Shown: positions 1 to 45,063 of the stretch, piece after piece
How positions within the stretch are numbered: the first letter of the stretch is position 1
Layout: each line of letters starts with the position of its first letter
Assembly: GCA_964471805.1 (NCBI GenBank)
Contig: CAYYGX010000001.1
Coordinates: 5,954-51,016, forward strand
Length of the DNA stretch: 45,063 nt
Origin: an uncultured Gammaproteobacteria bacterium
GTDB lineage: Bacteria; Patescibacteriota; Patescibacteriia; UBA9629
Direction of reading: 5' to 3'
Made by a program: the position numbers and the translations under genes
Notes under the pieces: generated by a model
Told to the model about the DNA's origin: nothing
The model's input: only the letters and a program-made list of their open reading frames with translations
The model's database searches: none

Positions 1-606
1 CTTTTTCGTTTGTAACGCATGCCGAGCCTTCTCCGCCAAGCGCAAATGCTGATCGTATAATAACAGGGTAGCCGATTTTTTTTGCCGCGGTGATCGCTGA
101 TTTTGGAGTTTCGACAGCCGCGCTTTTTGGAGTTAAAAGATTAAGTTTTTTGAGCGTTTGTATAAAAAGCGCGCGATCTTCAGTTTTTTCTATTGCGGAC
201 ATTGGCGTGCCAAGGATGCGCGGTTTTTTACTCCCTCTATCTCCCCCTTTGTAAGGAGGAGAAGCAGAAGGGGTGATAATAAACCCTTCTTTATATAAAT
301 CAATTCCGCAGTTCAACGCCGTTTGTCCTCCGAAAGAAAGCAGGATGCCGTCCGGTTTTTCCTGCTTTATAATTCTTGAAACGAAATGCGCGTTTACAGG
401 CAGGAAGTATACGCGATCCGCAAGCCCGCTTGATGTTTGATAGGTTGCGATATTCGGGTTGACGACAATGGTTTTTATGCCCTCTTCTTTCAGAGCTTTA
501 ATCGCTTGAGACCCCGAATAATCAAATTCGCCGGCCTCGCCGATTTTTAAGGCGCCGGAGCCGAGGATAAGAATTTTTTTGGGTTTTTGAGGACGATATA
601 TTGACA
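1..606 (-). CDS. carB: carbamoyl-phosphate synthase large subunit, 5' part (open at window edge)
   Basis: Absent from the ORF track because it is open at position 1. Reverse translation from ATG 606-604 gives [59 protein letters not shown]...GGQTALN...EDRALF...[16 protein letters not shown], the canonical CarB ATP-grasp N-terminus. It lies directly downstream of carA. Confidence 0.9.
231..262. repeat. GC-rich hairpin element, copy 1 (translated in frame inside carB)
   Basis: CTCCCTCTATCTCCCCCTTTGTAAGGAGGAG shares CTCCCT-N4/5-CTCCCCTTTGTAAGG with the reverse complement of 631-663. It encodes ..[11 protein letters not shown].. within carB. Confidence 0.6.
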
Positions 607-629
607 TAATTAGAGCATACTCAACATTA

Positions 630-663
630 CCTTCCCTTACAAAGGGGAGCGTAGGGAGGGGTT
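630..663. repeat. GC-rich hairpin element, copy 2 (carA/carB junction, inverted relative to copy 1)
   Basis: CCTTCCC-17 nt-GGGAGGG (630-660) can pair over 7 bp with one G-U. Its reverse complement CTCCCTACGCTCCCCTTTGTAAGGGAAG matches copy 1. Confidence 0.6.
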
Positions 664-697
664 AAAAGATAGCCATTCGTCAAACACCCAGTCTGTA

Positions 698-1864
698 TCA
701 GTTGGGCCGGGCGAAGCTTCCGGGTGAAACTGCACTGACATCCACGGTTTTGTTTCGTATGCCCTCGTTAGTTCCGTCATTGAGATTCGTAAACCACGGC
801 TCCCAATCGTTTGGCAAACTGTCTGTGTCTACAGCATAGCCGTGATTTTGAGTGGTGATGAAGGCGCTGGAGTGAACATTTGACATTTGACATTTGACAT
901 TTGACATTTTTACCGGCTGATTCTGCCCGCGATGTCCGTATTTTAATTTGTACGTCTTCGCGCCACAGGCAAGCGCCAGGAGTTGGTTGCCAAGACAAAT
1001 GCCAAGAATGGGAATTATAAATGACGAATTACTGATTACTAATTGATTTTTTATTTGTTCAATTGTTTTATCGCATTTTGCAGGATCTCCTGGTCCATTT
1101 GATACCACTATTCCATTGATGCGGATTTTATCATAATTCTTAATTTTTAATTCGTAATTCGTTAATTCAAAGTCCCACGGCACACGTATCACACGACAAC
1201 CGCGCCGAAGTAGACAACGAATGATATTCAATTTCACGCCGCAGTCGTAGAGAAGAACATTTTGTGTTTTGTGTTTTGTGTTTTGTAGCGGTGGTTCGTA
1301 AATGATTGGTTCACGGCAACTTACTTCCGCCACTAAATTTCGTTTATTTGGATCGTCAAAGTTTTGGTCTTTGAGTTGTAGTTTTGACATTTGACATTTA
1401 ACATTTGATATTTTTCCCAGCATCGTCCCTTTTTCCCGCAGTCTTTGCGTTAAGGCACGCGTGTCAATTCCTTCTATTGCTGGAATATTCTCTGACTTCA
1501 GCCAACTCCCGAGCGACTGCGAAGCCTCCAGGTGCGAATATGCCTTGCAGTATTCATTGACAACAAGACCAGCCACTTGTATGCGCTCTGATTCAAAAGG
1601 ATATGTTAGTAAGTTTTGAGTTTTGTCAACCAAAGGTTGGTCCGCCTTTGGCGGAAGTTTTGAGTTATCGGCAACTCCGTAATTTCCGATCAACGGATAC
1701 GTCAACACTAAAATTTGTCCGTGATATGACGGATCAGTGAACGTTTCCGGATACCCAACCATGCCGGTGTTAAACACGACCTCTCCAGACGCTGAAGTTT
1801 CTGCGCCAAAAGATTCGCCGTGGAGTATTGTTTTATCTTCTAATACAAGTGATTGAGTTCTCAT
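698..1864 (-). CDS. carA: carbamoyl-phosphate synthase small subunit (glutamine amidotransferase); 3' end apparently frameshifted
   Basis: ORF track 698..1915. The conserved CarA N-terminus MRTQSLVLEDKTILHGESFGA.. starts at ATG 1864. Motifs present: FNTGMVGYPE, GICLGNQLL (Cys nucleophile), GHRGQNQPV, TTQNHGY. The expected ..VQFHPEASPGP.. block is only readable in another frame (637-750); see findings. Confidence 0.85.
   Translation of the reverse strand: MRTQSLVLEDKTILHGESFGAETSASGEVVFNTGMVGYPETFTDPSYHGQILVLTYPLIGNYGVADNSKLPPKADQPLVDKTQNLLTYPFESERIQVAGLVVNEYCKAYSHLEASQSLGSWLKSENIPAIEGIDTRALTQRLREKGTMLGKISNVKCQMSKLQLKDQNFDDPNKRNLVAEVSCREPIIYEPPLQNTKHKTQNVLLYDCGVKLNIIRCLLRRGCRVIRVPWDFELTNYELKIKNYDKIRINGIVVSNGPGDPAKCDKTIEQIKNQLVISNSSFIIPILGICLGNQLLALACGAKTYKLKYGHRGQNQPVKMSNVKCQMSNVHSSAFITTQNHGYAVDTDSLPNDWEPWFTNLNDGTNEGIRNKTVDVSAVSPGSFARPN
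876..909. repeat. tandem heptamer array (ACATTTG) about 4.9 copies, inside carA
   Basis: Exact 7-nt period counted at 876-882, 883-889, 890-896 and 897-903, plus a partial unit. Translated as ..KMSNVKCQMSNV.. Confidence 0.9.
1028..1048. repeat. tandem heptamer array ATTACTG/ATTACTA/ATTGATT (3 units = 21 nt), inside carA
   Basis: 7-nt period counted directly. Encodes ..QLVISNS.. where CarA homologues (from memory) are about 6 residues shorter. Confidence 0.7.
1134..1168. repeat. tandem heptamer array TAATTCT/TAATTTT/TAATTCG/TAATTCG(+partial), inside carA
   Basis: 7-nt period counted directly. Encodes ..ELTNYELKIKNY.., a region about 7 residues longer than in B. subtilis PyrAA (from memory). 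Confidence 0.75.
1261..1288. repeat. tandem heptamer array (TTTGTGT)x4 (last unit TTTGTAG), inside carA
   Basis: 7-nt period counted directly. Encodes ..QNTKHKTQN.. Confidence 0.85.
1387..1414. repeat. degenerate tandem heptamer array ACATTTG/ACATTTA/ACATTTG/ATATTTT, inside carA
   Basis: Same unit as 876-909. Encodes ..ISNVKCQMSK.. Confidence 0.75.
1613..1666. repeat. 31-34 nt double-hairpin element flanked by a 10-nt direct repeat, in frame inside carA
   Basis: GTTTTGAGTT (1613-1622) / ttgtCAACCaaaGGTTGgTCCGCCtttGGCGGAa (1623-1656) / GTTTTGAGTT (1657-1666). 24 of 28 core positions are identical to 18115-18142. Confidence 0.7.
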
Positions 1865-1868
1865 ATAC

Positions 1869-1894
1869 AAAAAATCCCGAGAAATCGGGATTTT
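1869..1894 (-). terminator. rho-independent terminator-like hairpin after hicA, 7 nt before the carA ATG
   Basis: aaaaaATCCCGAgaaaTCGGGATttt: perfect 7-bp stem with a 4-nt loop. On the minus (coding) strand it is followed by TTTTTT. Confidence 0.6.
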
Positions 1895-2120
1895 ATAAAT
1901 TATTAAATTGTTCAATACTTAATTCAGTTGCGTCAATTATATCTTTTAATGTTTTTCTTTTTATTGTTTTACCGGAATGCCGCGGAATTATTATTATTTT
2001 TTGGTCTTTCTTTCTTACCCACATTTCATGAGAGTCCTTGCATTGTTTATAAAATACAAAACCGCATTTTTTTATTTTCTGAATAACTTTTTTATCGGTT
2101 AATGATGGAAATTTAGGCAT
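1893..2120 (-). CDS. hicA: HicA-family mRNA interferase toxin
   Basis: MPKFPSLTDKKVIQKIKKCGFVFYKQCKDSHEMWV..IIIPRHSGKTIKRKTLKDIID..LSIEQF fits the HicA/YcfA pattern (leader, GF..., (G)SH, basic C-terminal half). ATG at 2120; the track ORF begins at TTG 2138. Confidence 0.8.
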   Translation of the reverse strand: MPKFPSLTDKKVIQKIKKCGFVFYKQCKDSHEMWVRKKDQKIIIIPRHSGKTIKRKTLKDIIDATELSIEQFNNL

Positions 2121-2127
2121 TAGAATT

Positions 2128-2358
2128 TTAAACCGCAATAGCTAAACCCTGCCATAATTCTTGCTCTTTATATTTAATCGCTGGCTTTGCAATGAGCTTT
2201 CTATACTCCAGAATATCTTTAAGAATACTTTTTAAATTTTCTACAGCCCTTTCAATTGTTTCACCATCAGCCCATGCGCCTTGAATAACCGGGCACCGAG
2301 CATAATAACCGCCCTCTTTATGTTCTTCAATTATGATAGGATAGAAATTATTTTTCAT
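2128..2358 (-). CDS. hicB: HicB-family antitoxin (UPF0150-like)
   Basis: MKNNFYPIIIEEHKEGGYYARCPVIQGAWADGETIERAVENLKSILKD.. is typical of the HicB N-terminal domain. Immediately upstream of hicA. Confidence 0.75.
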   Translation of the reverse strand: MKNNFYPIIIEEHKEGGYYARCPVIQGAWADGETIERAVENLKSILKDILEYRKLIAKPAIKYKEQELWQGLAIAV

Positions 2359-2374
2359 AGTAAGCACAATCATA

Positions 2375-3286
2375 TCAAACCTCGTCTTTTTTCGTCAAGC
2401 GCATAAAAATCGCCATACGGACCCATACGCCGTTATGAGCTTGTTTGAAATAAATCGCCCGCGGGTCGCTGTCTATTTCCGGATTTATTTCCCCGACTCT
2501 CGGCAGGGGGTGCATAAAAAGGCAACTATCCTTAAAGAGAAGAGCGGTCGTTTTATCTAGCAAGTATGTATCTTTGAGCCGCGCATATTCTGCTTTATTT
2601 TGGAAACGCTCTTCCTGCACGCGCGTCATGTATAATATATGAGCTTCTCTCGCAACGTCATTCCATGTTTCAAGTTCTTGATAAGAAACGCCTTGATTTT
2701 TTAGCCGAGTTAAAATTTCCTCCGGCATCCTTAAAGAAGGAGGGGAGATGAAGTAAAATTTTGGATTAAAGTGAGCAAGACCTTGAGATAAAGAGTGCAC
2801 TGTTCTTCCGTATTTGAGATCGCCGACAAAAGCTATAGTTAAATTGTTCAGAGAAATTTTTTCAGCGATCGTAAAAATATCTAAAAGCGCCTGCGTTGGA
2901 TGCTCGCCGCTTCCGTCTCCGGCGTTTATAATCGGCACATCTGAAACCGTAGCCGCGCGCGCCGAGGCGCCAGTTTCCTGGTGGCGCATTACAATACAAT
3001 CGGCATAACCGTTTACGATTTTAATTGTGTCTTCAAGAGTTTCTCCTTTTTTTGTTGATGTTGTTCCCGCGTCCGCAAATCCGATTACTTTTGCTCCAAC
3101 CCGAAGCGCCGCGGATTCAAACGAAAGCCGTGTGCGCGTGGACGGTTCAAAGAAGAGGGTTGCAACAATGGAGTCTTTGCGCGCACCCCGATACATCCTT
3201 GATGATGCTTTTATCTTACGCGCTTCTTTAATAAGATCAAGCAGTTCATCGCGCGAAAAATCAGTAATGGATAGTATATGTTTCAT
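2375..3286 (-). CDS. pyrB: aspartate carbamoyltransferase catalytic subunit
   Basis: STRTRLSFE, GEHPTQALLD, HPLPRV motifs; 303 aa. Confidence 0.95.
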   Translation of the reverse strand: MKHILSITDFSRDELLDLIKEARKIKASSRMYRGARKDSIVATLFFEPSTRTRLSFESAALRVGAKVIGFADAGTTSTKKGETLEDTIKIVNGYADCIVMRHQETGASARAATVSDVPIINAGDGSGEHPTQALLDIFTIAEKISLNNLTIAFVGDLKYGRTVHSLSQGLAHFNPKFYFISPPSLRMPEEILTRLKNQGVSYQELETWNDVAREAHILYMTRVQEERFQNKAEYARLKDTYLLDKTTALLFKDSCLFMHPLPRVGEINPEIDSDPRAIYFKQAHNGVWVRMAIFMRLTKKDEV

Positions 3287-3774
3287 AACGAGGTGAAAAT
3301 GCCTATGCTCATAAGCGTGATGATTGCGCCAGCTAAAACCACTCCGATAAAAATTGCTTCTAACGCCTTCTTATATGGGATGCCGAAGAGGTATGCCGCA
3401 AGCGATGCGCTCCATGCGCCGGCGAAAGGTCCGGGGATTGCGATGTAGAGAATGAGCGCGAGCGTTCCCCAGCGTTCCATTTTTTTTGAAATTCCGTGTT
3501 CGGTTTTCTCCCGCCACCAAAGATAAAGCGCGATCGGTTTATCTAAAAGCTTATGATGTGTTTTTATCTCTGGAAAAGCTCGTATGCCAAATAGTTTTTC
3601 AAACCCGGGCAAAAGCAATAAAAGAAACGCTGGAGGAATCATATTGCCAAAAATCGCGATTTCGTATGTCAAAAGAGGATGAATTCCTTTCAGAATTCCA
3701 TACGGTATCCCGGCGTTCAATTCCCCGATCGGCGCCATGGAAAGCAGAAAAATTTTAATTAGCGTTTCGTTCAT
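3283..3774 (-). CDS. small multidrug-export-like membrane protein (COG2426/PF06695-like)
   Basis: MNETLIKIFLLSMAPIGELNAGIPYGI.. with several hydrophobic segments. The track ORF extends to 3894 but overlaps the upstream gene; ATG 3774 chosen. Confidence 0.6.
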   Translation of the reverse strand: MNETLIKIFLLSMAPIGELNAGIPYGILKGIHPLLTYEIAIFGNMIPPAFLLLLLPGFEKLFGIRAFPEIKTHHKLLDKPIALYLWWREKTEHGISKKMERWGTLALILYIAIPGPFAGAWSASLAAYLFGIPYKKALEAIFIGVVLAGAIITLMSIGIFTSL

Positions 3775-4192
3775 CGCTCTGCATTTTAGCAAGCTCTTGA
3801 GCGAGTCGATGTTTTTCCAGAAGTTGCGCATCTCGCAAAGTAGTCCAATAATCAACCGACTCCGTTCTTTTGGCTTTTTTCTTCTCATCATCACTGTTTT
3901 CCAAAAGTTTTATGCTTTTGCGAATGTTTATCTCTACGCCGTGGAGTCGTTGGCACACCCCATCATACAGTCCTAGCGTTGTTACAAAGTTCGGATTATT
4001 GTTTCCGCAAAGACGGCAAAATGGTTCATCCTCTTTTAAGAGGTGGTCTGGGTTCGTTGCGCATTTTTCGGATATTGTTTCTCTTTCAGGATTCTTGCGT
4101 CGGAGTCGTTGAAAGTTTCTTTTTGGCACCTCCGCGTCAATAAATCCCTCCACACCCATTAACATCGCGCGACAGATTTCATGTTTGCTCAT
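3755..4192 (-). CDS. hypothetical protein (Cys-containing, K/E-rich C-terminus)
   Basis: 145-aa ORF packed between neighbours with ATGA-type overlaps. No family recognised. Confidence 0.4.
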   Translation of the reverse strand: MSKHEICRAMLMGVEGFIDAEVPKRNFQRLRRKNPERETISEKCATNPDHLLKEDEPFCRLCGNNNPNFVTTLGLYDGVCQRLHGVEINIRKSIKLLENSDDEKKKAKRTESVDYWTTLRDAQLLEKHRLAQELAKMQSDERNAN

Positions 4193-4908
4193 AAGTGTTT
4201 TTGACTCTCCTTAGATAAGTTTAGCTTTTTTTCACGCATATCCATCTGCCAAATATATTTTTGTGATCGAAAAATTACAGAACATAATCCAATCAGTGAT
4301 AATATGAGTACAAAAGGAAGCGCGTGACGGAGGTACGTGTGATCATAGATAATCAAGGTATTTGCCAAAATGAAAATAATCCGCAACTCGGTAGGGCCGA
4401 GTCGGAGATAGTTAATTTTTAATTGATTCATTGCGCCAAACGCAAGATACGAATTTACCATGAATGCTCCGAAAATTGACAAGATGAAAAAGAGAAGGTA
4501 GTGCGCGTTATTAGATACGATAAAAAAATAAGCGATGAGTATGGAGCATAAAAATATGTAATCCAAAAAGTGATCCATATAATACCCCCATCTGATCAGC
4601 CCAGTTTTCCTATATTTCCCAAGTGAGCCGTCAAAAGAATCGGTAAACCATTGAAGCGCAATCATCACAGAAGCAAGCCAAAGCCACGATAAGTTCGTCT
4701 TAGCAAGGAAGCCAAAAAAAATAACACCACCACTCCATAAAATTGTAAGAAGAGTGAGGTGATATGTTTGAATCCAAGAAGGAAAATATGGGATAAGGGC
4801 AAGAATCAGTCTCTGTTCAAAGGACGTGAGAAGAGATTTGGTTCCATATTTTTGATCTCCCCTAAATGTTTCTATTTTGTTTATATTATTCATAAGATGG
4901 TTGCCCAT
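4189..4908 (-). CDS. CDP-alcohol phosphatidyltransferase family protein
   Basis: DSFDGSLGKYRK matches the D-x2-DG-x2-(A)R core. Multiple TM helices. Alternative start at ATG 4893. Confidence 0.75.
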   Translation of the reverse strand: MGNHLMNNINKIETFRGDQKYGTKSLLTSFEQRLILALIPYFPSWIQTYHLTLLTILWSGGVIFFGFLAKTNLSWLWLASVMIALQWFTDSFDGSLGKYRKTGLIRWGYYMDHFLDYIFLCSILIAYFFIVSNNAHYLLFFILSIFGAFMVNSYLAFGAMNQLKINYLRLGPTELRIIFILANTLIIYDHTYLRHALPFVLILSLIGLCSVIFRSQKYIWQMDMREKKLNLSKESQKHL

Positions 4909-6661
4909 CCTTTATTATCCGTTCAGAAAATTGTTTTAGCGATTCGTTAATCGGCTCCCTTGAACCAAAACGCCGGACTGAAAGCATTGCAGTATCTTTC
5001 CAAACTCCGCTTGGCGTTGCTTCTTTATCGCCGATTACAATTATGTAAGGAATTTTTTGGCCCGCAGAGTTTCTGATTTTTGCGCCTACTGTTTCACCGC
5101 TTTCGTCAATTTTGATGCGAAGCTCTGCATTTTTTGCAAGCAGATATTCCTTGAGCAATGACGCGTTTGGAATATGGTTTAGAGATACGGGCGCGATAAT
5201 AATCTGCACAGGCGCAAGCCAGAAAGGAAACGCGCCGGCAGTGTGTTCAATTAAAATGCCCATAAAACGTTCAATTGCTCCAAGTATTGTGCAGTGAATT
5301 ACTGCCGGACGCTCCTTTTTTCCGTCAGTATCAATGTAGTGCATGTCAAAGTTTTCCGGCTGATTAAAATCAAGTTGTACAGTGGTAAGTTGCCACTGCC
5401 TTCCGATGGAATCATTGATCGTAATATCAATTTTCGGCCCATAAAATGCGGCTTCGCCTTCTACAATCGTATATGACACTCCCCAATTTTTGACAGCCGC
5501 AATAAGCATCTGTTCCGCTTTTGCCCACAGCGCGTCATCTCCAAAGTATTTTTCTTTATGTTTTGGATCGCGCACTGAAATGTTTACCGTGTATTTTTCC
5601 AGGCCGAAAACGCGATATGTATTTTGCATCAAAGACAAAATCATTTTTATTTCCGATTCAATTTGATCGTGTCGTATGAAGTGGTGCGTGTCATCTTGCG
5701 TAAGTCCTTTCACTCGCACGAGTCCCGCGAGTTCTCCGCTTTTTTCATTGCGATAGACCGCTGTTGTTTCCGCATAGCGAATCGGAAGTTCGCGATAACT
5801 GTGCGCTGATCCGTTATAAAGTTCAAAGTGGTGCGGACAGTTCATAGGTTTTATCACAAATTCATCTCCTTCTGAATCTGTCATAACAGGCATCATCGCG
5901 TCATATTTTCCAAGATGCCCGCTTTTTTTATATAACTTTGTTTTTGCGATATGCGGGATATGCACGAATGTATAACCGAGCTTCTCCTTCTCGCGCCGCA
6001 TAAATTTTTCCAGTTCATGTTTGACTACCTCTCCTTTTCCGGTAAATAGCGGCAACCCTGGCCCTACAAGATCAGAAAAAATAAACAACCCGAGTTCTTT
6101 GCCCAATTTTTTATGATCGCGTTTTTTTGCTTCCTCGCGCATCTGGAGATAATCGTCAAGTTCTTTTTTAGTTCCAAACGCAGTTCCATAGATGCGGGTG
6201 AGCATCGCGTTTTTTTCGTTTCCACGCCAGTAGGCTCCGGCGATGGAAAGTAGCTTGAATGCCGTTATATCTTTGTGCGGATTCTCTACGTGTCCGCCTC
6301 GGCAAAGGTCCGTGAAATTTCCGGCTGTGTATACTGTAATTGTTTCGTTTGCATTCGCAAGCTCGTCAATGAGTTCAAGTTTATACTTGTTTGATGCGAA
6401 AAGTTTTTTTGCCTCGTCTGCCGATACCTCGCGCCGCGAAAATTCAGTCCAACTCGGAAGCAATTCCAGCATTTTCTTTTCAATTTTTGGAAGATCGTCT
6501 TCAGAGATTGGAGAAGGAAATTCAAAATCATAATAAAAACCCGATTCAATCGGGGGACCAATCGTCGGGCGCGCGCTTTTGTAAAGTTCCACAACCGCCG
6601 CGGCCAATAAATGCGCCGCGCTGTGCCGGAGGTTCTGGAGATGAGTTTTGTCGTCAAGCAT
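4886..6661 (-). CDS. thrS: threonine--tRNA ligase (no N-terminal TGS domain)
   Basis: HSAAHLLAAAV editing-domain motif and class II core (FRNE-like YRNEKSGEL, GAFPFWLAP). 591 aa, starting directly at the editing domain. Confidence 0.95.
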   Translation of the reverse strand: MLDDKTHLQNLRHSAAHLLAAAVVELYKSARPTIGPPIESGFYYDFEFPSPISEDDLPKIEKKMLELLPSWTEFSRREVSADEAKKLFASNKYKLELIDELANANETITVYTAGNFTDLCRGGHVENPHKDITAFKLLSIAGAYWRGNEKNAMLTRIYGTAFGTKKELDDYLQMREEAKKRDHKKLGKELGLFIFSDLVGPGLPLFTGKGEVVKHELEKFMRREKEKLGYTFVHIPHIAKTKLYKKSGHLGKYDAMMPVMTDSEGDEFVIKPMNCPHHFELYNGSAHSYRELPIRYAETTAVYRNEKSGELAGLVRVKGLTQDDTHHFIRHDQIESEIKMILSLMQNTYRVFGLEKYTVNISVRDPKHKEKYFGDDALWAKAEQMLIAAVKNWGVSYTIVEGEAAFYGPKIDITINDSIGRQWQLTTVQLDFNQPENFDMHYIDTDGKKERPAVIHCTILGAIERFMGILIEHTAGAFPFWLAPVQIIIAPVSLNHIPNASLLKEYLLAKNAELRIKIDESGETVGAKIRNSAGQKIPYIIVIGDKEATPSGVWKDTAMLSVRRFGSREPINESLKQFSERIIKDGQPSYE

Positions 6662-6695
6662 AATGAGTTAATGCGATCAAAATTTTTCTTCTACT

Positions 6696-7916
6696 CTATT
6701 TTTTAATCGTTATCGCAATCTTATCCGGAATCCGCGGGGCGCGTGTTGCCCAAAACGGCGAAAAGCGCACCTCTACCGCATTAATCGCTTTATTCTTTAA
6801 TAATTTTGCCTGAATCTCTTTTGCTGATAATCCCGCGAGCTCCTTTAGATCAATAATTTCTTTTGTTTCATCAAGAGTTGTGAACGCTTCAATTTCCGCA
6901 GTTATTTTTATTTCGCCAATATCCGGATTTATTTCCTGAATCGTGTAAGAAAAACTTCCGTCATTATAACCAATCACATCCTTTCCTTCCGGAAGTTCTG
7001 CCTCAAAACTAGTTTTTGTCATATCTCTAATTATCTCCTCGTCAAAGTCCACTCCGTAGGCTTGGGCCGAAGCAAGCGTTGCGAATTTCTCTTTTTCTTC
7101 GCCAACTTTTCCGTCGCTTTCAAACGCCGCGTCTCGTAAAAAAATACGATTTCGCGTTATCGCAATTCCGCTCTCATTAAAATTTTCAATTGCTTTATCT
7201 GCGAGTTTTGCGAGCGCCTCGCTATTCCCTCGTTCAAGGTCTGCTGAAGTAATTCTTTTTACAATTCGCGCGCCGCCTGTAAATTGCTCCGAACTTTTTC
7301 CATAAATAAGTTTTTGGCGTTCAAGAGAAAGCCCGGGAATAGTGAAAGTTGTCGGCGCAATATCTCCATTTTTGCCTTTTTGATCAGCTTTTACCGCAAC
7401 TTCCGCTGTGCCGCGCGAGGGAACAGTAACGCGATTTGTGGTCCGGAAAAGAATACCATCCGGAGTAAGGAGCCGTGTTTTTTGAACAAGCGATTGGGCA
7501 AAAGGAAGTTCGCTGATAATTGTAACAGCGCCGGTTGCGTAGTCCTCCAGTTCCGCGCCGGTTCCTTCAGGGATAATTATCGCTTCAATAGAAATTGGGA
7601 TAGTATGCGCAATAGTTCCATACCTTTGCGTTTCTCCAGTTTCCGCGATTTCATCGTCATTTTTCAAAACTTGTTCGCGAAGTTTTTTAATCTCGTCTGT
7701 TTCAGCATTTTCACTGACATTTTTATCAGATATTAGAGAATTAGTATCCGTAAATGTAACAGGAAGGATAATTTCTGTCTGCCAAATTTTGCCTTGCTCG
7801 CGCGTTGTTATCAGAATTTCAGCGCGGGAAAGCGTGAAGTGAAGAGTGATAATCCCAAGCCCGAGCGCGGATGCAAAAGCGATGAGGGCAAGAAGTTTGT
7901 AAATGACGAGTTTCAT
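6696..7916 (-). CDS. membrane-anchored hypothetical protein (possibly baseplate J-like, low confidence)
   Basis: N-terminal TM (LLALIAFASALGLGIITL). The ..TRLLTPDGILFRT..VTVPSRGTAEVAVKADQKGKNGDI segment resembles baseplate-J-like proteins often annotated in CPR genomes (memory only). Confidence 0.55.
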   Translation of the reverse strand: MKLVIYKLLALIAFASALGLGIITLHFTLSRAEILITTREQGKIWQTEIILPVTFTDTNSLISDKNVSENAETDEIKKLREQVLKNDDEIAETGETQRYGTIAHTIPISIEAIIIPEGTGAELEDYATGAVTIISELPFAQSLVQKTRLLTPDGILFRTTNRVTVPSRGTAEVAVKADQKGKNGDIAPTTFTIPGLSLERQKLIYGKSSEQFTGGARIVKRITSADLERGNSEALAKLADKAIENFNESGIAITRNRIFLRDAAFESDGKVGEEKEKFATLASAQAYGVDFDEEIIRDMTKTSFEAELPEGKDVIGYNDGSFSYTIQEINPDIGEIKITAEIEAFTTLDETKEIIDLKELAGLSAKEIQAKLLKNKAINAVEVRFSPFWATRAPRIPDKIAITIKK

Positions 7917-7918
7917 AT

Positions 7919-10900
7919 TTATTGTAAGATCACATCTATTTTTCGTTGCAGTAAATCTTCCGGATGCACCTTGAAAGATGTTTTTATGATTTTAACACGG
8001 TTCCCGATAATCTGTAAATACACAGGCACGTCCCCGGGAAATTGAACCAGCAGTTCTTTGATTTTAATCAGCTTGTCTTTTGAAATAATCGCTGGAACGC
8101 GCACTGTAAACGCGGTTTCTTCCGATTTTTTTTGTTTGGTTTTTGTCATAGCCTCCAGCTTTTGTTCATCAATCGGTTTGATCGTTTCCGCAATGAATTT
8201 CGGCTCCGTATCTTTCCAGGAAAGCGAGCCTGTGATAAAAAGAACCGCGTCTTTGCGAACAATATTTTTTAGGTTCTGCAAAAGGCGGGGAAATATGATC
8301 ATTTCTAATTCCCCGCCGAAATCCTCTATTTTTACAAAAACCATCGTGTCTCCTTGTTTTGTCTGGATAGATTTTATGGTATTTACAACTCCTATGATTG
8401 TAGTTTTTTCGTTACGTCGAGCGATTCCAAGTTCTTCCTGATTTACGAGCGTTTTAATCGGCGTTATGCCGAGATTTTCCATGTACGGCTTTACGTGATC
8501 AAGCGGATGAGCGCTCGCGTAAAGCCCTAGATATTCTTTTTCGTATTGAAGAAGCGGATAAGTCGCGGGATCCGGGAGCGATTTAAATCGTATTTCGCGC
8601 GTAACAGGCGCGTCTCCGAATAATGACACGCGATCAGAACTTGTATGAGTTTTTATATCGCGCGCAAATGTAAGCATAGTTTCTATATTGTAATCAAGTG
8701 TCGCGCGGTCGCAAAATCTATCAAGCGCGCCGGCACGGACCAATGCCTCAAGCGATTTCTTGTTGATTGTTGTTGTGCGAATCAAAAAATCCTGAAGAGT
8801 CGCGTAAGCTCCATGCGCCTCGCGATCTTCCATCACCTGTTCAATCACATTTGCCCCCAGATGCTTAATAGCATTTAACCCAAAACGGATGTTTTGTCCT
8901 TCATTAGGAGTTCCGATCACAGTAAACCCTCCGAGGCTTTCGTTCACGTCAGGCGGAAGCGTTAAAATACGCAAAGCGCGGCATTCATCAATTCCTTCAG
9001 CAACTTTCTCCATATCGCCGGATTCGCATGTCAAAAGCGCGGCCATAAATTCTGGAGAAAAATTAGCCTTCACATAAGCGGTTTGATACGCGACAAGCGC
9101 ATAAGAAGAGCCGTGCGCTTTATTGAATCCGTACGCCGCAAACGGTTCTATCAGACGCCATATTTGTTCGGCTTCGTTATCTGAAAGCGAGCTTGTTATT
9201 TTGCACCCGTAAATAAATTTATCTTTTTGCGCCGCCATTTCAGCCGGAATTTTTTTACCGATCGCTTTTCGTAACTTGTCCGCTGATTCCCAGTTGTATC
9301 CCGCAAGAGTTATGGCGGTTAAAAGCACGTCATCCTGATAAGTGATGATGCCGTATGATTTTGCGAGAATTTCTTTGAGTTTCGGATGAGGGTACGAAAC
9401 AAGCGAGGGATTATGTTTTCTCTTAATATATTCAGGAAGAGATTCAATGGGCCCGGGCCGGTAAAGAGAAATCATTGCCATAATGTCAAAAATCGTTGAC
9501 GGCTCAAGTTCTTTCAGATACCGCGTCATTCCGCTTCCGGAGAGTTGAAACACGCCCATGGTTTGTCCGCGAGCGAGAAGAGTATATGTTTTTGCATCGT
9601 CCAAAGGCAGTTTTTCAAGATCAATAGTAATCCCCCGCGTGCGCGAGATTATTTCGCGGGCAAGCCCGAGAATGGAGAGATTTGTGATTCCTAGCAAATC
9701 CATTTTCAGAAGCCCTGCGTCTTCAACCGCGTGCATTTCATATTGCGTTGTTATAGCTCCTTGGCGCGCGTCTTTTTGAAGCGGCGTAAAATCAGTGAGT
9801 TCTCCAGGAGCTATAACAATGCCGGCCGCGTGCACGGACGGGTGCCGAACGCATCCTTCCACTTTCCGTGAAAGATCAATCACGCGCGCCACATCCTCAT
9901 TTTCATCATATGCGGTTTTGAGTTCAGGGTTTTCAAGCAGGGCTCTTTCAAGAGTCATCTTGAATCCTTGAGAGCCGATCGGAATCATTTTTGCGAGTTT
10001 GTCGCAGAACGAATACGGTAGATTCAGCACGCGCCCCATATCCCGCACCGCCGCCCTGGCAAGGAGCGTTCCAAACGTAATAATGTGCGCGACTTTATCT
10101 GCGCCGTATTTGTCGCGCGCATACTGAATTACCTCGGATCTGCGGGCGTCTTCAATATCAATATCAATGTCCGGAGGCGACGGGCGATAAGGGTTTAAGA
10201 AACGTTCAAAAGGAAGATCAAAACTCATCGGATCCGCGGTTGTGATTCCGACAGCATAAGACACTAGAGAACCTGCGGCGCTCCCTCTCGTTGTTGTGAT
10301 GATATTTTTTGCGCGCGCAAAACCTATAATGTCCGCGACAACTAAAAAATAGGGCGCAAAGCCCTTCTTTTTGATGATGTCAAGTTCGTAACTTAACCGT
10401 TTTCTGTATTCTTCACTCACCTCGTCTATTGATCGCGCATTCAAGCGTAGAAGAAGCCCGGTTTCCGCCTCTTTTGCAAGATACTGGTCCGGCGCCATGT
10501 TTTGCGGAATCTCCACTGTCGGGAACATCCACTTTCCAAGCGGAAGTTCCACTGAAACTCTTTCTACTACCTGTCTAGTATTTTCAATCGCTTCCGGAAT
10601 TTCGCGAAATTTATCTCGCATTTCATCTGGAGACGCAAAGTGAAGGTTTGAGTTTATCATTGTCAGACGGTTCGCGTCCTCAATTTTTTTTCCGGTCTGC
10701 AGAGCAAGAAGCGCGTCTTGGGCATATTTGTCTTCCGGGTTTATGTAGTGCGCGTCGTTTGTCGCAACAAGCGGCACGTTTAGTTCCCGCCCTAATTCTA
10801 TAAGCGCATCCCTGATCGTTTTATATTCTGGCATTTCCGGATGATCCTGAATTTCCAAAAAATAATTTTCACGCCCGACGAGTTTTTGATATTCCAAAAT

Positions 10901-11386
10901 CACCGCGCGCGCGGAGTCTTTCCCTTTTTTAAGAATGACCCTCGCGAGTTCGCCGTTTGCGCAACCTGAAAGTATAATTAATCCTTCGGAGTGCAGAGCG
11001 AGAGATTCTTTATCAATGCGAGGTTTGTAATAAAATCCTTTGAGCCAGCCGATGCTCGTTAGTTTCATTAAGTTTTTGTATCCCTCGTAAGTTTTTGCAA
11101 GGAGCGTGAGATGATAGCGCGATCGCTCGCTTTTGCTCCGATCTTCGGAGAGCGGATACGGGGAGACGTACGCTTCCATTCCGATGATCGGCTTTACGCC
11201 ATGCTCTTTGCATGTTTTGTAAAATTCAATTGCCCCGTACATCGCGCCGTGATCAGTTAGCGCAAGCGCTGGCATCTTAAATTCGCTGGCCTTTTCCACA
11301 AGGTCTGAAATTTTCGGCAGGCCGTCTAAAAGCGAGTAGTGGCTGTGGACGTGGAGATGGATCATGAAGGTTTTATGATTTATCAT
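7919..11386 (-). CDS. dnaE: DNA polymerase III alpha subunit
   Basis: PHP N-terminus HLHVHSHYSLLDG, polymerase core and OB-fold region, about 1150 aa. Start uncertain: ATG 11386, 11365 or 11440. Confidence 0.95.
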   Translation of the reverse strand: MINHKTFMIHLHVHSHYSLLDGLPKISDLVEKASEFKMPALALTDHGAMYGAIEFYKTCKEHGVKPIIGMEAYVSPYPLSEDRSKSERSRYHLTLLAKTYEGYKNLMKLTSIGWLKGFYYKPRIDKESLALHSEGLIILSGCANGELARVILKKGKDSARAVILEYQKLVGRENYFLEIQDHPEMPEYKTIRDALIELGRELNVPLVATNDAHYINPEDKYAQDALLALQTGKKIEDANRLTMINSNLHFASPDEMRDKFREIPEAIENTRQVVERVSVELPLGKWMFPTVEIPQNMAPDQYLAKEAETGLLLRLNARSIDEVSEEYRKRLSYELDIIKKKGFAPYFLVVADIIGFARAKNIITTTRGSAAGSLVSYAVGITTADPMSFDLPFERFLNPYRPSPPDIDIDIEDARRSEVIQYARDKYGADKVAHIITFGTLLARAAVRDMGRVLNLPYSFCDKLAKMIPIGSQGFKMTLERALLENPELKTAYDENEDVARVIDLSRKVEGCVRHPSVHAAGIVIAPGELTDFTPLQKDARQGAITTQYEMHAVEDAGLLKMDLLGITNLSILGLAREIISRTRGITIDLEKLPLDDAKTYTLLARGQTMGVFQLSGSGMTRYLKELEPSTIFDIMAMISLYRPGPIESLPEYIKRKHNPSLVSYPHPKLKEILAKSYGIITYQDDVLLTAITLAGYNWESADKLRKAIGKKIPAEMAAQKDKFIYGCKITSSLSDNEAEQIWRLIEPFAAYGFNKAHGSSYALVAYQTAYVKANFSPEFMAALLTCESGDMEKVAEGIDECRALRILTLPPDVNESLGGFTVIGTPNEGQNIRFGLNAIKHLGANVIEQVMEDREAHGAYATLQDFLIRTTTINKKSLEALVRAGALDRFCDRATLDYNIETMLTFARDIKTHTSSDRVSLFGDAPVTREIRFKSLPDPATYPLLQYEKEYLGLYASAHPLDHVKPYMENLGITPIKTLVNQEELGIARRNEKTTIIGVVNTIKSIQTKQGDTMVFVKIEDFGGELEMIIFPRLLQNLKNIVRKDAVLFITGSLSWKDTEPKFIAETIKPIDEQKLEAMTKTKQKKSEETAFTVRVPAIISKDKLIKIKELLVQFPGDVPVYLQIIGNRVKIIKTSFKVHPEDLLQRKIDVILQ

Positions 11387-11738
11387 CTGGAAAGTCCAGT
11401 TTATATCCGAAAGGATTGACTCGTTTGACATCAATATCAATCACTTCTTCTTGCTTGTGTCCTTTTACGGTAGTACTTTGGCCTATTTCTAATGCCAGTA
11501 TCTTTTCTTTAACATGCTCATCTATAGTAATACCTTTCTCTTTATTAAGCCATGTAATCGTATCTGTGATATGGCTATCGATTTGGTATCCCATACTTTT
11601 CTGATTATTTTTATCGTCATGATCTCCAAAAAAAAATAATTTTTTGCTTTCAGGATTCATAAATTCAGTGTAGATACAAAAAGTTTCTCTCTTTGCGCCT
11701 ACATTAGGTAAAATATGCAAAAGCGTAATGTTTCTCAC
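11373..11738 (-). CDS. hypothetical protein
   Basis: 121-aa ORF. Its GTG start overlaps the stop of the upstream gene (GTGA). Alternative ATG at 11660. Visibly AT-rich. No family recognised. Confidence 0.45.
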   Translation of the reverse strand: MRNITLLHILPNVGAKRETFCIYTEFMNPESKKLFFFGDHDDKNNQKSMGYQIDSHITDTITWLNKEKGITIDEHVKEKILALEIGQSTTVKGHKQEEVIDIDVKRVNPFGYKLDFPDDKS

Positions 11739-12208
11739 CGTCTTGATTCTGTTCTGCTCTCGGTGATTTTAGGATAAAATTCTCCTTCGCATCCATCTTT
11801 CAATACATTTGGTATTTCATAATACTTAAATATCTCTCTTGCAGTTAATTCTATAACGTTTTCCGGTTTGACAAAATCCAATCCAACAATTGCTATTTGA
11901 TACTCATCTACCTTTTTCACATTCTTTTCAGGTATAGAGGATATATCCACTACATAGATATAAATTTTACTTTCAGGGTTAAATTTTTCTGGAGACCCAA
12001 AAGTAACCAATCGCTCTTGCTCGTCAATTACTGTTAGTCCTTCGGGTCTAGCTGCCATAACAACTGCAAAACCATAATCAGGAGTTAAGTATATTGCATT
12101 CAAAAGTTCATCTTCAGGCACTATCAATCCTTCTTTTACTTGCGCCTGCTTATTTTGAATTTCATTAAACCTAAATTTTGAACCGTGATAGCAAATCATA
12201 AAATTCAA
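11735..12208 (-). CDS. hypothetical protein with YHGS...YLT...EY pattern (possible DUF3990/ART-like fold)
   Basis: MICYHGSKFRF..NAIYLTPDYGFAVVMA..DEYQIAIVG. The pattern is reminiscent of H-Y-E ADP-ribosyltransferase-like folds. Pattern only, not a search result. Confidence 0.45.
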   Translation of the reverse strand: MNFMICYHGSKFRFNEIQNKQAQVKEGLIVPEDELLNAIYLTPDYGFAVVMAARPEGLTVIDEQERLVTFGSPEKFNPESKIYIYVVDISSIPEKNVKKVDEYQIAIVGLDFVKPENVIELTAREIFKYYEIPNVLKDGCEGEFYPKITESRTESRR

Positions 12209-12226
12209 TCATCTGTATTATAGGAC

Positions 12227-12526
12227 TTACACAGACTGTTTGGTTTTTGATTTCTTACTCTGTCGGATTTTTCGCGCATACTCCACTACCTCAATAATCG
12301 CTTTGCTTATGGCGGTTGCGGTTGTCGCCGTAGCTTCTGTTTTGTCTCTGAATCGGTCAACGACTTTTGTGAACGTTTCAAAACGTTCTTTAATCGCTTT
12401 CACTATTAGCCGCGCGTCCCGAAGAGCGCAGATTGCGTAATACAGAAAGAGAGAGAGGAGCGTTGCGAGAACGGCGCTTGAGAGCGCGAGCGCGAGAAAT
12501 AAAATATCTTTTGGGGTAGTGGGCAT
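12227..12526 (-). CDS. small membrane-anchored coiled-coil protein (DUF948/YtxG-like?)
   Basis: One N-terminal TM (ILFLALALSSAVLATLLSLFLYY) followed by a helical K/E/T/A-rich tail. Confidence 0.5.
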   Translation of the reverse strand: MPTTPKDILFLALALSSAVLATLLSLFLYYAICALRDARLIVKAIKERFETFTKVVDRFRDKTEATATTATAISKAIIEVVEYARKIRQSKKSKTKQSV

Positions 12527-12531
12527 ATATA

Positions 12532-12620
12532 AATGTCAAATGTCAAAGTTCTAATGTCAAATAAATTCCCAATGGATTTTGGATTTATTTATCATTTGGA
12601 TTTTGTCATTTGGATTTTTA
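12532..12620. repeat. intergenic 7-nt-periodic repeats (AAATGTC family, TGGATTT x2, 14-mer TCATTTGGATTTTK x2)
   Basis: 12532-12566: AAATGTC AAATGTC AAAGTTC TAATGTC AAATAAA, the same heptamer as on the carA coding strand. 12574-12587: TGGATTT x2. 12593-12620: two 14-nt units. Confidence 0.8.
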
Positions 12621-12683
12621 ATATAATGATTCTACCACACCTTCACCTCTTTTTTCAACTATGCTACTATAAGCGCTATACTT

Positions 12684-13511
12684 ATGGGAGATCAATTAAG
12701 CGACAGACAACTTGCTATTGCAGTATGGATGTATGAACGCCGTCTCGTTTTTGAACGAATCGTTCGCGTTTTTTTGGGCGTTTGCATGTTCGGGCTTTTT
12801 GGCGCGGTTATAATATCTACCTCCTTGTACATAAGCTGGTATAGAGCGCATCGCGTACAAATTTTTTCAAGGACACAGAATGCGATTCTATCGAGCGACC
12901 CGGCGCTTTTAGCGTCTCCCCGCTCACTCACCTCTTCAGAGGTAACGGTTCTTCTTCAAAATGAGCGGAGCGCAGACTTGTATGGTTCAATTAATAATCC
13001 AAACGCATCGTGGGCAGTTTTTTCAGTTCGTTATTATTTTACAAGCCGCGGCGCGTCGATTACAGAGCCGCGCGAAACTTTTGCGCTTCCGGGCATTAAT
13101 TCGGTTGTTGCTTTTGCAAATGGCGCAGAGCTTTCAGCGCCTTTTGAGCTCATTCTTGAAGATATAAAATGGCGTAAAATTATTTTGCCGATTGAGCGCG
13201 AGCGCCTTAAACTTTTTTCCATTGAATCGCGCGATGTCGTATTTACGCCAGGCGATGTTGAATCAGCATCTTCATCAATTTTGGCAACGCTCGTGAACAA
13301 AAGTCCGTTTGGATTTTGGAACACGCCTATTACCGCGATTCTTTATAATAACAATTCGCTTGTCGGTATAGGGGAATACACTCTTTCACAATTTGCCGCC
13401 GGCGAAGAACGCGTTGTTTCTATTGGAGTCGGAGACATCAGATTTCCGGTAACAAACATAGAGATTGTTCCGCGAGTGAATATGCTTGATGACCGTTCGC
13501 TCATGCTATGA
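12684..13511 (+). CDS. hypothetical membrane protein
   Basis: 275 aa with one TM near the N-terminus (FLGVCMFGLFGAVIISTSLYI). Its stop overlaps the start of the SEDS gene. Confidence 0.6.
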   Translation: MGDQLSDRQLAIAVWMYERRLVFERIVRVFLGVCMFGLFGAVIISTSLYISWYRAHRVQIFSRTQNAILSSDPALLASPRSLTSSEVTVLLQNERSADLYGSINNPNASWAVFSVRYYFTSRGASITEPRETFALPGINSVVAFANGAELSAPFELILEDIKWRKIILPIERERLKLFSIESRDVVFTPGDVESASSSILATLVNKSPFGFWNTPITAILYNNNSLVGIGEYTLSQFAAGEERVVSIGVGDIRFPVTNIEIVPRVNMLDDRSLML

Positions 13512-14623
13512 AACTTCCAGTTTACAGCCGTTTCCGCAATTTTGATTGTGGGATACTTATTTCCGTCATTTTTTTGATTCTCATAGGTTGCGCCACGCTT
13601 TATAGTTTAGAACTTAATAATGAAAATCCTAATTTTTCCCCGCTCCTTCGTCAAGGATCCGCCTCTGTTCTGGGGATTTTTTTATTAATAGCGGCGCTTT
13701 TTACTGATTTTCGCCACTTAAAAAGTTATGCTTATATTCTTTATGTTCTCGGGCTTATCATGCTTGCCTCTCTCCTTATTTTTGGAGTTACCATTCACGG
13801 CACCAGGGGATGGTTTGCTTTCGCTGGAATCACGTTTCAGCCGGTTGAGTTATTCAAAATATTTTTTATCATCGCGCTCGCGAAATTTTTTTCCAGTATA
13901 CGAACCATTAACGATCCGGTGAATTTGCTGAAATTAATATTATTTTTGATCGCGCCTGCGATCCTCATTCTTCTTCAGCCGGATCTCGGCGCGCTGATTA
14001 TTTTAGTTGCGATTTTTGCCGGGTATCTTTTTACGGCAAAACTGAAACGAGTATTTGTCTTATTTTTTATTTTTATAACGCTTGTCGGCATCATTGCCTC
14101 ATGGCAGTTTCTCGCGCCATACCAAAAAGATCGAATCAGCAGTTTTTTTAATCCAGACATAAACACAAAAAGTAACGCTTATAATATTACGCAGTCCAAA
14201 ATCGCGATTGGCTCCGGGCGCATGTTCGGGCGCGGGCTCGGGCTTGGGACGCAAAGTTCTCTTCATTTTCTTCCAGAGGAGGAAACAGATTTTATTTTTG
14301 CGGTCATTTCTGAATCCCTTGGTTTTGTCGGCGGCGGACTGCTTATTTTGTTGTATACTTTTCTTCTTTCAAGAATTATCTCTCTTGCAAATCGTCTAGA
14401 TGATCCATTTGGCTCTCTTATCGCTCTTGGCGTATTTTTTTGGTTTGCTTTTCAGGGATTTGCGAATATCGCGATGAATATCGGACTTCTGCCTATATTT
14501 GGCGTTCCCTTGCCTTTTGTAAGCTACGGCGGAAGTTCGCTTCTTGTCAGTATTTTTGCGATTGGCGTTTTAGAGAGCGCCGCGCTTTTTTCTCCTCAAA
14601 GAGTTAGCTCGCTCAAGAGATGA
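13508..14623 (+). CDS. SEDS-family peptidoglycan glycosyltransferase (FtsW/RodA)
   Basis: About 10 TM segments; QPDLGA.., ..EETDFIFA.., PLPFVSYGGSSLL motifs. Confidence 0.9.
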   Translation: MKLPVYSRFRNFDCGILISVIFLILIGCATLYSLELNNENPNFSPLLRQGSASVLGIFLLIAALFTDFRHLKSYAYILYVLGLIMLASLLIFGVTIHGTRGWFAFAGITFQPVELFKIFFIIALAKFFSSIRTINDPVNLLKLILFLIAPAILILLQPDLGALIILVAIFAGYLFTAKLKRVFVLFFIFITLVGIIASWQFLAPYQKDRISSFFNPDINTKSNAYNITQSKIAIGSGRMFGRGLGLGTQSSLHFLPEEETDFIFAVISESLGFVGGGLLILLYTFLLSRIISLANRLDDPFGSLIALGVFFWFAFQGFANIAMNIGLLPIFGVPLPFVSYGGSSLLVSIFAIGVLESAALFSPQRVSSLKR

Positions 14624-14664
14624 GTTTTCTTGACATTCCGCAATAATATGCTAGCTTGATTGTA

Positions 14665-15345
14665 ATGTTACAAGCAGAAATCAGACAATCAAAAAGAGGC
14701 CTTGGCGCATATCGTAGAGAAGGAAAGATTCCGGCGGTTGTGTATGGCCACGGCATCCAGTCCGTATCAGTTCTTGTGGACAAAAAAGAATTTCTGAAAC
14801 GCTTAAAATCCGAAGGGACAGGATCTCTTTTGGACCTGAAAATCGCCAGTGATGAGCCGGCAAAGGTTATTCTGCAAGATTGGCAGAAACACGCAATCAG
14901 CCAAGAGTATCTGCATTTGGATTTTTATCGCATTCGCATGGATGAAAAAATGCGTGTCAAAGTGTCGCTTATTTTTACAGGAGAGGCGCCGGCGGTTAAA
15001 ACTGGCGGCGTGCTCGTGAAAGCTAAGGATCATGTTGAAATTGAATGTCTGCCAAAAGATCTGATCTCCCGCATTGATGTTGATTTATCTCATTTATCGG
15101 AATTGCGCGCTTCTATTAAAGTGCGCGATCTCTCTGTAGGTTCAGGTATTTCTATCATTGGAAATCCGGACGATATTATTGTAACAATTGCGGAAATGAA
15201 AGAAGACATTGAAGACGCGGCGCTCGCGGCGCAAAAAGAAAAAGAACAGCTTGAAAAATTAAAAGCAGAGCCTGAAGAGAAGAAAGATGGAGAAGAGGGA
15301 AAAGAAAAGGATAAAGCCAAAGATAAAGCAAAGGAAAAGAAATAG
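14665..15345 (+). CDS. rplY: 50S ribosomal protein L25/general stress protein Ctc, with K/E-rich tail
   Basis: ..REGKIPAVVYGHG.. N-terminal domain plus Ctc-type C-domain. ATG 14665 (track ORF starts at TTG 14656). Confidence 0.9.
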   Translation: MLQAEIRQSKRGLGAYRREGKIPAVVYGHGIQSVSVLVDKKEFLKRLKSEGTGSLLDLKIASDEPAKVILQDWQKHAISQEYLHLDFYRIRMDEKMRVKVSLIFTGEAPAVKTGGVLVKAKDHVEIECLPKDLISRIDVDLSHLSELRASIKVRDLSVGSGISIIGNPDDIIVTIAEMKEDIEDAALAAQKEKEQLEKLKAEPEEKKDGEEGKEKDKAKDKAKEKK

Positions 15346-15357
15346 GAAAATTAAATG

Positions 15358-15387
15358 AAACGCTCGTTTTTTAAGCGAGCGTTTTTT
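15358..15387. terminator. bidirectional terminator-like hairpin between rplY and prmC
   Basis: AAACGCTCG-ttttttaag-CGAGCGTTTTTT. It overlaps the last codons of prmC. Confidence 0.55.
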
Positions 15388-16165
15388 GTATACCATTCCC
15401 CCTTTCGTACAAACTGTAAATCGGCGCAGAGTATATTTTTTTGAGCTTTGTTACACAGTTCTCAAGTTCGCGATAATAATAGTAATAGTCATCAGTTGGA
15501 GTTAAAAGCGCAGAACTTGGTTCGTATCCAACAATTTCCGGTTCAAGCGTTTTATATTGAGCTTGCGTGATATACGGCAAATTTGCCGCGATAATAATTG
15601 CGTCAAACTTTTTTTGCGGCGAATTAAGTATCGGTTCAATAAGATTTCCATGAAAAAATGCGATTTTGTTTTGAACTCCGTGCTGGTTTGCATTCTTGCG
15701 CGCAACATCAAGCGCCTCTATGGAAATATCCACTGCCGCATACTTGTGATCAATGATAGAGGCTTTTGCAATCGCAATGATAATACATCCAGAACCGGTT
15801 CCGACATCAATGACTGCGCATTGCCCGGATGATTTTTGAAGTATGGCAAGCGCATTTTCCACTATTTCCTCGGTTTCCGGGCGTGGAATTAAAACGCGAT
15901 CGTCAACAAAAAAGTCCAGTCCGTAAAATTCTTTTTTGCCGGTTATGTAAGCAACAGGCTCTCGCGCCGCTCTTCTTCTCACAAACGCATTATATCGGAT
16001 TACTTCCTCGTTCCTTAATTCATATTCCGGATGCGCGTACAGAAATTCACGCGGGCGATTGATCGCGGCGCTCATCAAAACTTCAGCGTCCAAAAGCGGG
16101 GATGAGATGCCTTGTATTTCCAGATAACGTTTCGCGTCTGTAAGATATTGACGGATACAATGCAT
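15371..16165 (-). CDS. prmC: release factor glutamine N5-methyltransferase
   Basis: VIDVGTGSGCI SAM motif and ANLPYI (NPPY-type) motif. Adjacent to prfA. Confidence 0.9.
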   Translation of the reverse strand: MHCIRQYLTDAKRYLEIQGISSPLLDAEVLMSAAINRPREFLYAHPEYELRNEEVIRYNAFVRRRAAREPVAYITGKKEFYGLDFFVDDRVLIPRPETEEIVENALAILQKSSGQCAVIDVGTGSGCIIIAIAKASIIDHKYAAVDISIEALDVARKNANQHGVQNKIAFFHGNLIEPILNSPQKKFDAIIIAANLPYITQAQYKTLEPEIVGYEPSSALLTPTDDYYYYYRELENCVTKLKKIYSAPIYSLYERGNGIQKTLA

Positions 16166-16186
16166 TGTGCTAGAGTGTCAATAATT

Positions 16187-16228
16187 CTTTTACTTCCCGG
16201 GGTAGTCAACATGGGAGGGAAGTAAAAG
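16187..16228. repeat. perfect 12-bp inverted repeat hairpin in the prfA-prmC spacer
   Basis: CTTTTACTTCCC-18 nt-GGGAAGTAAAAG. Confidence 0.7.
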
Positions 16229-16233
16229 AATAA

Positions 16234-16270
16234 GGGATTGCTAAAGCAGACAGCAATCCCCCTTTTTTTT
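16234..16270. terminator. terminator-like hairpin right after the prfA stop
   Basis: GGGATTGCT-aaagcagac-AGCAATCCC followed by CCTTTTTTTT on the + strand. On the minus strand it is followed by TTATTCTTTT. Confidence 0.45.
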
Positions 16271-17309
16271 ACCGCAGTTTTTCCTGAAGCGTTTTTATGA
16301 CAGCTTCTATCTCTCCATTCATAATCCGCTCAATCTGGCCCCAACTTTCTTTGATGCGGTGGTCGGTTACGCGATCTTGCGGGAAATTATATGTGCGGAT
16401 TTTTTCTGAACGATCTCCGGTGCCTATTTGTCCGCGCCGCGCGGCATCGTGTTCCTGTTTCTGCCGTTCGGTCTCTTGCGCCAAAAGGCGCGATTTCAAA
16501 ATAGTAAAAGCTCGTTCTTTATTTTGAAGTTGAGACCTCTCATCCTGGCATGACACGACAAGCCCGGTTTTAAGATGCGTGATCCGCACAGCTGAATCGG
16601 TTGTATTCACTGATTGTCCTCCGTGTCCGCTTGAGCGAAACACGTCTATTCGCACGTCCTCCGGCTTGATTTCCACTTCAAGATCTTCAGCTTTTGGTAG
16701 CACTGCGACTGTTGCTGTTGATGTATGAATTCTCCCTGATTTTTCTGTTTCCGGTATTCGCTGAACTCTATGCACGCCGCTTTCGTATTTTAATTTTGAA
16801 TACGCGTTCTCGCCCTGAATTTCAAAAATAATCTCCTTAAATCCTCCTATCCCGATGCGGTTCTCGGAAAGAGTTTTTACGCGCCAGCCCTTATCTTCCG
16901 CATATCGCGCATACATCCGGAATAAATCCGCGGAAAAAAGCGAGGACTCGTCTCCTCCAGCGGCCGCGCGAATTTCCACAATAATATCGCGTTTATCAAG
17001 CGGATCTTTCGGTTCCAGTTCTTCCAATCTACATTTGACGCTCGTAATTTGACTTTTTAGATTTTTAATTTCCTCCTCCGCGAGCTCGCGCAATTCCAGA
17101 TCTTCAGCAGATCGCTCCGTTTCCTCTGCCTGCGCGAGATGATGATTCAGCATGGCGAGTTCTTTAGTATGCGCTATTTTCTTTTTTAGATCATTATATT
17201 CAATTGTTAGCGCGCGCAATCGCGAGGAATCGCGCAAAATTTCCGGCTTTTGTATGTCAGCTTCAAGCTCATTTTGACGAATTGTAAGCTCGGTAATATC
17301 GTATTCCAT
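16269..17309 (-). CDS. prfA: peptide chain release factor 1
   Basis: GGQSVN (GGQ) and [22 protein letters not shown] (RF1-type tripeptide region, not SPF). Confidence 0.95.
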
Positions 17310-17340
17310 TCCAAGCTATACTACCATTGCGGAAGTGAAC

Positions 17341-17369
17341 TTGACAAGGTTTTGCTCTTTTGCTACATT
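17341..17369 (+). promoter_or_regulatory. sigma70-like promoter of hrcA-grpE
   Basis: TTGACA (17341-17346), 17-nt spacer, TACATT (17364-17369). Confidence 0.5.
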
Positions 17370-17394
17370 AGCAGACAAAGAGTTTGACTGCTAA
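17368..17394 (+). promoter_or_regulatory. CIRCE-like HrcA operator
   Basis: TTAGCAGAC-N9-GACTGCTAA against consensus TTAGCACTC-N9-GAGTGCTAA. It overlaps the -10 box and lies 20 nt before the hrcA ATG. Confidence 0.65.
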
Positions 17395-17413
17395 TTTTAA
17401 TGGACTAATATCT

Positions 17414-18109
17414 ATGCTGACTGACCGCCAGAGAACACTGTTAAACGCGCTAATGAATCAATATATTAAAACAGGAGAACCGATCGGTTCGGAACTCCTA
17501 GTAGAGGAGTGCAATCTTTCTGTTTCCTCCGCAACTGTAAGGAATGAAATGCTCGCGCTCGATACCCTCGGGTATCTTGAAAAACTTCATACATCGTCCG
17601 GCAGAGTTCCAACTGAAAAGGCGTATTCCTATTATGTCGCGGAGTATGCGAAAAACCAAGTGCTAAACGCCAGATACAAAGAACGCTTATCGCAACTCAT
17701 TCCAATTTCAAAACATCTAAGCTCGCGCGAAATCGTAAAAGACGTTTCACGAAACATCGCGGATATCGCGCATGAATTTATACTCACGGCTTTTGCGGAT
17801 AATGATTTTTACTACACGGGATTATCGCATCTTTTTACAAAACCGGAATACGGAGAAGCGGAGAGAATAAGAAATTTATCTGAAATCATTGATGCATTTG
17901 ACGCGACGCTAAAAGAACTATACCGCACCATTCCTGAAGAAACACATACGTTTATAGGGTCAAAAAATCCTATTGATAAAAGTTCCAGCTTAATCACAGT
18001 CCGCATCGGCGCGAACGGCCCTATTCTTGCGCTTCTTGGGCCTATGCGAATGCGGTATGATGTTAATATAGCTCTTTTAAGATATTGCCAGTCCTTATTG
18101 GCAGATTAA
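17414..18109 (+). CDS. hrcA: heat-inducible transcription repressor HrcA (short form)
   Basis: MLTDRQRTLLNALMNQYIKTGEPIGSE...SSATVRNEM..L...GYLEKLHTSSGRVPT. Confidence 0.9.
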   Translation: MLTDRQRTLLNALMNQYIKTGEPIGSELLVEECNLSVSSATVRNEMLALDTLGYLEKLHTSSGRVPTEKAYSYYVAEYAKNQVLNARYKERLSQLIPISKHLSSREIVKDVSRNIADIAHEFILTAFADNDFYYTGLSHLFTKPEYGEAERIRNLSEIIDAFDATLKELYRTIPEETHTFIGSKNPIDKSSSLITVRIGANGPILALLGPMRMRYDVNIALLRYCQSLLAD

Positions 18110-18147
18110 GCCAGCCAAAGGCTGGTCCGCCACTGGCGGAAATTAAG
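18105..18147. repeat. 31-nt double-hairpin element flanked by ATTAAG direct repeats (hrcA-grpE spacer)
   Basis: ATTAAG / CCAGCCaaaGGCTGGTCCGCCactGGCGGAa / ATTAAG. Same element as 1623-1656. Confidence 0.7.
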
Positions 18148-18163
18148 AATCGCACTGGAGAGT

Positions 18164-18655
18164 ATGGAAAACAATTCCTTACAACAACAAACAGCGCAAA
18201 CGCAATCTAAAGAAATCGCGGAACTGCAAAAAAAATGCGGCGAGTATCTCGCTGGCTGGCAGAGGGCAAAAGCCGATTACAGCAATCGCGAAAAAGATAT
18301 CGCGCGCGAAAAAACGGAGTTTGTGAAATTCGGAAATGCGGCGTTGATTCTTGAGCTCATTCCGATTTTTGATAATTTTCGCGAGGCCATGATGCACGTT
18401 CCAAACCAACGCAAAACAGACGAGTGGGTTATGGGAATAGAACTCGTGAAAAAACAGATCAGCGATTTTCTCAAAAATTTTGGCGCGGAGCCGTACGGAA
18501 AAGAAGGAGACGCGTTTGATCCGAATATCTTTGAAGCGCTGGATGAGACAGACTTAGAAGAGGATAAAAAAGGAAAAATTGTGAAGGTTGTGCGGATGGG
18601 ATACAAGCTCCACGGCCGGGTAATCCGCCCGGGCCAAGTGATCGTTGGCAAATAA
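18164..18655 (+). CDS. grpE: nucleotide exchange factor GrpE
   Basis: Coiled-coil N-terminal part with ..WQRAKADYSNREKD.. and a C-terminal beta domain ..MGYKLHGRVIRPGQV.V. Confidence 0.9.
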   Translation: MENNSLQQQTAQTQSKEIAELQKKCGEYLAGWQRAKADYSNREKDIAREKTEFVKFGNAALILELIPIFDNFREAMMHVPNQRKTDEWVMGIELVKKQISDFLKNFGAEPYGKEGDAFDPNIFEALDETDLEEDKKGKIVKVVRMGYKLHGRVIRPGQVIVGK

Positions 18656-18738
18656 ATTAAATTTTAATTAAGAGCAAGTTGCGGGCTTAATAAATTTTTA
18701 TTATTAAGCGCTGTACTTTGTCTCTGAAACTTACGCAT

Positions 18739-19164
18739 ATGTCTCTTATAAAATGGCAACCGGTGTTTGATGTTTTTGAAGACATTGACGGTTTTTTCGC
18801 AAGCGGAGGCCCTCGCCGCGCAATCTCGCGAACATTCGCTCCGTCCATAAATATTCGCCAGACCGACGATAGTGTGGTTGTGGAAACTCCGCTTCCAGGC
18901 ATTGATCCTTCAAAGGTTGACATCACAATTGAAAACGATGTCTTGACGATTGAGGGCCGCGATGAAAAGAAAAGCGAAGTGGAAGAGCATGATTATTCCC
19001 GCCGAGAGTGGACAATGCAATCGTTTCACCGCTCCGTGGCGTTACCAGTTGCAGTGCGCTCCGACGACGCGCAGGCATCCTACCAAAACGGCGTTTTAAC
19101 GGTTACGATTCCCAAACGCGAAGAAGCAAAAGCAAAGAAGGTGACTGTGAAGGTGATGGAGTAG
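18739..19164 (+). CDS. Hsp20/alpha-crystallin family small heat-shock protein
   Basis: ..PSINIRQTDDSVVVETPLPGIDPSKVDITIENDVLTIEG..F.RSVALP..V....A.Y.NGVLTVTIPK. ATG 18739 (track ORF starts at TTG 18718). Confidence 0.9.
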   Translation: MSLIKWQPVFDVFEDIDGFFASGGPRRAISRTFAPSINIRQTDDSVVVETPLPGIDPSKVDITIENDVLTIEGRDEKKSEVEEHDYSRREWTMQSFHRSVALPVAVRSDDAQASYQNGVLTVTIPKREEAKAKKVTVKVME

Positions 19165-19261
19165 AGGGGATTGTCAAACTTACCAAAGATATTTCAATAA
19201 CTAATCAGTTATAGCGCTGTACGGCAAATATGCTTTATAGCGCTGTAACTTTAACGCTACA

Positions 19262-21199
19262 ATGTCAAAAATTTTAGGCATTGACCTTGGCACCACGAAT
19301 TCCTGCATGGCAATTATGGAGGGCGGGGAGCCAAAGGTTCTGGAAAATAAAGAAGGGCAACGCACAACTCCGTCGATTGTTGCGATTTCAAAATCAGGCG
19401 AGAGGATTGTCGGAGTCGCGGCAAAACGGCAATCGGTTACAAATCCGCAAAATACTCTGTATTCGGTGAAGCGGCTTATCGGACGGCGTTTTGATGATTC
19501 GGAAGTTCAGCGTTCTATAAAAACGCTTCCATATGAAATTCGCAAACGCGGCGAAGGAGTTGAGGTGAAAATGGGCGACAAGTGGTATACGCCGCAGGAA
19601 ATTTCCGCGATGATTTTGGTAAAACTGAAAAACGACGCTGAAGAAAAGACAGGAGAAAAAATTAGAGAAGCCATCATCACATGCCCCGCGTATTTTGACG
19701 ACTCGCAGAGAAAAGCCACAAAAGAAGCAGGGGAAATCGCCGGGCTTAACGTTCGCAGGGTTATAAACGAACCCACAGCCGCGGCGCTCGCTTACGGTTT
19801 TGACAAAAAGAAAGACGAAAAAATCGCGGTGTACGATTTGGGCGGCGGCACTTTTGACATTTCTATATTAGAAGTTTCTTCTGACACAGTTGAAGTGAAA
19901 GCCACAAACGGCGACACGCACCTTGGCGGAGACGATTTTGATCAGATACTCATGGAATGGATTGCCGACGAATTTAAGAAAGATCATGGCATTGATTTAA
20001 GACAGGATAAGCTCGCGCTTCAGCGCATTAAAGAGGCGGCGGAAAAAGCGAAGATTGAACTCTCAACGCAGATGGAGGTTGAAATCAACCAGCCGTTTAT
20101 CACAAGCGGCGCTGAAGGGCCAAAGCATCTTCTCTTAAAACTCACGCGCGCGAATCTAGAACAGCTTGTCGGGCACATAGTTCAAAAAACTCTTGGGCCA
20201 GTGAAAAAGGCGCTTGCGGACGCAAAACTTTCCCCAAAAGATATGAACGAAGTGGTGATGGTTGGAGGGATGACTCGTATGCCGCTTGTTTTTGAGACAG
20301 TGGAAAAATTTTTCGGCAAAAAACCGCACCTTGGCGTGAATCCGGACGAAGTTGTTGCGGTCGGAGCCGCGGTGCAGGCCGGCGTTTTACAAGGGGACGT
20401 TAAGGATGTATTACTACTTGATGTAACGCCGCTTACTTTGGGAATTGAAACATTGGGTGGAGTCCGTACACCGCTTATTGAACGAAACACAACGATTCCA
20501 ACCGCAAAGTCGCAGATATTTTCAACAGCCGGAGACAGCCAGACGTCAGTTGAGATCCATGTTTTGCAAGGCGAGCGTGAGATGGCTGGAGATAACAAAA
20601 CGCTCGGTAAGTTTATTTTGGGCGGCATTCCTCCAGCTCCCCGCGGCGTGCCGCAAGTTGAAGTAACCTTTGACATAGACGCAAATGGGATTTTGCATGT
20701 AACGGCAAAAGACAAGGCAACCGGAAAAGAACAGAAAATCACGATTACCGGTTCAACAGGGCTTTCAAAAGATGAAATTGAGCGCATGAAGCGCGACGCG
20801 GAATTGCACGCTGATGAGGATAAGAAAAAGAAAGAATTGATTCAGGAGCGCAACACTGCAGAGAGCTTGGCGTACACGGCCGAGAAAACCGTGAAAGACG
20901 CTGGCGATAAAATAAGCTCGGATGAGAAAAATGAAGTGGAAGATCATGTGAAAAAAGTGCGGGATACTTTAAGCGGAGACGACGCTGGCGCAATTAAACA
21001 AAGCGCCGAGACATTAGGCCAAGTTTTGCAAAAAATTGGAGCAAAGATGTACCAAGCCGGACAAACAACCGGCGAGGAATCCGGGGCGCAAGCAAACGCC
21101 AGTGAAAACTCTGACCAAGTCGCGCCGAGCGAGAATAAAAAAGACAATGTCGTTGAAGGGGAGTATGAGGAAGTGAAGGACGAGAAGAAGAGTGGGTAG
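19262..21199 (+). CDS. dnaK: molecular chaperone DnaK
   Basis: [27 protein letters not shown] and the rest of a full-length Hsp70. Confidence 0.98.
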
Positions 21200-21204
21200 T
21201 GAGT

Positions 21205-21669
21205 ATGGCTAAAAAGCAGACAATGTATTTGGAGACATCGGTTATTTCCGCGTACTTTGATTTTTGGAAAGGAAATCCTTCGCAAAAGCGTTATACTCGG
21301 CAGTTTTGGAAAGAAGTTTTGCCGCATCATCGTGTGTATATTTCCGATATTTGCCTGCAAGAGTTAAGTCAGGCGCAAGAAGAGTGGTATAGAAATTATT
21401 TGGGCATAGTGCGCGATTTTGAGATTATTGCTACCTCAAAGACCGTGAATGATTTAGCGAGAAAATATGTCAGCGCTGGGATTATTCCAAACAATAAACT
21501 CAATGACGCGAATCATTTAGCGATTGCGTCGCTTGCGAAAATGGATTTTCTTGTTTCGTGGAATCAGGAGCATATTGTTCGTCCGCATAAGATACATCAG
21601 GTAATCGCTTTTCATAGGAGTCAGAATATTCATATTCCAACTATCGTAAAACCCAGTGATTTTTTATGA
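21205..21669 (+). CDS. PIN-domain protein (VapC-like toxin family with ..DA.HLA.A....DFLVSWN..HI motif)
   Basis: MYLETSVISAYFD (first acidic strand), ..CLQEL.., NDANHLAIASLAKMDFLVSWNQEHI. Confidence 0.7.
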   Translation: MAKKQTMYLETSVISAYFDFWKGNPSQKRYTRQFWKEVLPHHRVYISDICLQELSQAQEEWYRNYLGIVRDFEIIATSKTVNDLARKYVSAGIIPNNKLNDANHLAIASLAKMDFLVSWNQEHIVRPHKIHQVIAFHRSQNIHIPTIVKPSDFL

Positions 21670-21902
21670 GAAAAGAACCTTACTTTATGCAACAATTACA
21701 TAAGCAGAGAGAGAGAGAGGCGCGTATTTTTTTGAGGCGTTTTAAGGGAGATTTCAATACTTATTGGCAATGGACTATGGGACGTTTAGAGAAAGGTTTA
21801 AAAGAACAAGGGTACCGCGTAGAGAGCGGTAAGCGCGGGATTGGTCGTATCGTTAAAGAGCGAACTACGCTGGGGAAAAAGATGAAGGCGCCTAAAAAGT
21901 AA
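21666..21902 (+). CDS. small basic hypothetical protein, translationally coupled to the PIN gene (candidate partner)
   Basis: ATGA overlap with the PIN gene. 78 aa, K/R-rich. No family recognised. Confidence 0.45.
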   Translation: MRKEPYFMQQLHKQREREARIFLRRFKGDFNTYWQWTMGRLEKGLKEQGYRVESGKRGIGRIVKERTTLGKKMKAPKK

Positions 21903-21905
21903 AAG

Positions 21906-21971
21906 AAAAAAAGCTCCTTTCGCGCGTCATCACTTTCTCTGGTTGATGAATGCGCTACTTGGAGCTTTTTT
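21906..21971. terminator. long bidirectional terminator-like stem-loop
   Basis: AAAAAAAGCTCC (21906-21917) pairs with GGAGCTTTTTT (21961-21971). Inner stem GCGCGTCATCA / TGATGAatGCGC. Lies between the + strand PIN-associated gene and the minus-strand small peptide gene. Confidence 0.55.
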
Positions 21972-21979
21972 GTGAGGGC

Positions 21980-22060
21980 TTACCCTTCTCCCAGGAGAAG
22001 GAGCCAACTCACAAAGAATATGAGTGCCACGATCAGCACTGATACGATGATTTCTAACAT
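21980..22060 (-). CDS. 26-aa hydrophobic peptide MLEIIVSVLIVALIFFVSWLLLLGEG (candidate small membrane protein or type I toxin)
   Basis: Below the ORF-track size cut-off. AAAGGAGGTGA Shine-Dalgarno, with GGAGG 9 nt before ATG 22060. Single TM-length hydrophobic core. Hairpin plus U-tract upstream and terminator-like stem downstream. Confidence 0.5.
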   Translation of the reverse strand: MLEIIVSVLIVALIFFVSWLLLLGEG

Positions 22061-22284
22061 ATTTTCTCACCTCCTTTGTGAGAAAAAACCGGCCGGGTTT
22101 GGAATTTGCGCTATGCAGACCCAGCCGGTTCCAGAGAACAAAACATTTTACCACTTCTTCTTCTTCTTCTTGTCAAGTGATATATTGGCAAAACGTTTTT
22201 GGCTCCTCGCCTCCGCCCACTGCCAGCTCGATGTCGCCAAAAATTTTTTGCCAATATAGGAAGAAGAGTGAAGGCGCATGCACT

Positions 22285-23430
22285 TTGGCAAAAGATTATT
22301 ACAATATATTAGCCGTCTCAAAAAACTCCTCGCAAGAGGAGATTAAAAAAGCTTTCAGAACCCTTGCTCATCAATATCATCCTGATAAAAAAAGCGGCAA
22401 TGAAACCAAGTTCAAGGAACTGAACGAGGCGTATCAGGTTTTAAGCGATCCGGAAAAACGAAAAAAATACGACGAATTTGGAGCGAGTTTTGAGCAGATG
22501 GGCGGATGGGGAGCCGCAACCGGCGGCGCTTCATGGGAGGATGTGATGAGCGCGTTTCGTCAGGGCGGCGCGCGCGCGGGCGGTAATTTCGGAGGCAATG
22601 AGTTTGCCGGATTTTCTTTTGATCTTGGCGATATTTTCAGCGAATTTTTCGGAGGCCGCGCGTCTTCTTCTAGCATGAGCGGCGCTAGTCGCTCGCGTTC
22701 ATCTCGCGGAAGGGACATTGAGATCGCAATTGAGATTGAATTTTTAGAAGCCGTAACCGGCGCGGAACGCACGCTTGAATTGAAAAAGTTTGACAAGTGC
22801 TCGCACTGCAAGGGCAATCGCGCAGAGCCAGGAACTCCTCTTATTACATGCAAGGAATGCGGGGGTAGAGGAGAGATTTCGCAAACGCGGCAAACAATTC
22901 TCGGAGTTATGCGCACAAGCGGGCAGTGCGGAAAATGCGGCGGCGAAGGCGTATTTCCGAAACTTAACTGCAAGCACTGCAACGGAGACGGCATGGAACG
23001 CGTTGCAAAAAAAATCAAAGTGAGGATTCCGGCCGGCATTCAAAACGGCGAGGCCATTCGCATAAGCGGCGAAGGCGAGATTTCGGAGAACGCGATGCGC
23101 TACGGGGATTTATATGTCGGCGTCCGCATTCGCTCGCATCATAAATTTGAGAGAGACGGCGACAACATTCACTCAAGCGAACTCATAACATTTACGCAAG
23201 CCGCGCTTGGCGATAAAATTCGCGTGGACACGGCGCACGGAAAAGTTGAGATGAAGATTCCTGTAGGGACTGCTTCCGGCACAATATTCAAATTAAAACA
23301 CAAGGGCGCGCCACGTTTGCGGGGCGGAGGAGATGGAGATCATTATGTTACAGTAAAAATTATTGTTCCTGAACGAGTGAGCGCAAAAGCGAAAAAATTA
23401 TTGCAGGAGTTGAAAGAGGAGGGATTATGA
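22285..23430 (+). CDS. dnaJ: molecular chaperone DnaJ (TTG start)
   Basis: (M)AKDYYNILAVSKNSSQEEIKKAFRTLAHQYHPDK J-domain, G/F-rich region and four CxxCxGxG zinc-finger repeats. No ATG precedes the J-domain in frame, so TTG 22285 is taken as the start. The upstream part of the track ORF (22078-22284) is non-coding leader. Confidence 0.92.
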   Translation: MAKDYYNILAVSKNSSQEEIKKAFRTLAHQYHPDKKSGNETKFKELNEAYQVLSDPEKRKKYDEFGASFEQMGGWGAATGGASWEDVMSAFRQGGARAGGNFGGNEFAGFSFDLGDIFSEFFGGRASSSSMSGASRSRSSRGRDIEIAIEIEFLEAVTGAERTLELKKFDKCSHCKGNRAEPGTPLITCKECGGRGEISQTRQTILGVMRTSGQCGKCGGEGVFPKLNCKHCNGDGMERVAKKIKVRIPAGIQNGEAIRISGEGEISENAMRYGDLYVGVRIRSHHKFERDGDNIHSSELITFTQAALGDKIRVDTAHGKVEMKIPVGTASGTIFKLKHKGAPRLRGGGDGDHYVTVKIIVPERVSAKAKKLLQELKEEGL

Positions 23431-31901: not shown

Positions 31902-32505
31902 AGAGATTTTAACCGATGCTCACATTAAACTCTTGCCGATGCTTGCGTCGTTTGCTTCTGATTTCGGATTAGTCGGTGGAACCGCGATAGCCATTCATAT
32001 AGGACATCGGCGATCAATTGACTTTGATCTTTTCACTAATAAGCCGTTTGATAACCAAAAAATAAGAAAAAAAATTCTGCAATTTGCGGCAATAGACGCG
32101 GTTATGACAGATGAAAACGAGCAATATACAATTGTTGCGGACGGAGTAAAAGTAACATTTTTGCAGTATCCTTTCAAAATTGATTTTACAGAAAAGTTGG
32201 ATGATATAATCAAATTATCTGATGTGTTAACTTTAGCCGCGATGAAAGCGTATGCCTTAGGAAGGCGGGCAAAATGGAAAGATTATGTGGATATGTATTT
32301 TATACTCAATGGTTTGCACACTTTGAAAGAGATTGTTAAAAAAGCAGAGCAGATTTTTGGCGTTGATTTTAATGAAAAATTGTTTCGCGTCCAGCTCTCG
32401 TATTTTGAAGACATAGATTATACGGAAAAAATAATGTATATGCCGGGATTTGAAACGAGCGATGCGTCTATCAAAAAAGTCTTGATAAAGTGTAGTTTGG
32501 AATAA
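31894..32505 (+). CDS. nucleotidyltransferase AbiEii/AbiGii-family toxin (type IV TA)
   Basis: GLVGGTAIAIHIGHRRSIDFDLF and ..KAYALGRRAKWKDYVDMYFIL.. motifs. Confidence 0.75.
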   Translation: MHKEILTDAHIKLLPMLASFASDFGLVGGTAIAIHIGHRRSIDFDLFTNKPFDNQKIRKKILQFAAIDAVMTDENEQYTIVADGVKVTFLQYPFKIDFTEKLDDIIKLSDVLTLAAMKAYALGRRAKWKDYVDMYFILNGLHTLKEIVKKAEQIFGVDFNEKLFRVQLSYFEDIDYTEKIMYMPGFETSDASIKKVLIKCSLE

Positions 32506-32513
32506 AAAATAGT

Positions 32514-33149
32514 ATGCCAACCATCCCCATAGAAATCTCCGCCCGCCACTGCCATCTTTCGCAAGAGGATTTAGAAAGGTTGTTTGGTAAAGGGTATGAA
32601 CTTACTCCAATAAAGCCTCTTTCCCAGCGCGCGCAATACGCGGCGCAGGAGGTAGTGGAAGTGCAAACGCCGAGCAGTTGGGGTTTGCCGCCGCACATGG
32701 ATTTTACTTTTGGAAAAGCGCCAGACCATAATCAAATGCGTATACTAGGTCCCGTGCGGGAGCGCACCCAAGTAGAACTCTCGTGGAGCGATTGCATCGC
32801 CGCCGGAATTGAACCGCGCGTTCTCGTTTCCGGCGATTGGAAAAACAGCGCGGGCGGTTTAATTTTAATCGGACCAAAGGGCGAAATAAAATTAGAGAGG
32901 GGCATTATCATTCCCCAGCGTCATATTCATTGCAATACAGAAAAAGCCCGCGAATTAAGGCTAAAGCATAGGCAGATAGTTTCAGTAAAAGTTTTAGAAG
33001 GCGATCAAAAATTCTCATTGTGCGCAATTACTTTTCATAACGTCATCATCCGCACTCACCAAACGTTTGACTGGCAGATGCATCTTAATACTGACGAAGG
33101 CAACGCCGCGGGGATTACTGGAATGGTTAAGGGAGAGATAATGATATGA
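32514..33149 (+). CDS. pduL: phosphate acyltransferase PduL
   Basis: PIEISARHCHLSQEDLERLFG and a second ..IIIPQRHIHC.. repeat typical of PduL. Confidence 0.85.
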   Translation: MPTIPIEISARHCHLSQEDLERLFGKGYELTPIKPLSQRAQYAAQEVVEVQTPSSWGLPPHMDFTFGKAPDHNQMRILGPVRERTQVELSWSDCIAAGIEPRVLVSGDWKNSAGGLILIGPKGEIKLERGIIIPQRHIHCNTEKARELRLKHRQIVSVKVLEGDQKFSLCAITFHNVIIRTHQTFDWQMHLNTDEGNAAGITGMVKGEIMI

Positions 33150-34183
33150 TTCTTTCAATTAACGCCGGTTCAACATCAGTTAAATACCGTCTTTTTTCAT
33201 CAAAACTCGCGCTTGTCGCAGGCGAGAATTTTCCCAACACTGCGCCGAGCAAAAAATTATTTCATCACATTGCGCGTTCGCTTGAAAGCCGCATTAAACT
33301 CAAACATAACCCTTTGAAAATCGCTCACCGCGTGGTGCATGGGGGTCCGCATTTGCGGCATCCAATGAAAATTACGCCGTATGTCATAAAAACAATCAAA
33401 GAGCACTCGCATCTCGCTCGGCTCCATAACCCTTTTAACCTTAAAGCAATTGAATTTGCCAGGAGATATTTTCCGAAGGCTACGCATTTTACAGTTTTTG
33501 ATACTGGTTTTTTTCGCGCCCTTCCGTTAGTTGCGGAACTCTATCCAATTCCGCTATCATTCTATAAAAAACACGGCATAGAGCGATACGGTTTCCACGG
33601 CATTGCGCATGCATATTGCGCAGAGATTGCAAAACAGAAACTGAAACTGACGCGCCCGAATCTCATTACGCTTCATCTTGGAGCTGGATGTTCTATGACA
33701 GCGATCAAAAAAGGCAAACCAATTGATACTTCAATGGGCTATTCGCCGCTTGAAGGGCTTATGATGTGGTCGCGTTCTGGTGATATTGATCCGTGGATTA
33801 TCGTAAGTTCAACTCCGAACCCCGAAAGCTTTCGGGGCGGGGCAAAATTTTGGAATAATATACTCAATTACGAATCCGGACTGAAGGGAATTTCCGGATG
33901 TAGCGATTATCTTGATCTGCTTCAAAAACTTGCTATTGGTAATAATATGGCAAAATTAGCCTTTGACATGTTTGTGTATCGCATACAAAAATACATCGGC
34001 GCATATTATGCGGCTCTTCATGGCAAGGTTGATGCTATTGTTTTTTCCGGCAAAATCGGAGCCGGAGACGCGATTACCCGCCGCGCCGTATGCAACGGGC
34101 TTCCATTTTTGAAAAATGTCGCAAAATTAGTTGTAGAACCAAACGAAGAATGGATGATGGCGAAACTGGTCCAGAAATTGTGA
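33146..34183 (+). CDS. ackA: acetate kinase (compact, 345 aa)
   Basis: ILSINAGSTSVKYRLF, RVVHGG, YGFHGIAH, SRSGDIDP, VFSGKIGAG. Confidence 0.88.
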   Translation: MILSINAGSTSVKYRLFSSKLALVAGENFPNTAPSKKLFHHIARSLESRIKLKHNPLKIAHRVVHGGPHLRHPMKITPYVIKTIKEHSHLARLHNPFNLKAIEFARRYFPKATHFTVFDTGFFRALPLVAELYPIPLSFYKKHGIERYGFHGIAHAYCAEIAKQKLKLTRPNLITLHLGAGCSMTAIKKGKPIDTSMGYSPLEGLMMWSRSGDIDPWIIVSSTPNPESFRGGAKFWNNILNYESGLKGISGCSDYLDLLQKLAIGNNMAKLAFDMFVYRIQKYIGAYYAALHGKVDAIVFSGKIGAGDAITRRAVCNGLPFLKNVAKLVVEPNEEWMMAKLVQKL

Positions 34184-34186
34184 TAT

Positions 34187-35941
34187 ATGCTCTACTCCAT
34201 TCTTCCCCAATCTTCAAAATCTTTTTCATTAGCAACTCCTGATCTGCATCCAATTTTACGCAGTCTTCTTTTTCAGCGGGGAATCAGAACTAAAGATGAT
34301 ATTCAAGAGTTTCTAAATCCCAGCTATGAAAATTCAGCCTATGATCCGTTCCAATTTTTGGAAATGAAAAAAACTGTAGAGCGTCTGCGCAAAGCGGCAG
34401 AATCAAATGAGAGGATTATTATTTATGGAGATTACGATGTTGACGGTGTCGCCTCTTCAATTCTCATGCTGGAAACTCTTGAAACGCTCTATAAAAAAAT
34501 CTGTCTGCCGACAAGGCAGGTTGACAAACCATCGTCAATAATCGTGTATCTTCCGCATCGCGAGGATGAGGGATACGGGCTTAACCCCGGAGCGGTTTCC
34601 TATATTAAGGAATACGGGGCGGCTCTGCTTATAACTTGCGATTGCGGCAGTGGAAACAAAGAAGAGCTTAGCGATCTGCAAAAAGCCGGTATTGATGTTA
34701 TTATTCTTGATCATCATGTCGCGCCTTTGGAGCGTCCGCCATGTTTTGCGTTTATCAATCCGAAATTTAAGAATGAAACATATCCTTGTCGCGATCTTTC
34801 AGCGGGAGGCGTTGTATTTAAAGTAATTCAGGCGCTTCGCAAGTTTGGCTATATAAGTGAATCGTTTGAGAAATGGTCGCTTGATTTAGTTGCGCTTTCC
34901 ACTGTCGCAGACATGATGCCGCTTTTGAAAGAAAATCGGGCGCTTGTTAAATGGGGGCTTATAGTTTTGAATAAAACGCGCAGAGTCGGCCTGCGGGCGC
35001 TAATTCGCAAGTCACGGCTTCAAAAAATGCTTACAACTTACGACATAAGCTACGCCCTTGCGCCTCGCATTAATGCGGCCGGGCGCCTTGATCACGCAAA
35101 TGTCGCATTTCATCTTCTGCGCCAGACAAATAAAGAGAATGCCGAACATGAAGCAATGAATCTCAATCAAACAAATGAAGCGCGTCAAAAATTCACAGAG
35201 AAAATTTCGGAAGAAGTAAAAATGCAAATACAAGAACAATATGATCGTGATGATCGGACTCTTCTTGCTTATAACCTCAAACAAAAAACATGGCCTATGG
35301 GCGTGTTGGGGCTTGTTGCCGGCAAAATCGCAAAAGAATATTATCGTCCAGTTTTTGTAATCGCGCAAACTAATCACGGCATCTCCGGTAGTTGCCGTTC
35401 TATACCGGCATTTGATCTCACAGCTTTGCTTGATGCTGTACACGATCTTTTGGAAAAATACGGCGGGCATCCGCAGGCATGCGGTTTTACGCTCAAAAAT
35501 ATGGATGATCCAGAGGCAACAATCCAGTTTTTCAAGTTAAGAATTGAGGAATATGGCAAACAGTATTTGAAAGAAAGCGATCTTCTCCAGACAATCGCTA
35601 TTTCCTCTGAACTTGCTTTTTCCGATATTACTTTAGAGTTTATAGAAGATTTGGAACGACTGGAGCCATTCGGCCAGGAAAATGCGAAACCGCTTTTTTT
35701 GACGCGCAATGTGCAAGTTCTTTCATGCAGAACAATGGGAAAGAAGAACAATCACTGTAAATTGCTTGTTTTAGCGCATGGCGCAAGATATGAAGCGGTA
35801 GTCTTTTGCGCCAAAGATCATATAAAAGCAATTACTTCAGGCGATTCCTGCGACATCATTTATAATTTGGAACAAAACGAGTGGAACGGGGAGACGAGAA
35901 TTCAGCTTATGATACGCGAGATTGTAAGCGAGTATTCCTAA
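34187..35941 (+). CDS. recJ: single-stranded-DNA-specific exonuclease RecJ
   Basis: GDYDVDGV, EGYGL, ITCDCG, LDHH, and GGH in the DHHA1 region. Confidence 0.92.
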   Translation: MLYSILPQSSKSFSLATPDLHPILRSLLFQRGIRTKDDIQEFLNPSYENSAYDPFQFLEMKKTVERLRKAAESNERIIIYGDYDVDGVASSILMLETLETLYKKICLPTRQVDKPSSIIVYLPHREDEGYGLNPGAVSYIKEYGAALLITCDCGSGNKEELSDLQKAGIDVIILDHHVAPLERPPCFAFINPKFKNETYPCRDLSAGGVVFKVIQALRKFGYISESFEKWSLDLVALSTVADMMPLLKENRALVKWGLIVLNKTRRVGLRALIRKSRLQKMLTTYDISYALAPRINAAGRLDHANVAFHLLRQTNKENAEHEAMNLNQTNEARQKFTEKISEEVKMQIQEQYDRDDRTLLAYNLKQKTWPMGVLGLVAGKIAKEYYRPVFVIAQTNHGISGSCRSIPAFDLTALLDAVHDLLEKYGGHPQACGFTLKNMDDPEATIQFFKLRIEEYGKQYLKESDLLQTIAISSELAFSDITLEFIEDLERLEPFGQENAKPLFLTRNVQVLSCRTMGKKNNHCKLLVLAHGARYEAVVFCAKDHIKAITSGDSCDIIYNLEQNEWNGETRIQLMIREIVSEYS

Positions 35942-35984
35942 GTCAGGATGGTACATTCTTCTTGATAAACTTTCGTAAAAGTAG

Positions 35985-38900
35985 CTAATTTGCCCATAAA
36001 CTCACATCAAATGAGAATCTCACGCGGCTGGGATTGTTGAAGATCAAATCTTTTGAACCGCTGGTCTCTTTGGAAGCGAGTATCCCATCGCCGGCCATGT
36101 TGGAAAAGTCAAAATACGGCTTTCCGCCATCGGTTATGCCGTCGGCATTCGCTACGGTGACAGTTGATGGGGTGATTTTTTCAATAACCATCTGCAAAGG
36201 CTGTAAGAATGGATCAGCTCCGGTGTTTTTCCATGTCGCCCTTATGGAGAATTGCCCAGTGCGGCGGTTAAATCGGACACCGGATTGAACAAGTTTACTC
36301 ACTGTTGTTACATCAGTTACTTTAAGAACATCTTTGAGTTTCATATTCTCTTTATTGCCAGCACGATCCGTTGAGAAATAAGAAATGGTTGTTATTCCCT
36401 TTTGGGTTATGTGGATTGTGTCGGAATAGAGATTCCAAGTTTGCCCGCCGTCAAGCGAGTACTCGATTTTGAGGACACCAGAATTATCATCTGTTGCGGT
36501 TAAACTTGCGGTAACGTCATCACGATAAAAATTTTCTCCATTCAACTTGGAACCATCAACTAAAATCTCGGTTATCGGCTGTGTAATGTCATTTGATTCT
36601 TCGGCATTAAGAACTGCGGACGGCTCCGCTGACGATTCAAATAACCCATCGCCGTTTTGGTCAACACTTATGGCAGTGGCACTTTGTGACTGGTCGGCGT
36701 CTATCAATATACGCGTATTAAGAGATGTCAGTGGGACTTCGTCAAAATAAAGTGCTTGCGTAACATGGTCATCTTGAATAGTTGCTATGCGTGAGTCGAA
36801 CGAACCAAGACTTGTCGCTTTGCCTGTAATAGTATACTCCAGCCCAGTGGGAAGGAATATGAATTTTCCATCATTCAAAATATAATACGCTACGCCTGGA
36901 ATATTCCTTTCTATCGTACCATCAGGCATGATGCCTGTATGTCGCCCATCTTTATCATATACATGAACCTCAATGGGGCTGAAAAAAGCTACTTCCTCGC
37001 CGTCAAATTTGCAGTTGTCCGAATCCTTGTCGTCATATCTATTATATTTATTCTCAAGCATGTCCAGAACGCTCTTATTGCCGGAAAGAACGGCGGGGAT
37101 AATCTCTAAAGAGGGCACGGAACTTGGCAGTACTCCATGTTTTGCATCCGGAATATAGAACTTTCTTTGTGCATTCAAAGAAAGGTCGTTGTCCGCACTT
37201 CGCAGAGGAACCGTGTCATCGCCGCTTATGTAGTGGAGCGCGTATCCTTTTTTAAGTTGCGTATCACGCTCCTTGATTTTGCTAAAAGTAAAAATCTGCC
37301 CGATTGTTGCGGTCTTACAGCCGACAATATTTATAGTTTCTTCTACGCCGTAATTCGCGCCGTTCCAGTTGTCTGTGGAATCATGTAGCGTTCTGTTCCA
37401 CTCGGACGCATCTCCATTTCTCCCGGCAGAAACGAGATAGCGCATTGATTGGTCATAAGAGAGCGGACCTGCTGGAATTTCAATGTTATCGCCATTGGCA
37501 AAATAATACTGATAATTTTTATAATCGAGATTGGTTGGGTTGTTTACAAAATACCTTTCACTCGGAAGAAGTTGGTATACAGACGGCATGTTTTGAGAAA
37601 CATCTTTAATTTTCACCTCAAGAAAATTGCGGGCTATATTTGATAAAAATTTCTGCCCGAGATCATCCCCCCACATAAGCGTCTTAAATGCCTTTGGCGT
37701 GCCGAGATGCGGAGTGGCAATATCTATAAATTTTCTCACCTTATCGCGACCGTTATTAGCAATATAAATTTTTGAAACAAGACCTCCTTGGCTGTGCGCG
37801 ATAATATCAACCTTATCCGCTCCTATCTCCTCAATTTTTCTCTGCAAAGAAAGCGCGGATTCAGTAATATCTAATCTCCAATCATAAGGGAATTCAAACA
37901 GGTCATCACCTTCTTTATAACCATAATTATCCACAAGCGTTTTAAATAACGATTCAAAAACATCCGCATCCTCATATTTTCTTATCATACTGGAAGCAAC
38001 CATTACATTATAATCACCCAAAAAATCTACAGTTTGGCGGGTGTGCCCATCTTCGCCAAGAGATAATTTATAGATTAGTGGTGAAATCAATGGGAATAAT
38101 ATGTCATCGCGAAGCGGAGGCCAGTACGGTTCTTGTCTCTCTATATCACCAACACCAAAGAGATAACTTCCCATAATCCCCGGCACGATGATAACCGGCA
38201 CGTTAGTAACTTGAAAAATCAACTTGTCAGTTGCCGGTATGCGCGCAGTGCCGCCTTTTCCGTCCGATGCTTCAAAATGATAGCGGTAGTCGCCTTTGGG
38301 GAACGTCATTTCAAAAGTTTGCGGGTCAATGGGTAGCATTTCCAAATTAAAATAATTCTCAAATGTTCCTTGCTTAACTTTCTCTACAATCAAGTTTACA
38401 GACGAAGGAGCATTGTTGTCTTTGTCGGTATAAATTACATCAAAATCAAAGAGTGTTTTATACGCCGTTCCTTTATTGTCGTCAATGCCGTCATTCTCCG
38501 AGAGTCCGTCGGGAGATGATTCGGGGAAGGAGAGAGTTGGCGGATTGTTTTGCGGAGCGAGGGGAGCGAGCTGATACATGTAAATATCTACGCTCGGGTT
38601 CGGGTTCTCGTTCGTTGCGGCTCCGTTGTCAGACCACACGACAGTATTTCCGGATATTTTCGGTTGCATAGAAGCTTCCGGCGCCATGCCAGTGCGGCCG
38701 GTTCTGCCTGTGGCGATATCGTAGATAAAAACGTCATACACATCAGACCACACGATTTTATTCTCAAAAATGCTTACTCCAGCCATATTGGGAACTACGG
38801 GGCTAATTATTTTTTCTTCGCCTGTGGCAATATCGTGCAACATAATATACATCCCGCCGCCACTCGCTCCACTGTTTGCCGCGCAGATAATCTTGTCACC

Positions 38901-40667
38901 ATAGATATCGAAATCTCTGATGTCTTGAAAGTTTCCGCAGAATATCAAATTTTTTTGCTTGGTTGCAATGTCATATACATAAAGTTGATTCCGCGTCCAG
39001 CTGTATTCGCTCCATAAATAAAGTATTTTGTCTCCAGAAATTTTTGGATTGCTCCAGCTCCCCGATGTATCTATAAGCGTTGTTCGAGAGTTTGAGGTAT
39101 CATACATGTAGAGACCATAAGTGCCCCCGCCGCCGGGCAATAAGGCCTCCCACACGACTCTATTACCATCAATGTCCGGCCCGCCGGGGATATGCCCCAT
39201 CTCTTGAGTAATCTTAGTTTCTGTATCTGACGCAACATCATACATGTAAATGTCGTCAAGATAGCTGATGCCGTTAGATGTGTTGCGCCATACGATTTTG
39301 TTTCCAGAGATTGCCGGGAATCCTGCCGCTGGGAACCCGGAGACGTATACTTGAGGGTTGTGAGTAATCTGCGTTTTTTCTCCCGTAGAAATACGGTACA
39401 TATAAATGTTACCGTGGATAGAACCATTGCTTTCTACCCACGCGATCGTATCTCCATCTACCGCCGGAAAGAGTGCTTGGTGCAAAAGGCTTGTATGGGT
39501 AGTGATTCTCGTCTCGGTACCGGAAAGTGAGGTCGTTGAAGAATTGAACAAAAAATAAATATCCTCTATGCCGATATCTGCGCCGGACCCACACACTTGT
39601 TCGGGATTAAAATATGGCTGAAATCCGCAAGAACGATGTGTCCAATAATCTGAATAGTAGGACCTGCCGTTTGGATAGCTATCTATATTAGATGAGCCGT
39701 AGATAGAGAACTGCCGAGAAGCATCGCCCGCATTAAGAAAAATTTCGTAATACCGGTTTGGGTTTAGAGGAAAAGACGATAAAGAACTTCCTTGCATTGT
39801 AAGCGTAACCTTGCCGTCAAAACCGCTTGGGGTAGAAGCCCCTAAATTGACAAAAGAATATTGCTCAAGAGGCGTAACGCCGTAGCCGCTCGCGTAATCA
39901 GCGGTAGGAAAACCATAGATTGTTCCTGAATAGAACGCATCCACATCCGGATTGCTCACATGAATAGTCAAATCTTTTACGCTAAAATCTAGTCCATTTC
40001 CCAATGTTTGCTGCCATATTGACATCGGAGATAAAGAGATGGCATTATCGTCTAGTTGCTGCGCCACCGTATCATTCCCAAGCCCGCTGAACACAAAGTA
40101 GAGATCTTTCACTGAGCCCATATTCTCTCTTCTTGGGGGAAAATTTTCAGTAGGTCCTCCAGCAACGTTACCGGCATAAAAAGCAAAACCTAGGGCATAC
40201 GCGGAAGCGTCAGACGATCCATAATATGTTGCAGATTTGAAATTGCCAACAAAAGCATACGGTATACCACGTTCAAATGTACGAGGTATGCCACCATGTG
40301 GAGTAAATGTTACATCTTGCTCTATACCTATGTCCGATTCGGACATCAAATAGCTATAAAGTAGGCTCGGAAGATTCTCTCCGGTATCCGATCTATAGAA
40401 ATTAAGATAGATTCGATGATCACTATTTTGTGAATAGCTATTGGCGGTGAGTTTCAAATGTAGTGTTATGAACTCTACTGTGCCAGAGACATTATCTCCG
40501 ATAATTTGCCCGAGAAAAAAATTATCACCATAAACGTTATCGATTGTCTGGCCAGCAGTATTGTTGGTTTGCTGTACATTTGCTTGTGCTGTGCCGGCAA
40601 TGATGAAAAAAGTTGAAAACGTTATTGCCGCAAAAAGAAACCCTGATTTCCGATTTAAAAAATTCAT
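35985..40667 (-). CDS. giant secreted multidomain protein: signal peptide, duplicated N-terminal module, 7-bladed beta-propeller-like repeats, Ig-like module, LCAT/PGAP1-like alpha/beta-hydrolase (lipase), beta-sandwich and OmpL47/Ig-like C-terminal modules
   Basis: Signal peptide MNFLNRKSGFLFAAITFSTFFIIAGTAQA. Seven repeats of the type ISG[ND]K[IV]VW...IYMYD[IV]ATG (aa about 395-700). VIIVPGIMGS, YDWRLD, AHSQGG (Ser959, codon 37791-37793), SGDDTVP, DAKHGVL. ..TATDDNSGVLKIEYSLDGGQTW..ISYFSTDRAGNKE. Confidence 0.9.
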   Translation of the reverse strand: MNFLNRKSGFLFAAITFSTFFIIAGTAQANVQQTNNTAGQTIDNVYGDNFFLGQIIGDNVSGTVEFITLHLKLTANSYSQNSDHRIYLNFYRSDTGENLPSLLYSYLMSESDIGIEQDVTFTPHGGIPRTFERGIPYAFVGNFKSATYYGSSDASAYALGFAFYAGNVAGGPTENFPPRRENMGSVKDLYFVFSGLGNDTVAQQLDDNAISLSPMSIWQQTLGNGLDFSVKDLTIHVSNPDVDAFYSGTIYGFPTADYASGYGVTPLEQYSFVNLGASTPSGFDGKVTLTMQGSSLSSFPLNPNRYYEIFLNAGDASRQFSIYGSSNIDSYPNGRSYYSDYWTHRSCGFQPYFNPEQVCGSGADIGIEDIYFLFNSSTTSLSGTETRITTHTSLLHQALFPAVDGDTIAWVESNGSIHGNIYMYRISTGEKTQITHNPQVYVSGFPAAGFPAISGNKIVWRNTSNGISYLDDIYMYDVASDTETKITQEMGHIPGGPDIDGNRVVWEALLPGGGGTYGLYMYDTSNSRTTLIDTSGSWSNPKISGDKILYLWSEYSWTRNQLYVYDIATKQKNLIFCGNFQDIRDFDIYGDKIICAANSGASGGGMYIMLHDIATGEEKIISPVVPNMAGVSIFENKIVWSDVYDVFIYDIATGRTGRTGMAPEASMQPKISGNTVVWSDNGAATNENPNPSVDIYMYQLAPLAPQNNPPTLSFPESSPDGLSENDGIDDNKGTAYKTLFDFDVIYTDKDNNAPSSVNLIVEKVKQGTFENYFNLEMLPIDPQTFEMTFPKGDYRYHFEASDGKGGTARIPATDKLIFQVTNVPVIIVPGIMGSYLFGVGDIERQEPYWPPLRDDILFPLISPLIYKLSLGEDGHTRQTVDFLGDYNVMVASSMIRKYEDADVFESLFKTLVDNYGYKEGDDLFEFPYDWRLDITESALSLQRKIEEIGADKVDIIAHSQGGLVSKIYIANNGRDKVRKFIDIATPHLGTPKAFKTLMWGDDLGQKFLSNIARNFLEVKIKDVSQNMPSVYQLLPSERYFVNNPTNLDYKNYQYYFANGDNIEIPAGPLSYDQSMRYLVSAGRNGDASEWNRTLHDSTDNWNGANYGVEETINIVGCKTATIGQIFTFSKIKERDTQLKKGYALHYISGDDTVPLRSADNDLSLNAQRKFYIPDAKHGVLPSSVPSLEIIPAVLSGNKSVLDMLENKYNRYDDKDSDNCKFDGEEVAFFSPIEVHVYDKDGRHTGIMPDGTIERNIPGVAYYILNDGKFIFLPTGLEYTITGKATSLGSFDSRIATIQDDHVTQALYFDEVPLTSLNTRILIDADQSQSATAISVDQNGDGLFESSAEPSAVLNAEESNDITQPITEILVDGSKLNGENFYRDDVTASLTATDDNSGVLKIEYSLDGGQTWNLYSDTIHITQKGITTISYFSTDRAGNKENMKLKDVLKVTDVTTVSKLVQSGVRFNRRTGQFSIRATWKNTGADPFLQPLQMVIEKITPSTVTVANADGITDGGKPYFDFSNMAGDGILASKETSGSKDLIFNNPSRVRFSFDVSLWAN

Positions 40668-40848
40668 AAACTTAGTCGCTTATAAGAATTTTAATGTATC
40701 AAATCCGTAGGATTAAGCAAGCCGTTTTTCATGCTTCCGCAACCACCCCTCAACTTTATTACTAACAGTAATCCCAAGGACTGCAATATGTATCTTAACT
40801 TATGCAAGTATCCTATTATAAGCGAGGATTGATCCGGACGTTTCGGGA

Positions 40849-40877
40849 TTGACAAACACATTTTGAACCGTTATACT
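40849..40877 (+). promoter_or_regulatory. sigma70-like promoter of the infA-rpmJ-rpsM... operon
   Basis: TTGACA (40849-40854), 17 nt, TATACT (40872-40877). 29-nt leader to the infA ATG. Confidence 0.55.
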
Positions 40878-40906
40878 AGGCATCAATACTTTATAAATAA
40901 CGAAGA

Positions 40907-41137
40907 ATGGCACAATTTCAGGTTAATCAGAAAGGATTTATTGAAGCAGAAGGCGTGATAGAAGAAGCGCTCCCGTCTGCGACTTTTCGTGTAATACTTG
41001 ACAACGGTCATGAGGTACTGGCAAGAATCTCCGGCAAAATGCGGCTCAACCATATTATGCTTGTGCCAGGCGATCGGATTAAGATAGAAATGAGCCAGTA
41101 CGATTTGACAAAAGGGCGCATAACGTATCGTCTTTAG
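40907..41137 (+). CDS. infA: translation initiation factor IF-1
   Basis: ..[34 protein letters not shown]...GD...E.S.YDL.KGRI.YR. Confidence 0.95.
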
Positions 41138-41204
41138 AATCTATCTTTCTCACAAGTAAATCAAAGAGCCTTTAGAGGCGCGGATTTCTTTTATTAAAAT
41201 ACAT

Positions 41205-41321
41205 ATGAAAGTTCAGGCATCTGTTAAAAAACGCTGTGCGCAATGTAAAATGATTCGGCGCGGGAAATATCTCCGCGTCATTTGTCGGGCGAAAAAATCG
41301 CATAAACAAAGACAAGGATAA
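41205..41321 (+). CDS. rpmJ: 50S ribosomal protein L36
   Basis: Not in the ORF track (38 aa). [38 protein letters not shown], lying between infA and rpsM. Confidence 0.9.
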
Positions 41322-41326
41322 CATCT

Positions 41327-41716
41327 ATGGCTCGCATTGCAGGGGTAACCATTCCAAAACAAAAACGAATTGAAATCGCGCTCACATATGTGTACGGCAT
41401 CGGTATTTCGCGCGCGCGTAAAATTATTCATACAGCAGGGTTGGATGCGAATAAAAAGGTTAGCGATCTTACGGAACAAGAGGAAAATGCGTTGCGTTCA
41501 ATTATTGAGAAAAATTATAAAGTTGAAGGCGAACTTCGGCGCGAAATTATGCAAAACATTAAAGTACTGCAAGACATTGGCGCGTATAGAGGTATTCGGC
41601 ACCGGAGACATCTGCCTGTGCGCGGACAGCGAACCAAAACTAACTCGCGCACTGTGCGCGGCAATGTGCGGAAAACTATGGGTTCTGGAAGATCAAAATC
41701 CGGAGATAAAACATAA
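41327..41716 (+). CDS. rpsM: 30S ribosomal protein S13
   Basis: [26 protein letters not shown]...[21 protein letters not shown]. Confidence 0.95.
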
Positions 41717-41727
41717 AAATTTTATGT

Positions 41728-42090
41728 ATGGCTAAAAAACGAGAAGCGCAATACGGGAAAGTATATATCAAAGCAACATATAATAATACGCTGATCACAG
41801 TTACTGATCTTCTTGGCAATGCGCTTGCGTGGTCTGGCGCCGGGTTAAAAGGATTCAAAGGTCCGCGTAAAGCAACGCCTTATGCGGCAAGCGTGATTGC
41901 AAATGATATTTTACAAAAAATTAAACCTTTGAATATGAAAATGGTTGACGTGTTTGTTCAGGGTATCGGGCACGGACGCGAGTCCGCAATACGAACATTA
42001 AACAGCGGAGGGTTAAAAGTCGGATCAATACGAGACGTTACTCCTATTCCGCACAACGGTCCTCGTCAGCCAAAACCGCGGAGAGTGTAA
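41728..42090 (+). CDS. rpsK: 30S ribosomal protein S11
   Basis: ..KATYNNTLITVTD..GNALAWSGAG..GFKG.RK.TPYAA......GHGRESAIR.L...GL.V..I.DVTPIPHNG.R. Confidence 0.95.
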   Translation: MAKKREAQYGKVYIKATYNNTLITVTDLLGNALAWSGAGLKGFKGPRKATPYAASVIANDILQKIKPLNMKMVDVFVQGIGHGRESAIRTLNSGGLKVGSIRDVTPIPHNGPRQPKPRRV

Positions 42091-42095
42091 TTTAC

Positions 42096-42119
42096 AGCTT
42101 TTTAGCTTTTTAGCTTTTT
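42096..42119. repeat. tandem octamer (AGCTTTTT)x3 in the rpsK-rpoA spacer
   Basis: Counted at 42096-42103, 42104-42111 and 42112-42119. Confidence 0.85.
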
Positions 42120-42157
42120 ATGAAAACTAAAAAAGTTAAACAGCGCAAGTTTTTTCA

Positions 42158-42940
42158 ATGAATATCTCTCTTCCATCACAGATCATTATCACCCCATCCC
42201 AAAAAAATTTGGACTCTGCAAGGGTTGAAATTTACCCTTTGTATCCAGGTTACGGACATACGATCGGAAATGCGTTGCGGCGCGTCTTGTTATCTTCTCT
42301 TGAAGGAGCGGGGATAACTGCCGTGAAAATTGAAAATGCGCAACATGAATTCATGACGCTTCCGCATATTAAAGAGGAGGTTTTGGAAATAATTTTAAAC
42401 TTAAAACAATTGTGTTTGAAAATGCACACTGACGGGCCTGAAAAACTCATATTGAATGTCAAGGGGAAAAGAGATGTTTCCGCCTCTGATTTTAAGGCAA
42501 ACGCGAATGTGGAAATCATGAATAAAGATTTTCATATAGCATCTCTTACCCATAGAGACGCCGAACTCGTTATTGAAGCGGTAATTGAGAGAGGACTCGG
42601 GTTTAGCCCGATTGAAGAGCGAGAGAAAGATACTGACGTTGGCGTCATTTCCATTGATACGGTTTTCTCGCCTGTCTTATCTATAGGATACACAGTTGAA
42701 GATATCCGCGTCGGAAAGCGGACTGATTATGATAAATTAACGCTTGATATTACAACAAATGGAACCGTTAGCGTGGAACACGCCATACACGAAGCCGCAG
42801 ATATTCTTGCGCAGTACATTTCATTCATGAAAGATAAAACAGCACTGGAAATCAAAACCAAAGAGAAAGATACAGAGGACCAAGAAGCAACAATGGAAAA
42901 ACCAAAACGCAAACGCGCCTCTAAAACGAAAAAAGTTTAG
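42158..42940 (+). CDS. rpoA: DNA-directed RNA polymerase alpha subunit, N-terminal domain only plus K/E-rich tail
   Basis: ..PLYPGYGHTIGNALRRVLLSSLEGAGITAVKIE...RTDYDKLTLDITTNGTVS.E.A..EAADIL. It ends 30 aa later in ..KPKRKRASKTKKV. No ..LELSVRS.NCLK.. alpha-CTD. Confidence 0.9.
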   Translation: MNISLPSQIIITPSQKNLDSARVEIYPLYPGYGHTIGNALRRVLLSSLEGAGITAVKIENAQHEFMTLPHIKEEVLEIILNLKQLCLKMHTDGPEKLILNVKGKRDVSASDFKANANVEIMNKDFHIASLTHRDAELVIEAVIERGLGFSPIEEREKDTDVGVISIDTVFSPVLSIGYTVEDIRVGKRTDYDKLTLDITTNGTVSVEHAIHEAADILAQYISFMKDKTALEIKTKEKDTEDQEATMEKPKRKRASKTKKV

Positions 42941-42953
42941 ATTCGGATAACTT

Positions 42954-43304
42954 ATGCGCCATAGAAACAAACCAACTATTGGCTCGCCCTTGAGAAGAAG
43001 AGACAATAGCCTTTTCAAAAATTTAGCCGTTGCTTTGATTCTTCATGAAAATGTGCAGACCACTTGCTCGCGAGCGAAAATCGTGCGCGCGCGCGTTGAG
43101 CGTTTCATTACAAAAGCAAAGCAAAGCAACCTTACAGCCCGTCGCGCTCTTCTCCGATCGCTTGGACGAGAAGGAGCGGTGCGTAAATTACTGGAAGAAC
43201 TTGGGCCAAGATACAAAGAACGTAATGGCGGTTATACGCGTATTGTAAAACTGGGAGTCAGAAAAGGCGACGGAGCGGATATTTCGCAAATTTCATTTGT
43301 ATAA
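42954..43304 (+). CDS. rplQ: 50S ribosomal protein L17
   Basis: MRHRNK...L.R....R..L..NLA.ALI.HE.V.TT..RAK..R..VE..IT.AK. Confidence 0.93.
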   Translation: MRHRNKPTIGSPLRRRDNSLFKNLAVALILHENVQTTCSRAKIVRARVERFITKAKQSNLTARRALLRSLGREGAVRKLLEELGPRYKERNGGYTRIVKLGVRKGDGADISQISFV

Positions 43305-43307
43305 ACA

Positions 43308-43637
43308 ATGATTCATCTTGATGCTACAAATCAAGCTCTCGGACGGCTTGCATCTCAAATCAGCCAGTATCTTCTTGGCAAACATAAGAGCGAGTTTGTT
43401 CCTTATAAAAACGTCGGGGATAAAGTTGAAGTCGCTAATGTTGACATGATAAAAATTACAGGCAACAAACTTGCTCAAAAAGTTTATTATCACCATACGC
43501 TGTATCCTGGGCACTTGAAACAAACGCCAATGCATAAACTTTCCAAGGCAGAGATGCTAAAAAGAGCGGTTTGGAATATGTTGCCAAAAAATAAACTTCG
43601 CGAAGAACGCATGAAAAATTTTACTATTAAACTTTAA
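43308..43637 (+). CDS. rplM: 50S ribosomal protein L13 (short, 109 aa)
   Basis: ..DATNQALGRLASQISQYLLGKHK.EF.P....GD.V.V.N.D.I.ITGNK...KVYYHHT.YPG. Confidence 0.9.
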   Translation: MIHLDATNQALGRLASQISQYLLGKHKSEFVPYKNVGDKVEVANVDMIKITGNKLAQKVYYHHTLYPGHLKQTPMHKLSKAEMLKRAVWNMLPKNKLREERMKNFTIKL

Positions 43638-43638
43638 C

Positions 43639-44094
43639 ATGAGCATTGCAAAAAATCTTCCAAAACTTCAAAAAAAGAAGAAGTACGATGAAATTTTTGC
43701 AGATCGTACTTACACTCACGCGGTCGGACGGCGTAAAAACGCAACTGCGCAAGTGCGTTTGTATGAAGAAGGACGAGGGAGAATTTACGTTAACGAAAAA
43801 GAATTTCGCAAATATTTTCCGCATTTTGAAATGCAAAAAATTGTTACCCGTCCGCTTGACATTGTAAAGGAAAAACAAAATTTGGACATATCACTGAAAG
43901 TTTTGGGCGGCGGATTTCGCGGGCAAGCCGATGCGTCCTCTCTTGCAATCGCGCGCGTAATTGCTAAGTGGAAGCCGGAATATCGCGAAAAATTAGCAAA
44001 AGGCGAACTCTTAAAAACCGATGCCCGCGTCAAGGAACGCAAAAAACCAGGGCTCAAACGCGCGCGCCGCGCTCCGCAGTGGGCGAAGAGGTAG
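43639..44094 (+). CDS. rpsI: 30S ribosomal protein S9
   Basis: ..GRRKNATAQVRL.EG.G.I.VN.......F..........P........D....V.GGG..GQA.A...AIAR......P..R..L...G.L..D.R.KERKK.GLK.ARRAPQWAKR. Confidence 0.95.
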   Translation: MSIAKNLPKLQKKKKYDEIFADRTYTHAVGRRKNATAQVRLYEEGRGRIYVNEKEFRKYFPHFEMQKIVTRPLDIVKEKQNLDISLKVLGGGFRGQADASSLAIARVIAKWKPEYREKLAKGELLKTDARVKERKKPGLKRARRAPQWAKR

Positions 44095-44248
44095 TATGGA
44101 ACAAGAAAAAGAAATTCGCGGTGTGTTGATACATATCTATAACATATTACATAGATTTGTACCAACTGTGTATGATTACCCTAATCCATAAATTTAATGA
44201 ATGGTTTATATGGCTTAAATAAGCTGTATGAATTATTAAAGCCAAGTT

Positions 44249-44479
44249 ATGAAAAAAATAATTCTCGCGTTGATTTTGTTTGTCGGGTTACTTTCCTTTT
44301 CAGCTCAAGCTGAAGCGCGAACAACTGGTGTGAGAGGTTACTATAAACCATCAACCGGTCGTTATGTTGCTCCTCACTACAAGACCACGCCAAACCGAAC
44401 TAAGTTTGATAATTTTTCCACGAAAGGAAATTATAATCCATATACAGGGAAAAAGGGAAGCGTAAATCCTTATAAGTAG
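44249..44479 (+). CDS. small secreted protein (signal peptide; YxKxxGxYVxPHYxTxPxxxxxxN(F/Y)SxKGNxNPYTGKxG motif)
   Basis: MKKIILALILFVGLLSFSAQA signal, then a basic, Tyr/Pro/Gly-rich mature part. Confidence 0.6.
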   Translation: MKKIILALILFVGLLSFSAQAEARTTGVRGYYKPSTGRYVAPHYKTTPNRTKFDNFSTKGNYNPYTGKKGSVNPYK

Positions 44480-44720
44480 TAACTTGTTCTTTGGATGAAA
44501 CCTCTTATAACTTGAGAAGGTTGAGAAATGATATTGAATCGGAGCCGAGTTATTTTTATCGTGACAGGGACGATGACATCTCTTCTCGCCTAAAACAGAG
44601 TGAGTATGACACAGATGATGCATTGTCGAACATTGATGACTTTTCGTCCGAGCTTGACGATTACTAATAGGAGTTTGATGGGGAAATTTTCCTGCACATA
44701 TATGTCGTAAAAAAGTGGTT

Positions 44721-45032
44721 ATGCGACTAACACTAAAAAATATGAATAAACAAGAAATTATTTCAAAAATTGAAGACGCCCTTAAACTTAAAGAGGTATC
44801 CATTAGGAATAAAAACGCAATAGAGCAACTTATTTCAAAAATTGGTTTAGGCGAACTTTATAATATTTTTTTGGGAGTAAAGGATAAAATAGATTTTGAG
44901 CGCCAAAAACTAACTTTAGATGAAGTTTTAGAGCTTTTAGTCGCGATAGACCAACGGCTTAGCGGTTTAGAAGAAAATAAATATAGCAATAAAATTACTA
45001 TTTTACTAGATGAGGTCATCTCAAAACCCTAA
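44721..45032 (+). CDS. hypothetical helical protein
   Basis: ORF track 44715..45032 (GTG); first ATG at 44721. No family recognised. Confidence 0.4.
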   Translation: MRLTLKNMNKQEIISKIEDALKLKEVSIRNKNAIEQLISKIGLGELYNIFLGVKDKIDFERQKLTLDEVLELLVAIDQRLSGLEENKYSNKITILLDEVISKP

Positions 45033-45063
45033 TTTTCTGCTATAATACAAGCAATTAATGGGA

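What the first reader, a model, noticed from the sequence alone, without database searches (positions are those of the whole stretch)
876..1414. Five heptanucleotide tandem arrays inside carA, all kept in frame and all at loop positions
The arrays are:
- 876-909: (ACATTTG), about 4.9 copies.
- 1028-1048: ATTACTG/ATTACTA/ATTGATT.
- 1134-1168: (TAATTCN), 4 or more copies.
- 1261-1288: (TTTGTGT) x4.
- 1387-1414: ACATTTG-type, about 4 copies.

Three units of 7 nt make 21 nt, or 7 codons. The arrays coincide with places where this CarA is about 6-8 residues longer than E. coli CarA or B. subtilis PyrAA (from memory). For example, PVK[MSNVKCQMSNVHSS]AFITTQNHGY compares with PVKDVEKNVVMITAQNHGF.

A 7-nt unit is not a multiple of 3, so a gain or loss of one unit would shift the frame. 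That is the classical design of slipped-strand contingency loci, yet here it sits in a core biosynthetic gene. The same heptamer (AAATGTC on the coding strand; it contains TTGACA on the opposite strand) recurs intergenically at 12532-12566. It may also recur in decayed form in the TagA-like domain (23852-23879, ..GKMSNQIQN..). I do not know of a described mechanism that seeds 7-nt arrays into protein loops.
Basis: partly seen in the sequence, partly recalled or inferred. Interest (0 to 1): 0.7.

Follow-up and report, generated by a model that had tools for sequence, protein, structure and literature searches.

The report
Slippery seven-base repeats inside carA
A core biosynthetic gene (carA) of an uncultured Patescibacteria bacterium carries short tandem 7-base repeats in every surface loop that tolerates extra residues; in close relatives, gain or loss of one repeat unit breaks the gene, so a housekeeping enzyme carries several built-in mutational on/off points.

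Summary
Four perfect or near-perfect period-7 arrays lie in carA (minus strand, 637-1864). A fifth is weak. No other repeat period reaches this strength anywhere in the 45 kb.

The genome belongs to the Candidatus Jacksonbacteria clade (CPR). Relatives carry arrays at the same six CarA positions, but with different 7-nt units. These six positions are exactly the six indel-variable loops of the CarA family, and they are low-confidence loops in an AlphaFold model.

Fixed differences from the closest relative are +21, +21 and +24 nt. In two independent pairs of about 99.5% identical contigs, one 7-nt unit differs, which frameshifts and truncates CarA.

(AAATGTC)n also sits in frame in PolA, PriA, RecG, ProRS, transketolase and a P-type ATPase in metagenomes.

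Best reading: these are slippage-driven heptanucleotide microsatellites, filtered by selection for reading frame, coding strand and loop position. They work like the NeuO contingency repeat, but adaptive switching is not shown. This is a new variant of a known kind.

Unexplained: array density in carA exceeds that of intergenic DNA. In addition, this window's carA has a separate 1-nt frameshift at 748-751.

The parts
637..1864 (-). carA (glutamine-hydrolysing carbamoyl-phosphate synthase small subunit). ATG at 1864-1862, TAA at 639-637. The reading frame is broken by a 1-nt frameshift at 748-751.
   Evidence: Pfam CPSase_sm_chain plus GATase. PDB phmmer: CPS1 1e-91, E. coli CarA 1e-69. Foldseek TM 0.81-0.83. 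Coordinates.
876..909 (-). Site 6 array, (AAATGTC)n on the coding strand, peptide KMSNVKCQMSNV (aa ~319-332). It is +24 nt relative to L081.
   Evidence: TRF 4.9 copies, 100% matches. Alignment. pLDDT 59-77, loop.
1028..1048 (-). Site 5, a weak or decayed array (NAGTAAT-like units), peptide NQLVISNSS. Same length as in L081.
   Evidence: Not called by TRF in the window. The orthologue is called in L081. Clear arrays at this site in L082, L083, L084 and L086.
1134..1168 (-). Site 4 array, (AGAATTA)n on the coding strand, peptide ELTNYELKIKNYD. It is +21 nt (3 units) relative to L081.
   Evidence: TRF 4.9 copies, 82%. Alignment.
1260..1286 (-). Site 3 array, (CACAAAA)n on the coding strand, peptide QNTKHKTQN. 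Same length as the decayed orthologous stretch in L081, so it is homogenised in this lineage or decayed in L081.
   Evidence: TRF 3.9 copies, 100%. Alignment. Loop, pLDDT ~76.
1383..1413 (-). Site 2 array, (AAATGTC)n on the coding strand, peptide ISNVKCQMSK. It is +21 nt relative to L081, which keeps a two-unit proto-array (ACAAATGACAAAT).
   Evidence: TRF 4.4 copies, 87%. Alignment.
1611..1666 (-). (AAAACTC)-type array remnants at 1611-1624 and 1655-1666 flank an exact 30-nt insertion at 1625-1654. The insert forms two small hairpins and is translated as PPKADQPLVD.
   Evidence: Exact 30-nt gap in L081 with no target duplication. Fold z = -3.2. Pattern match.
748..751 (-). A4 run (T4 on the + strand) holding a 1-nt frameshift. 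Downstream, the conserved PWMSVQFHPEASPGP segment continues in another frame. This is not at an array.
   Evidence: Three-frame translation. The window is 5 nt shorter here than L081. The deposited gene call P0001 is the truncated 388-aa form.
12531..12618 (+). Intergenic period-7 arrays between divergent genes: (AAATGTC) x4.6 at 12531-12562, and (TGGATTT)/14-mer at 12573-12618.
   Evidence: TRF, search, sequence.
18115..18141 (+). Second copy of the double-hairpin element CCAAAGGYTGGTCCGCCNNNGGCGGAA. It is intergenic, between hrcA and grpE.
   Evidence: 2 matches in the window against 0 expected. Gene identities from Pfam.

Best explanation
The arrays are heptanucleotide simple-sequence repeats (microsatellites). 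They are born from local 7-mers and then expand, contract and homogenise by replication slippage. The lineage is the Candidatus Jacksonbacteria clade of Patescibacteria, and it has an excess of repeats at period 7 specifically.

Inside genes such repeats survive only under three conditions:
1. The coding strand must be the strand that is stop-free in all three frames. The A-rich strand gives K/N/Q/S/T-rich peptides.
2. The array must sit where extra residues are tolerated. In CarA these are the six indel-variable surface loops, and all six are occupied.
3. The total length must keep the reading frame.

As a result, fixed differences between lineages come in 21-nt (three-unit) steps. Single-unit (7-nt) slips produce frameshifted, truncated carA alleles that segregate in populations.

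A 7-nt repeat is read in all three frames, so it encodes the same 7-residue peptide whatever the frame. Small compensating indels inside an array would therefore cost little.

The net effect is a core enzyme gene that carries five to six mutational on/off points.

Shown: the arrays, the period-7 excess, the loop positions, the orthologous sites with different units, the 21-nt steps, and the one-unit frameshift variants.
Inferred: slippage as the process, selection as the filter, and switching as a by-product rather than a function.
For: - Period-7 specificity: 26.4 arrays per 100 kb in the window plus six relatives, against 5.4 in 80 control carA loci. Only period 14 is also raised. By group, the 15 CPR loci among those controls (mostly Peregrinibacteria/Peribacteria; Jacksonbacteria not included) give 11.9, other bacteria 4.5 and archaea 0.8.
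- All four strong lag-7 segments in the window are in carA.
- Relatives at 63-70% identity carry arrays at the same six sites with different units. CPR CarAs at about 55% identity have none.
- The CarA family has exactly six indel-variable regions among 89 non-Jacksonbacteria homologues, and they coincide one to one with the six array sites.
- The sites are loops or element ends of lowered pLDDT in a confident model.
- Window versus L081: +21, +21 and +24 nt at arrays, plus a 30-nt hairpin insert.
- Local origin of units: L081 keeps a two-unit proto-array at site 2. At site 6 the GAATTAC unit of L212 resembles L081's local GAACTGC, and L212 is 21 nt longer there.
- One-unit variation: L086/L087 differ by one CTACTCA unit, splitting CarA into 322 + 99 aa. 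L211/L212 differ by one ACGAATT unit, truncating CarA to 347 aa.
- carA dN/dS is 0.20, like its neighbours at 0.13-0.24.
- Generality: 41 of 81 (AAATGTC)>=3 arrays in metagenome contigs lie in open frames of >=150 aa. Six examples checked with Pfam are PolA, RecG, PriA, ProRS, transketolase and a P-type ATPase.
- Units are diverse: 78 canonical units among 188 arrays.
- All three frames of the array give the KCQMSNV peptide.
Against: - Array density in carA of relatives (2.47/kb) exceeds that of intergenic DNA (1.47/kb) and is about 30x that of other CDS (0.08/kb). A pure 'random birth plus tolerance filter' model does not predict this.
- dnaE and thrS next door have no indel of >=3 aa.
- The same unit occurs at three places in the window. 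Sites 2 and 6 are 90% identical over 39 nt including flank, which hints at copying between arrays.
- Small CCGCC-loop-GGCGG hairpins sit in or beside arrays in five Jacksonbacteria instances.
- There are no read-level data for this genome and no sister genome of the window.
- All sequences are metagenome assemblies.
Confidence: 0.68

Rival explanations
1. Adaptive contingency locus. The arrays are kept because stochastic, reversible switching of carA (and pyrB) off and on benefits an episymbiont. It could stop costly carbamoyl-phosphate and pyrimidine synthesis when the host supplies nucleotides.
For: - Two independent one-unit frameshift alleles occur among near-identical contigs.
- Arrays are concentrated in carA and pyrB, above intergenic density, and in carA/carB of a Peregrinibacteria locus.
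- The design is the same as neuO, where translation is full-length only when the unit count is divisible by 3 (PMC13001214).
- The window's own carA is frameshifted.
Against: - There are five to six short arrays (3-5 units) scattered through the gene, rather than one long 5' tract.
- Arrays sit exactly in structurally permissive loops, as expected from a tolerance filter.
- Identical arrays occur in frame in PolA, PriA, RecG and ProRS. On general knowledge these are core replication, repair and translation genes for which switching off would probably be costly.
- The window's frameshift is not at an array.
- There are no ON/OFF frequency data.
Confidence: 0.17
2. Arrays are seeded or spread by a copying process: a very small mobile element, or ectopic template switching between arrays. 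They do not arise locally. The hairpin elements and arrays would travel together.
For: - An identical 43-nt hairpin element sits inside two different carA arrays in L083.
- The 30-nt double hairpin in carA site 1 has a second copy at 18115-18141.
- Hairpins adjoin arrays in L081 and L082.
- The AAATGTC unit occurs at three window sites, and sites 2 and 6 share flanking similarity.
Against: - Units are very diverse.
- In two cases the unit derives from the local ancestral sequence.
- The 30-nt insert has no target duplication, and the arrays themselves have no terminal structure.
- No transposase was looked for or seen near the arrays.
Confidence: 0.1
3. Artefact or decay: the arrays are assembly errors, or carA is a dead pseudogene accumulating junk.
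For: - The window's carA has a frameshift.
- Rifle scaffolds have 100-N gaps that start exactly at an array.
Against: - Arrays occur at homologous sites in independent assemblies from NCBI, ENA and JGI.
- They stay in frame.
- dN/dS of 0.20, or <=0.09 against farther relatives, shows purifying selection.
- The arrays (27-35 nt) are shorter than the assembler k-mer implied by contig names such as 'k141'. This last point is my inference.
Confidence: 0.03

Closest known systems
neuO heptanucleotide repeat of E. coli K1 (CUS-3 prophage O-acetyltransferase)
   Same: It is a tandem 7-nt unit inside the coding sequence, translated in frame. The protein is full-length only when the unit count is divisible by 3, and single-unit slippage switches it off (PMC13001214). 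Its unit AAGACTC differs by one base from the AAAACTC unit found at several Jacksonbacteria carA and pyrB sites.
   Different: neuO has one long tract (3-53 units) at the 5' end of an accessory, phage-borne surface-modification gene, with demonstrated phase variation. Here there are five to six short tracts (3-5 units) in internal loops of a chromosomal housekeeping enzyme, and switching is seen only as rare variants in relatives.
Over-represented heptanucleotide long SSRs of prokaryotes (Mrazek and co-workers 2007, as summarised in PMC4679880 and PMC4692102), including cyanobacterial STRR, Xanthomonas/Nostoc GGGAATC-type repeats and Beggiatoaceae TAACTGA repeats
   Same: The excess is period-7 specific and lineage specific. 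Typical arrays have about 4 units, and length and sequence vary extensively between close relatives. The explanation proposed for those repeats is polymerase slippage with a roughly 7-nt footprint.
   Different: Those families are mostly intergenic and often have one dominant unit per genome. In TAACTGA-type repeats, ORF overlaps are exceptions. Here the units are many and the densest location is inside a conserved enzyme gene, in frame.
Classical SSR contingency loci (Haemophilus, Neisseria, Campylobacter)
   Same: The unit length is not a multiple of 3, and slipped-strand mispairing causes frameshift ON/OFF.
   Different: Classical loci mostly use 1-5-nt units, usually a single tract near the 5' end or in the promoter, and affect surface or restriction-modification genes (general knowledge; PMC4692102).
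Very small dispersed palindromic repeats (REP elements; Nostoc small dispersed repeats of Elhai et al. 2008, recalled from memory, paper not retrieved)
   Same: The 30-nt double hairpin in site 1 is short, palindromic, multi-copy (2 copies in 45 kb), inserted without a target duplication, and nested in a heptamer array.
   Different: One copy lies in frame inside a conserved protein. There is no sequence similarity to described families, and no associated transposase was examined.

Membership tests
SSR contingency (phase-variable) locus | Tandem repeat tract within the ORF or promoter, with a unit length that is not a multiple of 3 | tested here: met
   Period-7 arrays lie inside carA.
SSR contingency (phase-variable) locus | Unit-number variation within populations or between close strains that switches the reading frame | tested here: inconclusive
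   Met in relatives: L086/L087 and L211/L212 each differ by exactly one unit, with a frameshift. Not testable for the window's own arrays, because no reads and no sister genome are available.
SSR contingency (phase-variable) locus | The switching is reversible and adaptive; the gene is typically for surface, host-interaction or R-M functions; there is a single tract near the 5' end | tested here: not met
   The gene is a housekeeping glutaminase subunit. It has five to six internal tracts in loops. Adaptiveness cannot be tested here.
NeuO-type translated heptad repeat | The 7-nt unit is translated as a 7-residue repeat, and the protein is intact only at in-frame unit counts | tested here: met
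   The KCQMSNV, NYELKIK and KTQNSKL-type peptides are translated. Fixed differences are 21 nt.
NeuO-type translated heptad repeat | N-terminal tract of an O-acetyltransferase; homology to neuO | tested here: not met
   The protein is CarA, and the tracts are internal.
Prokaryotic heptanucleotide long SSRs (Mrazek-type, STRR, TAACTGA) | Lineage-specific excess of tandem repeats at period 7 | tested here: met
   26.4 against 5.4 per 100 kb, with no excess at other periods except 14. Breakdown by lineage.
Prokaryotic heptanucleotide long SSRs (Mrazek-type, STRR, TAACTGA) | A named consensus unit (STRR1-3, TAACTGA, GGGAATC) and a mainly intergenic location | tested here: not met
   Units are diverse and different from the named ones. 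The densest location is coding.
REP / small dispersed palindromic repeat (applies to the 30-nt insert only) | A short imperfect palindrome present in many dispersed copies, usually extragenic, mobilised by a RAYT/TnpA-type enzyme | tested here: inconclusive
   Hairpins are supported (z = -3.2). Two copies occur in 45 kb, and one of them is intragenic. Genome-wide copy number and the enzyme cannot be tested with one window.

The most novel reading that the evidence does not exclude
In Jacksonbacteria and some Peregrinibacteria, in-frame heptanucleotide arrays are an evolved, lineage-wide system of reversible stochastic gene switches. The switches are placed in biosynthetic genes (carA, pyrB, carB), so that subpopulations of an episymbiont turn de novo carbamoyl-phosphate and pyrimidine synthesis off and on. 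The arrays are possibly seeded or copied together with very small hairpin elements.
Probability: 0.15. Interest if true: 0.8.

Novelty: new variant of a known kind. Interest (0 to 1): 0.6.

Why it matters
SSRs whose unit is not a multiple of three are normally purged from the interior of housekeeping genes. Here a conserved enzyme has all six of its permissive loops occupied by such repeats. The sites have persisted across a clade while the units turned over. One-unit frameshift alleles are visible in natural populations.

If this holds up, it has four consequences:
- A large share of protein-length variation ("insertions") in some Patescibacteria proteins would have a simple mutational origin.
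- It warns that truncated or split genes in CPR MAGs may be genuine slippage alleles rather than assembly errors.
- It gives a natural map of insertion-tolerant loops in enzymes.
- It makes testable whether reduced-genome symbionts use, or merely suffer, stochastic inactivation of biosynthetic genes.

Tried and rejected
- A genome-contig scan with CarA found no sister genome; the best hit was 54% identical.
- A site-specific metagenome scan (flank plus array) found nothing.
- An exact look-up of P0001 found no contig on record. Read- or strain-level variation of the window's own arrays could therefore not be tested.
- The suggested decayed copy at 23852-23879 gives no TRF call and only about 3/7 lag-7 matches by eye. 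Rejected.
- The TTGACA-in-array idea (antisense promoters) was rejected. Promoter-like sites in carA number 2 against 2.7 expected. The intergenic hits do not use the array's TTGACA.
- A limited 'vocabulary' of units, expected if arrays were inserted copies, was rejected: 78 units among 188 arrays.
- Relaxed selection or an old pseudogene as the cause was rejected: dN/dS is 0.20, like the neighbours.
- A protein-level lag-7 test on 120 CPR transketolases was uninformative. It gave one hit, and other lags were dominated by conserved motifs.
- Literature searches for heptamer repeats in CPR/Patescibacteria found nothing. The Elhai 2008 small-dispersed-repeat paper could not be retrieved.
Full report
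**1. What is there**

The region is the gene carA on the minus strand (ATG at 1864, TAA at 639-637).
- Pfam finds CPSase_sm_chain plus class-I GATase.
- The best solved relatives are human CPS1 (1e-91) and E. coli CarA (1e-69).
- An AlphaFold2 model built on 96 homologues has pLDDT 87.3 and pTM 0.90. It superposes on CPS1 and CarA with TM 0.81-0.83.

- 876-909: ACATTTG x4.9, 100% matches.
- 1134-1168: TAATTCT x4.9.
- 1260-1286: TTTTGTG x3.9, 100% matches.
- 1383-1413: TTTGACA x4.4.

The fifth array (1028-1048) is too decayed for TRF in the window. Its orthologue is called in the closest relative, and other relatives carry clear arrays at that position.

A strict self-match scan gives four segments at lag 7, all in carA. 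It gives none or one at lags 4-12, and none in shuffles.

**2.

- There is a sixth site at 1611-1666. (AAAACTC)-type repeat remnants flank an exact 30-nt insertion (1625-1654) that folds into two small hairpins.
- The gene is not intact. In an A4 run at 748-751 the frame shifts by one base, and the conserved PWMSVQFHPEASPGP segment continues in another frame. That segment contains the His and Glu of the catalytic triad, by homology with E. coli CarA. The public gene call (P0001, 388 aa) is the truncated product. This frameshift is not at an array, and I cannot tell whether it is real or a sequencing error.

**3. Whose genome, and what relatives show**

The nearest CarA proteins are named Candidatus Jacksonbacteria / Parcubacteria. 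The closest locus, L081, is syntenic: dnaE, thrS, pyrB, hicBA, carA, carB.

Relatives at 63-70% identity carry inserts at the same six positions, but with different 7-residue-periodic peptides. CPR CarAs at about 55% identity have none. At the DNA level these inserts are period-7 arrays with different units at orthologous sites. At site 2 the units are:
- AAATGTC in the window;
- AAATTCA in L082 and L083;
- AAAACTA in L084;
- AAAACTC x4.3, perfect, in L085;
- GGAACAG in L086.

Internally homogeneous arrays that differ between orthologues are what ongoing slippage with unit turnover (concerted evolution) produces.

**4. Period-7 specificity**

| Set | Period-7 arrays per 100 kb |
|---|---|
| Window plus six Jacksonbacteria loci | 26.4 |
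| 80 control carA loci from other organisms (all) | 5.4 |
| 15 CPR loci among the controls (no Jacksonbacteria) | 11.9 |
| Other bacteria among the controls | 4.5 |
| Archaea among the controls | 0.8 |

Only period 14 is also raised. The value for the CPR control loci is driven by a few Peregrinibacteria and Peribacteria loci, so the excess is lineage specific.

**5. Loop positions**

I defined variable regions using only the 89 non-Jacksonbacteria homologues of alignment A5. The CarA family then has exactly six indel-variable regions between conserved cores. They coincide one to one with the six array sites.

In the model all six are loops or element ends with lowered confidence, pLDDT 59-77. 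Site 4 is a short hairpin at about 88-90. Every permissive loop of the enzyme is occupied.

**6. Frame behaviour**

Against L081, the window differs at the six sites as follows:
- Site 1: +30 nt, the hairpin insert, with no target duplication.
- Site 2: +21 nt.
- Site 3: 0 nt. It is perfect in the window and decayed in L081.
- Site 4: +21 nt.
- Site 5: 0 nt.
- Site 6: +24 nt.

Fixed differences are in-frame and mostly three units long.

Two pairs of nearly identical contigs differ by exactly one unit:
- L086 versus L087 lack or have one CTACTCA at site 5. This splits CarA into 322 + 99 aa.
- L211 versus L212 (7 mismatches in 1269 nt) lack or have one ACGAATT at site 6. This truncates CarA to 347 aa.

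In two Rifle scaffolds the 100-N gaps begin at the first base of the site-2 array.

A 7-nt repeat is read in all three frames, so the array gives the same peptide (KCQMSNV) in every frame. The opposite strand contains stop codons (ACA TTT GAC ATT TGA), which fixes the coding orientation.

**7. Where units come from**

- At site 2, L081 keeps a two-unit proto-array (ACAAATGACAAAT) exactly where the window has 4.4 units.
- At site 6, the GAATTAC unit of L212 resembles the local GAACTGC of L081, and L212 is longer by exactly 21 nt.
- Units are diverse overall: 78 canonical units among 188 arrays.

This favours local birth by tandem duplication followed by slippage. It matches the published view that heptamer repeats are over-represented in prokaryotes, perhaps because about 7 nt is the polymerase footprint (Mrazek et al. 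2007, as summarised in PMC4679880 and PMC4692102).

**8. Generality**

- 41 of 81 arrays lie in open frames of >=150 aa, as KCQMSNV-type peptides.
- Pfam on six of the ORFs confirms DNA polymerase I, RecG, PriA, prolyl-tRNA synthetase, transketolase and a P-type ATPase.
- The transketolase is of Patescibacteria type: among its named relatives are Gottesmanbacteria, Roizmanbacteria and a Microgenomates-group bacterium.

On general knowledge, several of these are core replication and translation genes for which adaptive switching off seems unlikely. This is my main reason to prefer 'tolerated mutational product' over 'evolved switch'.

**9. Selection on carA**

dN/dS between the window and L081 is 0.20 for carA and 0.13-0.24 for six neighbouring genes. 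Against farther relatives it is <=0.09. carA is therefore not an old pseudogene.

**10. What remains unexplained**

In the six relatives, array density is:
- carA: 2.47/kb;
- pyrB: 0.89/kb;
- carB: 0.15/kb;
- other CDS: 0.08/kb;
- intergenic DNA: 1.47/kb.

The arrays are orthologous, so this amounts to about six ancestral events. Even so, carA is an outlier:
- dnaE (1173 aa) and thrS show no indel of >=3 aa between the window and L081.
- A Peregrinibacteria locus also concentrates arrays in carA and carB.
- Three window arrays share one unit, and sites 2 and 6 are 90% identical over 39 nt including flank.
- CCGCC-loop-GGCGG hairpins sit in or next to arrays in the window, L081, L082 and twice (an identical 43 nt) in L083.
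- The window's 30-nt element has a second copy at 18115-18141, between hrcA and grpE.

These points keep alive two minority readings: an adaptive switch for pyrimidine/arginine precursor synthesis, and copying linked to very small elements.

**11. Comparison with known systems**

The closest functional analogue is neuO of E. coli K1. It has a translated AAGACTC heptanucleotide tract and is ON only when the count is divisible by 3 (PMC13001214). The repeats here work the same way, but they are multiple, short and internal, and sit in a housekeeping gene.

They belong to the general class of prokaryotic heptanucleotide SSRs. They match none of the named families (STRR, TAACTGA, GGGAATC) in sequence or in preferred location.

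I found no paper describing heptamer arrays in CPR genes.

**12. Verdict**

This is a real, non-artefactual feature. It is a new variant of a known kind of element, with moderately high interest. The decisive missing evidence is read-level allele counts and a genome-wide survey.

Noticed in passing
window 748-751 (minus-strand carA): A 1-nt frameshift in an A4 run. The conserved C-terminal PWMSVQFHPEASPGPTD segment is in another frame, so the annotated product (P0001, 388 aa) lacks the catalytic His/Glu motif. It could be a real pseudogenising mutation or a homopolymer error.
   Followed up: partly
window 1625-1654 and 18115-18141: Two copies of a ~30-nt double-hairpin element (CCAAAGGYTGGTCCGCCNNNGGCGGAA). 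One is translated in frame inside carA (PPKADQPLVD). The other is intergenic, between hrcA and grpE. On the antisense strand the carA copy plus the T-rich repeat looks like an intrinsic terminator.
   Followed up: partly
window 235-280 (in carB) and 626-662 (carA stop / carA-carB spacer): A C-tract/G-tract element sharing the CTCCCC(C)TTTGTAAGG core occurs twice in opposite orientations. In carB it is an in-frame ~13-aa insertion ([14 protein letters not shown]) absent from L081. At the carA end it supplies the last residues and the stop codon. Fold z-scores are weak (-1.4, -0.7), and two matches are not beyond chance (11 of 100 shuffles).
   Followed up: partly
L083 3029-3071 and 3854-3896: An identical ~43-nt hairpin-containing element (CATGCCTCATCGGCAGTCCGCCGAAGAGGCGGAAACCACAACT) is inserted in two different heptamer arrays of the same carA gene. 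It is translated both times as STCLIGSPPKRRKPQL.
   Followed up: partly
window 1893-2373; L081 9475-9973; L082 3794-4253 and 6080-6543: A hicA/hicB toxin-antitoxin pair sits between pyrB and carA. Its proteins are only 27-36% identical between the window and L081, while neighbouring genes are 81-92% identical. In L082 hicAB-like genes lie after carA, and again inside a split carB together with an NYN-domain gene. The cassette therefore appears to be mobile or replaceable.
   Followed up: no
L088 2847-2946; L090 2898-2997: The 100-N scaffold gaps inside carA start exactly at the first base of the site-2 heptamer array, so assemblies break at the arrays.
   Followed up: partly
window 15233-15350: The ribosomal protein L25/TL5 gene (14656-15345) ends in a lysine/glutamate-rich tail. 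The tail is encoded by 21-nt and 6/12-nt A/G-rich tandem repeats.
   Followed up: no
window 637-1864: This CarA is closer in sequence to the glutaminase-like domain of human CPS1 (1e-91) than to E. coli CarA (1e-69). Its nearest non-CPR relatives include DPANN archaea, which suggests a widely exchanged carA lineage.
   Followed up: no
window 23427-25076 vs 24247-24321: The mechanical 549-aa ORF runs across a tRNA-Gly(CCC) gene, so the real gene must end earlier. A tRNA-Pro(GGG) lies at 26239-26314.
   Followed up: no

What the first reader, a model, noticed from the sequence alone, without database searches (positions are those of the whole stretch)
1613..1666. Miniature double-hairpin element with a 10-nt flanking direct repeat inserted in frame in carA
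The layout is GTTTTGAGTT | ttgtCAACCaaaGGTTGgTCCGCCtttGGCGGAa | GTTTTGAGTT. The core matches 18115-18142 at 24 of 28 positions.

Between the two copies the first stem differs by a compensatory pair: A-T here against G-C in the other copy. The second stem (TCCGCC/GGCGGA) is identical while its loop differs (ttt against act). This argues for selection on structure rather than on sequence.

Here the element is translated as ..NSKLPPKADQPLVDKTQNLL.. . It accounts for most of an insertion of about 21 residues between GNYG and the ..FES.. block, relative to B. subtilis PyrAA (from memory). Flanking direct repeats at both copies look like target-site duplications of a tiny non-autonomous element (REP/MITE-like) that can land in coding sequence without breaking the frame.
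Basis: seen in the sequence. Interest (0 to 1): 0.65.

Follow-up and report, generated by a model that had tools for sequence, protein, structure and literature searches.

The report
Tiny double-hairpin repeat inside carA
A 30-base, stop-codon-free DNA palindrome that folds into two hairpins sits in frame inside the carA gene, and again between hrcA and grpE, of an uncultured Patescibacteria genome; it belongs to a repeat family I could not find described, present almost unchanged in more than a hundred uncultured bacterial species from several phyla.

Summary
Window 1626-1655 and 18111-18140 are two copies of a 30-nt double hairpin. Both are absent from the same sites in the closest relatives I could find.

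About 122 hits are true copies with the consensus TCCGCC-AAA-GGCGGA-TCCGCC-TCT-GGCGGA. Most are in Patescibacteria; others are in Ignavibacteriota, Omnitrophota, Elusimicrobiota and further phyla.

The left arm of hairpin 1 was not part of the search pattern, yet it pairs in 99% of cells with many compensatory changes. The consensus has no stop codon in any frame. About 60% of copies lie in long open frames, mostly read as SAKGGSASGG.

It is a heptamer microsatellite, (GTTTTGA)n, that already exists at this carA site in relatives. The net insertion is exactly 30 nt. A clean filled/empty pair in a uridine phosphorylase gene also shows 30 nt with no duplication.

About 15% of copies lie between short tandem, mostly heptamer, repeats. 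I found no RAYT or other transposase, no Rfam family and no publication.

Best reading: a selfish palindromic element that coding sequence tolerates. How it moves is unknown.

The parts
1626..1655 (+). Copy 1 of the 30-nt double-hairpin element: TCAACC-aaa-GGTTGG TCCGCC-ttt-GGCGGA. The strand given is the family's AAA-loop-first orientation. The gene is on the minus strand, where the element is read as (L)PPKADQPLVD.
   Evidence: model R1, 47.4 bits, E = 6e-11. It is exactly the 30 nt missing from the closest carA. It folds as two hairpins.
1613..1666 (.). Heptamer microsatellite (GTTTTGA)n, which is (AACTCAA)n on the coding strand and encodes NSKLKTQ-type runs. The element interrupts it.
   Evidence: L001 and L003 carry the same array at this carA site without the element. 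With the 30 nt removed, the heptamer register is continuous.
18111..18140 (+). Copy 2: CCAGCC-aaa-GGCTGG TCCGCC-act-GGCGGA. It starts 1 nt after the hrcA stop codon (TAA, 18107-18109) and ends 23 nt before the grpE ATG (18164).
   Evidence: 49.7 bits, E = 1.6e-11. It is absent from five relatives, whose hrcA-grpE spacers are 4-11 nt. It accounts for the largest indel in a 6.9-kb alignment at 89.6% identity.
18104..18147 (.). Two heptamer units, GATTAAG and AATTAAG, that bracket copy 2.
   Evidence: relatives read GATTAAG then AACTAAA (L129), or shorter. The second unit may therefore pre-date the insertion in degenerate form, or it may be a 7-nt duplication. This is not resolved.
637..1867 (-). 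carA (carbamoyl-phosphate synthase small subunit), the host gene of copy 1. It has a frameshift near 745-760. The listed ORF is 698-1867, and the conserved C-terminus continues in another frame to the TAA at 637-639.
   Evidence: dN/dS against L001 is 0.22, like pyrB at 0.21, so the gene has been under purifying selection.
876..1413 (.). Four further heptamer arrays inside carA (876-909, 1134-1168, 1260-1286, 1383-1413). Two of them add exactly 7 residues (21 nt, three units) relative to the closest ortholog.
   Evidence: Tandem Repeats Finder; alignment A1.
17414..18109 (+). hrcA, about 231 aa as in other Patescibacteria. It lies directly upstream of copy 2.
18164..18655 (+). grpE, downstream of copy 2.

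Best explanation
Both window sites hold diverged copies of a dispersed 30-nt palindromic element made of two adjacent 6-bp GC-rich hairpins with 3-nt loops. The family consensus is TCCGCC AAA GGCGGA TCCGCC TCT GGCGGA, usually preceded by TT and followed by AA.

Shown.
- The element is absent from the corresponding sites in the nearest relatives available.
- The insertion is exactly 30 nt with no target duplication in the two cleanest comparisons (carA and uridine phosphorylase).
- The family occurs in more than 100 species-level genomes of Patescibacteria and several other phyla.
- The two-hairpin structure is kept by compensatory changes.
- The consensus is a multiple of three and has no stop codon in any of the six frames. 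Copies survive inside genes as 10 extra residues, mostly in the Ser/Ala/Gly frame. The carA copy uses the rare Pro-rich frame.
- About 15% of copies lie between short tandem repeats, mostly heptamers.

Inferred.
- It is a selfish, non-autonomous mobile sequence.
- It moves as a folded single strand and enters at T-rich|A-rich junctions. It prefers slippage-prone tandem repeats, where single-stranded DNA is exposed.
- The agent is either an unlinked trans-acting enzyme (HUH/Y1-like or other) or polymerase template switching.
- In carA it is a tolerated loop insertion, not a functional module.
For: Real and non-random in the window.

Family.
- The genome scan stopped at 120 loci. Of 139 pattern hits, 130 have a complementary left arm although that arm was not in the pattern.
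- A generic double-hairpin scan found 136 hits against 1 in shuffled sequence.

Structure.
- Double hairpin: 99% of cells paired, 52 double changes against 8.5 in shuffles, 0 of 500 shuffles as good.
- The alternative single long hairpin shows no covariation.
- Copies outside the search pattern show that helix 2 covaries too.
- One copy keeps a C-G to T-A compensatory change inside coding sequence.

Lineage-specific insertion.
- carA: +30 nt against L001.
- hrcA-grpE: five relatives lack it.
- Uridine phosphorylase: 285 aa against 275 aa, exactly 30 nt, no duplication.
- The sister species carries a copy upstream of dnaE that the window lacks.

Coding tolerance: 61% of copies lie in open stretches of at least 450 nt, and 58 of 75 use the Ser/Ala/Gly frames. 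carA dN/dS is 0.22.

Tandem-repeat association.
- Lag-7 periodicity of the joined flanks is at least 0.5 in 15% of copies against 0.7% of random sites.
- Flank matches peak at periods of 37 and 44 nt.
- A different hairpin element sits in the same carA array in another lineage.

Flank preference TTn / AAa.
Against: - No mobilising enzyme was found, neither among 40 window ORFs nor as a family enriched near copies. Movement has not been observed; it is inferred from presence and absence.
- Near-identity of a 30-mer across phyla is hard to explain by selfish spread alone. It could reflect a conserved host interaction.
- At copy 2 a 7-nt duplication cannot be excluded.
- Helix 2, the AAA loop and the first two bases of helix 1's right arm were fixed by my search pattern. 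The conservation statistics are therefore ascertainment-biased for those positions.
- Outside ORFs, orientation relative to neighbouring genes is unbiased (17 against 12). That gives no support for strand-specific single-strand insertion.
- Copy number per genome is only roughly known: 2 in 45 kb here, and about 19 extra copies in about 0.97 Mb of seeded loci.
Confidence: 0.7

Rival explanations
1. Spread without a transposase, by replication template switching. A nascent strand stalls or slips in a short tandem repeat. It pairs through TT/AA microhomology with another copy of the element elsewhere in the cell, copies the 30-nt palindrome, and switches back.
For: - No associated enzyme gene was found.
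- There is no target duplication in the clean pairs.
- Conserved TTn and AAa flanks could be the microhomologies.
- Copies are strongly enriched in slippage-prone heptamer repeats.
- Heptamer repeats are attributed to polymerase slippage in the literature summarised in PMC4679880.
Against: - The boundaries are very precise (30 nt) in all clean cases, and most copies (about 85%) are not in tandem repeats.
- Template switching usually gives variable junctions.
- It does not explain the cross-phylum sequence identity any better.
Confidence: 0.15
2. A classical MITE/REP-type element that makes a target-site duplication on insertion. The heptamer arrays would be amplified duplications or footprints of repeated insertion and excision.
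For: - Both window copies are bracketed by 7-nt direct repeats at a period of 37 nt, and 16 of 118 family copies show this against 0.6% of controls.
- Close relatives of the window have a shorter hrcA-grpE spacer with a single clean ATTAAG.
- The dnaE-upstream copy in L001/L129 is followed by four units that resemble the heptamer on its other side.
Against: - 30 + 7 = 37 nt would shift the frame. Yet the carA and uridine phosphorylase insertions are net +30 nt, and the flanking repeat is already present in the empty sites.
- About 85% of copies have no flanking repeat.
- L129 has a degenerate second heptamer (AACTAAA) at the hrcA-grpE site, so that repeat may also pre-exist.
Confidence: 0.08
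3. A functional cis-element selected at each site. Examples: a binding site for a conserved protein, an mRNA-stabilising or processing structure in the hrcA-grpE-dnaK transcript, or a useful flexible linker in proteins.
For: - Sequence conservation across phyla is extreme, and hairpins are kept by compensatory change.
- Copy 2 lies inside a heat-shock operon transcript, between a stop codon and the next ribosome-binding site.
- Orientation is biased inside ORFs (29 against 10).
Against: - Copies lie in unrelated genes, in all frames and in spacers, with no common neighbour.
- Close relatives do without the element at the same sites.
- It matches no Rfam family.
- It is not terminator-like: A-rich, not T-rich, sequence follows the hairpins.
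- The frame bias is what purifying selection on inserted peptides would give.
Confidence: 0.06
4. Chance similarity of two GC-rich hairpins, or an assembly or sequencing artefact.
For: Only two copies lie in this 45-kb window, and the contig comes from a metagenome.
Against: - The expected number of chance matches in the window is 0.03.
- More than 120 independent loci come from many projects and assemblers, including contigs of 1.6 Mb.
- Copies are in frame inside conserved genes.
Confidence: 0.01

Closest known systems
REP / BIME elements (GTAG- and CGTC-tagged repetitive extragenic palindromes) and their RAYT transposases
   Same: Both are short (20-40 nt), GC-rich, imperfect palindromes dispersed in many copies. 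Stems are kept by compensatory change, dimers are common, and there is no target duplication. Some REPs are also found inside genes, adding 20-30 residues (PMC3733652).
   Different: - There is no GTAG or CGTC tetranucleotide at either end of the consensus.
- No RAYT was found in the window or enriched near copies.
- About 60% of copies lie inside open frames rather than being extragenic.
- REP families are specific to a species or genus. This 30-mer is nearly identical across phyla.
Mitochondrial double-hairpin elements (DHEs) of chytrid fungi and fission yeasts
   Same: Both have two adjacent GC-rich hairpins in an AT-richer genome and are tens of nucleotides long. Both are thought to be mobile with no known enzyme. 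DHE copies are identical or nearly identical between species that diverged long ago (PMC10085805).
   Different: - DHEs are organellar and mostly lie in intergenic or rRNA regions.
- There is no sequence similarity to this element.
- No association of DHEs with heptamer repeats appears in the passages I read.
Rickettsia palindromic elements (RPEs)
   Same: Both are selfish palindromic repeats that insert in frame into protein-coding genes and are translated as extra peptide segments (own knowledge: Ogata et al. 2000; RPE-4/6 as CGTC REPs in PMC3733652).
   Different: RPE-1 is about 100-150 nt and restricted to Rickettsia. This element is 30 nt and spans phyla.
Small dispersed repeats (SDR) of Nostocales cyanobacteria (Elhai et al. 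2008)
   Same: Both are very small (21-27 nt) hairpin-forming dispersed repeats with evidence of recent insertion and no known transposase. Their host genomes are also rich in heptamer tandem repeats. This is from memory, plus one sentence in PMC5861425.
   Different: The SDR paper is not in the library, so details could not be checked. SDRs are reported only in Nostocaceae. The sequences are unrelated as far as I recall.
MITEs and IS200/IS605-derived palindrome-associated elements
   Same: Both are non-autonomous, structured and small. IS200/IS605-type elements insert as single-stranded DNA without target duplication, next to a short specific sequence.
   Different: - There is no duplication as in classical MITEs.
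- No parent insertion sequence or TnpA was found.
- The flank preference is only TTn|AAa.
- At 30 nt the element is far below the usual MITE size.

Membership tests
REP (GTAG/CGTC super-families) | Short GC-rich imperfect palindrome, dispersed in many copies | tested here: met
   30 nt. About 122 true copies in the loci fetched. 2 copies in this 45-kb window.
REP (GTAG/CGTC super-families) | Conserved GTAG or CGTC tetranucleotide at one end (PMC3733652) | tested here: not met
   The consensus nnTnTCCGCCAAAGGCGGATCCGCCTCTGGCGGAAAAn holds neither tag.
REP (GTAG/CGTC super-families) | RAYT (IS200/IS605-like tyrosine transposase) gene in the genome, typically flanked by REPs | tested here: inconclusive
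   None among 40 window ORFs. No family recurs in more than 6 of about 125 loci. Whole genomes could not be searched.
REP (GTAG/CGTC super-families) | Predominantly extragenic location | tested here: not met
   61% of copies lie in open stretches of at least 450 nt. Copy 1 is inside carA.
MITE | Target-site duplication of fixed length at every copy | tested here: not met
   30-nt net insertions without duplication. About 85% of copies have no flanking repeat.
MITE | Terminal inverted repeats matching a full-length insertion sequence in the same genomes | not testable with these tools
   Only 8-kb pieces of the genomes are held. No insertion sequence was seen next to copies.
Mitochondrial double-hairpin elements | Two adjacent GC-rich stem-loops forming the whole element | tested here: met
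Mitochondrial double-hairpin elements | Resident in fungal mitochondrial genomes; sequence family shared among them | tested here: not met
   The hosts are bacteria. This is an analogy of form only.
Rickettsia palindromic elements | In-frame insertion in protein-coding genes, translated | tested here: met
   carA +10 aa. Uridine phosphorylase +10 aa.
Rickettsia palindromic elements | Size of about 100-150 nt (RPE-1) and restriction to Rickettsia | tested here: not met
   30 nt; hosts are Patescibacteria and other phyla. The size criterion is from my own knowledge.
Intrinsic (Rho-independent) terminator | GC-rich hairpin followed by a run of T on the transcribed strand | tested here: not met
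   The hairpins are followed by A (position +2 is A in 108 of 119 copies) and preceded by T. The terminator scan does not call them.
Any Rfam RNA family | Match to a curated covariance model | tested here: not met
   Only two tRNAs reach gathering score in the window. The best weak hit at the site is Moco-II with E = 6.1.

The most novel reading that the evidence does not exclude
This is the first noticed member of a bacterial 'double-hairpin element'. It is a 30-nt palindrome that is a multiple of three and has no stop codon in any frame. It has spread, without any linked transposase, through Patescibacteria and at least half a dozen other phyla of uncultured bacteria. It enters at slippage-prone short tandem repeats. 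Together with in-frame heptamer microsatellites, it continually remodels surface loops of housekeeping proteins in very small genomes. Its near-identity across phyla would mean either recent horizontal spread among unrelated, co-occurring bacteria, or dependence on a universally conserved host enzyme.
Probability: 0.3. Interest if true: 0.8.

Novelty: new variant of a known kind. Interest (0 to 1): 0.66.

Why it matters
Small palindromic repeats are known (REPs, RPEs, mitochondrial double-hairpin elements). This family differs in several ways:
- It is only 30 nt long.
- About 60% of copies lie in long open reading frames, far more than expected for an extragenic repeat.
- It is almost invariant across bacterial phyla that have no cultured members.
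- It has no visible mobilising gene.

If it is mobile, it offers a tractable case for three questions:
- How do orphan hairpin elements move?
- How do proteins of reduced genomes acquire loop insertions?
- Why are heptamer microsatellites so common in some prokaryotes?

There are practical consequences. Such elements inflate and fragment gene calls. They add SAKGGSASGG-like peptides to many predicted proteins in metagenome databases. They could also serve as markers of horizontal exchange among groundwater and sediment bacteria.

Tried and rejected
- Rfam, at gathering score and at permissive thresholds: nothing.
- Literature searches by literal sequence strings and by topic (Patescibacteria / palindromic / intragenic / double hairpin / heptamer): only cloning primers and analogues. 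Elhai et al. 2008 is not held.
- Search for a neighbouring mobilising gene, by all-against-all clustering of 1,469 ORFs from about 125 loci: no family in more than 6 loci. One recurrent case is a C-terminal sorting domain in Ignavibacteria proteins, which looks like paralog spread.
- Pfam and NCBIfam on 40 window ORFs: no transposase, HUH enzyme or integrase.
- blastn of the consensus against PLSDB plasmids and GenBank phages: no match. IMG/VR gave 5 hits, 2 of them true copies.
- AlphaFold model of CarA, to place the insert: mean pLDDT 60, with the whole stretch of residues 28-97 below 50, so it is uninformative. No fold search was run.
- Single long-hairpin (cruciform-arm) structure: rejected by pair counts, although it is the minimum-energy fold of the consensus.
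- carA as a decaying pseudogene, which would make "in frame" meaningless: dN/dS of 0.22 argues against long-term decay. One frameshift near the 3' end remains unexplained.
- Strand bias outside ORFs as a sign of single-strand insertion: not significant.
- The metagenome-contig scan was not used. The nearest relatives came from ENA and Logan assemblies, not JGI, so I judged it unlikely to add closer genomes.
Full report
**1. The observation**

The sequence is as described. GTTTTGAGTT lies at 1613-1622 and 1657-1666, and between them are CAACC-aaa-GGTTG and TCCGCC-ttt-GGCGGA.

The second copy, CCAGCC-aaa-GGCTGG TCCGCC-act-GGCGGA, lies at 18111-18140.
- GGTCCGCCNNNGGCGGAA occurs twice in the window, against 0.03 expected from shuffles.
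- The 10-mer occurs three times, against 0.16 expected.
- Window 1630-1657 and 18115-18142 agree at 24 of 28 positions.
- Both copies fold as two adjacent hairpins as DNA or RNA, with z-scores between -3.2 and -4.2.

**2. Context**

ORF 698-1867 on the minus strand is carA (TIGR01368, E = 5.5e-119). The neighbouring genes are:

| Gene | Coordinates |
|---|---|
| carB | 1-607 |
| hicAB | 1893-2373 |
| pyrB | 2375-3286 |
| thrS | 4886-6661 |
| dnaE | 7919-11440 |
| prfA | 16269-17309 |
| hrcA | to 18109 |
| grpE | 18164-18655 |
| dnaK | 19262-21199 |

CarA and HrcA homologs place the organism in Patescibacteria, near Candidatus Jacksonbacteria.

Copy 1 is translated on the minus strand as PPKADQPLVD. 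Copy 2 starts one base after the hrcA stop codon and ends 23 nt before the grpE start codon.

**3. What the flanking repeat is**

carA contains four heptamer tandem arrays (876-909, 1134-1168, 1260-1286, 1383-1413).

CarA proteins of related genomes carry NSKLKTQ-type runs at the same loops. At the DNA level:
- window: AAC TCA AAA CTT | 30 nt | AAA ACT CAA AAC
- closest ortholog (L001): AAC TCC AAA CTT | AAA ACT AAA GAC

The array is therefore older than the element, and the net insertion is exactly 30 nt (10 codons).

A Jacksonbacteria carA (L002) carries a different, 42-nt element with the same TCCGCC/GGCGGA stem. It occurs twice, each time inside such heptamer arrays.

**4. The family**

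I scanned one genome per bacterial species with AAAGGNNNNTCCGCCNNNGGCGGAA. I estimated roughly 17 chance hits for the whole collection.

In 130 of 139 hits, the six bases upstream pair with GGNNNN, although they were not part of the pattern. After duplicates were removed there are 122 true copies. The consensus is TCCGCC AAA GGCGGA TCCGCC TCT GGCGGA.

Hosts are mostly Patescibacteria of many classes. Others are Ignavibacteriota (including contigs of 1.6 Mb), Omnitrophota, Elusimicrobiota, Bacteroidota, Kiritimatiellia, Planctomycetota, Auribacterota and further phyla. Some records labelled 'Gammaproteobacteria' are probably Patescibacteria.

A generic double-hairpin scan gave 136 hits, against 1 in shuffled sequence. 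It found about 19 copies beyond the seeded ones in about 0.97 Mb.

A covariance model built from the family finds only the two known copies in the window.

There is no Rfam match. There is no blastn match in plasmid or phage collections. I found no paper that holds the sequence or describes such an element in these bacteria.

**5. Structure**

On the 121-sequence alignment, the double-hairpin model has 99% of cells paired. It shows 52 cells with changes on both sides, against 8.5 in shuffles, and none of 500 shuffles is as good. For example, pair 7-17 is C-G in 89 sequences, A-U in 25, G-C in 4 and U-A in 3.

Helix 2 was fixed by the search pattern and is uninformative in that alignment. Copies found without the pattern show that it covaries too: TCAGCC/GGCTGA, CCAGCC/GGCTGG, TCTGCC/GGCAGA and CCACCC/GGGTGG.

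The single long hairpin is the minimum-energy fold of the consensus. It has only 78.6% of cells paired and no covariation signal.

**6. Insertions are lineage-specific and 30 nt long**

(a) carA: see section 3.

(b) hrcA-grpE. Five relatives, one with 95% HrcA identity, have spacers of 4-11 nt (TAA G AAC..ATG). The window has 54 nt. In a 6.9-kb alignment at 89.6% identity there are only five indels of at least 4 nt. The largest, 43 nt, holds the element.

The window has GATTAAG before the element and AATTAAG after it. L129 has GATTAAG AACTAAA. A pre-existing degenerate second heptamer and a 7-nt duplication are therefore both possible.

(c) Uridine phosphorylase. The element is present in two proteins of 285 aa (L106, L136). 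It is absent from eight closer homologs of 275 aa. At the DNA level:
- empty: GAA AAA TTG | AAA TTC
- filled: GAG AAA TTA | TCCGCC...GGCGGA | AAA ATT

This is exactly 30 nt with no duplication, and the short direct repeat is already there in the empty site. The L136 copy keeps helix 1 through a C-G to T-A double change that costs a Gly-to-Ser substitution.

(d) The sister species (L001 and L129, two different samples) has a copy upstream of dnaE, at a synteny break that the window lacks.

None of the three sites is shared between the window and its sister species.

**7. Flanks and targets**

Position -2 is T in 93 of 119 copies. Position +2 is A in 108 of 119 copies and was not forced by the pattern.

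There is no consistent flanking duplication. However:
- Lag-7 periodicity of the joined flanks is at least 0.5 in 15% of copies, against 0.7% of random sites.
- Flank self-matches peak at periods of 37 and 44 nt, which is the element plus one or two heptamers.
- 16 of 118 copies match at 5 or 6 of 6 positions at period 37, against 0.6% of controls.

The element is therefore often found between tandem copies of a short repeat whose sequence is specific to the locus. Together with the empty sites above, this points to a preference for such repeats. A duplication made on insertion is less likely.

**8. Coding tolerance**

The consensus has no stop codon in any of the six frames. It reads as SAKGGSASGG, PPKADPPLAE or RQRRIRLWR on one strand and as similar peptides on the other.
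- 61% of copies lie in open stretches of at least 450 nt, against 82% of random sites.
- 58 of 75 use the Ser/Ala/Gly frames. The Pro-rich frame used in carA is rare, at 5 + 2 copies.
- Orientation is biased inside ORFs (29 against 10, p = 0.003) but not outside (17 against 12). Selection on the inserted peptide would produce this.
- carA itself has dN/dS of 0.22 against L001, like pyrB at 0.21.

**9. Mechanism**

No transposase was found among 40 window ORFs, and no family is enriched near copies.

The hairpins are not terminator-like, because A-rich sequence follows them.

My best account is a selfish, non-autonomous palindrome. It is inserted as a folded single strand at T-rich|A-rich junctions, preferentially in slippage-prone tandem repeats. 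The agent would be an unlinked enzyme or template switching. The element then persists in genes because it is a multiple of three and free of stops.

Presence and absence, length, structure and distribution are shown. Mobility and the mode of insertion are inferred.

**10. Comparison with known elements**

| Known element | Shared | Different |
|---|---|---|
| REPs | Size, palindromy, occasional intragenic copies | No GTAG/CGTC tag, no RAYT link, not extragenic, not lineage-restricted (PMC3733652) |
| Mitochondrial double-hairpin elements | Form, and puzzling identity of copies between species (PMC10085805) | Organellar hosts, no sequence similarity |
| Rickettsia RPEs | In-frame residence in genes | Much larger, restricted to Rickettsia |
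| Cyanobacterial SDRs | Tiny size, hosts rich in heptamer repeats (from memory; paper not held) | Reported only in Nostocaceae |

I file it as a new variant of the known kind 'small dispersed palindromic repeat'.

**11. Verdict**

The interpretation as a tiny mobile element that lands in coding sequence without breaking the frame is supported in outline. The target-site duplication and the REP/RAYT link are not supported.

Noticed in passing
window 740-765 (carA 3' part, minus strand): carA is frameshifted. The window lacks 5 nt relative to L001 and L003, and the conserved C-terminus KPWMSVQFHPEASPGPTDTDWVFDEWL continues in another frame to the TAA at 637-639. This is either a very recent inactivation or an assembly error; dN/dS of 0.22 argues against old decay.
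   Followed up: partly
window 876-909, 1134-1168, 1260-1286, 1383-1413; also 12531-12618 and 14060-14074: Heptamer tandem repeats are the dominant repeat class in the window, and four lie inside carA. Two of them add exactly 7 residues (three units, 21 nt) relative to the closest ortholog. Relatives carry different heptamers at the same protein loops.
   Followed up: partly
window about 231-275 (carB, minus strand) and about 629-661 (carA 3' end): A second kind of inverted repeat is present. CCCCTTCTGCTTCTCCTCCTTACAAAGGGGGAGATAGAGGGAG adds about 13 in-frame residues ([14 protein letters not shown]) to CarB relative to L001. A related CTCCCCTTTGTAAGGGAAGG lies at the end of carA.
   Followed up: partly
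L002 3016-3090 and 3850-3895 (carA of a Candidatus Jacksonbacteria MAG); L003 12686-12706: Other elements share the same TCCGCC/GGCGGA stem but have a GAAGA loop. A 42-nt unit (STCLIGSPPKRRKPQL) occurs twice in one carA, each time inside heptamer arrays. A lone hairpin lies inside a TTTTTGT array in L003.
   Followed up: partly
L106 about 4697-4726 and L136 (uridine phosphorylase genes): The same codon position carries the element in two proteins that are 68% identical, while eight closer homologs lack it. This means recurrent insertion at one site, several precise losses, or transfer between lineages.
   Followed up: partly
window 11373-12208 against L001 1-1220 / L129 3025-4815: Between dnaE and the next shared gene the window has two ORFs of unknown function. 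The sister species instead has a HindIII-like restriction-modification pair there. A copy of the double-hairpin element plus four heptamer units sits exactly at the break in synteny.
   Followed up: partly
window 23427-25076: One uninterrupted open frame runs through a WecG-type glycosyltransferase domain, the tRNA-Gly(CCC) gene (24247-24321), a NUDIX domain and DUF5674. Gene boundaries here are unclear.
   Followed up: no
window about 12000-18000: GC skew changes sign and gene orientation flips from the minus to the plus strand, which suggests a replication origin. The intergenic stretch 12527-12683 holds heptamer arrays.
   Followed up: no
L047, L088, L111, L120 (Ignavibacteria): The element lies about 40 residues from the C-terminus of large proteins, inside what looks like a type IX secretion sorting domain (…SAKGGSASGG…SGVYFY…). 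This suggests spread with a duplicated protein domain.
   Followed up: no
L012, L014, L106 and similar records; protein P0136: Several MAG records titled 'uncultured Gammaproteobacteria' encode proteins whose nearest relatives are Patescibacteria. The taxonomic labels of these records look unreliable.
   Followed up: no
L003 4360-9073: In a related genome carB is called in two pieces. They are separated by small genes: an unannotated 75-residue gene, a HicA toxin and a NYN-domain protein.
   Followed up: no

Follow-up and report, generated by a model that had tools for sequence, protein, structure and literature searches.

A predicted exported protein joining an LCAT/LPLA2-family hydrolase to a beta-propeller scaffold in a relative of Candidatus Jacksonbacteria

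What might a large, apparently exported protein, part propeller and part lipase-like hydrolase, contribute to a cell that may depend on others for its lipids? Patescibacteria (CPR bacteria) are generally unable to make their own membrane lipids (PMC7242380). Enzymes of the LCAT/LPLA2 family make a lysolipid and a fatty acid or move acyl chains, which makes an exported protein of this kind a concrete and testable candidate for the means by which such bacteria may take lipids from the cells around them. The gene considered here lies in a window of 45,063 nucleotides, the whole stretch of DNA analysed, from a groundwater ultra-small bacterium. The original prediction had supposed a CPR origin, and the window's proteins agree with this: S11, S13, RecJ and RpoA fall into clusters at 90% identity or more with named Candidatus Jacksonbacteria proteins and, judged by these clusters, the organism is a close relative of that group.

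The gene is a single ATG-initiated open reading frame (ORF) on the minus strand, a strand that the original prediction did not name, and it is intact over 1560 codons. From the N-terminus the encoded parts are a signal peptide, two orphan modules, a seven-bladed propeller, an Ig-like unit, an LCAT/LPLA2-family hydrolase, a beta-sandwich, an OmpL47-type domain and a tail, laid out as follows.

35985..40667, minus strand: whole gene, a 1560-residue ORF plus stop codon
40581..40667, minus strand: predicted signal peptide, residues 1-29 (MNFLNRKSGFLFAAITFSTFFIIAGTAQA, then N), the sole segment with KD hydropathy above 1.6
40068..40580, minus strand: module A1, residues 30-200, an orphan and diverged copy of A2 without a Pfam, PHROG or PDB match
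39513..40067, minus strand: module A2, residues 201-385, an orphan conserved domain (WQQTLGNGLDF ... FPLNPNRYY ... DIYFLF)
38523..39512, minus strand: seven-bladed beta-propeller with TIGR04275-type repeats, residues 386-715, from NCBIfam score and blade motifs
38214..38522, minus strand: Ig-like or beta-sandwich linker unit, residues 716-818
37083..38213, minus strand: LCAT/LPLA2-family alpha/beta hydrolase, residues 819-1195, from Pfam, profile, AlphaFold and Foldseek
37791..37793, minus strand: codon of the nucleophile Ser959 (AHSQGG), H-S-x-G-G invariant in 40 sequences, aligned with LPLA2 Ser165
37218..37220, minus strand: codon of Asp1150 (SGDDTVP), G-D-x-T-V-P at least 90% conserved, aligned with LPLA2 GDGTV
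37137..37139, minus strand: codon of His1177 (DAKHGVL), at least 90% conserved, aligned with LPLA2 SEHIEM
36588..37082, minus strand: beta-sandwich, constant successor of the hydrolase, residues 1196-1360 (SPxxxxxYDxxGRHTG; pLDDT mostly above 85)
36318..36587, minus strand: OmpL47-type beta-barrel or Ig-like domain, residues 1361-1450 (NF047446)
35988..36317, minus strand: C-terminal domain, residues 1451-1560, pLDDT below 50, without a PDB or PHROG match

All of the peptides quoted in the original prediction were found in this ORF: TAQA followed by N (residues 26-30), DLYFVFSG (188-195) and DIYFLFNS (369-376), FDVIYTDKDNNAPSS (742-756) and GDYRYHFEASDG (792-803) in the Ig-like unit, VIIVPGIMGS (825-834), YDWRLD (928-933), AHSQGG (957-962), SGDDTVP (1148-1154) and DAKHGVL (1174-1180) in the hydrolase, and DDNSGVLKIEYSLDGGQTW (1393-1411) and STDRAGNKE (1432-1440) in the OmpL47/Ig-like unit.

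Export signal and locus

Residues 8-29 form the only hydrophobic segment of the protein. Basic R6 and K7, a hydrophobic stretch at residues 9-25 and an AxA site at A27-Q-A29 are conserved in the family, whose signal peptides take a specific form (MNxxN[QRP]KS[RG]F[LI]F...AQA), and the same N-terminus is present in the homologues P0004, P0005, P0007, P0176, P0177 and P0178. Hydropathy, cleavage site and family conservation thus agree with the signal peptide ending in AQA that had been proposed, here predicted to be of Sec type, and the protein is probably exported and its signal peptide cleaved. The earlier remark that no anchor could be recognised also stands: the 1560-residue protein has no C-terminal hydrophobic or transmembrane segment and no LPXTG motif, and the Pfam and NCBIfam searches returned neither SLH nor any other anchor family.

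The gene is the sole occupant of a strain-specific segment, bounded by the following features.

35925..40845, no strand: strain-specific segment of 4,921 bp, replacing 25 bp of six related contigs
35921..35936, plus strand: left junction repeat ATTGTAAGCGAGTATT, overlapping the last recJ codons
40815..40830, plus strand: right junction repeat ATTATAAGCGAGGATT, the imperfect partner of the left one
40668..40692, minus strand: conserved 5' leader with AAGCG[AG]C at -14 to -8
40849..40877, plus strand: infA sigma-70-type promoter (TTGACA-17-TATACT), intact and 3 nt outside the insert, given as context and not as part of the gene

Six syntenic close relatives lack the segment, recJ abutting infA there, and no other close homologue from these six appeared among the results of a search of 5.8 billion clusters. 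Absence from the syntenic site suggests that the gene is dispensable for the lineage, which argues against an essential function. The 16-nt junction repeats agree at 13 positions, a level reached by about 1% of random pairs of 60-nt windows and so suggestive only; the junction sequence of the six relatives gives no clean single-repeat deletion product, and the indel may be either a gain or a loss. No integrase or transposase was found in the 4.9-kb insert, nothing matched among phages, and what matched among plasmids was confined to the LCAT cassette, with no more than 28% identity. The insert has a GC content of 0.43 and a GC3 of 0.42, similar to the flanking genes.

As originally described, the gene diverges from the ribosomal-protein operon (infA-rpsM-rpsK-rpoA); it converges with recJ. 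A promoter scan found no canonical sigma-70 promoter upstream of the gene, and a terminator scan found no intrinsic terminator between the gene and recJ. The 5' leader and the first 15 or so codons share 83-84% DNA identity with three homologous loci (L001, L002 and L003). An AAGCG motif had been placed immediately before the ATG; it lies instead at -14 to -10, and it is conserved upstream of the three homologous genes. As a window-wide upstream motif AAGCG was rejected, occurring at 4 of 40 genes against 3.3 expected, with TAAGCGA found 10 times where 9.2 would be expected. None of the anti-phage defence models matched, and no conserved lipid, transport or immunity partner was found around the gene or around its homologues P0002, P0003, P0025, P0027 and P0050.

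The indel bears on one alternative, that the protein is an acyltransferase that remodels the producer's own envelope by moving acyl groups among its lipids, lipoproteins or glycolipids. Besides hydrolysis, LCAT and LPLA2 carry out transacylation, and the window encodes a CDP-alcohol phosphatidyltransferase, an enzyme of lipid head-group chemistry. Such a housekeeping role is nevertheless hard to reconcile with absence from six close relatives, or with a large and fast-diverging propeller scaffold, and we consider it very unlikely.

The presumed binding half and its separate history

The original prediction described two copies of a module of about 180 residues. The copies do share their starts (VQQTNNTA and AQQLDDNA) and their ends (DLYFVF and DIYFLF); their direct resemblance is weak, with a BLASTP E value of 0.054 over 53 residues. 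The sole relative of A1 is the fragment P0176 (76% identity), and only 8 representative proteins of the 1.84 billion searched match A2 at E <= 0.001, their alignment having 48 invariant columns. An AlphaFold model of both modules (residues 28-400), built from this 8-sequence alignment, was unusable at a mean pLDDT of 36.6. Pfam, NCBIfam, PHROG and PDB-sequence searches returned nothing for module A, the Ig-like unit or the C-terminal tail.

The propeller is better supported. NCBIfam repeat model TIGR04275 scores 94.8 bits over six stretches against a cut-off of 85, and seven [IV]xG[DN][KRT][IV][IV]W-type motifs begin at residues 403, 453, 499, 543, 588, 633 and 671, at a spacing of 38-50 residues, matching the seven propeller-like blades first read from this region. 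A TolB assignment was rejected (TIGR02800 equivalog, 31.2 bits against a cut-off of 343), the likeness being that of a generic propeller. For the Ig-like module the outcome is divided, since AlphaFold gives beta-strands at a pLDDT of 60-74 and there is no Pfam match.

The same scaffold carries different cargo elsewhere. P0004-P0008 and P0177, one of them from Candidatus Tagabacteria, have the same signal peptide, module A2 and propeller (42-49% identity over residues 203-714 or so), and at the C-terminus, where the present protein has the LCAT cassette, they carry PKD repeats or a DUF5011/Ig-like domain. In P0009-P0022 the same propeller type is joined to extracellular proteases and to PKD, cadherin and GLUG domains. 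The full propeller-LCAT architecture was found at only three other loci. The protein is not of a common, characterised S-layer or adhesin type. A scan of GTDB representatives, which do not include the window's own genome, returned one locus, on a Saccharibacteria-labelled contig near-identical to L002; its patterns were drawn from module A, and the result therefore says nothing about the distribution of the LCAT cassette.

Set beside P0002, the protein shows 45% identity over the propeller and 83% over the LCAT domain, its best conserved part; for another relative the pattern is reversed. These alignments show different histories for the binding and the catalytic half, a form of cassette mosaicism, and the different rates in the two halves would fit a binding part that follows its targets as they vary. 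Beyond P0002 (84% identity), the only relative of the C-terminal domain in a homologue search with the last 118 residues of the protein was a 130-residue fragment, P0179. In L001, the nearest copy of the gene, the 5' end is frameshifted or misassembled and the signal peptide lies in another reading frame. Absence from six relatives, the lack of conserved neighbours and this disrupted 5' end are points against an essential lipid-harvesting role.

The hydrolase and the domains that follow it

An LCAT/PGAP1-like hydrolase with an apparently complete triad had been proposed, and its membership of the LCAT/LPLA2 family is supported. Pfam LCAT (PF02450) is matched at E 1.2e-17 and 64.7 bits (gathering cut-off 21), the single sequence covering only profile positions 66-242 of 392; the DUF676 and PGAP1 models likewise exceed their cut-offs. 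As a single sequence the hydrolase matches LPLA2 at E 1e-6, and a profile of 40 homologues extends the match to residues 5-377 of 380 (E 4.4e-24), including regions outside the core fold. In this alignment PGImGS of the oxyanion region stands opposite PGDLGN of LPLA2, the Ser, Asp and His motifs line up as well, and in the entry for the S165A mutant (4x92) the substituted Ala falls in the Ser959 column. The hydrolase was modelled by AlphaFold with a pLDDT mostly above 85, and the best Foldseek match of the model is again LPLA2 (E 6.5e-17, TM 0.72 normalised to LPLA2, 417 aligned columns), with the whole target matched. LCAT follows (TM 0.66-0.68), then Tle4, BlEst2 and PlaB.

The eukaryotic enzymes LPLA2 (PLA2G15; PDB 4x90) and LCAT (PDB 4x96, 5txf) are thus members of the same PF02450 family, matched from end to end by profile and best by structure. 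The protein described here differs from them in being bacterial, at about 17-20% identity, in embedding the hydrolase in an exported multidomain chain of 1560 residues, and in having a dedicated beta-sandwich and an OmpL47-type domain behind it. LPLA2 and LCAT have a disulfide-stapled lid or membrane-binding region, a feature that does not define the family. The only cysteines of the present protein are at positions 347, 359, 577, 595, 1117 and 1219 and, with none in residues 819-1116, a lid stapled in this way cannot be conserved.

None of H958, S959, G961 and G962 varies across the 40 homologues, and conservation is at least 90% at D1150 and H1177; in all, triad, oxyanion region and some 30 further positions of the hydrolase are either invariant or conserved to at least 90%. 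This conservation weighs against the proposal that the protein is mainly an adhesin or surface fibre, its hydrolase inactive or vestigial or its gene decaying. Non-catalytic beta-rich modules do make up about 75% of the chain, the 5' end of the L001 homologue is shifted in frame, and giant surface proteins with a presumed role in attachment abound in CPR genomes (PMC8080830). Set against these points, the catalytic positions are maintained, the hydrolase is the part best preserved relative to P0002, and the ORF in the window is intact; we give this proposal very little credence.

The beta-sandwich is co-conserved with the LCAT domain in Patescibacteria proteins of about 600 residues and in Bacillus cereus plasmid hydrolases. 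The OmpL47-type model NF047446 scores 66.7 bits over residues 1382-1443 (cut-off 40), in keeping with the OmpL47/Ig-like unit originally placed among the beta-sandwiches; identity with the Leptospira OmpL47 protein itself was rejected (NF047441 equivalog, 36 bits against 250). In the ~600-residue Patescibacteria proteins, of which several carry a signal peptide, the cassette of LCAT domain and beta-sandwich, in some cases with the OmpL47-type domain, stands alone. These proteins (P0024-P0031, P0044, P0047) are 35-45% identical over LCAT domain and beta-sandwich, the match in some running on into the OmpL47-type domain (residue 824 to about 1450); they lack module A, propeller and Ig-like unit, and their gene neighbourhoods are unrelated.

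Other lipases with a C-terminal beta-sandwich suggest a second alternative, in which the protein would be a general extracellular lipase or esterase for neutral lipids, wax, polyesters such as PHB, or detrital lipids, with propeller and beta-sandwiches binding substrate or particles. LCAT-fold enzymes can also take neutral lipids or other esters. Foldseek and profile matches include BlEst2 of Bacillus licheniformis (6wpx), lipases of Archaeoglobus fulgidus (2zyr), Burkholderia and Pseudomonas, and PHB depolymerases; hydrolase and C-terminal beta-sandwich also occur together in the 'alpha/beta hydrolases' of Bacillus cereus plasmids, and no host-related neighbours were found. These matches are, however, far weaker than those to LPLA2 and LCAT, most of them covering only the nucleophile elbow (profile positions of about 180-245) at a TM of 0.2-0.6, whereas the whole LPLA2 chain is matched, with regions outside the core fold. 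BlEst2, the Archaeoglobus lipase and the Bacillus cereus hydrolases, at a TM of 0.2-0.4 and 26% identity, belong to another lipase lineage and lack both propeller and module A. We regard a general lipase as quite unlikely; were it correct, the finding would reduce to a rare domain architecture.

A candidate function at foreign membranes

On balance we lean towards an accessory, Sec-exported, two-part enzyme, located at the cell surface or extracellular, that would act on foreign membranes as a phospholipase A or an acyltransferase. We infer that it is catalytically active and, likewise, the lipid nature of its substrate, the cell that it targets and its role in physiology. The first part, residues 30-818 with the two A modules, the propeller and the Ig-like unit, would act as a targeting scaffold and presumably binds something; the second, residues 819-1560, would be a catalytic cassette of serine hydrolase (Ser959-Asp1150-His1177), beta-sandwich, OmpL47-type domain and tail. 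Judging from its homologues LPLA2, LCAT and Tle4, it would dock on a lipid interface and attack a glycerophospholipid at an acyl ester, forming an acyl-Ser959 intermediate. Resolution by water would constitute phospholipase A activity and release a lysolipid and a fatty acid; alternatively, an acceptor alcohol could resolve the intermediate by transacylation. The products may feed a putatively lipid-dependent CPR cell, damage the envelope of the target, or both. With the enzyme outside the cell, the membranes and lipids of host or neighbouring cells are its likely substrates. CPR-secreted phospholipases that act on host membranes have already been proposed (PMC8080830, PMC11665869, PMC7242380), making our reading reasonable and not new as a concept.

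Damage to the target may also be the main purpose, the protein being primarily an offensive phospholipase toxin, contact-dependent or diffusible, that breaks open or permeabilises the cells of hosts or competitors, with nutrition at most a by-product. The model is Pseudomonas aeruginosa Tle4/TplE (PDB 4r1d), a related hydrolase and the best bacterial match, by structure and by profile, after LPLA2 and LCAT (profile E 3.1e-19, Foldseek E 1.8e-10). TplE is a T6SS effector with phospholipase A1 and lipase activity that is toxic in the bacterial periplasm; it is a bacterial enzyme that acts outside its producer's cytoplasm on the membranes of other cells (PMC6099711). A strain-variable gene with a fast-evolving binding half is likewise typical of antagonism. 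Conversely, the TM to Tle4 is only 0.44 as opposed to 0.72 for LPLA2, Tle4 has no propeller scaffold, it reaches its targets through a T6SS, and it has Tli4 as its immunity protein. The present protein has a predicted Sec-type signal peptide; its neighbours are recJ and infA/ribosomal genes, with no T6SS-type secretion genes and no VgrG or PAAR, and the 4.9-kb insert holds this ORF alone, with no second gene and no immunity gene. We think a toxin unlikely, noting that sequence alone does not separate it from a scavenging enzyme.

A lipid-scavenging role of the foreign-membrane enzyme is plausible. CPR bacteria are reported to lack lipid synthesis, and lipidomics found CPR fractions to be enriched in lysolipids, for which phospholipase A has been suggested as a source (PMC7242380). 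A bolder version, and a distinctly long shot, gives the protein the outward-facing role in a route by which CPR cells harvest lipids. In it the scaffold would recognise a specific host envelope, and the LCAT-type domain, as a true transacylase or phospholipase A working where the two cells meet, would yield lysolipids and fatty acids for CPR membranes. If true, such a route would explain the lysolipid-rich membranes reported for CPR, and the fast-evolving, recombining scaffold, with its strain-specific gain or loss, would encode host range.

The wider observation may outweigh the single gene. The clade of LCAT and beta-sandwich cassettes across Patescibacteria, in which the cassette either stands alone or has been recombined onto a propeller scaffold with a lineage-specific signal peptide, is a defined family to assay, and the indel against six near-identical gene orders offers a natural presence/absence contrast for ecology or host association.

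Domain architecture and the hydrolase family

The minus strand of the window carries, at 35985-40667, one ATG-started ORF of 1560 codons, in which every peptide landmark quoted in the original prediction lies at its expected position. The LCAT/PGAP1-like hydrolase proposed there was recovered as Pfam LCAT (PF02450; aa 901-1062, 64.7 bits, cut-off 21, E 1.2e-17), with DUF676 and PGAP1, alpha/beta-hydrolase families that overlap it, scoring just over their Pfam cut-offs. Likewise, the propeller matches the NCBIfam beta-propeller repeat TIGR04275 in six stretches (94.8 bits, cut-off 85), the count of seven blades stands (motifs at aa 403, 453, 499, 543, 588, 633 and 671), and the OmpL47-like unit corresponds to the OmpL47-type barrel NF047446 (aa 1382-1443, 66.7 bits, cut-off 40). 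Export is predicted from the sole hydrophobic segment, aa 8-29, with R6 and K7 in the n-region and AQA/N at the cleavage point, and the 1560-aa sequence has neither an LPXTG motif nor a C-terminal TM segment, in line with the original prediction, which recognised no anchor motif. Two modules are less certain: the N-terminal copies A1 and A2 share their start and end motifs, with a less secure BLASTP relationship (E 0.054 over 53 aa), and the Ig-like unit has modelled beta-strands (pLDDT 60-74) and no family match.

A dedicated search with aa 819-1207 returned about 270 relatives of the hydrolase region, the nearest being proteins of about 600 aa with 35-45% identity, labelled Patescibacteria, Parcubacteria, Paceibacterota or Minisyncoccales, and the remoter ones including Chloroflexota proteins and FHA-domain fusions. 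Within a 40-sequence hydrolase alignment (residue numbers are alignment positions plus 714), H958, S959, G961 and G962 are invariant, and P829-G830-I831, Y928-D-W-R931, G1149-D1150-x-T-V-P1154 and H1177 are at least 90% conserved. The corresponding profile matched residues 5-377 of 380 of lysosomal phospholipase A2 (LPLA2, PDB 4x90) at E 4.4e-24, pairing PGImGS with PGDLGN, AHSmGG with AHSMGN, GDgTVP with GDGTVN, and the catalytic His with SEHIEM. The Ser959 column holds Ala in the S165A mutant entry 4x92, which provides an internal check of the register; the Asp and His members of the LPLA2 triad we take to be Asp327 and His359. The original prediction was to fall if an aligned Ser-Asp-His triad were lost, and since the putative triad residues are in register with those of LPLA2 in the profile, no such loss is seen.

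An AlphaFold model of aa 715-1560 (mean pLDDT 74.5, pTM 0.72; hydrolase mostly above 85) agrees with this assignment. When this predicted model was compared with the PDB by Foldseek, LPLA2 was the top match (E 6.5e-17, TM 0.72), followed by LCAT (TM 0.66-0.68), the T6SS phospholipase Tle4 (4r1d; E 1.8e-10, TM 0.44), and then BlEst2 and Legionella PlaB. These comparisons establish the hydrolase as a bona fide LCAT/LPLA2-family member that conserves the predicted catalytic residues, and they add to this known family a new, divergent member from bacteria. That the enzyme is instead a general lipase or polyesterase is improbable, as LPLA2 is matched far more strongly than such enzymes are. The idea of an adhesin carrying a dead enzyme conflicts with the conservation pattern, in which the hydrolase ranks first among the parts of the protein.

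Distribution, cassettes and the conserved leader

Among 5.8 billion protein clusters searched, the combination of propeller and LCAT occurs only in two homologues, P0002 (64% identity, Rifle groundwater) and P0003 (35% identity, Hainich groundwater 0.1-µm fraction); a contig labelled Candidatus Saccharibacteria carries a near-identical copy of P0003. The two halves are also found apart. P0004-P0008 and P0177 bear PKD or DUF5011 cargo alongside the family signal peptide, module A2 and propeller, and the Patescibacteria proteins P0024, P0031, P0044 and P0047 have LCAT and beta-sandwich (with or without OmpL47) and lack the other half. Module A itself is an orphan, with eight proteins found by exhaustive phmmer among 1.84 billion representatives.

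Identity of each module to P0002 and to P0003
A2: 71%, 56%
Propeller: 45%, 43%
Ig-like: 47%, 58%
LCAT: 83%, 32%
Beta-sandwich: 73%, 25%
OmpL47: 80%, 30%
C-terminal tail: 84%, 21%

These values point to two cassettes with separate histories, that is, to modular recombination. What is unusual here is that the catalytic domain is fused to an orphan module and a propeller behind a signal peptide specific to the lineage, with cassette-wise recombination and a clean presence/absence polymorphism. In P0006, a DUF5011-annotated protein of the module-A/propeller group, a very weak Abhydrolase_1 match (aa 643-737, E 0.09) lies past the Ig-like domain, and the same scaffold may possibly bear a second, different hydrolase cargo.

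The signal peptide of the family is distinctive (MNxxN[QRP]KS[RG]F[LI]F...AQA/xVQQT[DN][DN]xA) and also heads other large proteins given as lacking module A, P0178 and P0004. Together with its leader it maps as follows at the gene and at three homologous loci.

Signal peptide and leader
Window, 40581-40692 (-)
L001 (closest homologous locus), 4482-4551
L002, 1829-1881
L003, 8-60

Over the leader (AAGCG[AG]C at -14) and the first ~15 codons, DNA identity is 83-84% in all three loci, although the whole proteins are only 35-64% identical. This element may mark proteins of the lineage for export or sorting, or may act in translation initiation. Its conservation shows that the N-termini of P0002 and P0003 have been called too short; counted from the conserved ATG, the L002 ORF has 1321 aa. 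At L001, the reading frame of the signal peptide and of the first part of an A1-like module (4442-4813) differs from that of the 1464-aa main ORF (4743-9137), because of either a frameshift, which would make this copy a pseudogene, or a fault in assembly.

The AAGCG motif, described originally as immediately preceding the ATG, in fact occupies -14 to -10, and the window shows no enrichment of it. A longer form, TA(T/A)AAGCG, stands at -12 to -14 before three starts, at 12684 (CTATAAGCGCTATACTT-ATG), 18718 (TTATTAAGCGCTGTACTT-TTG) and 40667 (CTTATAAGCGACTAAGTTT-ATG), and may function as a -10-like box, with very short leaders as the result; overall it is no more frequent than chance predicts.

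A strain-variable segment between recJ and infA

The CPR origin suggested in the original prediction is borne out by the clusters into which S11, S13, RecJ and RpoA fall at 90% identity or above; where members of these clusters carry a name, it is Candidatus Jacksonbacteria or 'Parcubacteria group bacterium GW2011_GWC2_44_17'. Six Jacksonbacteria contigs with RecJ at least 90% identical to that of the window share its gene order (gltX, M23 peptidase, trxB, AbiEii, PTAC, ackA, recJ, infA, rpsM onward), and in 6/6 of them recJ and infA are separated by ~75 bp. The window differs at this point.

Features of the recJ-infA interval
35925-40845, indel segment of 4,921 bp, in place of 25 bp in the relatives (blastn)
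35921-35936 (+) and 40815-40830 (+), imperfect 16-nt repeats ATTGTAAGCGAGTATT and ATTATAAGCGAGGATT, one per segment junction
40849-40877, strong, intact infA promoter TTGACA-17-TATACT, starting 3 nt beyond the segment

The propeller-LCAT gene is the sole gene in the segment; as originally described it diverges from infA-rpsM-rpsK-rpoA-rplQ-rplM-rpsI, and it converges with recJ. The segment resembles the adjoining genes in composition (GC 0.43, GC3 0.42), its flanks are 86-93% identical between window and relatives by blastn, and the terminal codons of recJ differ (EIVSEYS* versus ELERV*). The junction repeats match at 13/16 positions, as do ~1% of random window pairs, and no integrase or transposase in the segment and no phage or plasmid relationship was found. 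TTRTAAGCGA is present at both junctions and once more, inverted, 14 nt ahead of the ATG of the gene (40673-40685 (-)); candidate roles are recombination site, operator and -10-like element.

The gene is thus of accessory status and clearly dispensable for close relatives, which makes an acyltransferase acting on the cell's own envelope unlikely. Against a core role stand its absence from the six relatives and the finding of no partner genes, anchor or immunity gene. Strain variability, together with the similarity to Tle4, would suit an antagonistic toxin of the Tle4 type, but with both an immunity gene and a T6SS missing we regard this as a fairly unlikely alternative.

Variability extends to neighbouring loci. 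A Cas12a/Cpf1 gene (REC1, Cpf1_PI-like, RuvC_1; 1177-1352 aa) lies shortly after rpsI in 6/6 relatives (L004-L009, about 13400-17500), and homology between window and relatives ends at 44128, the last 0.9 kb of the window (44129-45063) giving no Pfam matches; the locus downstream of rpsI is therefore also strain-variable. A 425-aa gene of unknown function, present between AbiEii and the PTAC gene in 6/6 relatives (L004 5047-6339), is absent from the window (32505-32514), and so constitutes a second indel within one syntenic block.

Proposed function

We propose that the protein is exported by Sec and cleaved after Ala29, and that the N-terminal scaffold (both A modules, propeller and Ig-like unit) would bind a target surface. 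The LCAT-type domain would then deacylate glycerophospholipids through an acyl-Ser959 intermediate, presumably assisted by the beta-sandwich, its constant companion on the C-terminal side, either releasing lysolipid and fatty acid or transferring the acyl chain. Outside the cell, such an enzyme would have foreign membranes or lipids as its substrates.

This reading fits published ideas. CPR bacteria have been described as unable to synthesise lipids, and cell fractions rich in CPR as enriched in lysolipids, for which phospholipase A was suggested as a source (PMC7242380); a secreted phospholipase has been proposed to acquire host lipids in Vampirococcus (PMC8080830); and it has been proposed that phospholipases at the surface impair host envelopes, the mechanisms of lipid uptake and breakdown being unidentified (PMC11665869). 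Among the CPR/Patescibacteria papers listed by a combined search of the library used, none mentions LCAT, and in that library a search for bacterial secreted LCAT-like phospholipases returned only a host-directed-therapy review. The propeller-LCAT protein, its function inferred, is a concrete candidate, open to assay, for a part of CPR biology where a gap is acknowledged. Even close relatives do not conserve the gene.

At 4189-4908 (-) the window encodes a CDP-alcohol phosphatidyltransferase (PF01066), so the organism keeps at least one phospholipid head-group enzyme, which bears on lipid-salvage scenarios. Elsewhere in the window, a single 549-aa ORF (23427-25076 (+)) joins a WecG/TagA glycosyltransferase (aa 66-234), a NUDIX domain (aa 297-417) and DUF5674 (aa 433-540), with a tRNA-Gly(CCC) at 24247-24321 in the gap between its WecG and NUDIX parts; the arrangement is an unusual overlap, or else the ORF comprises two or three genes that no stop codon separates.
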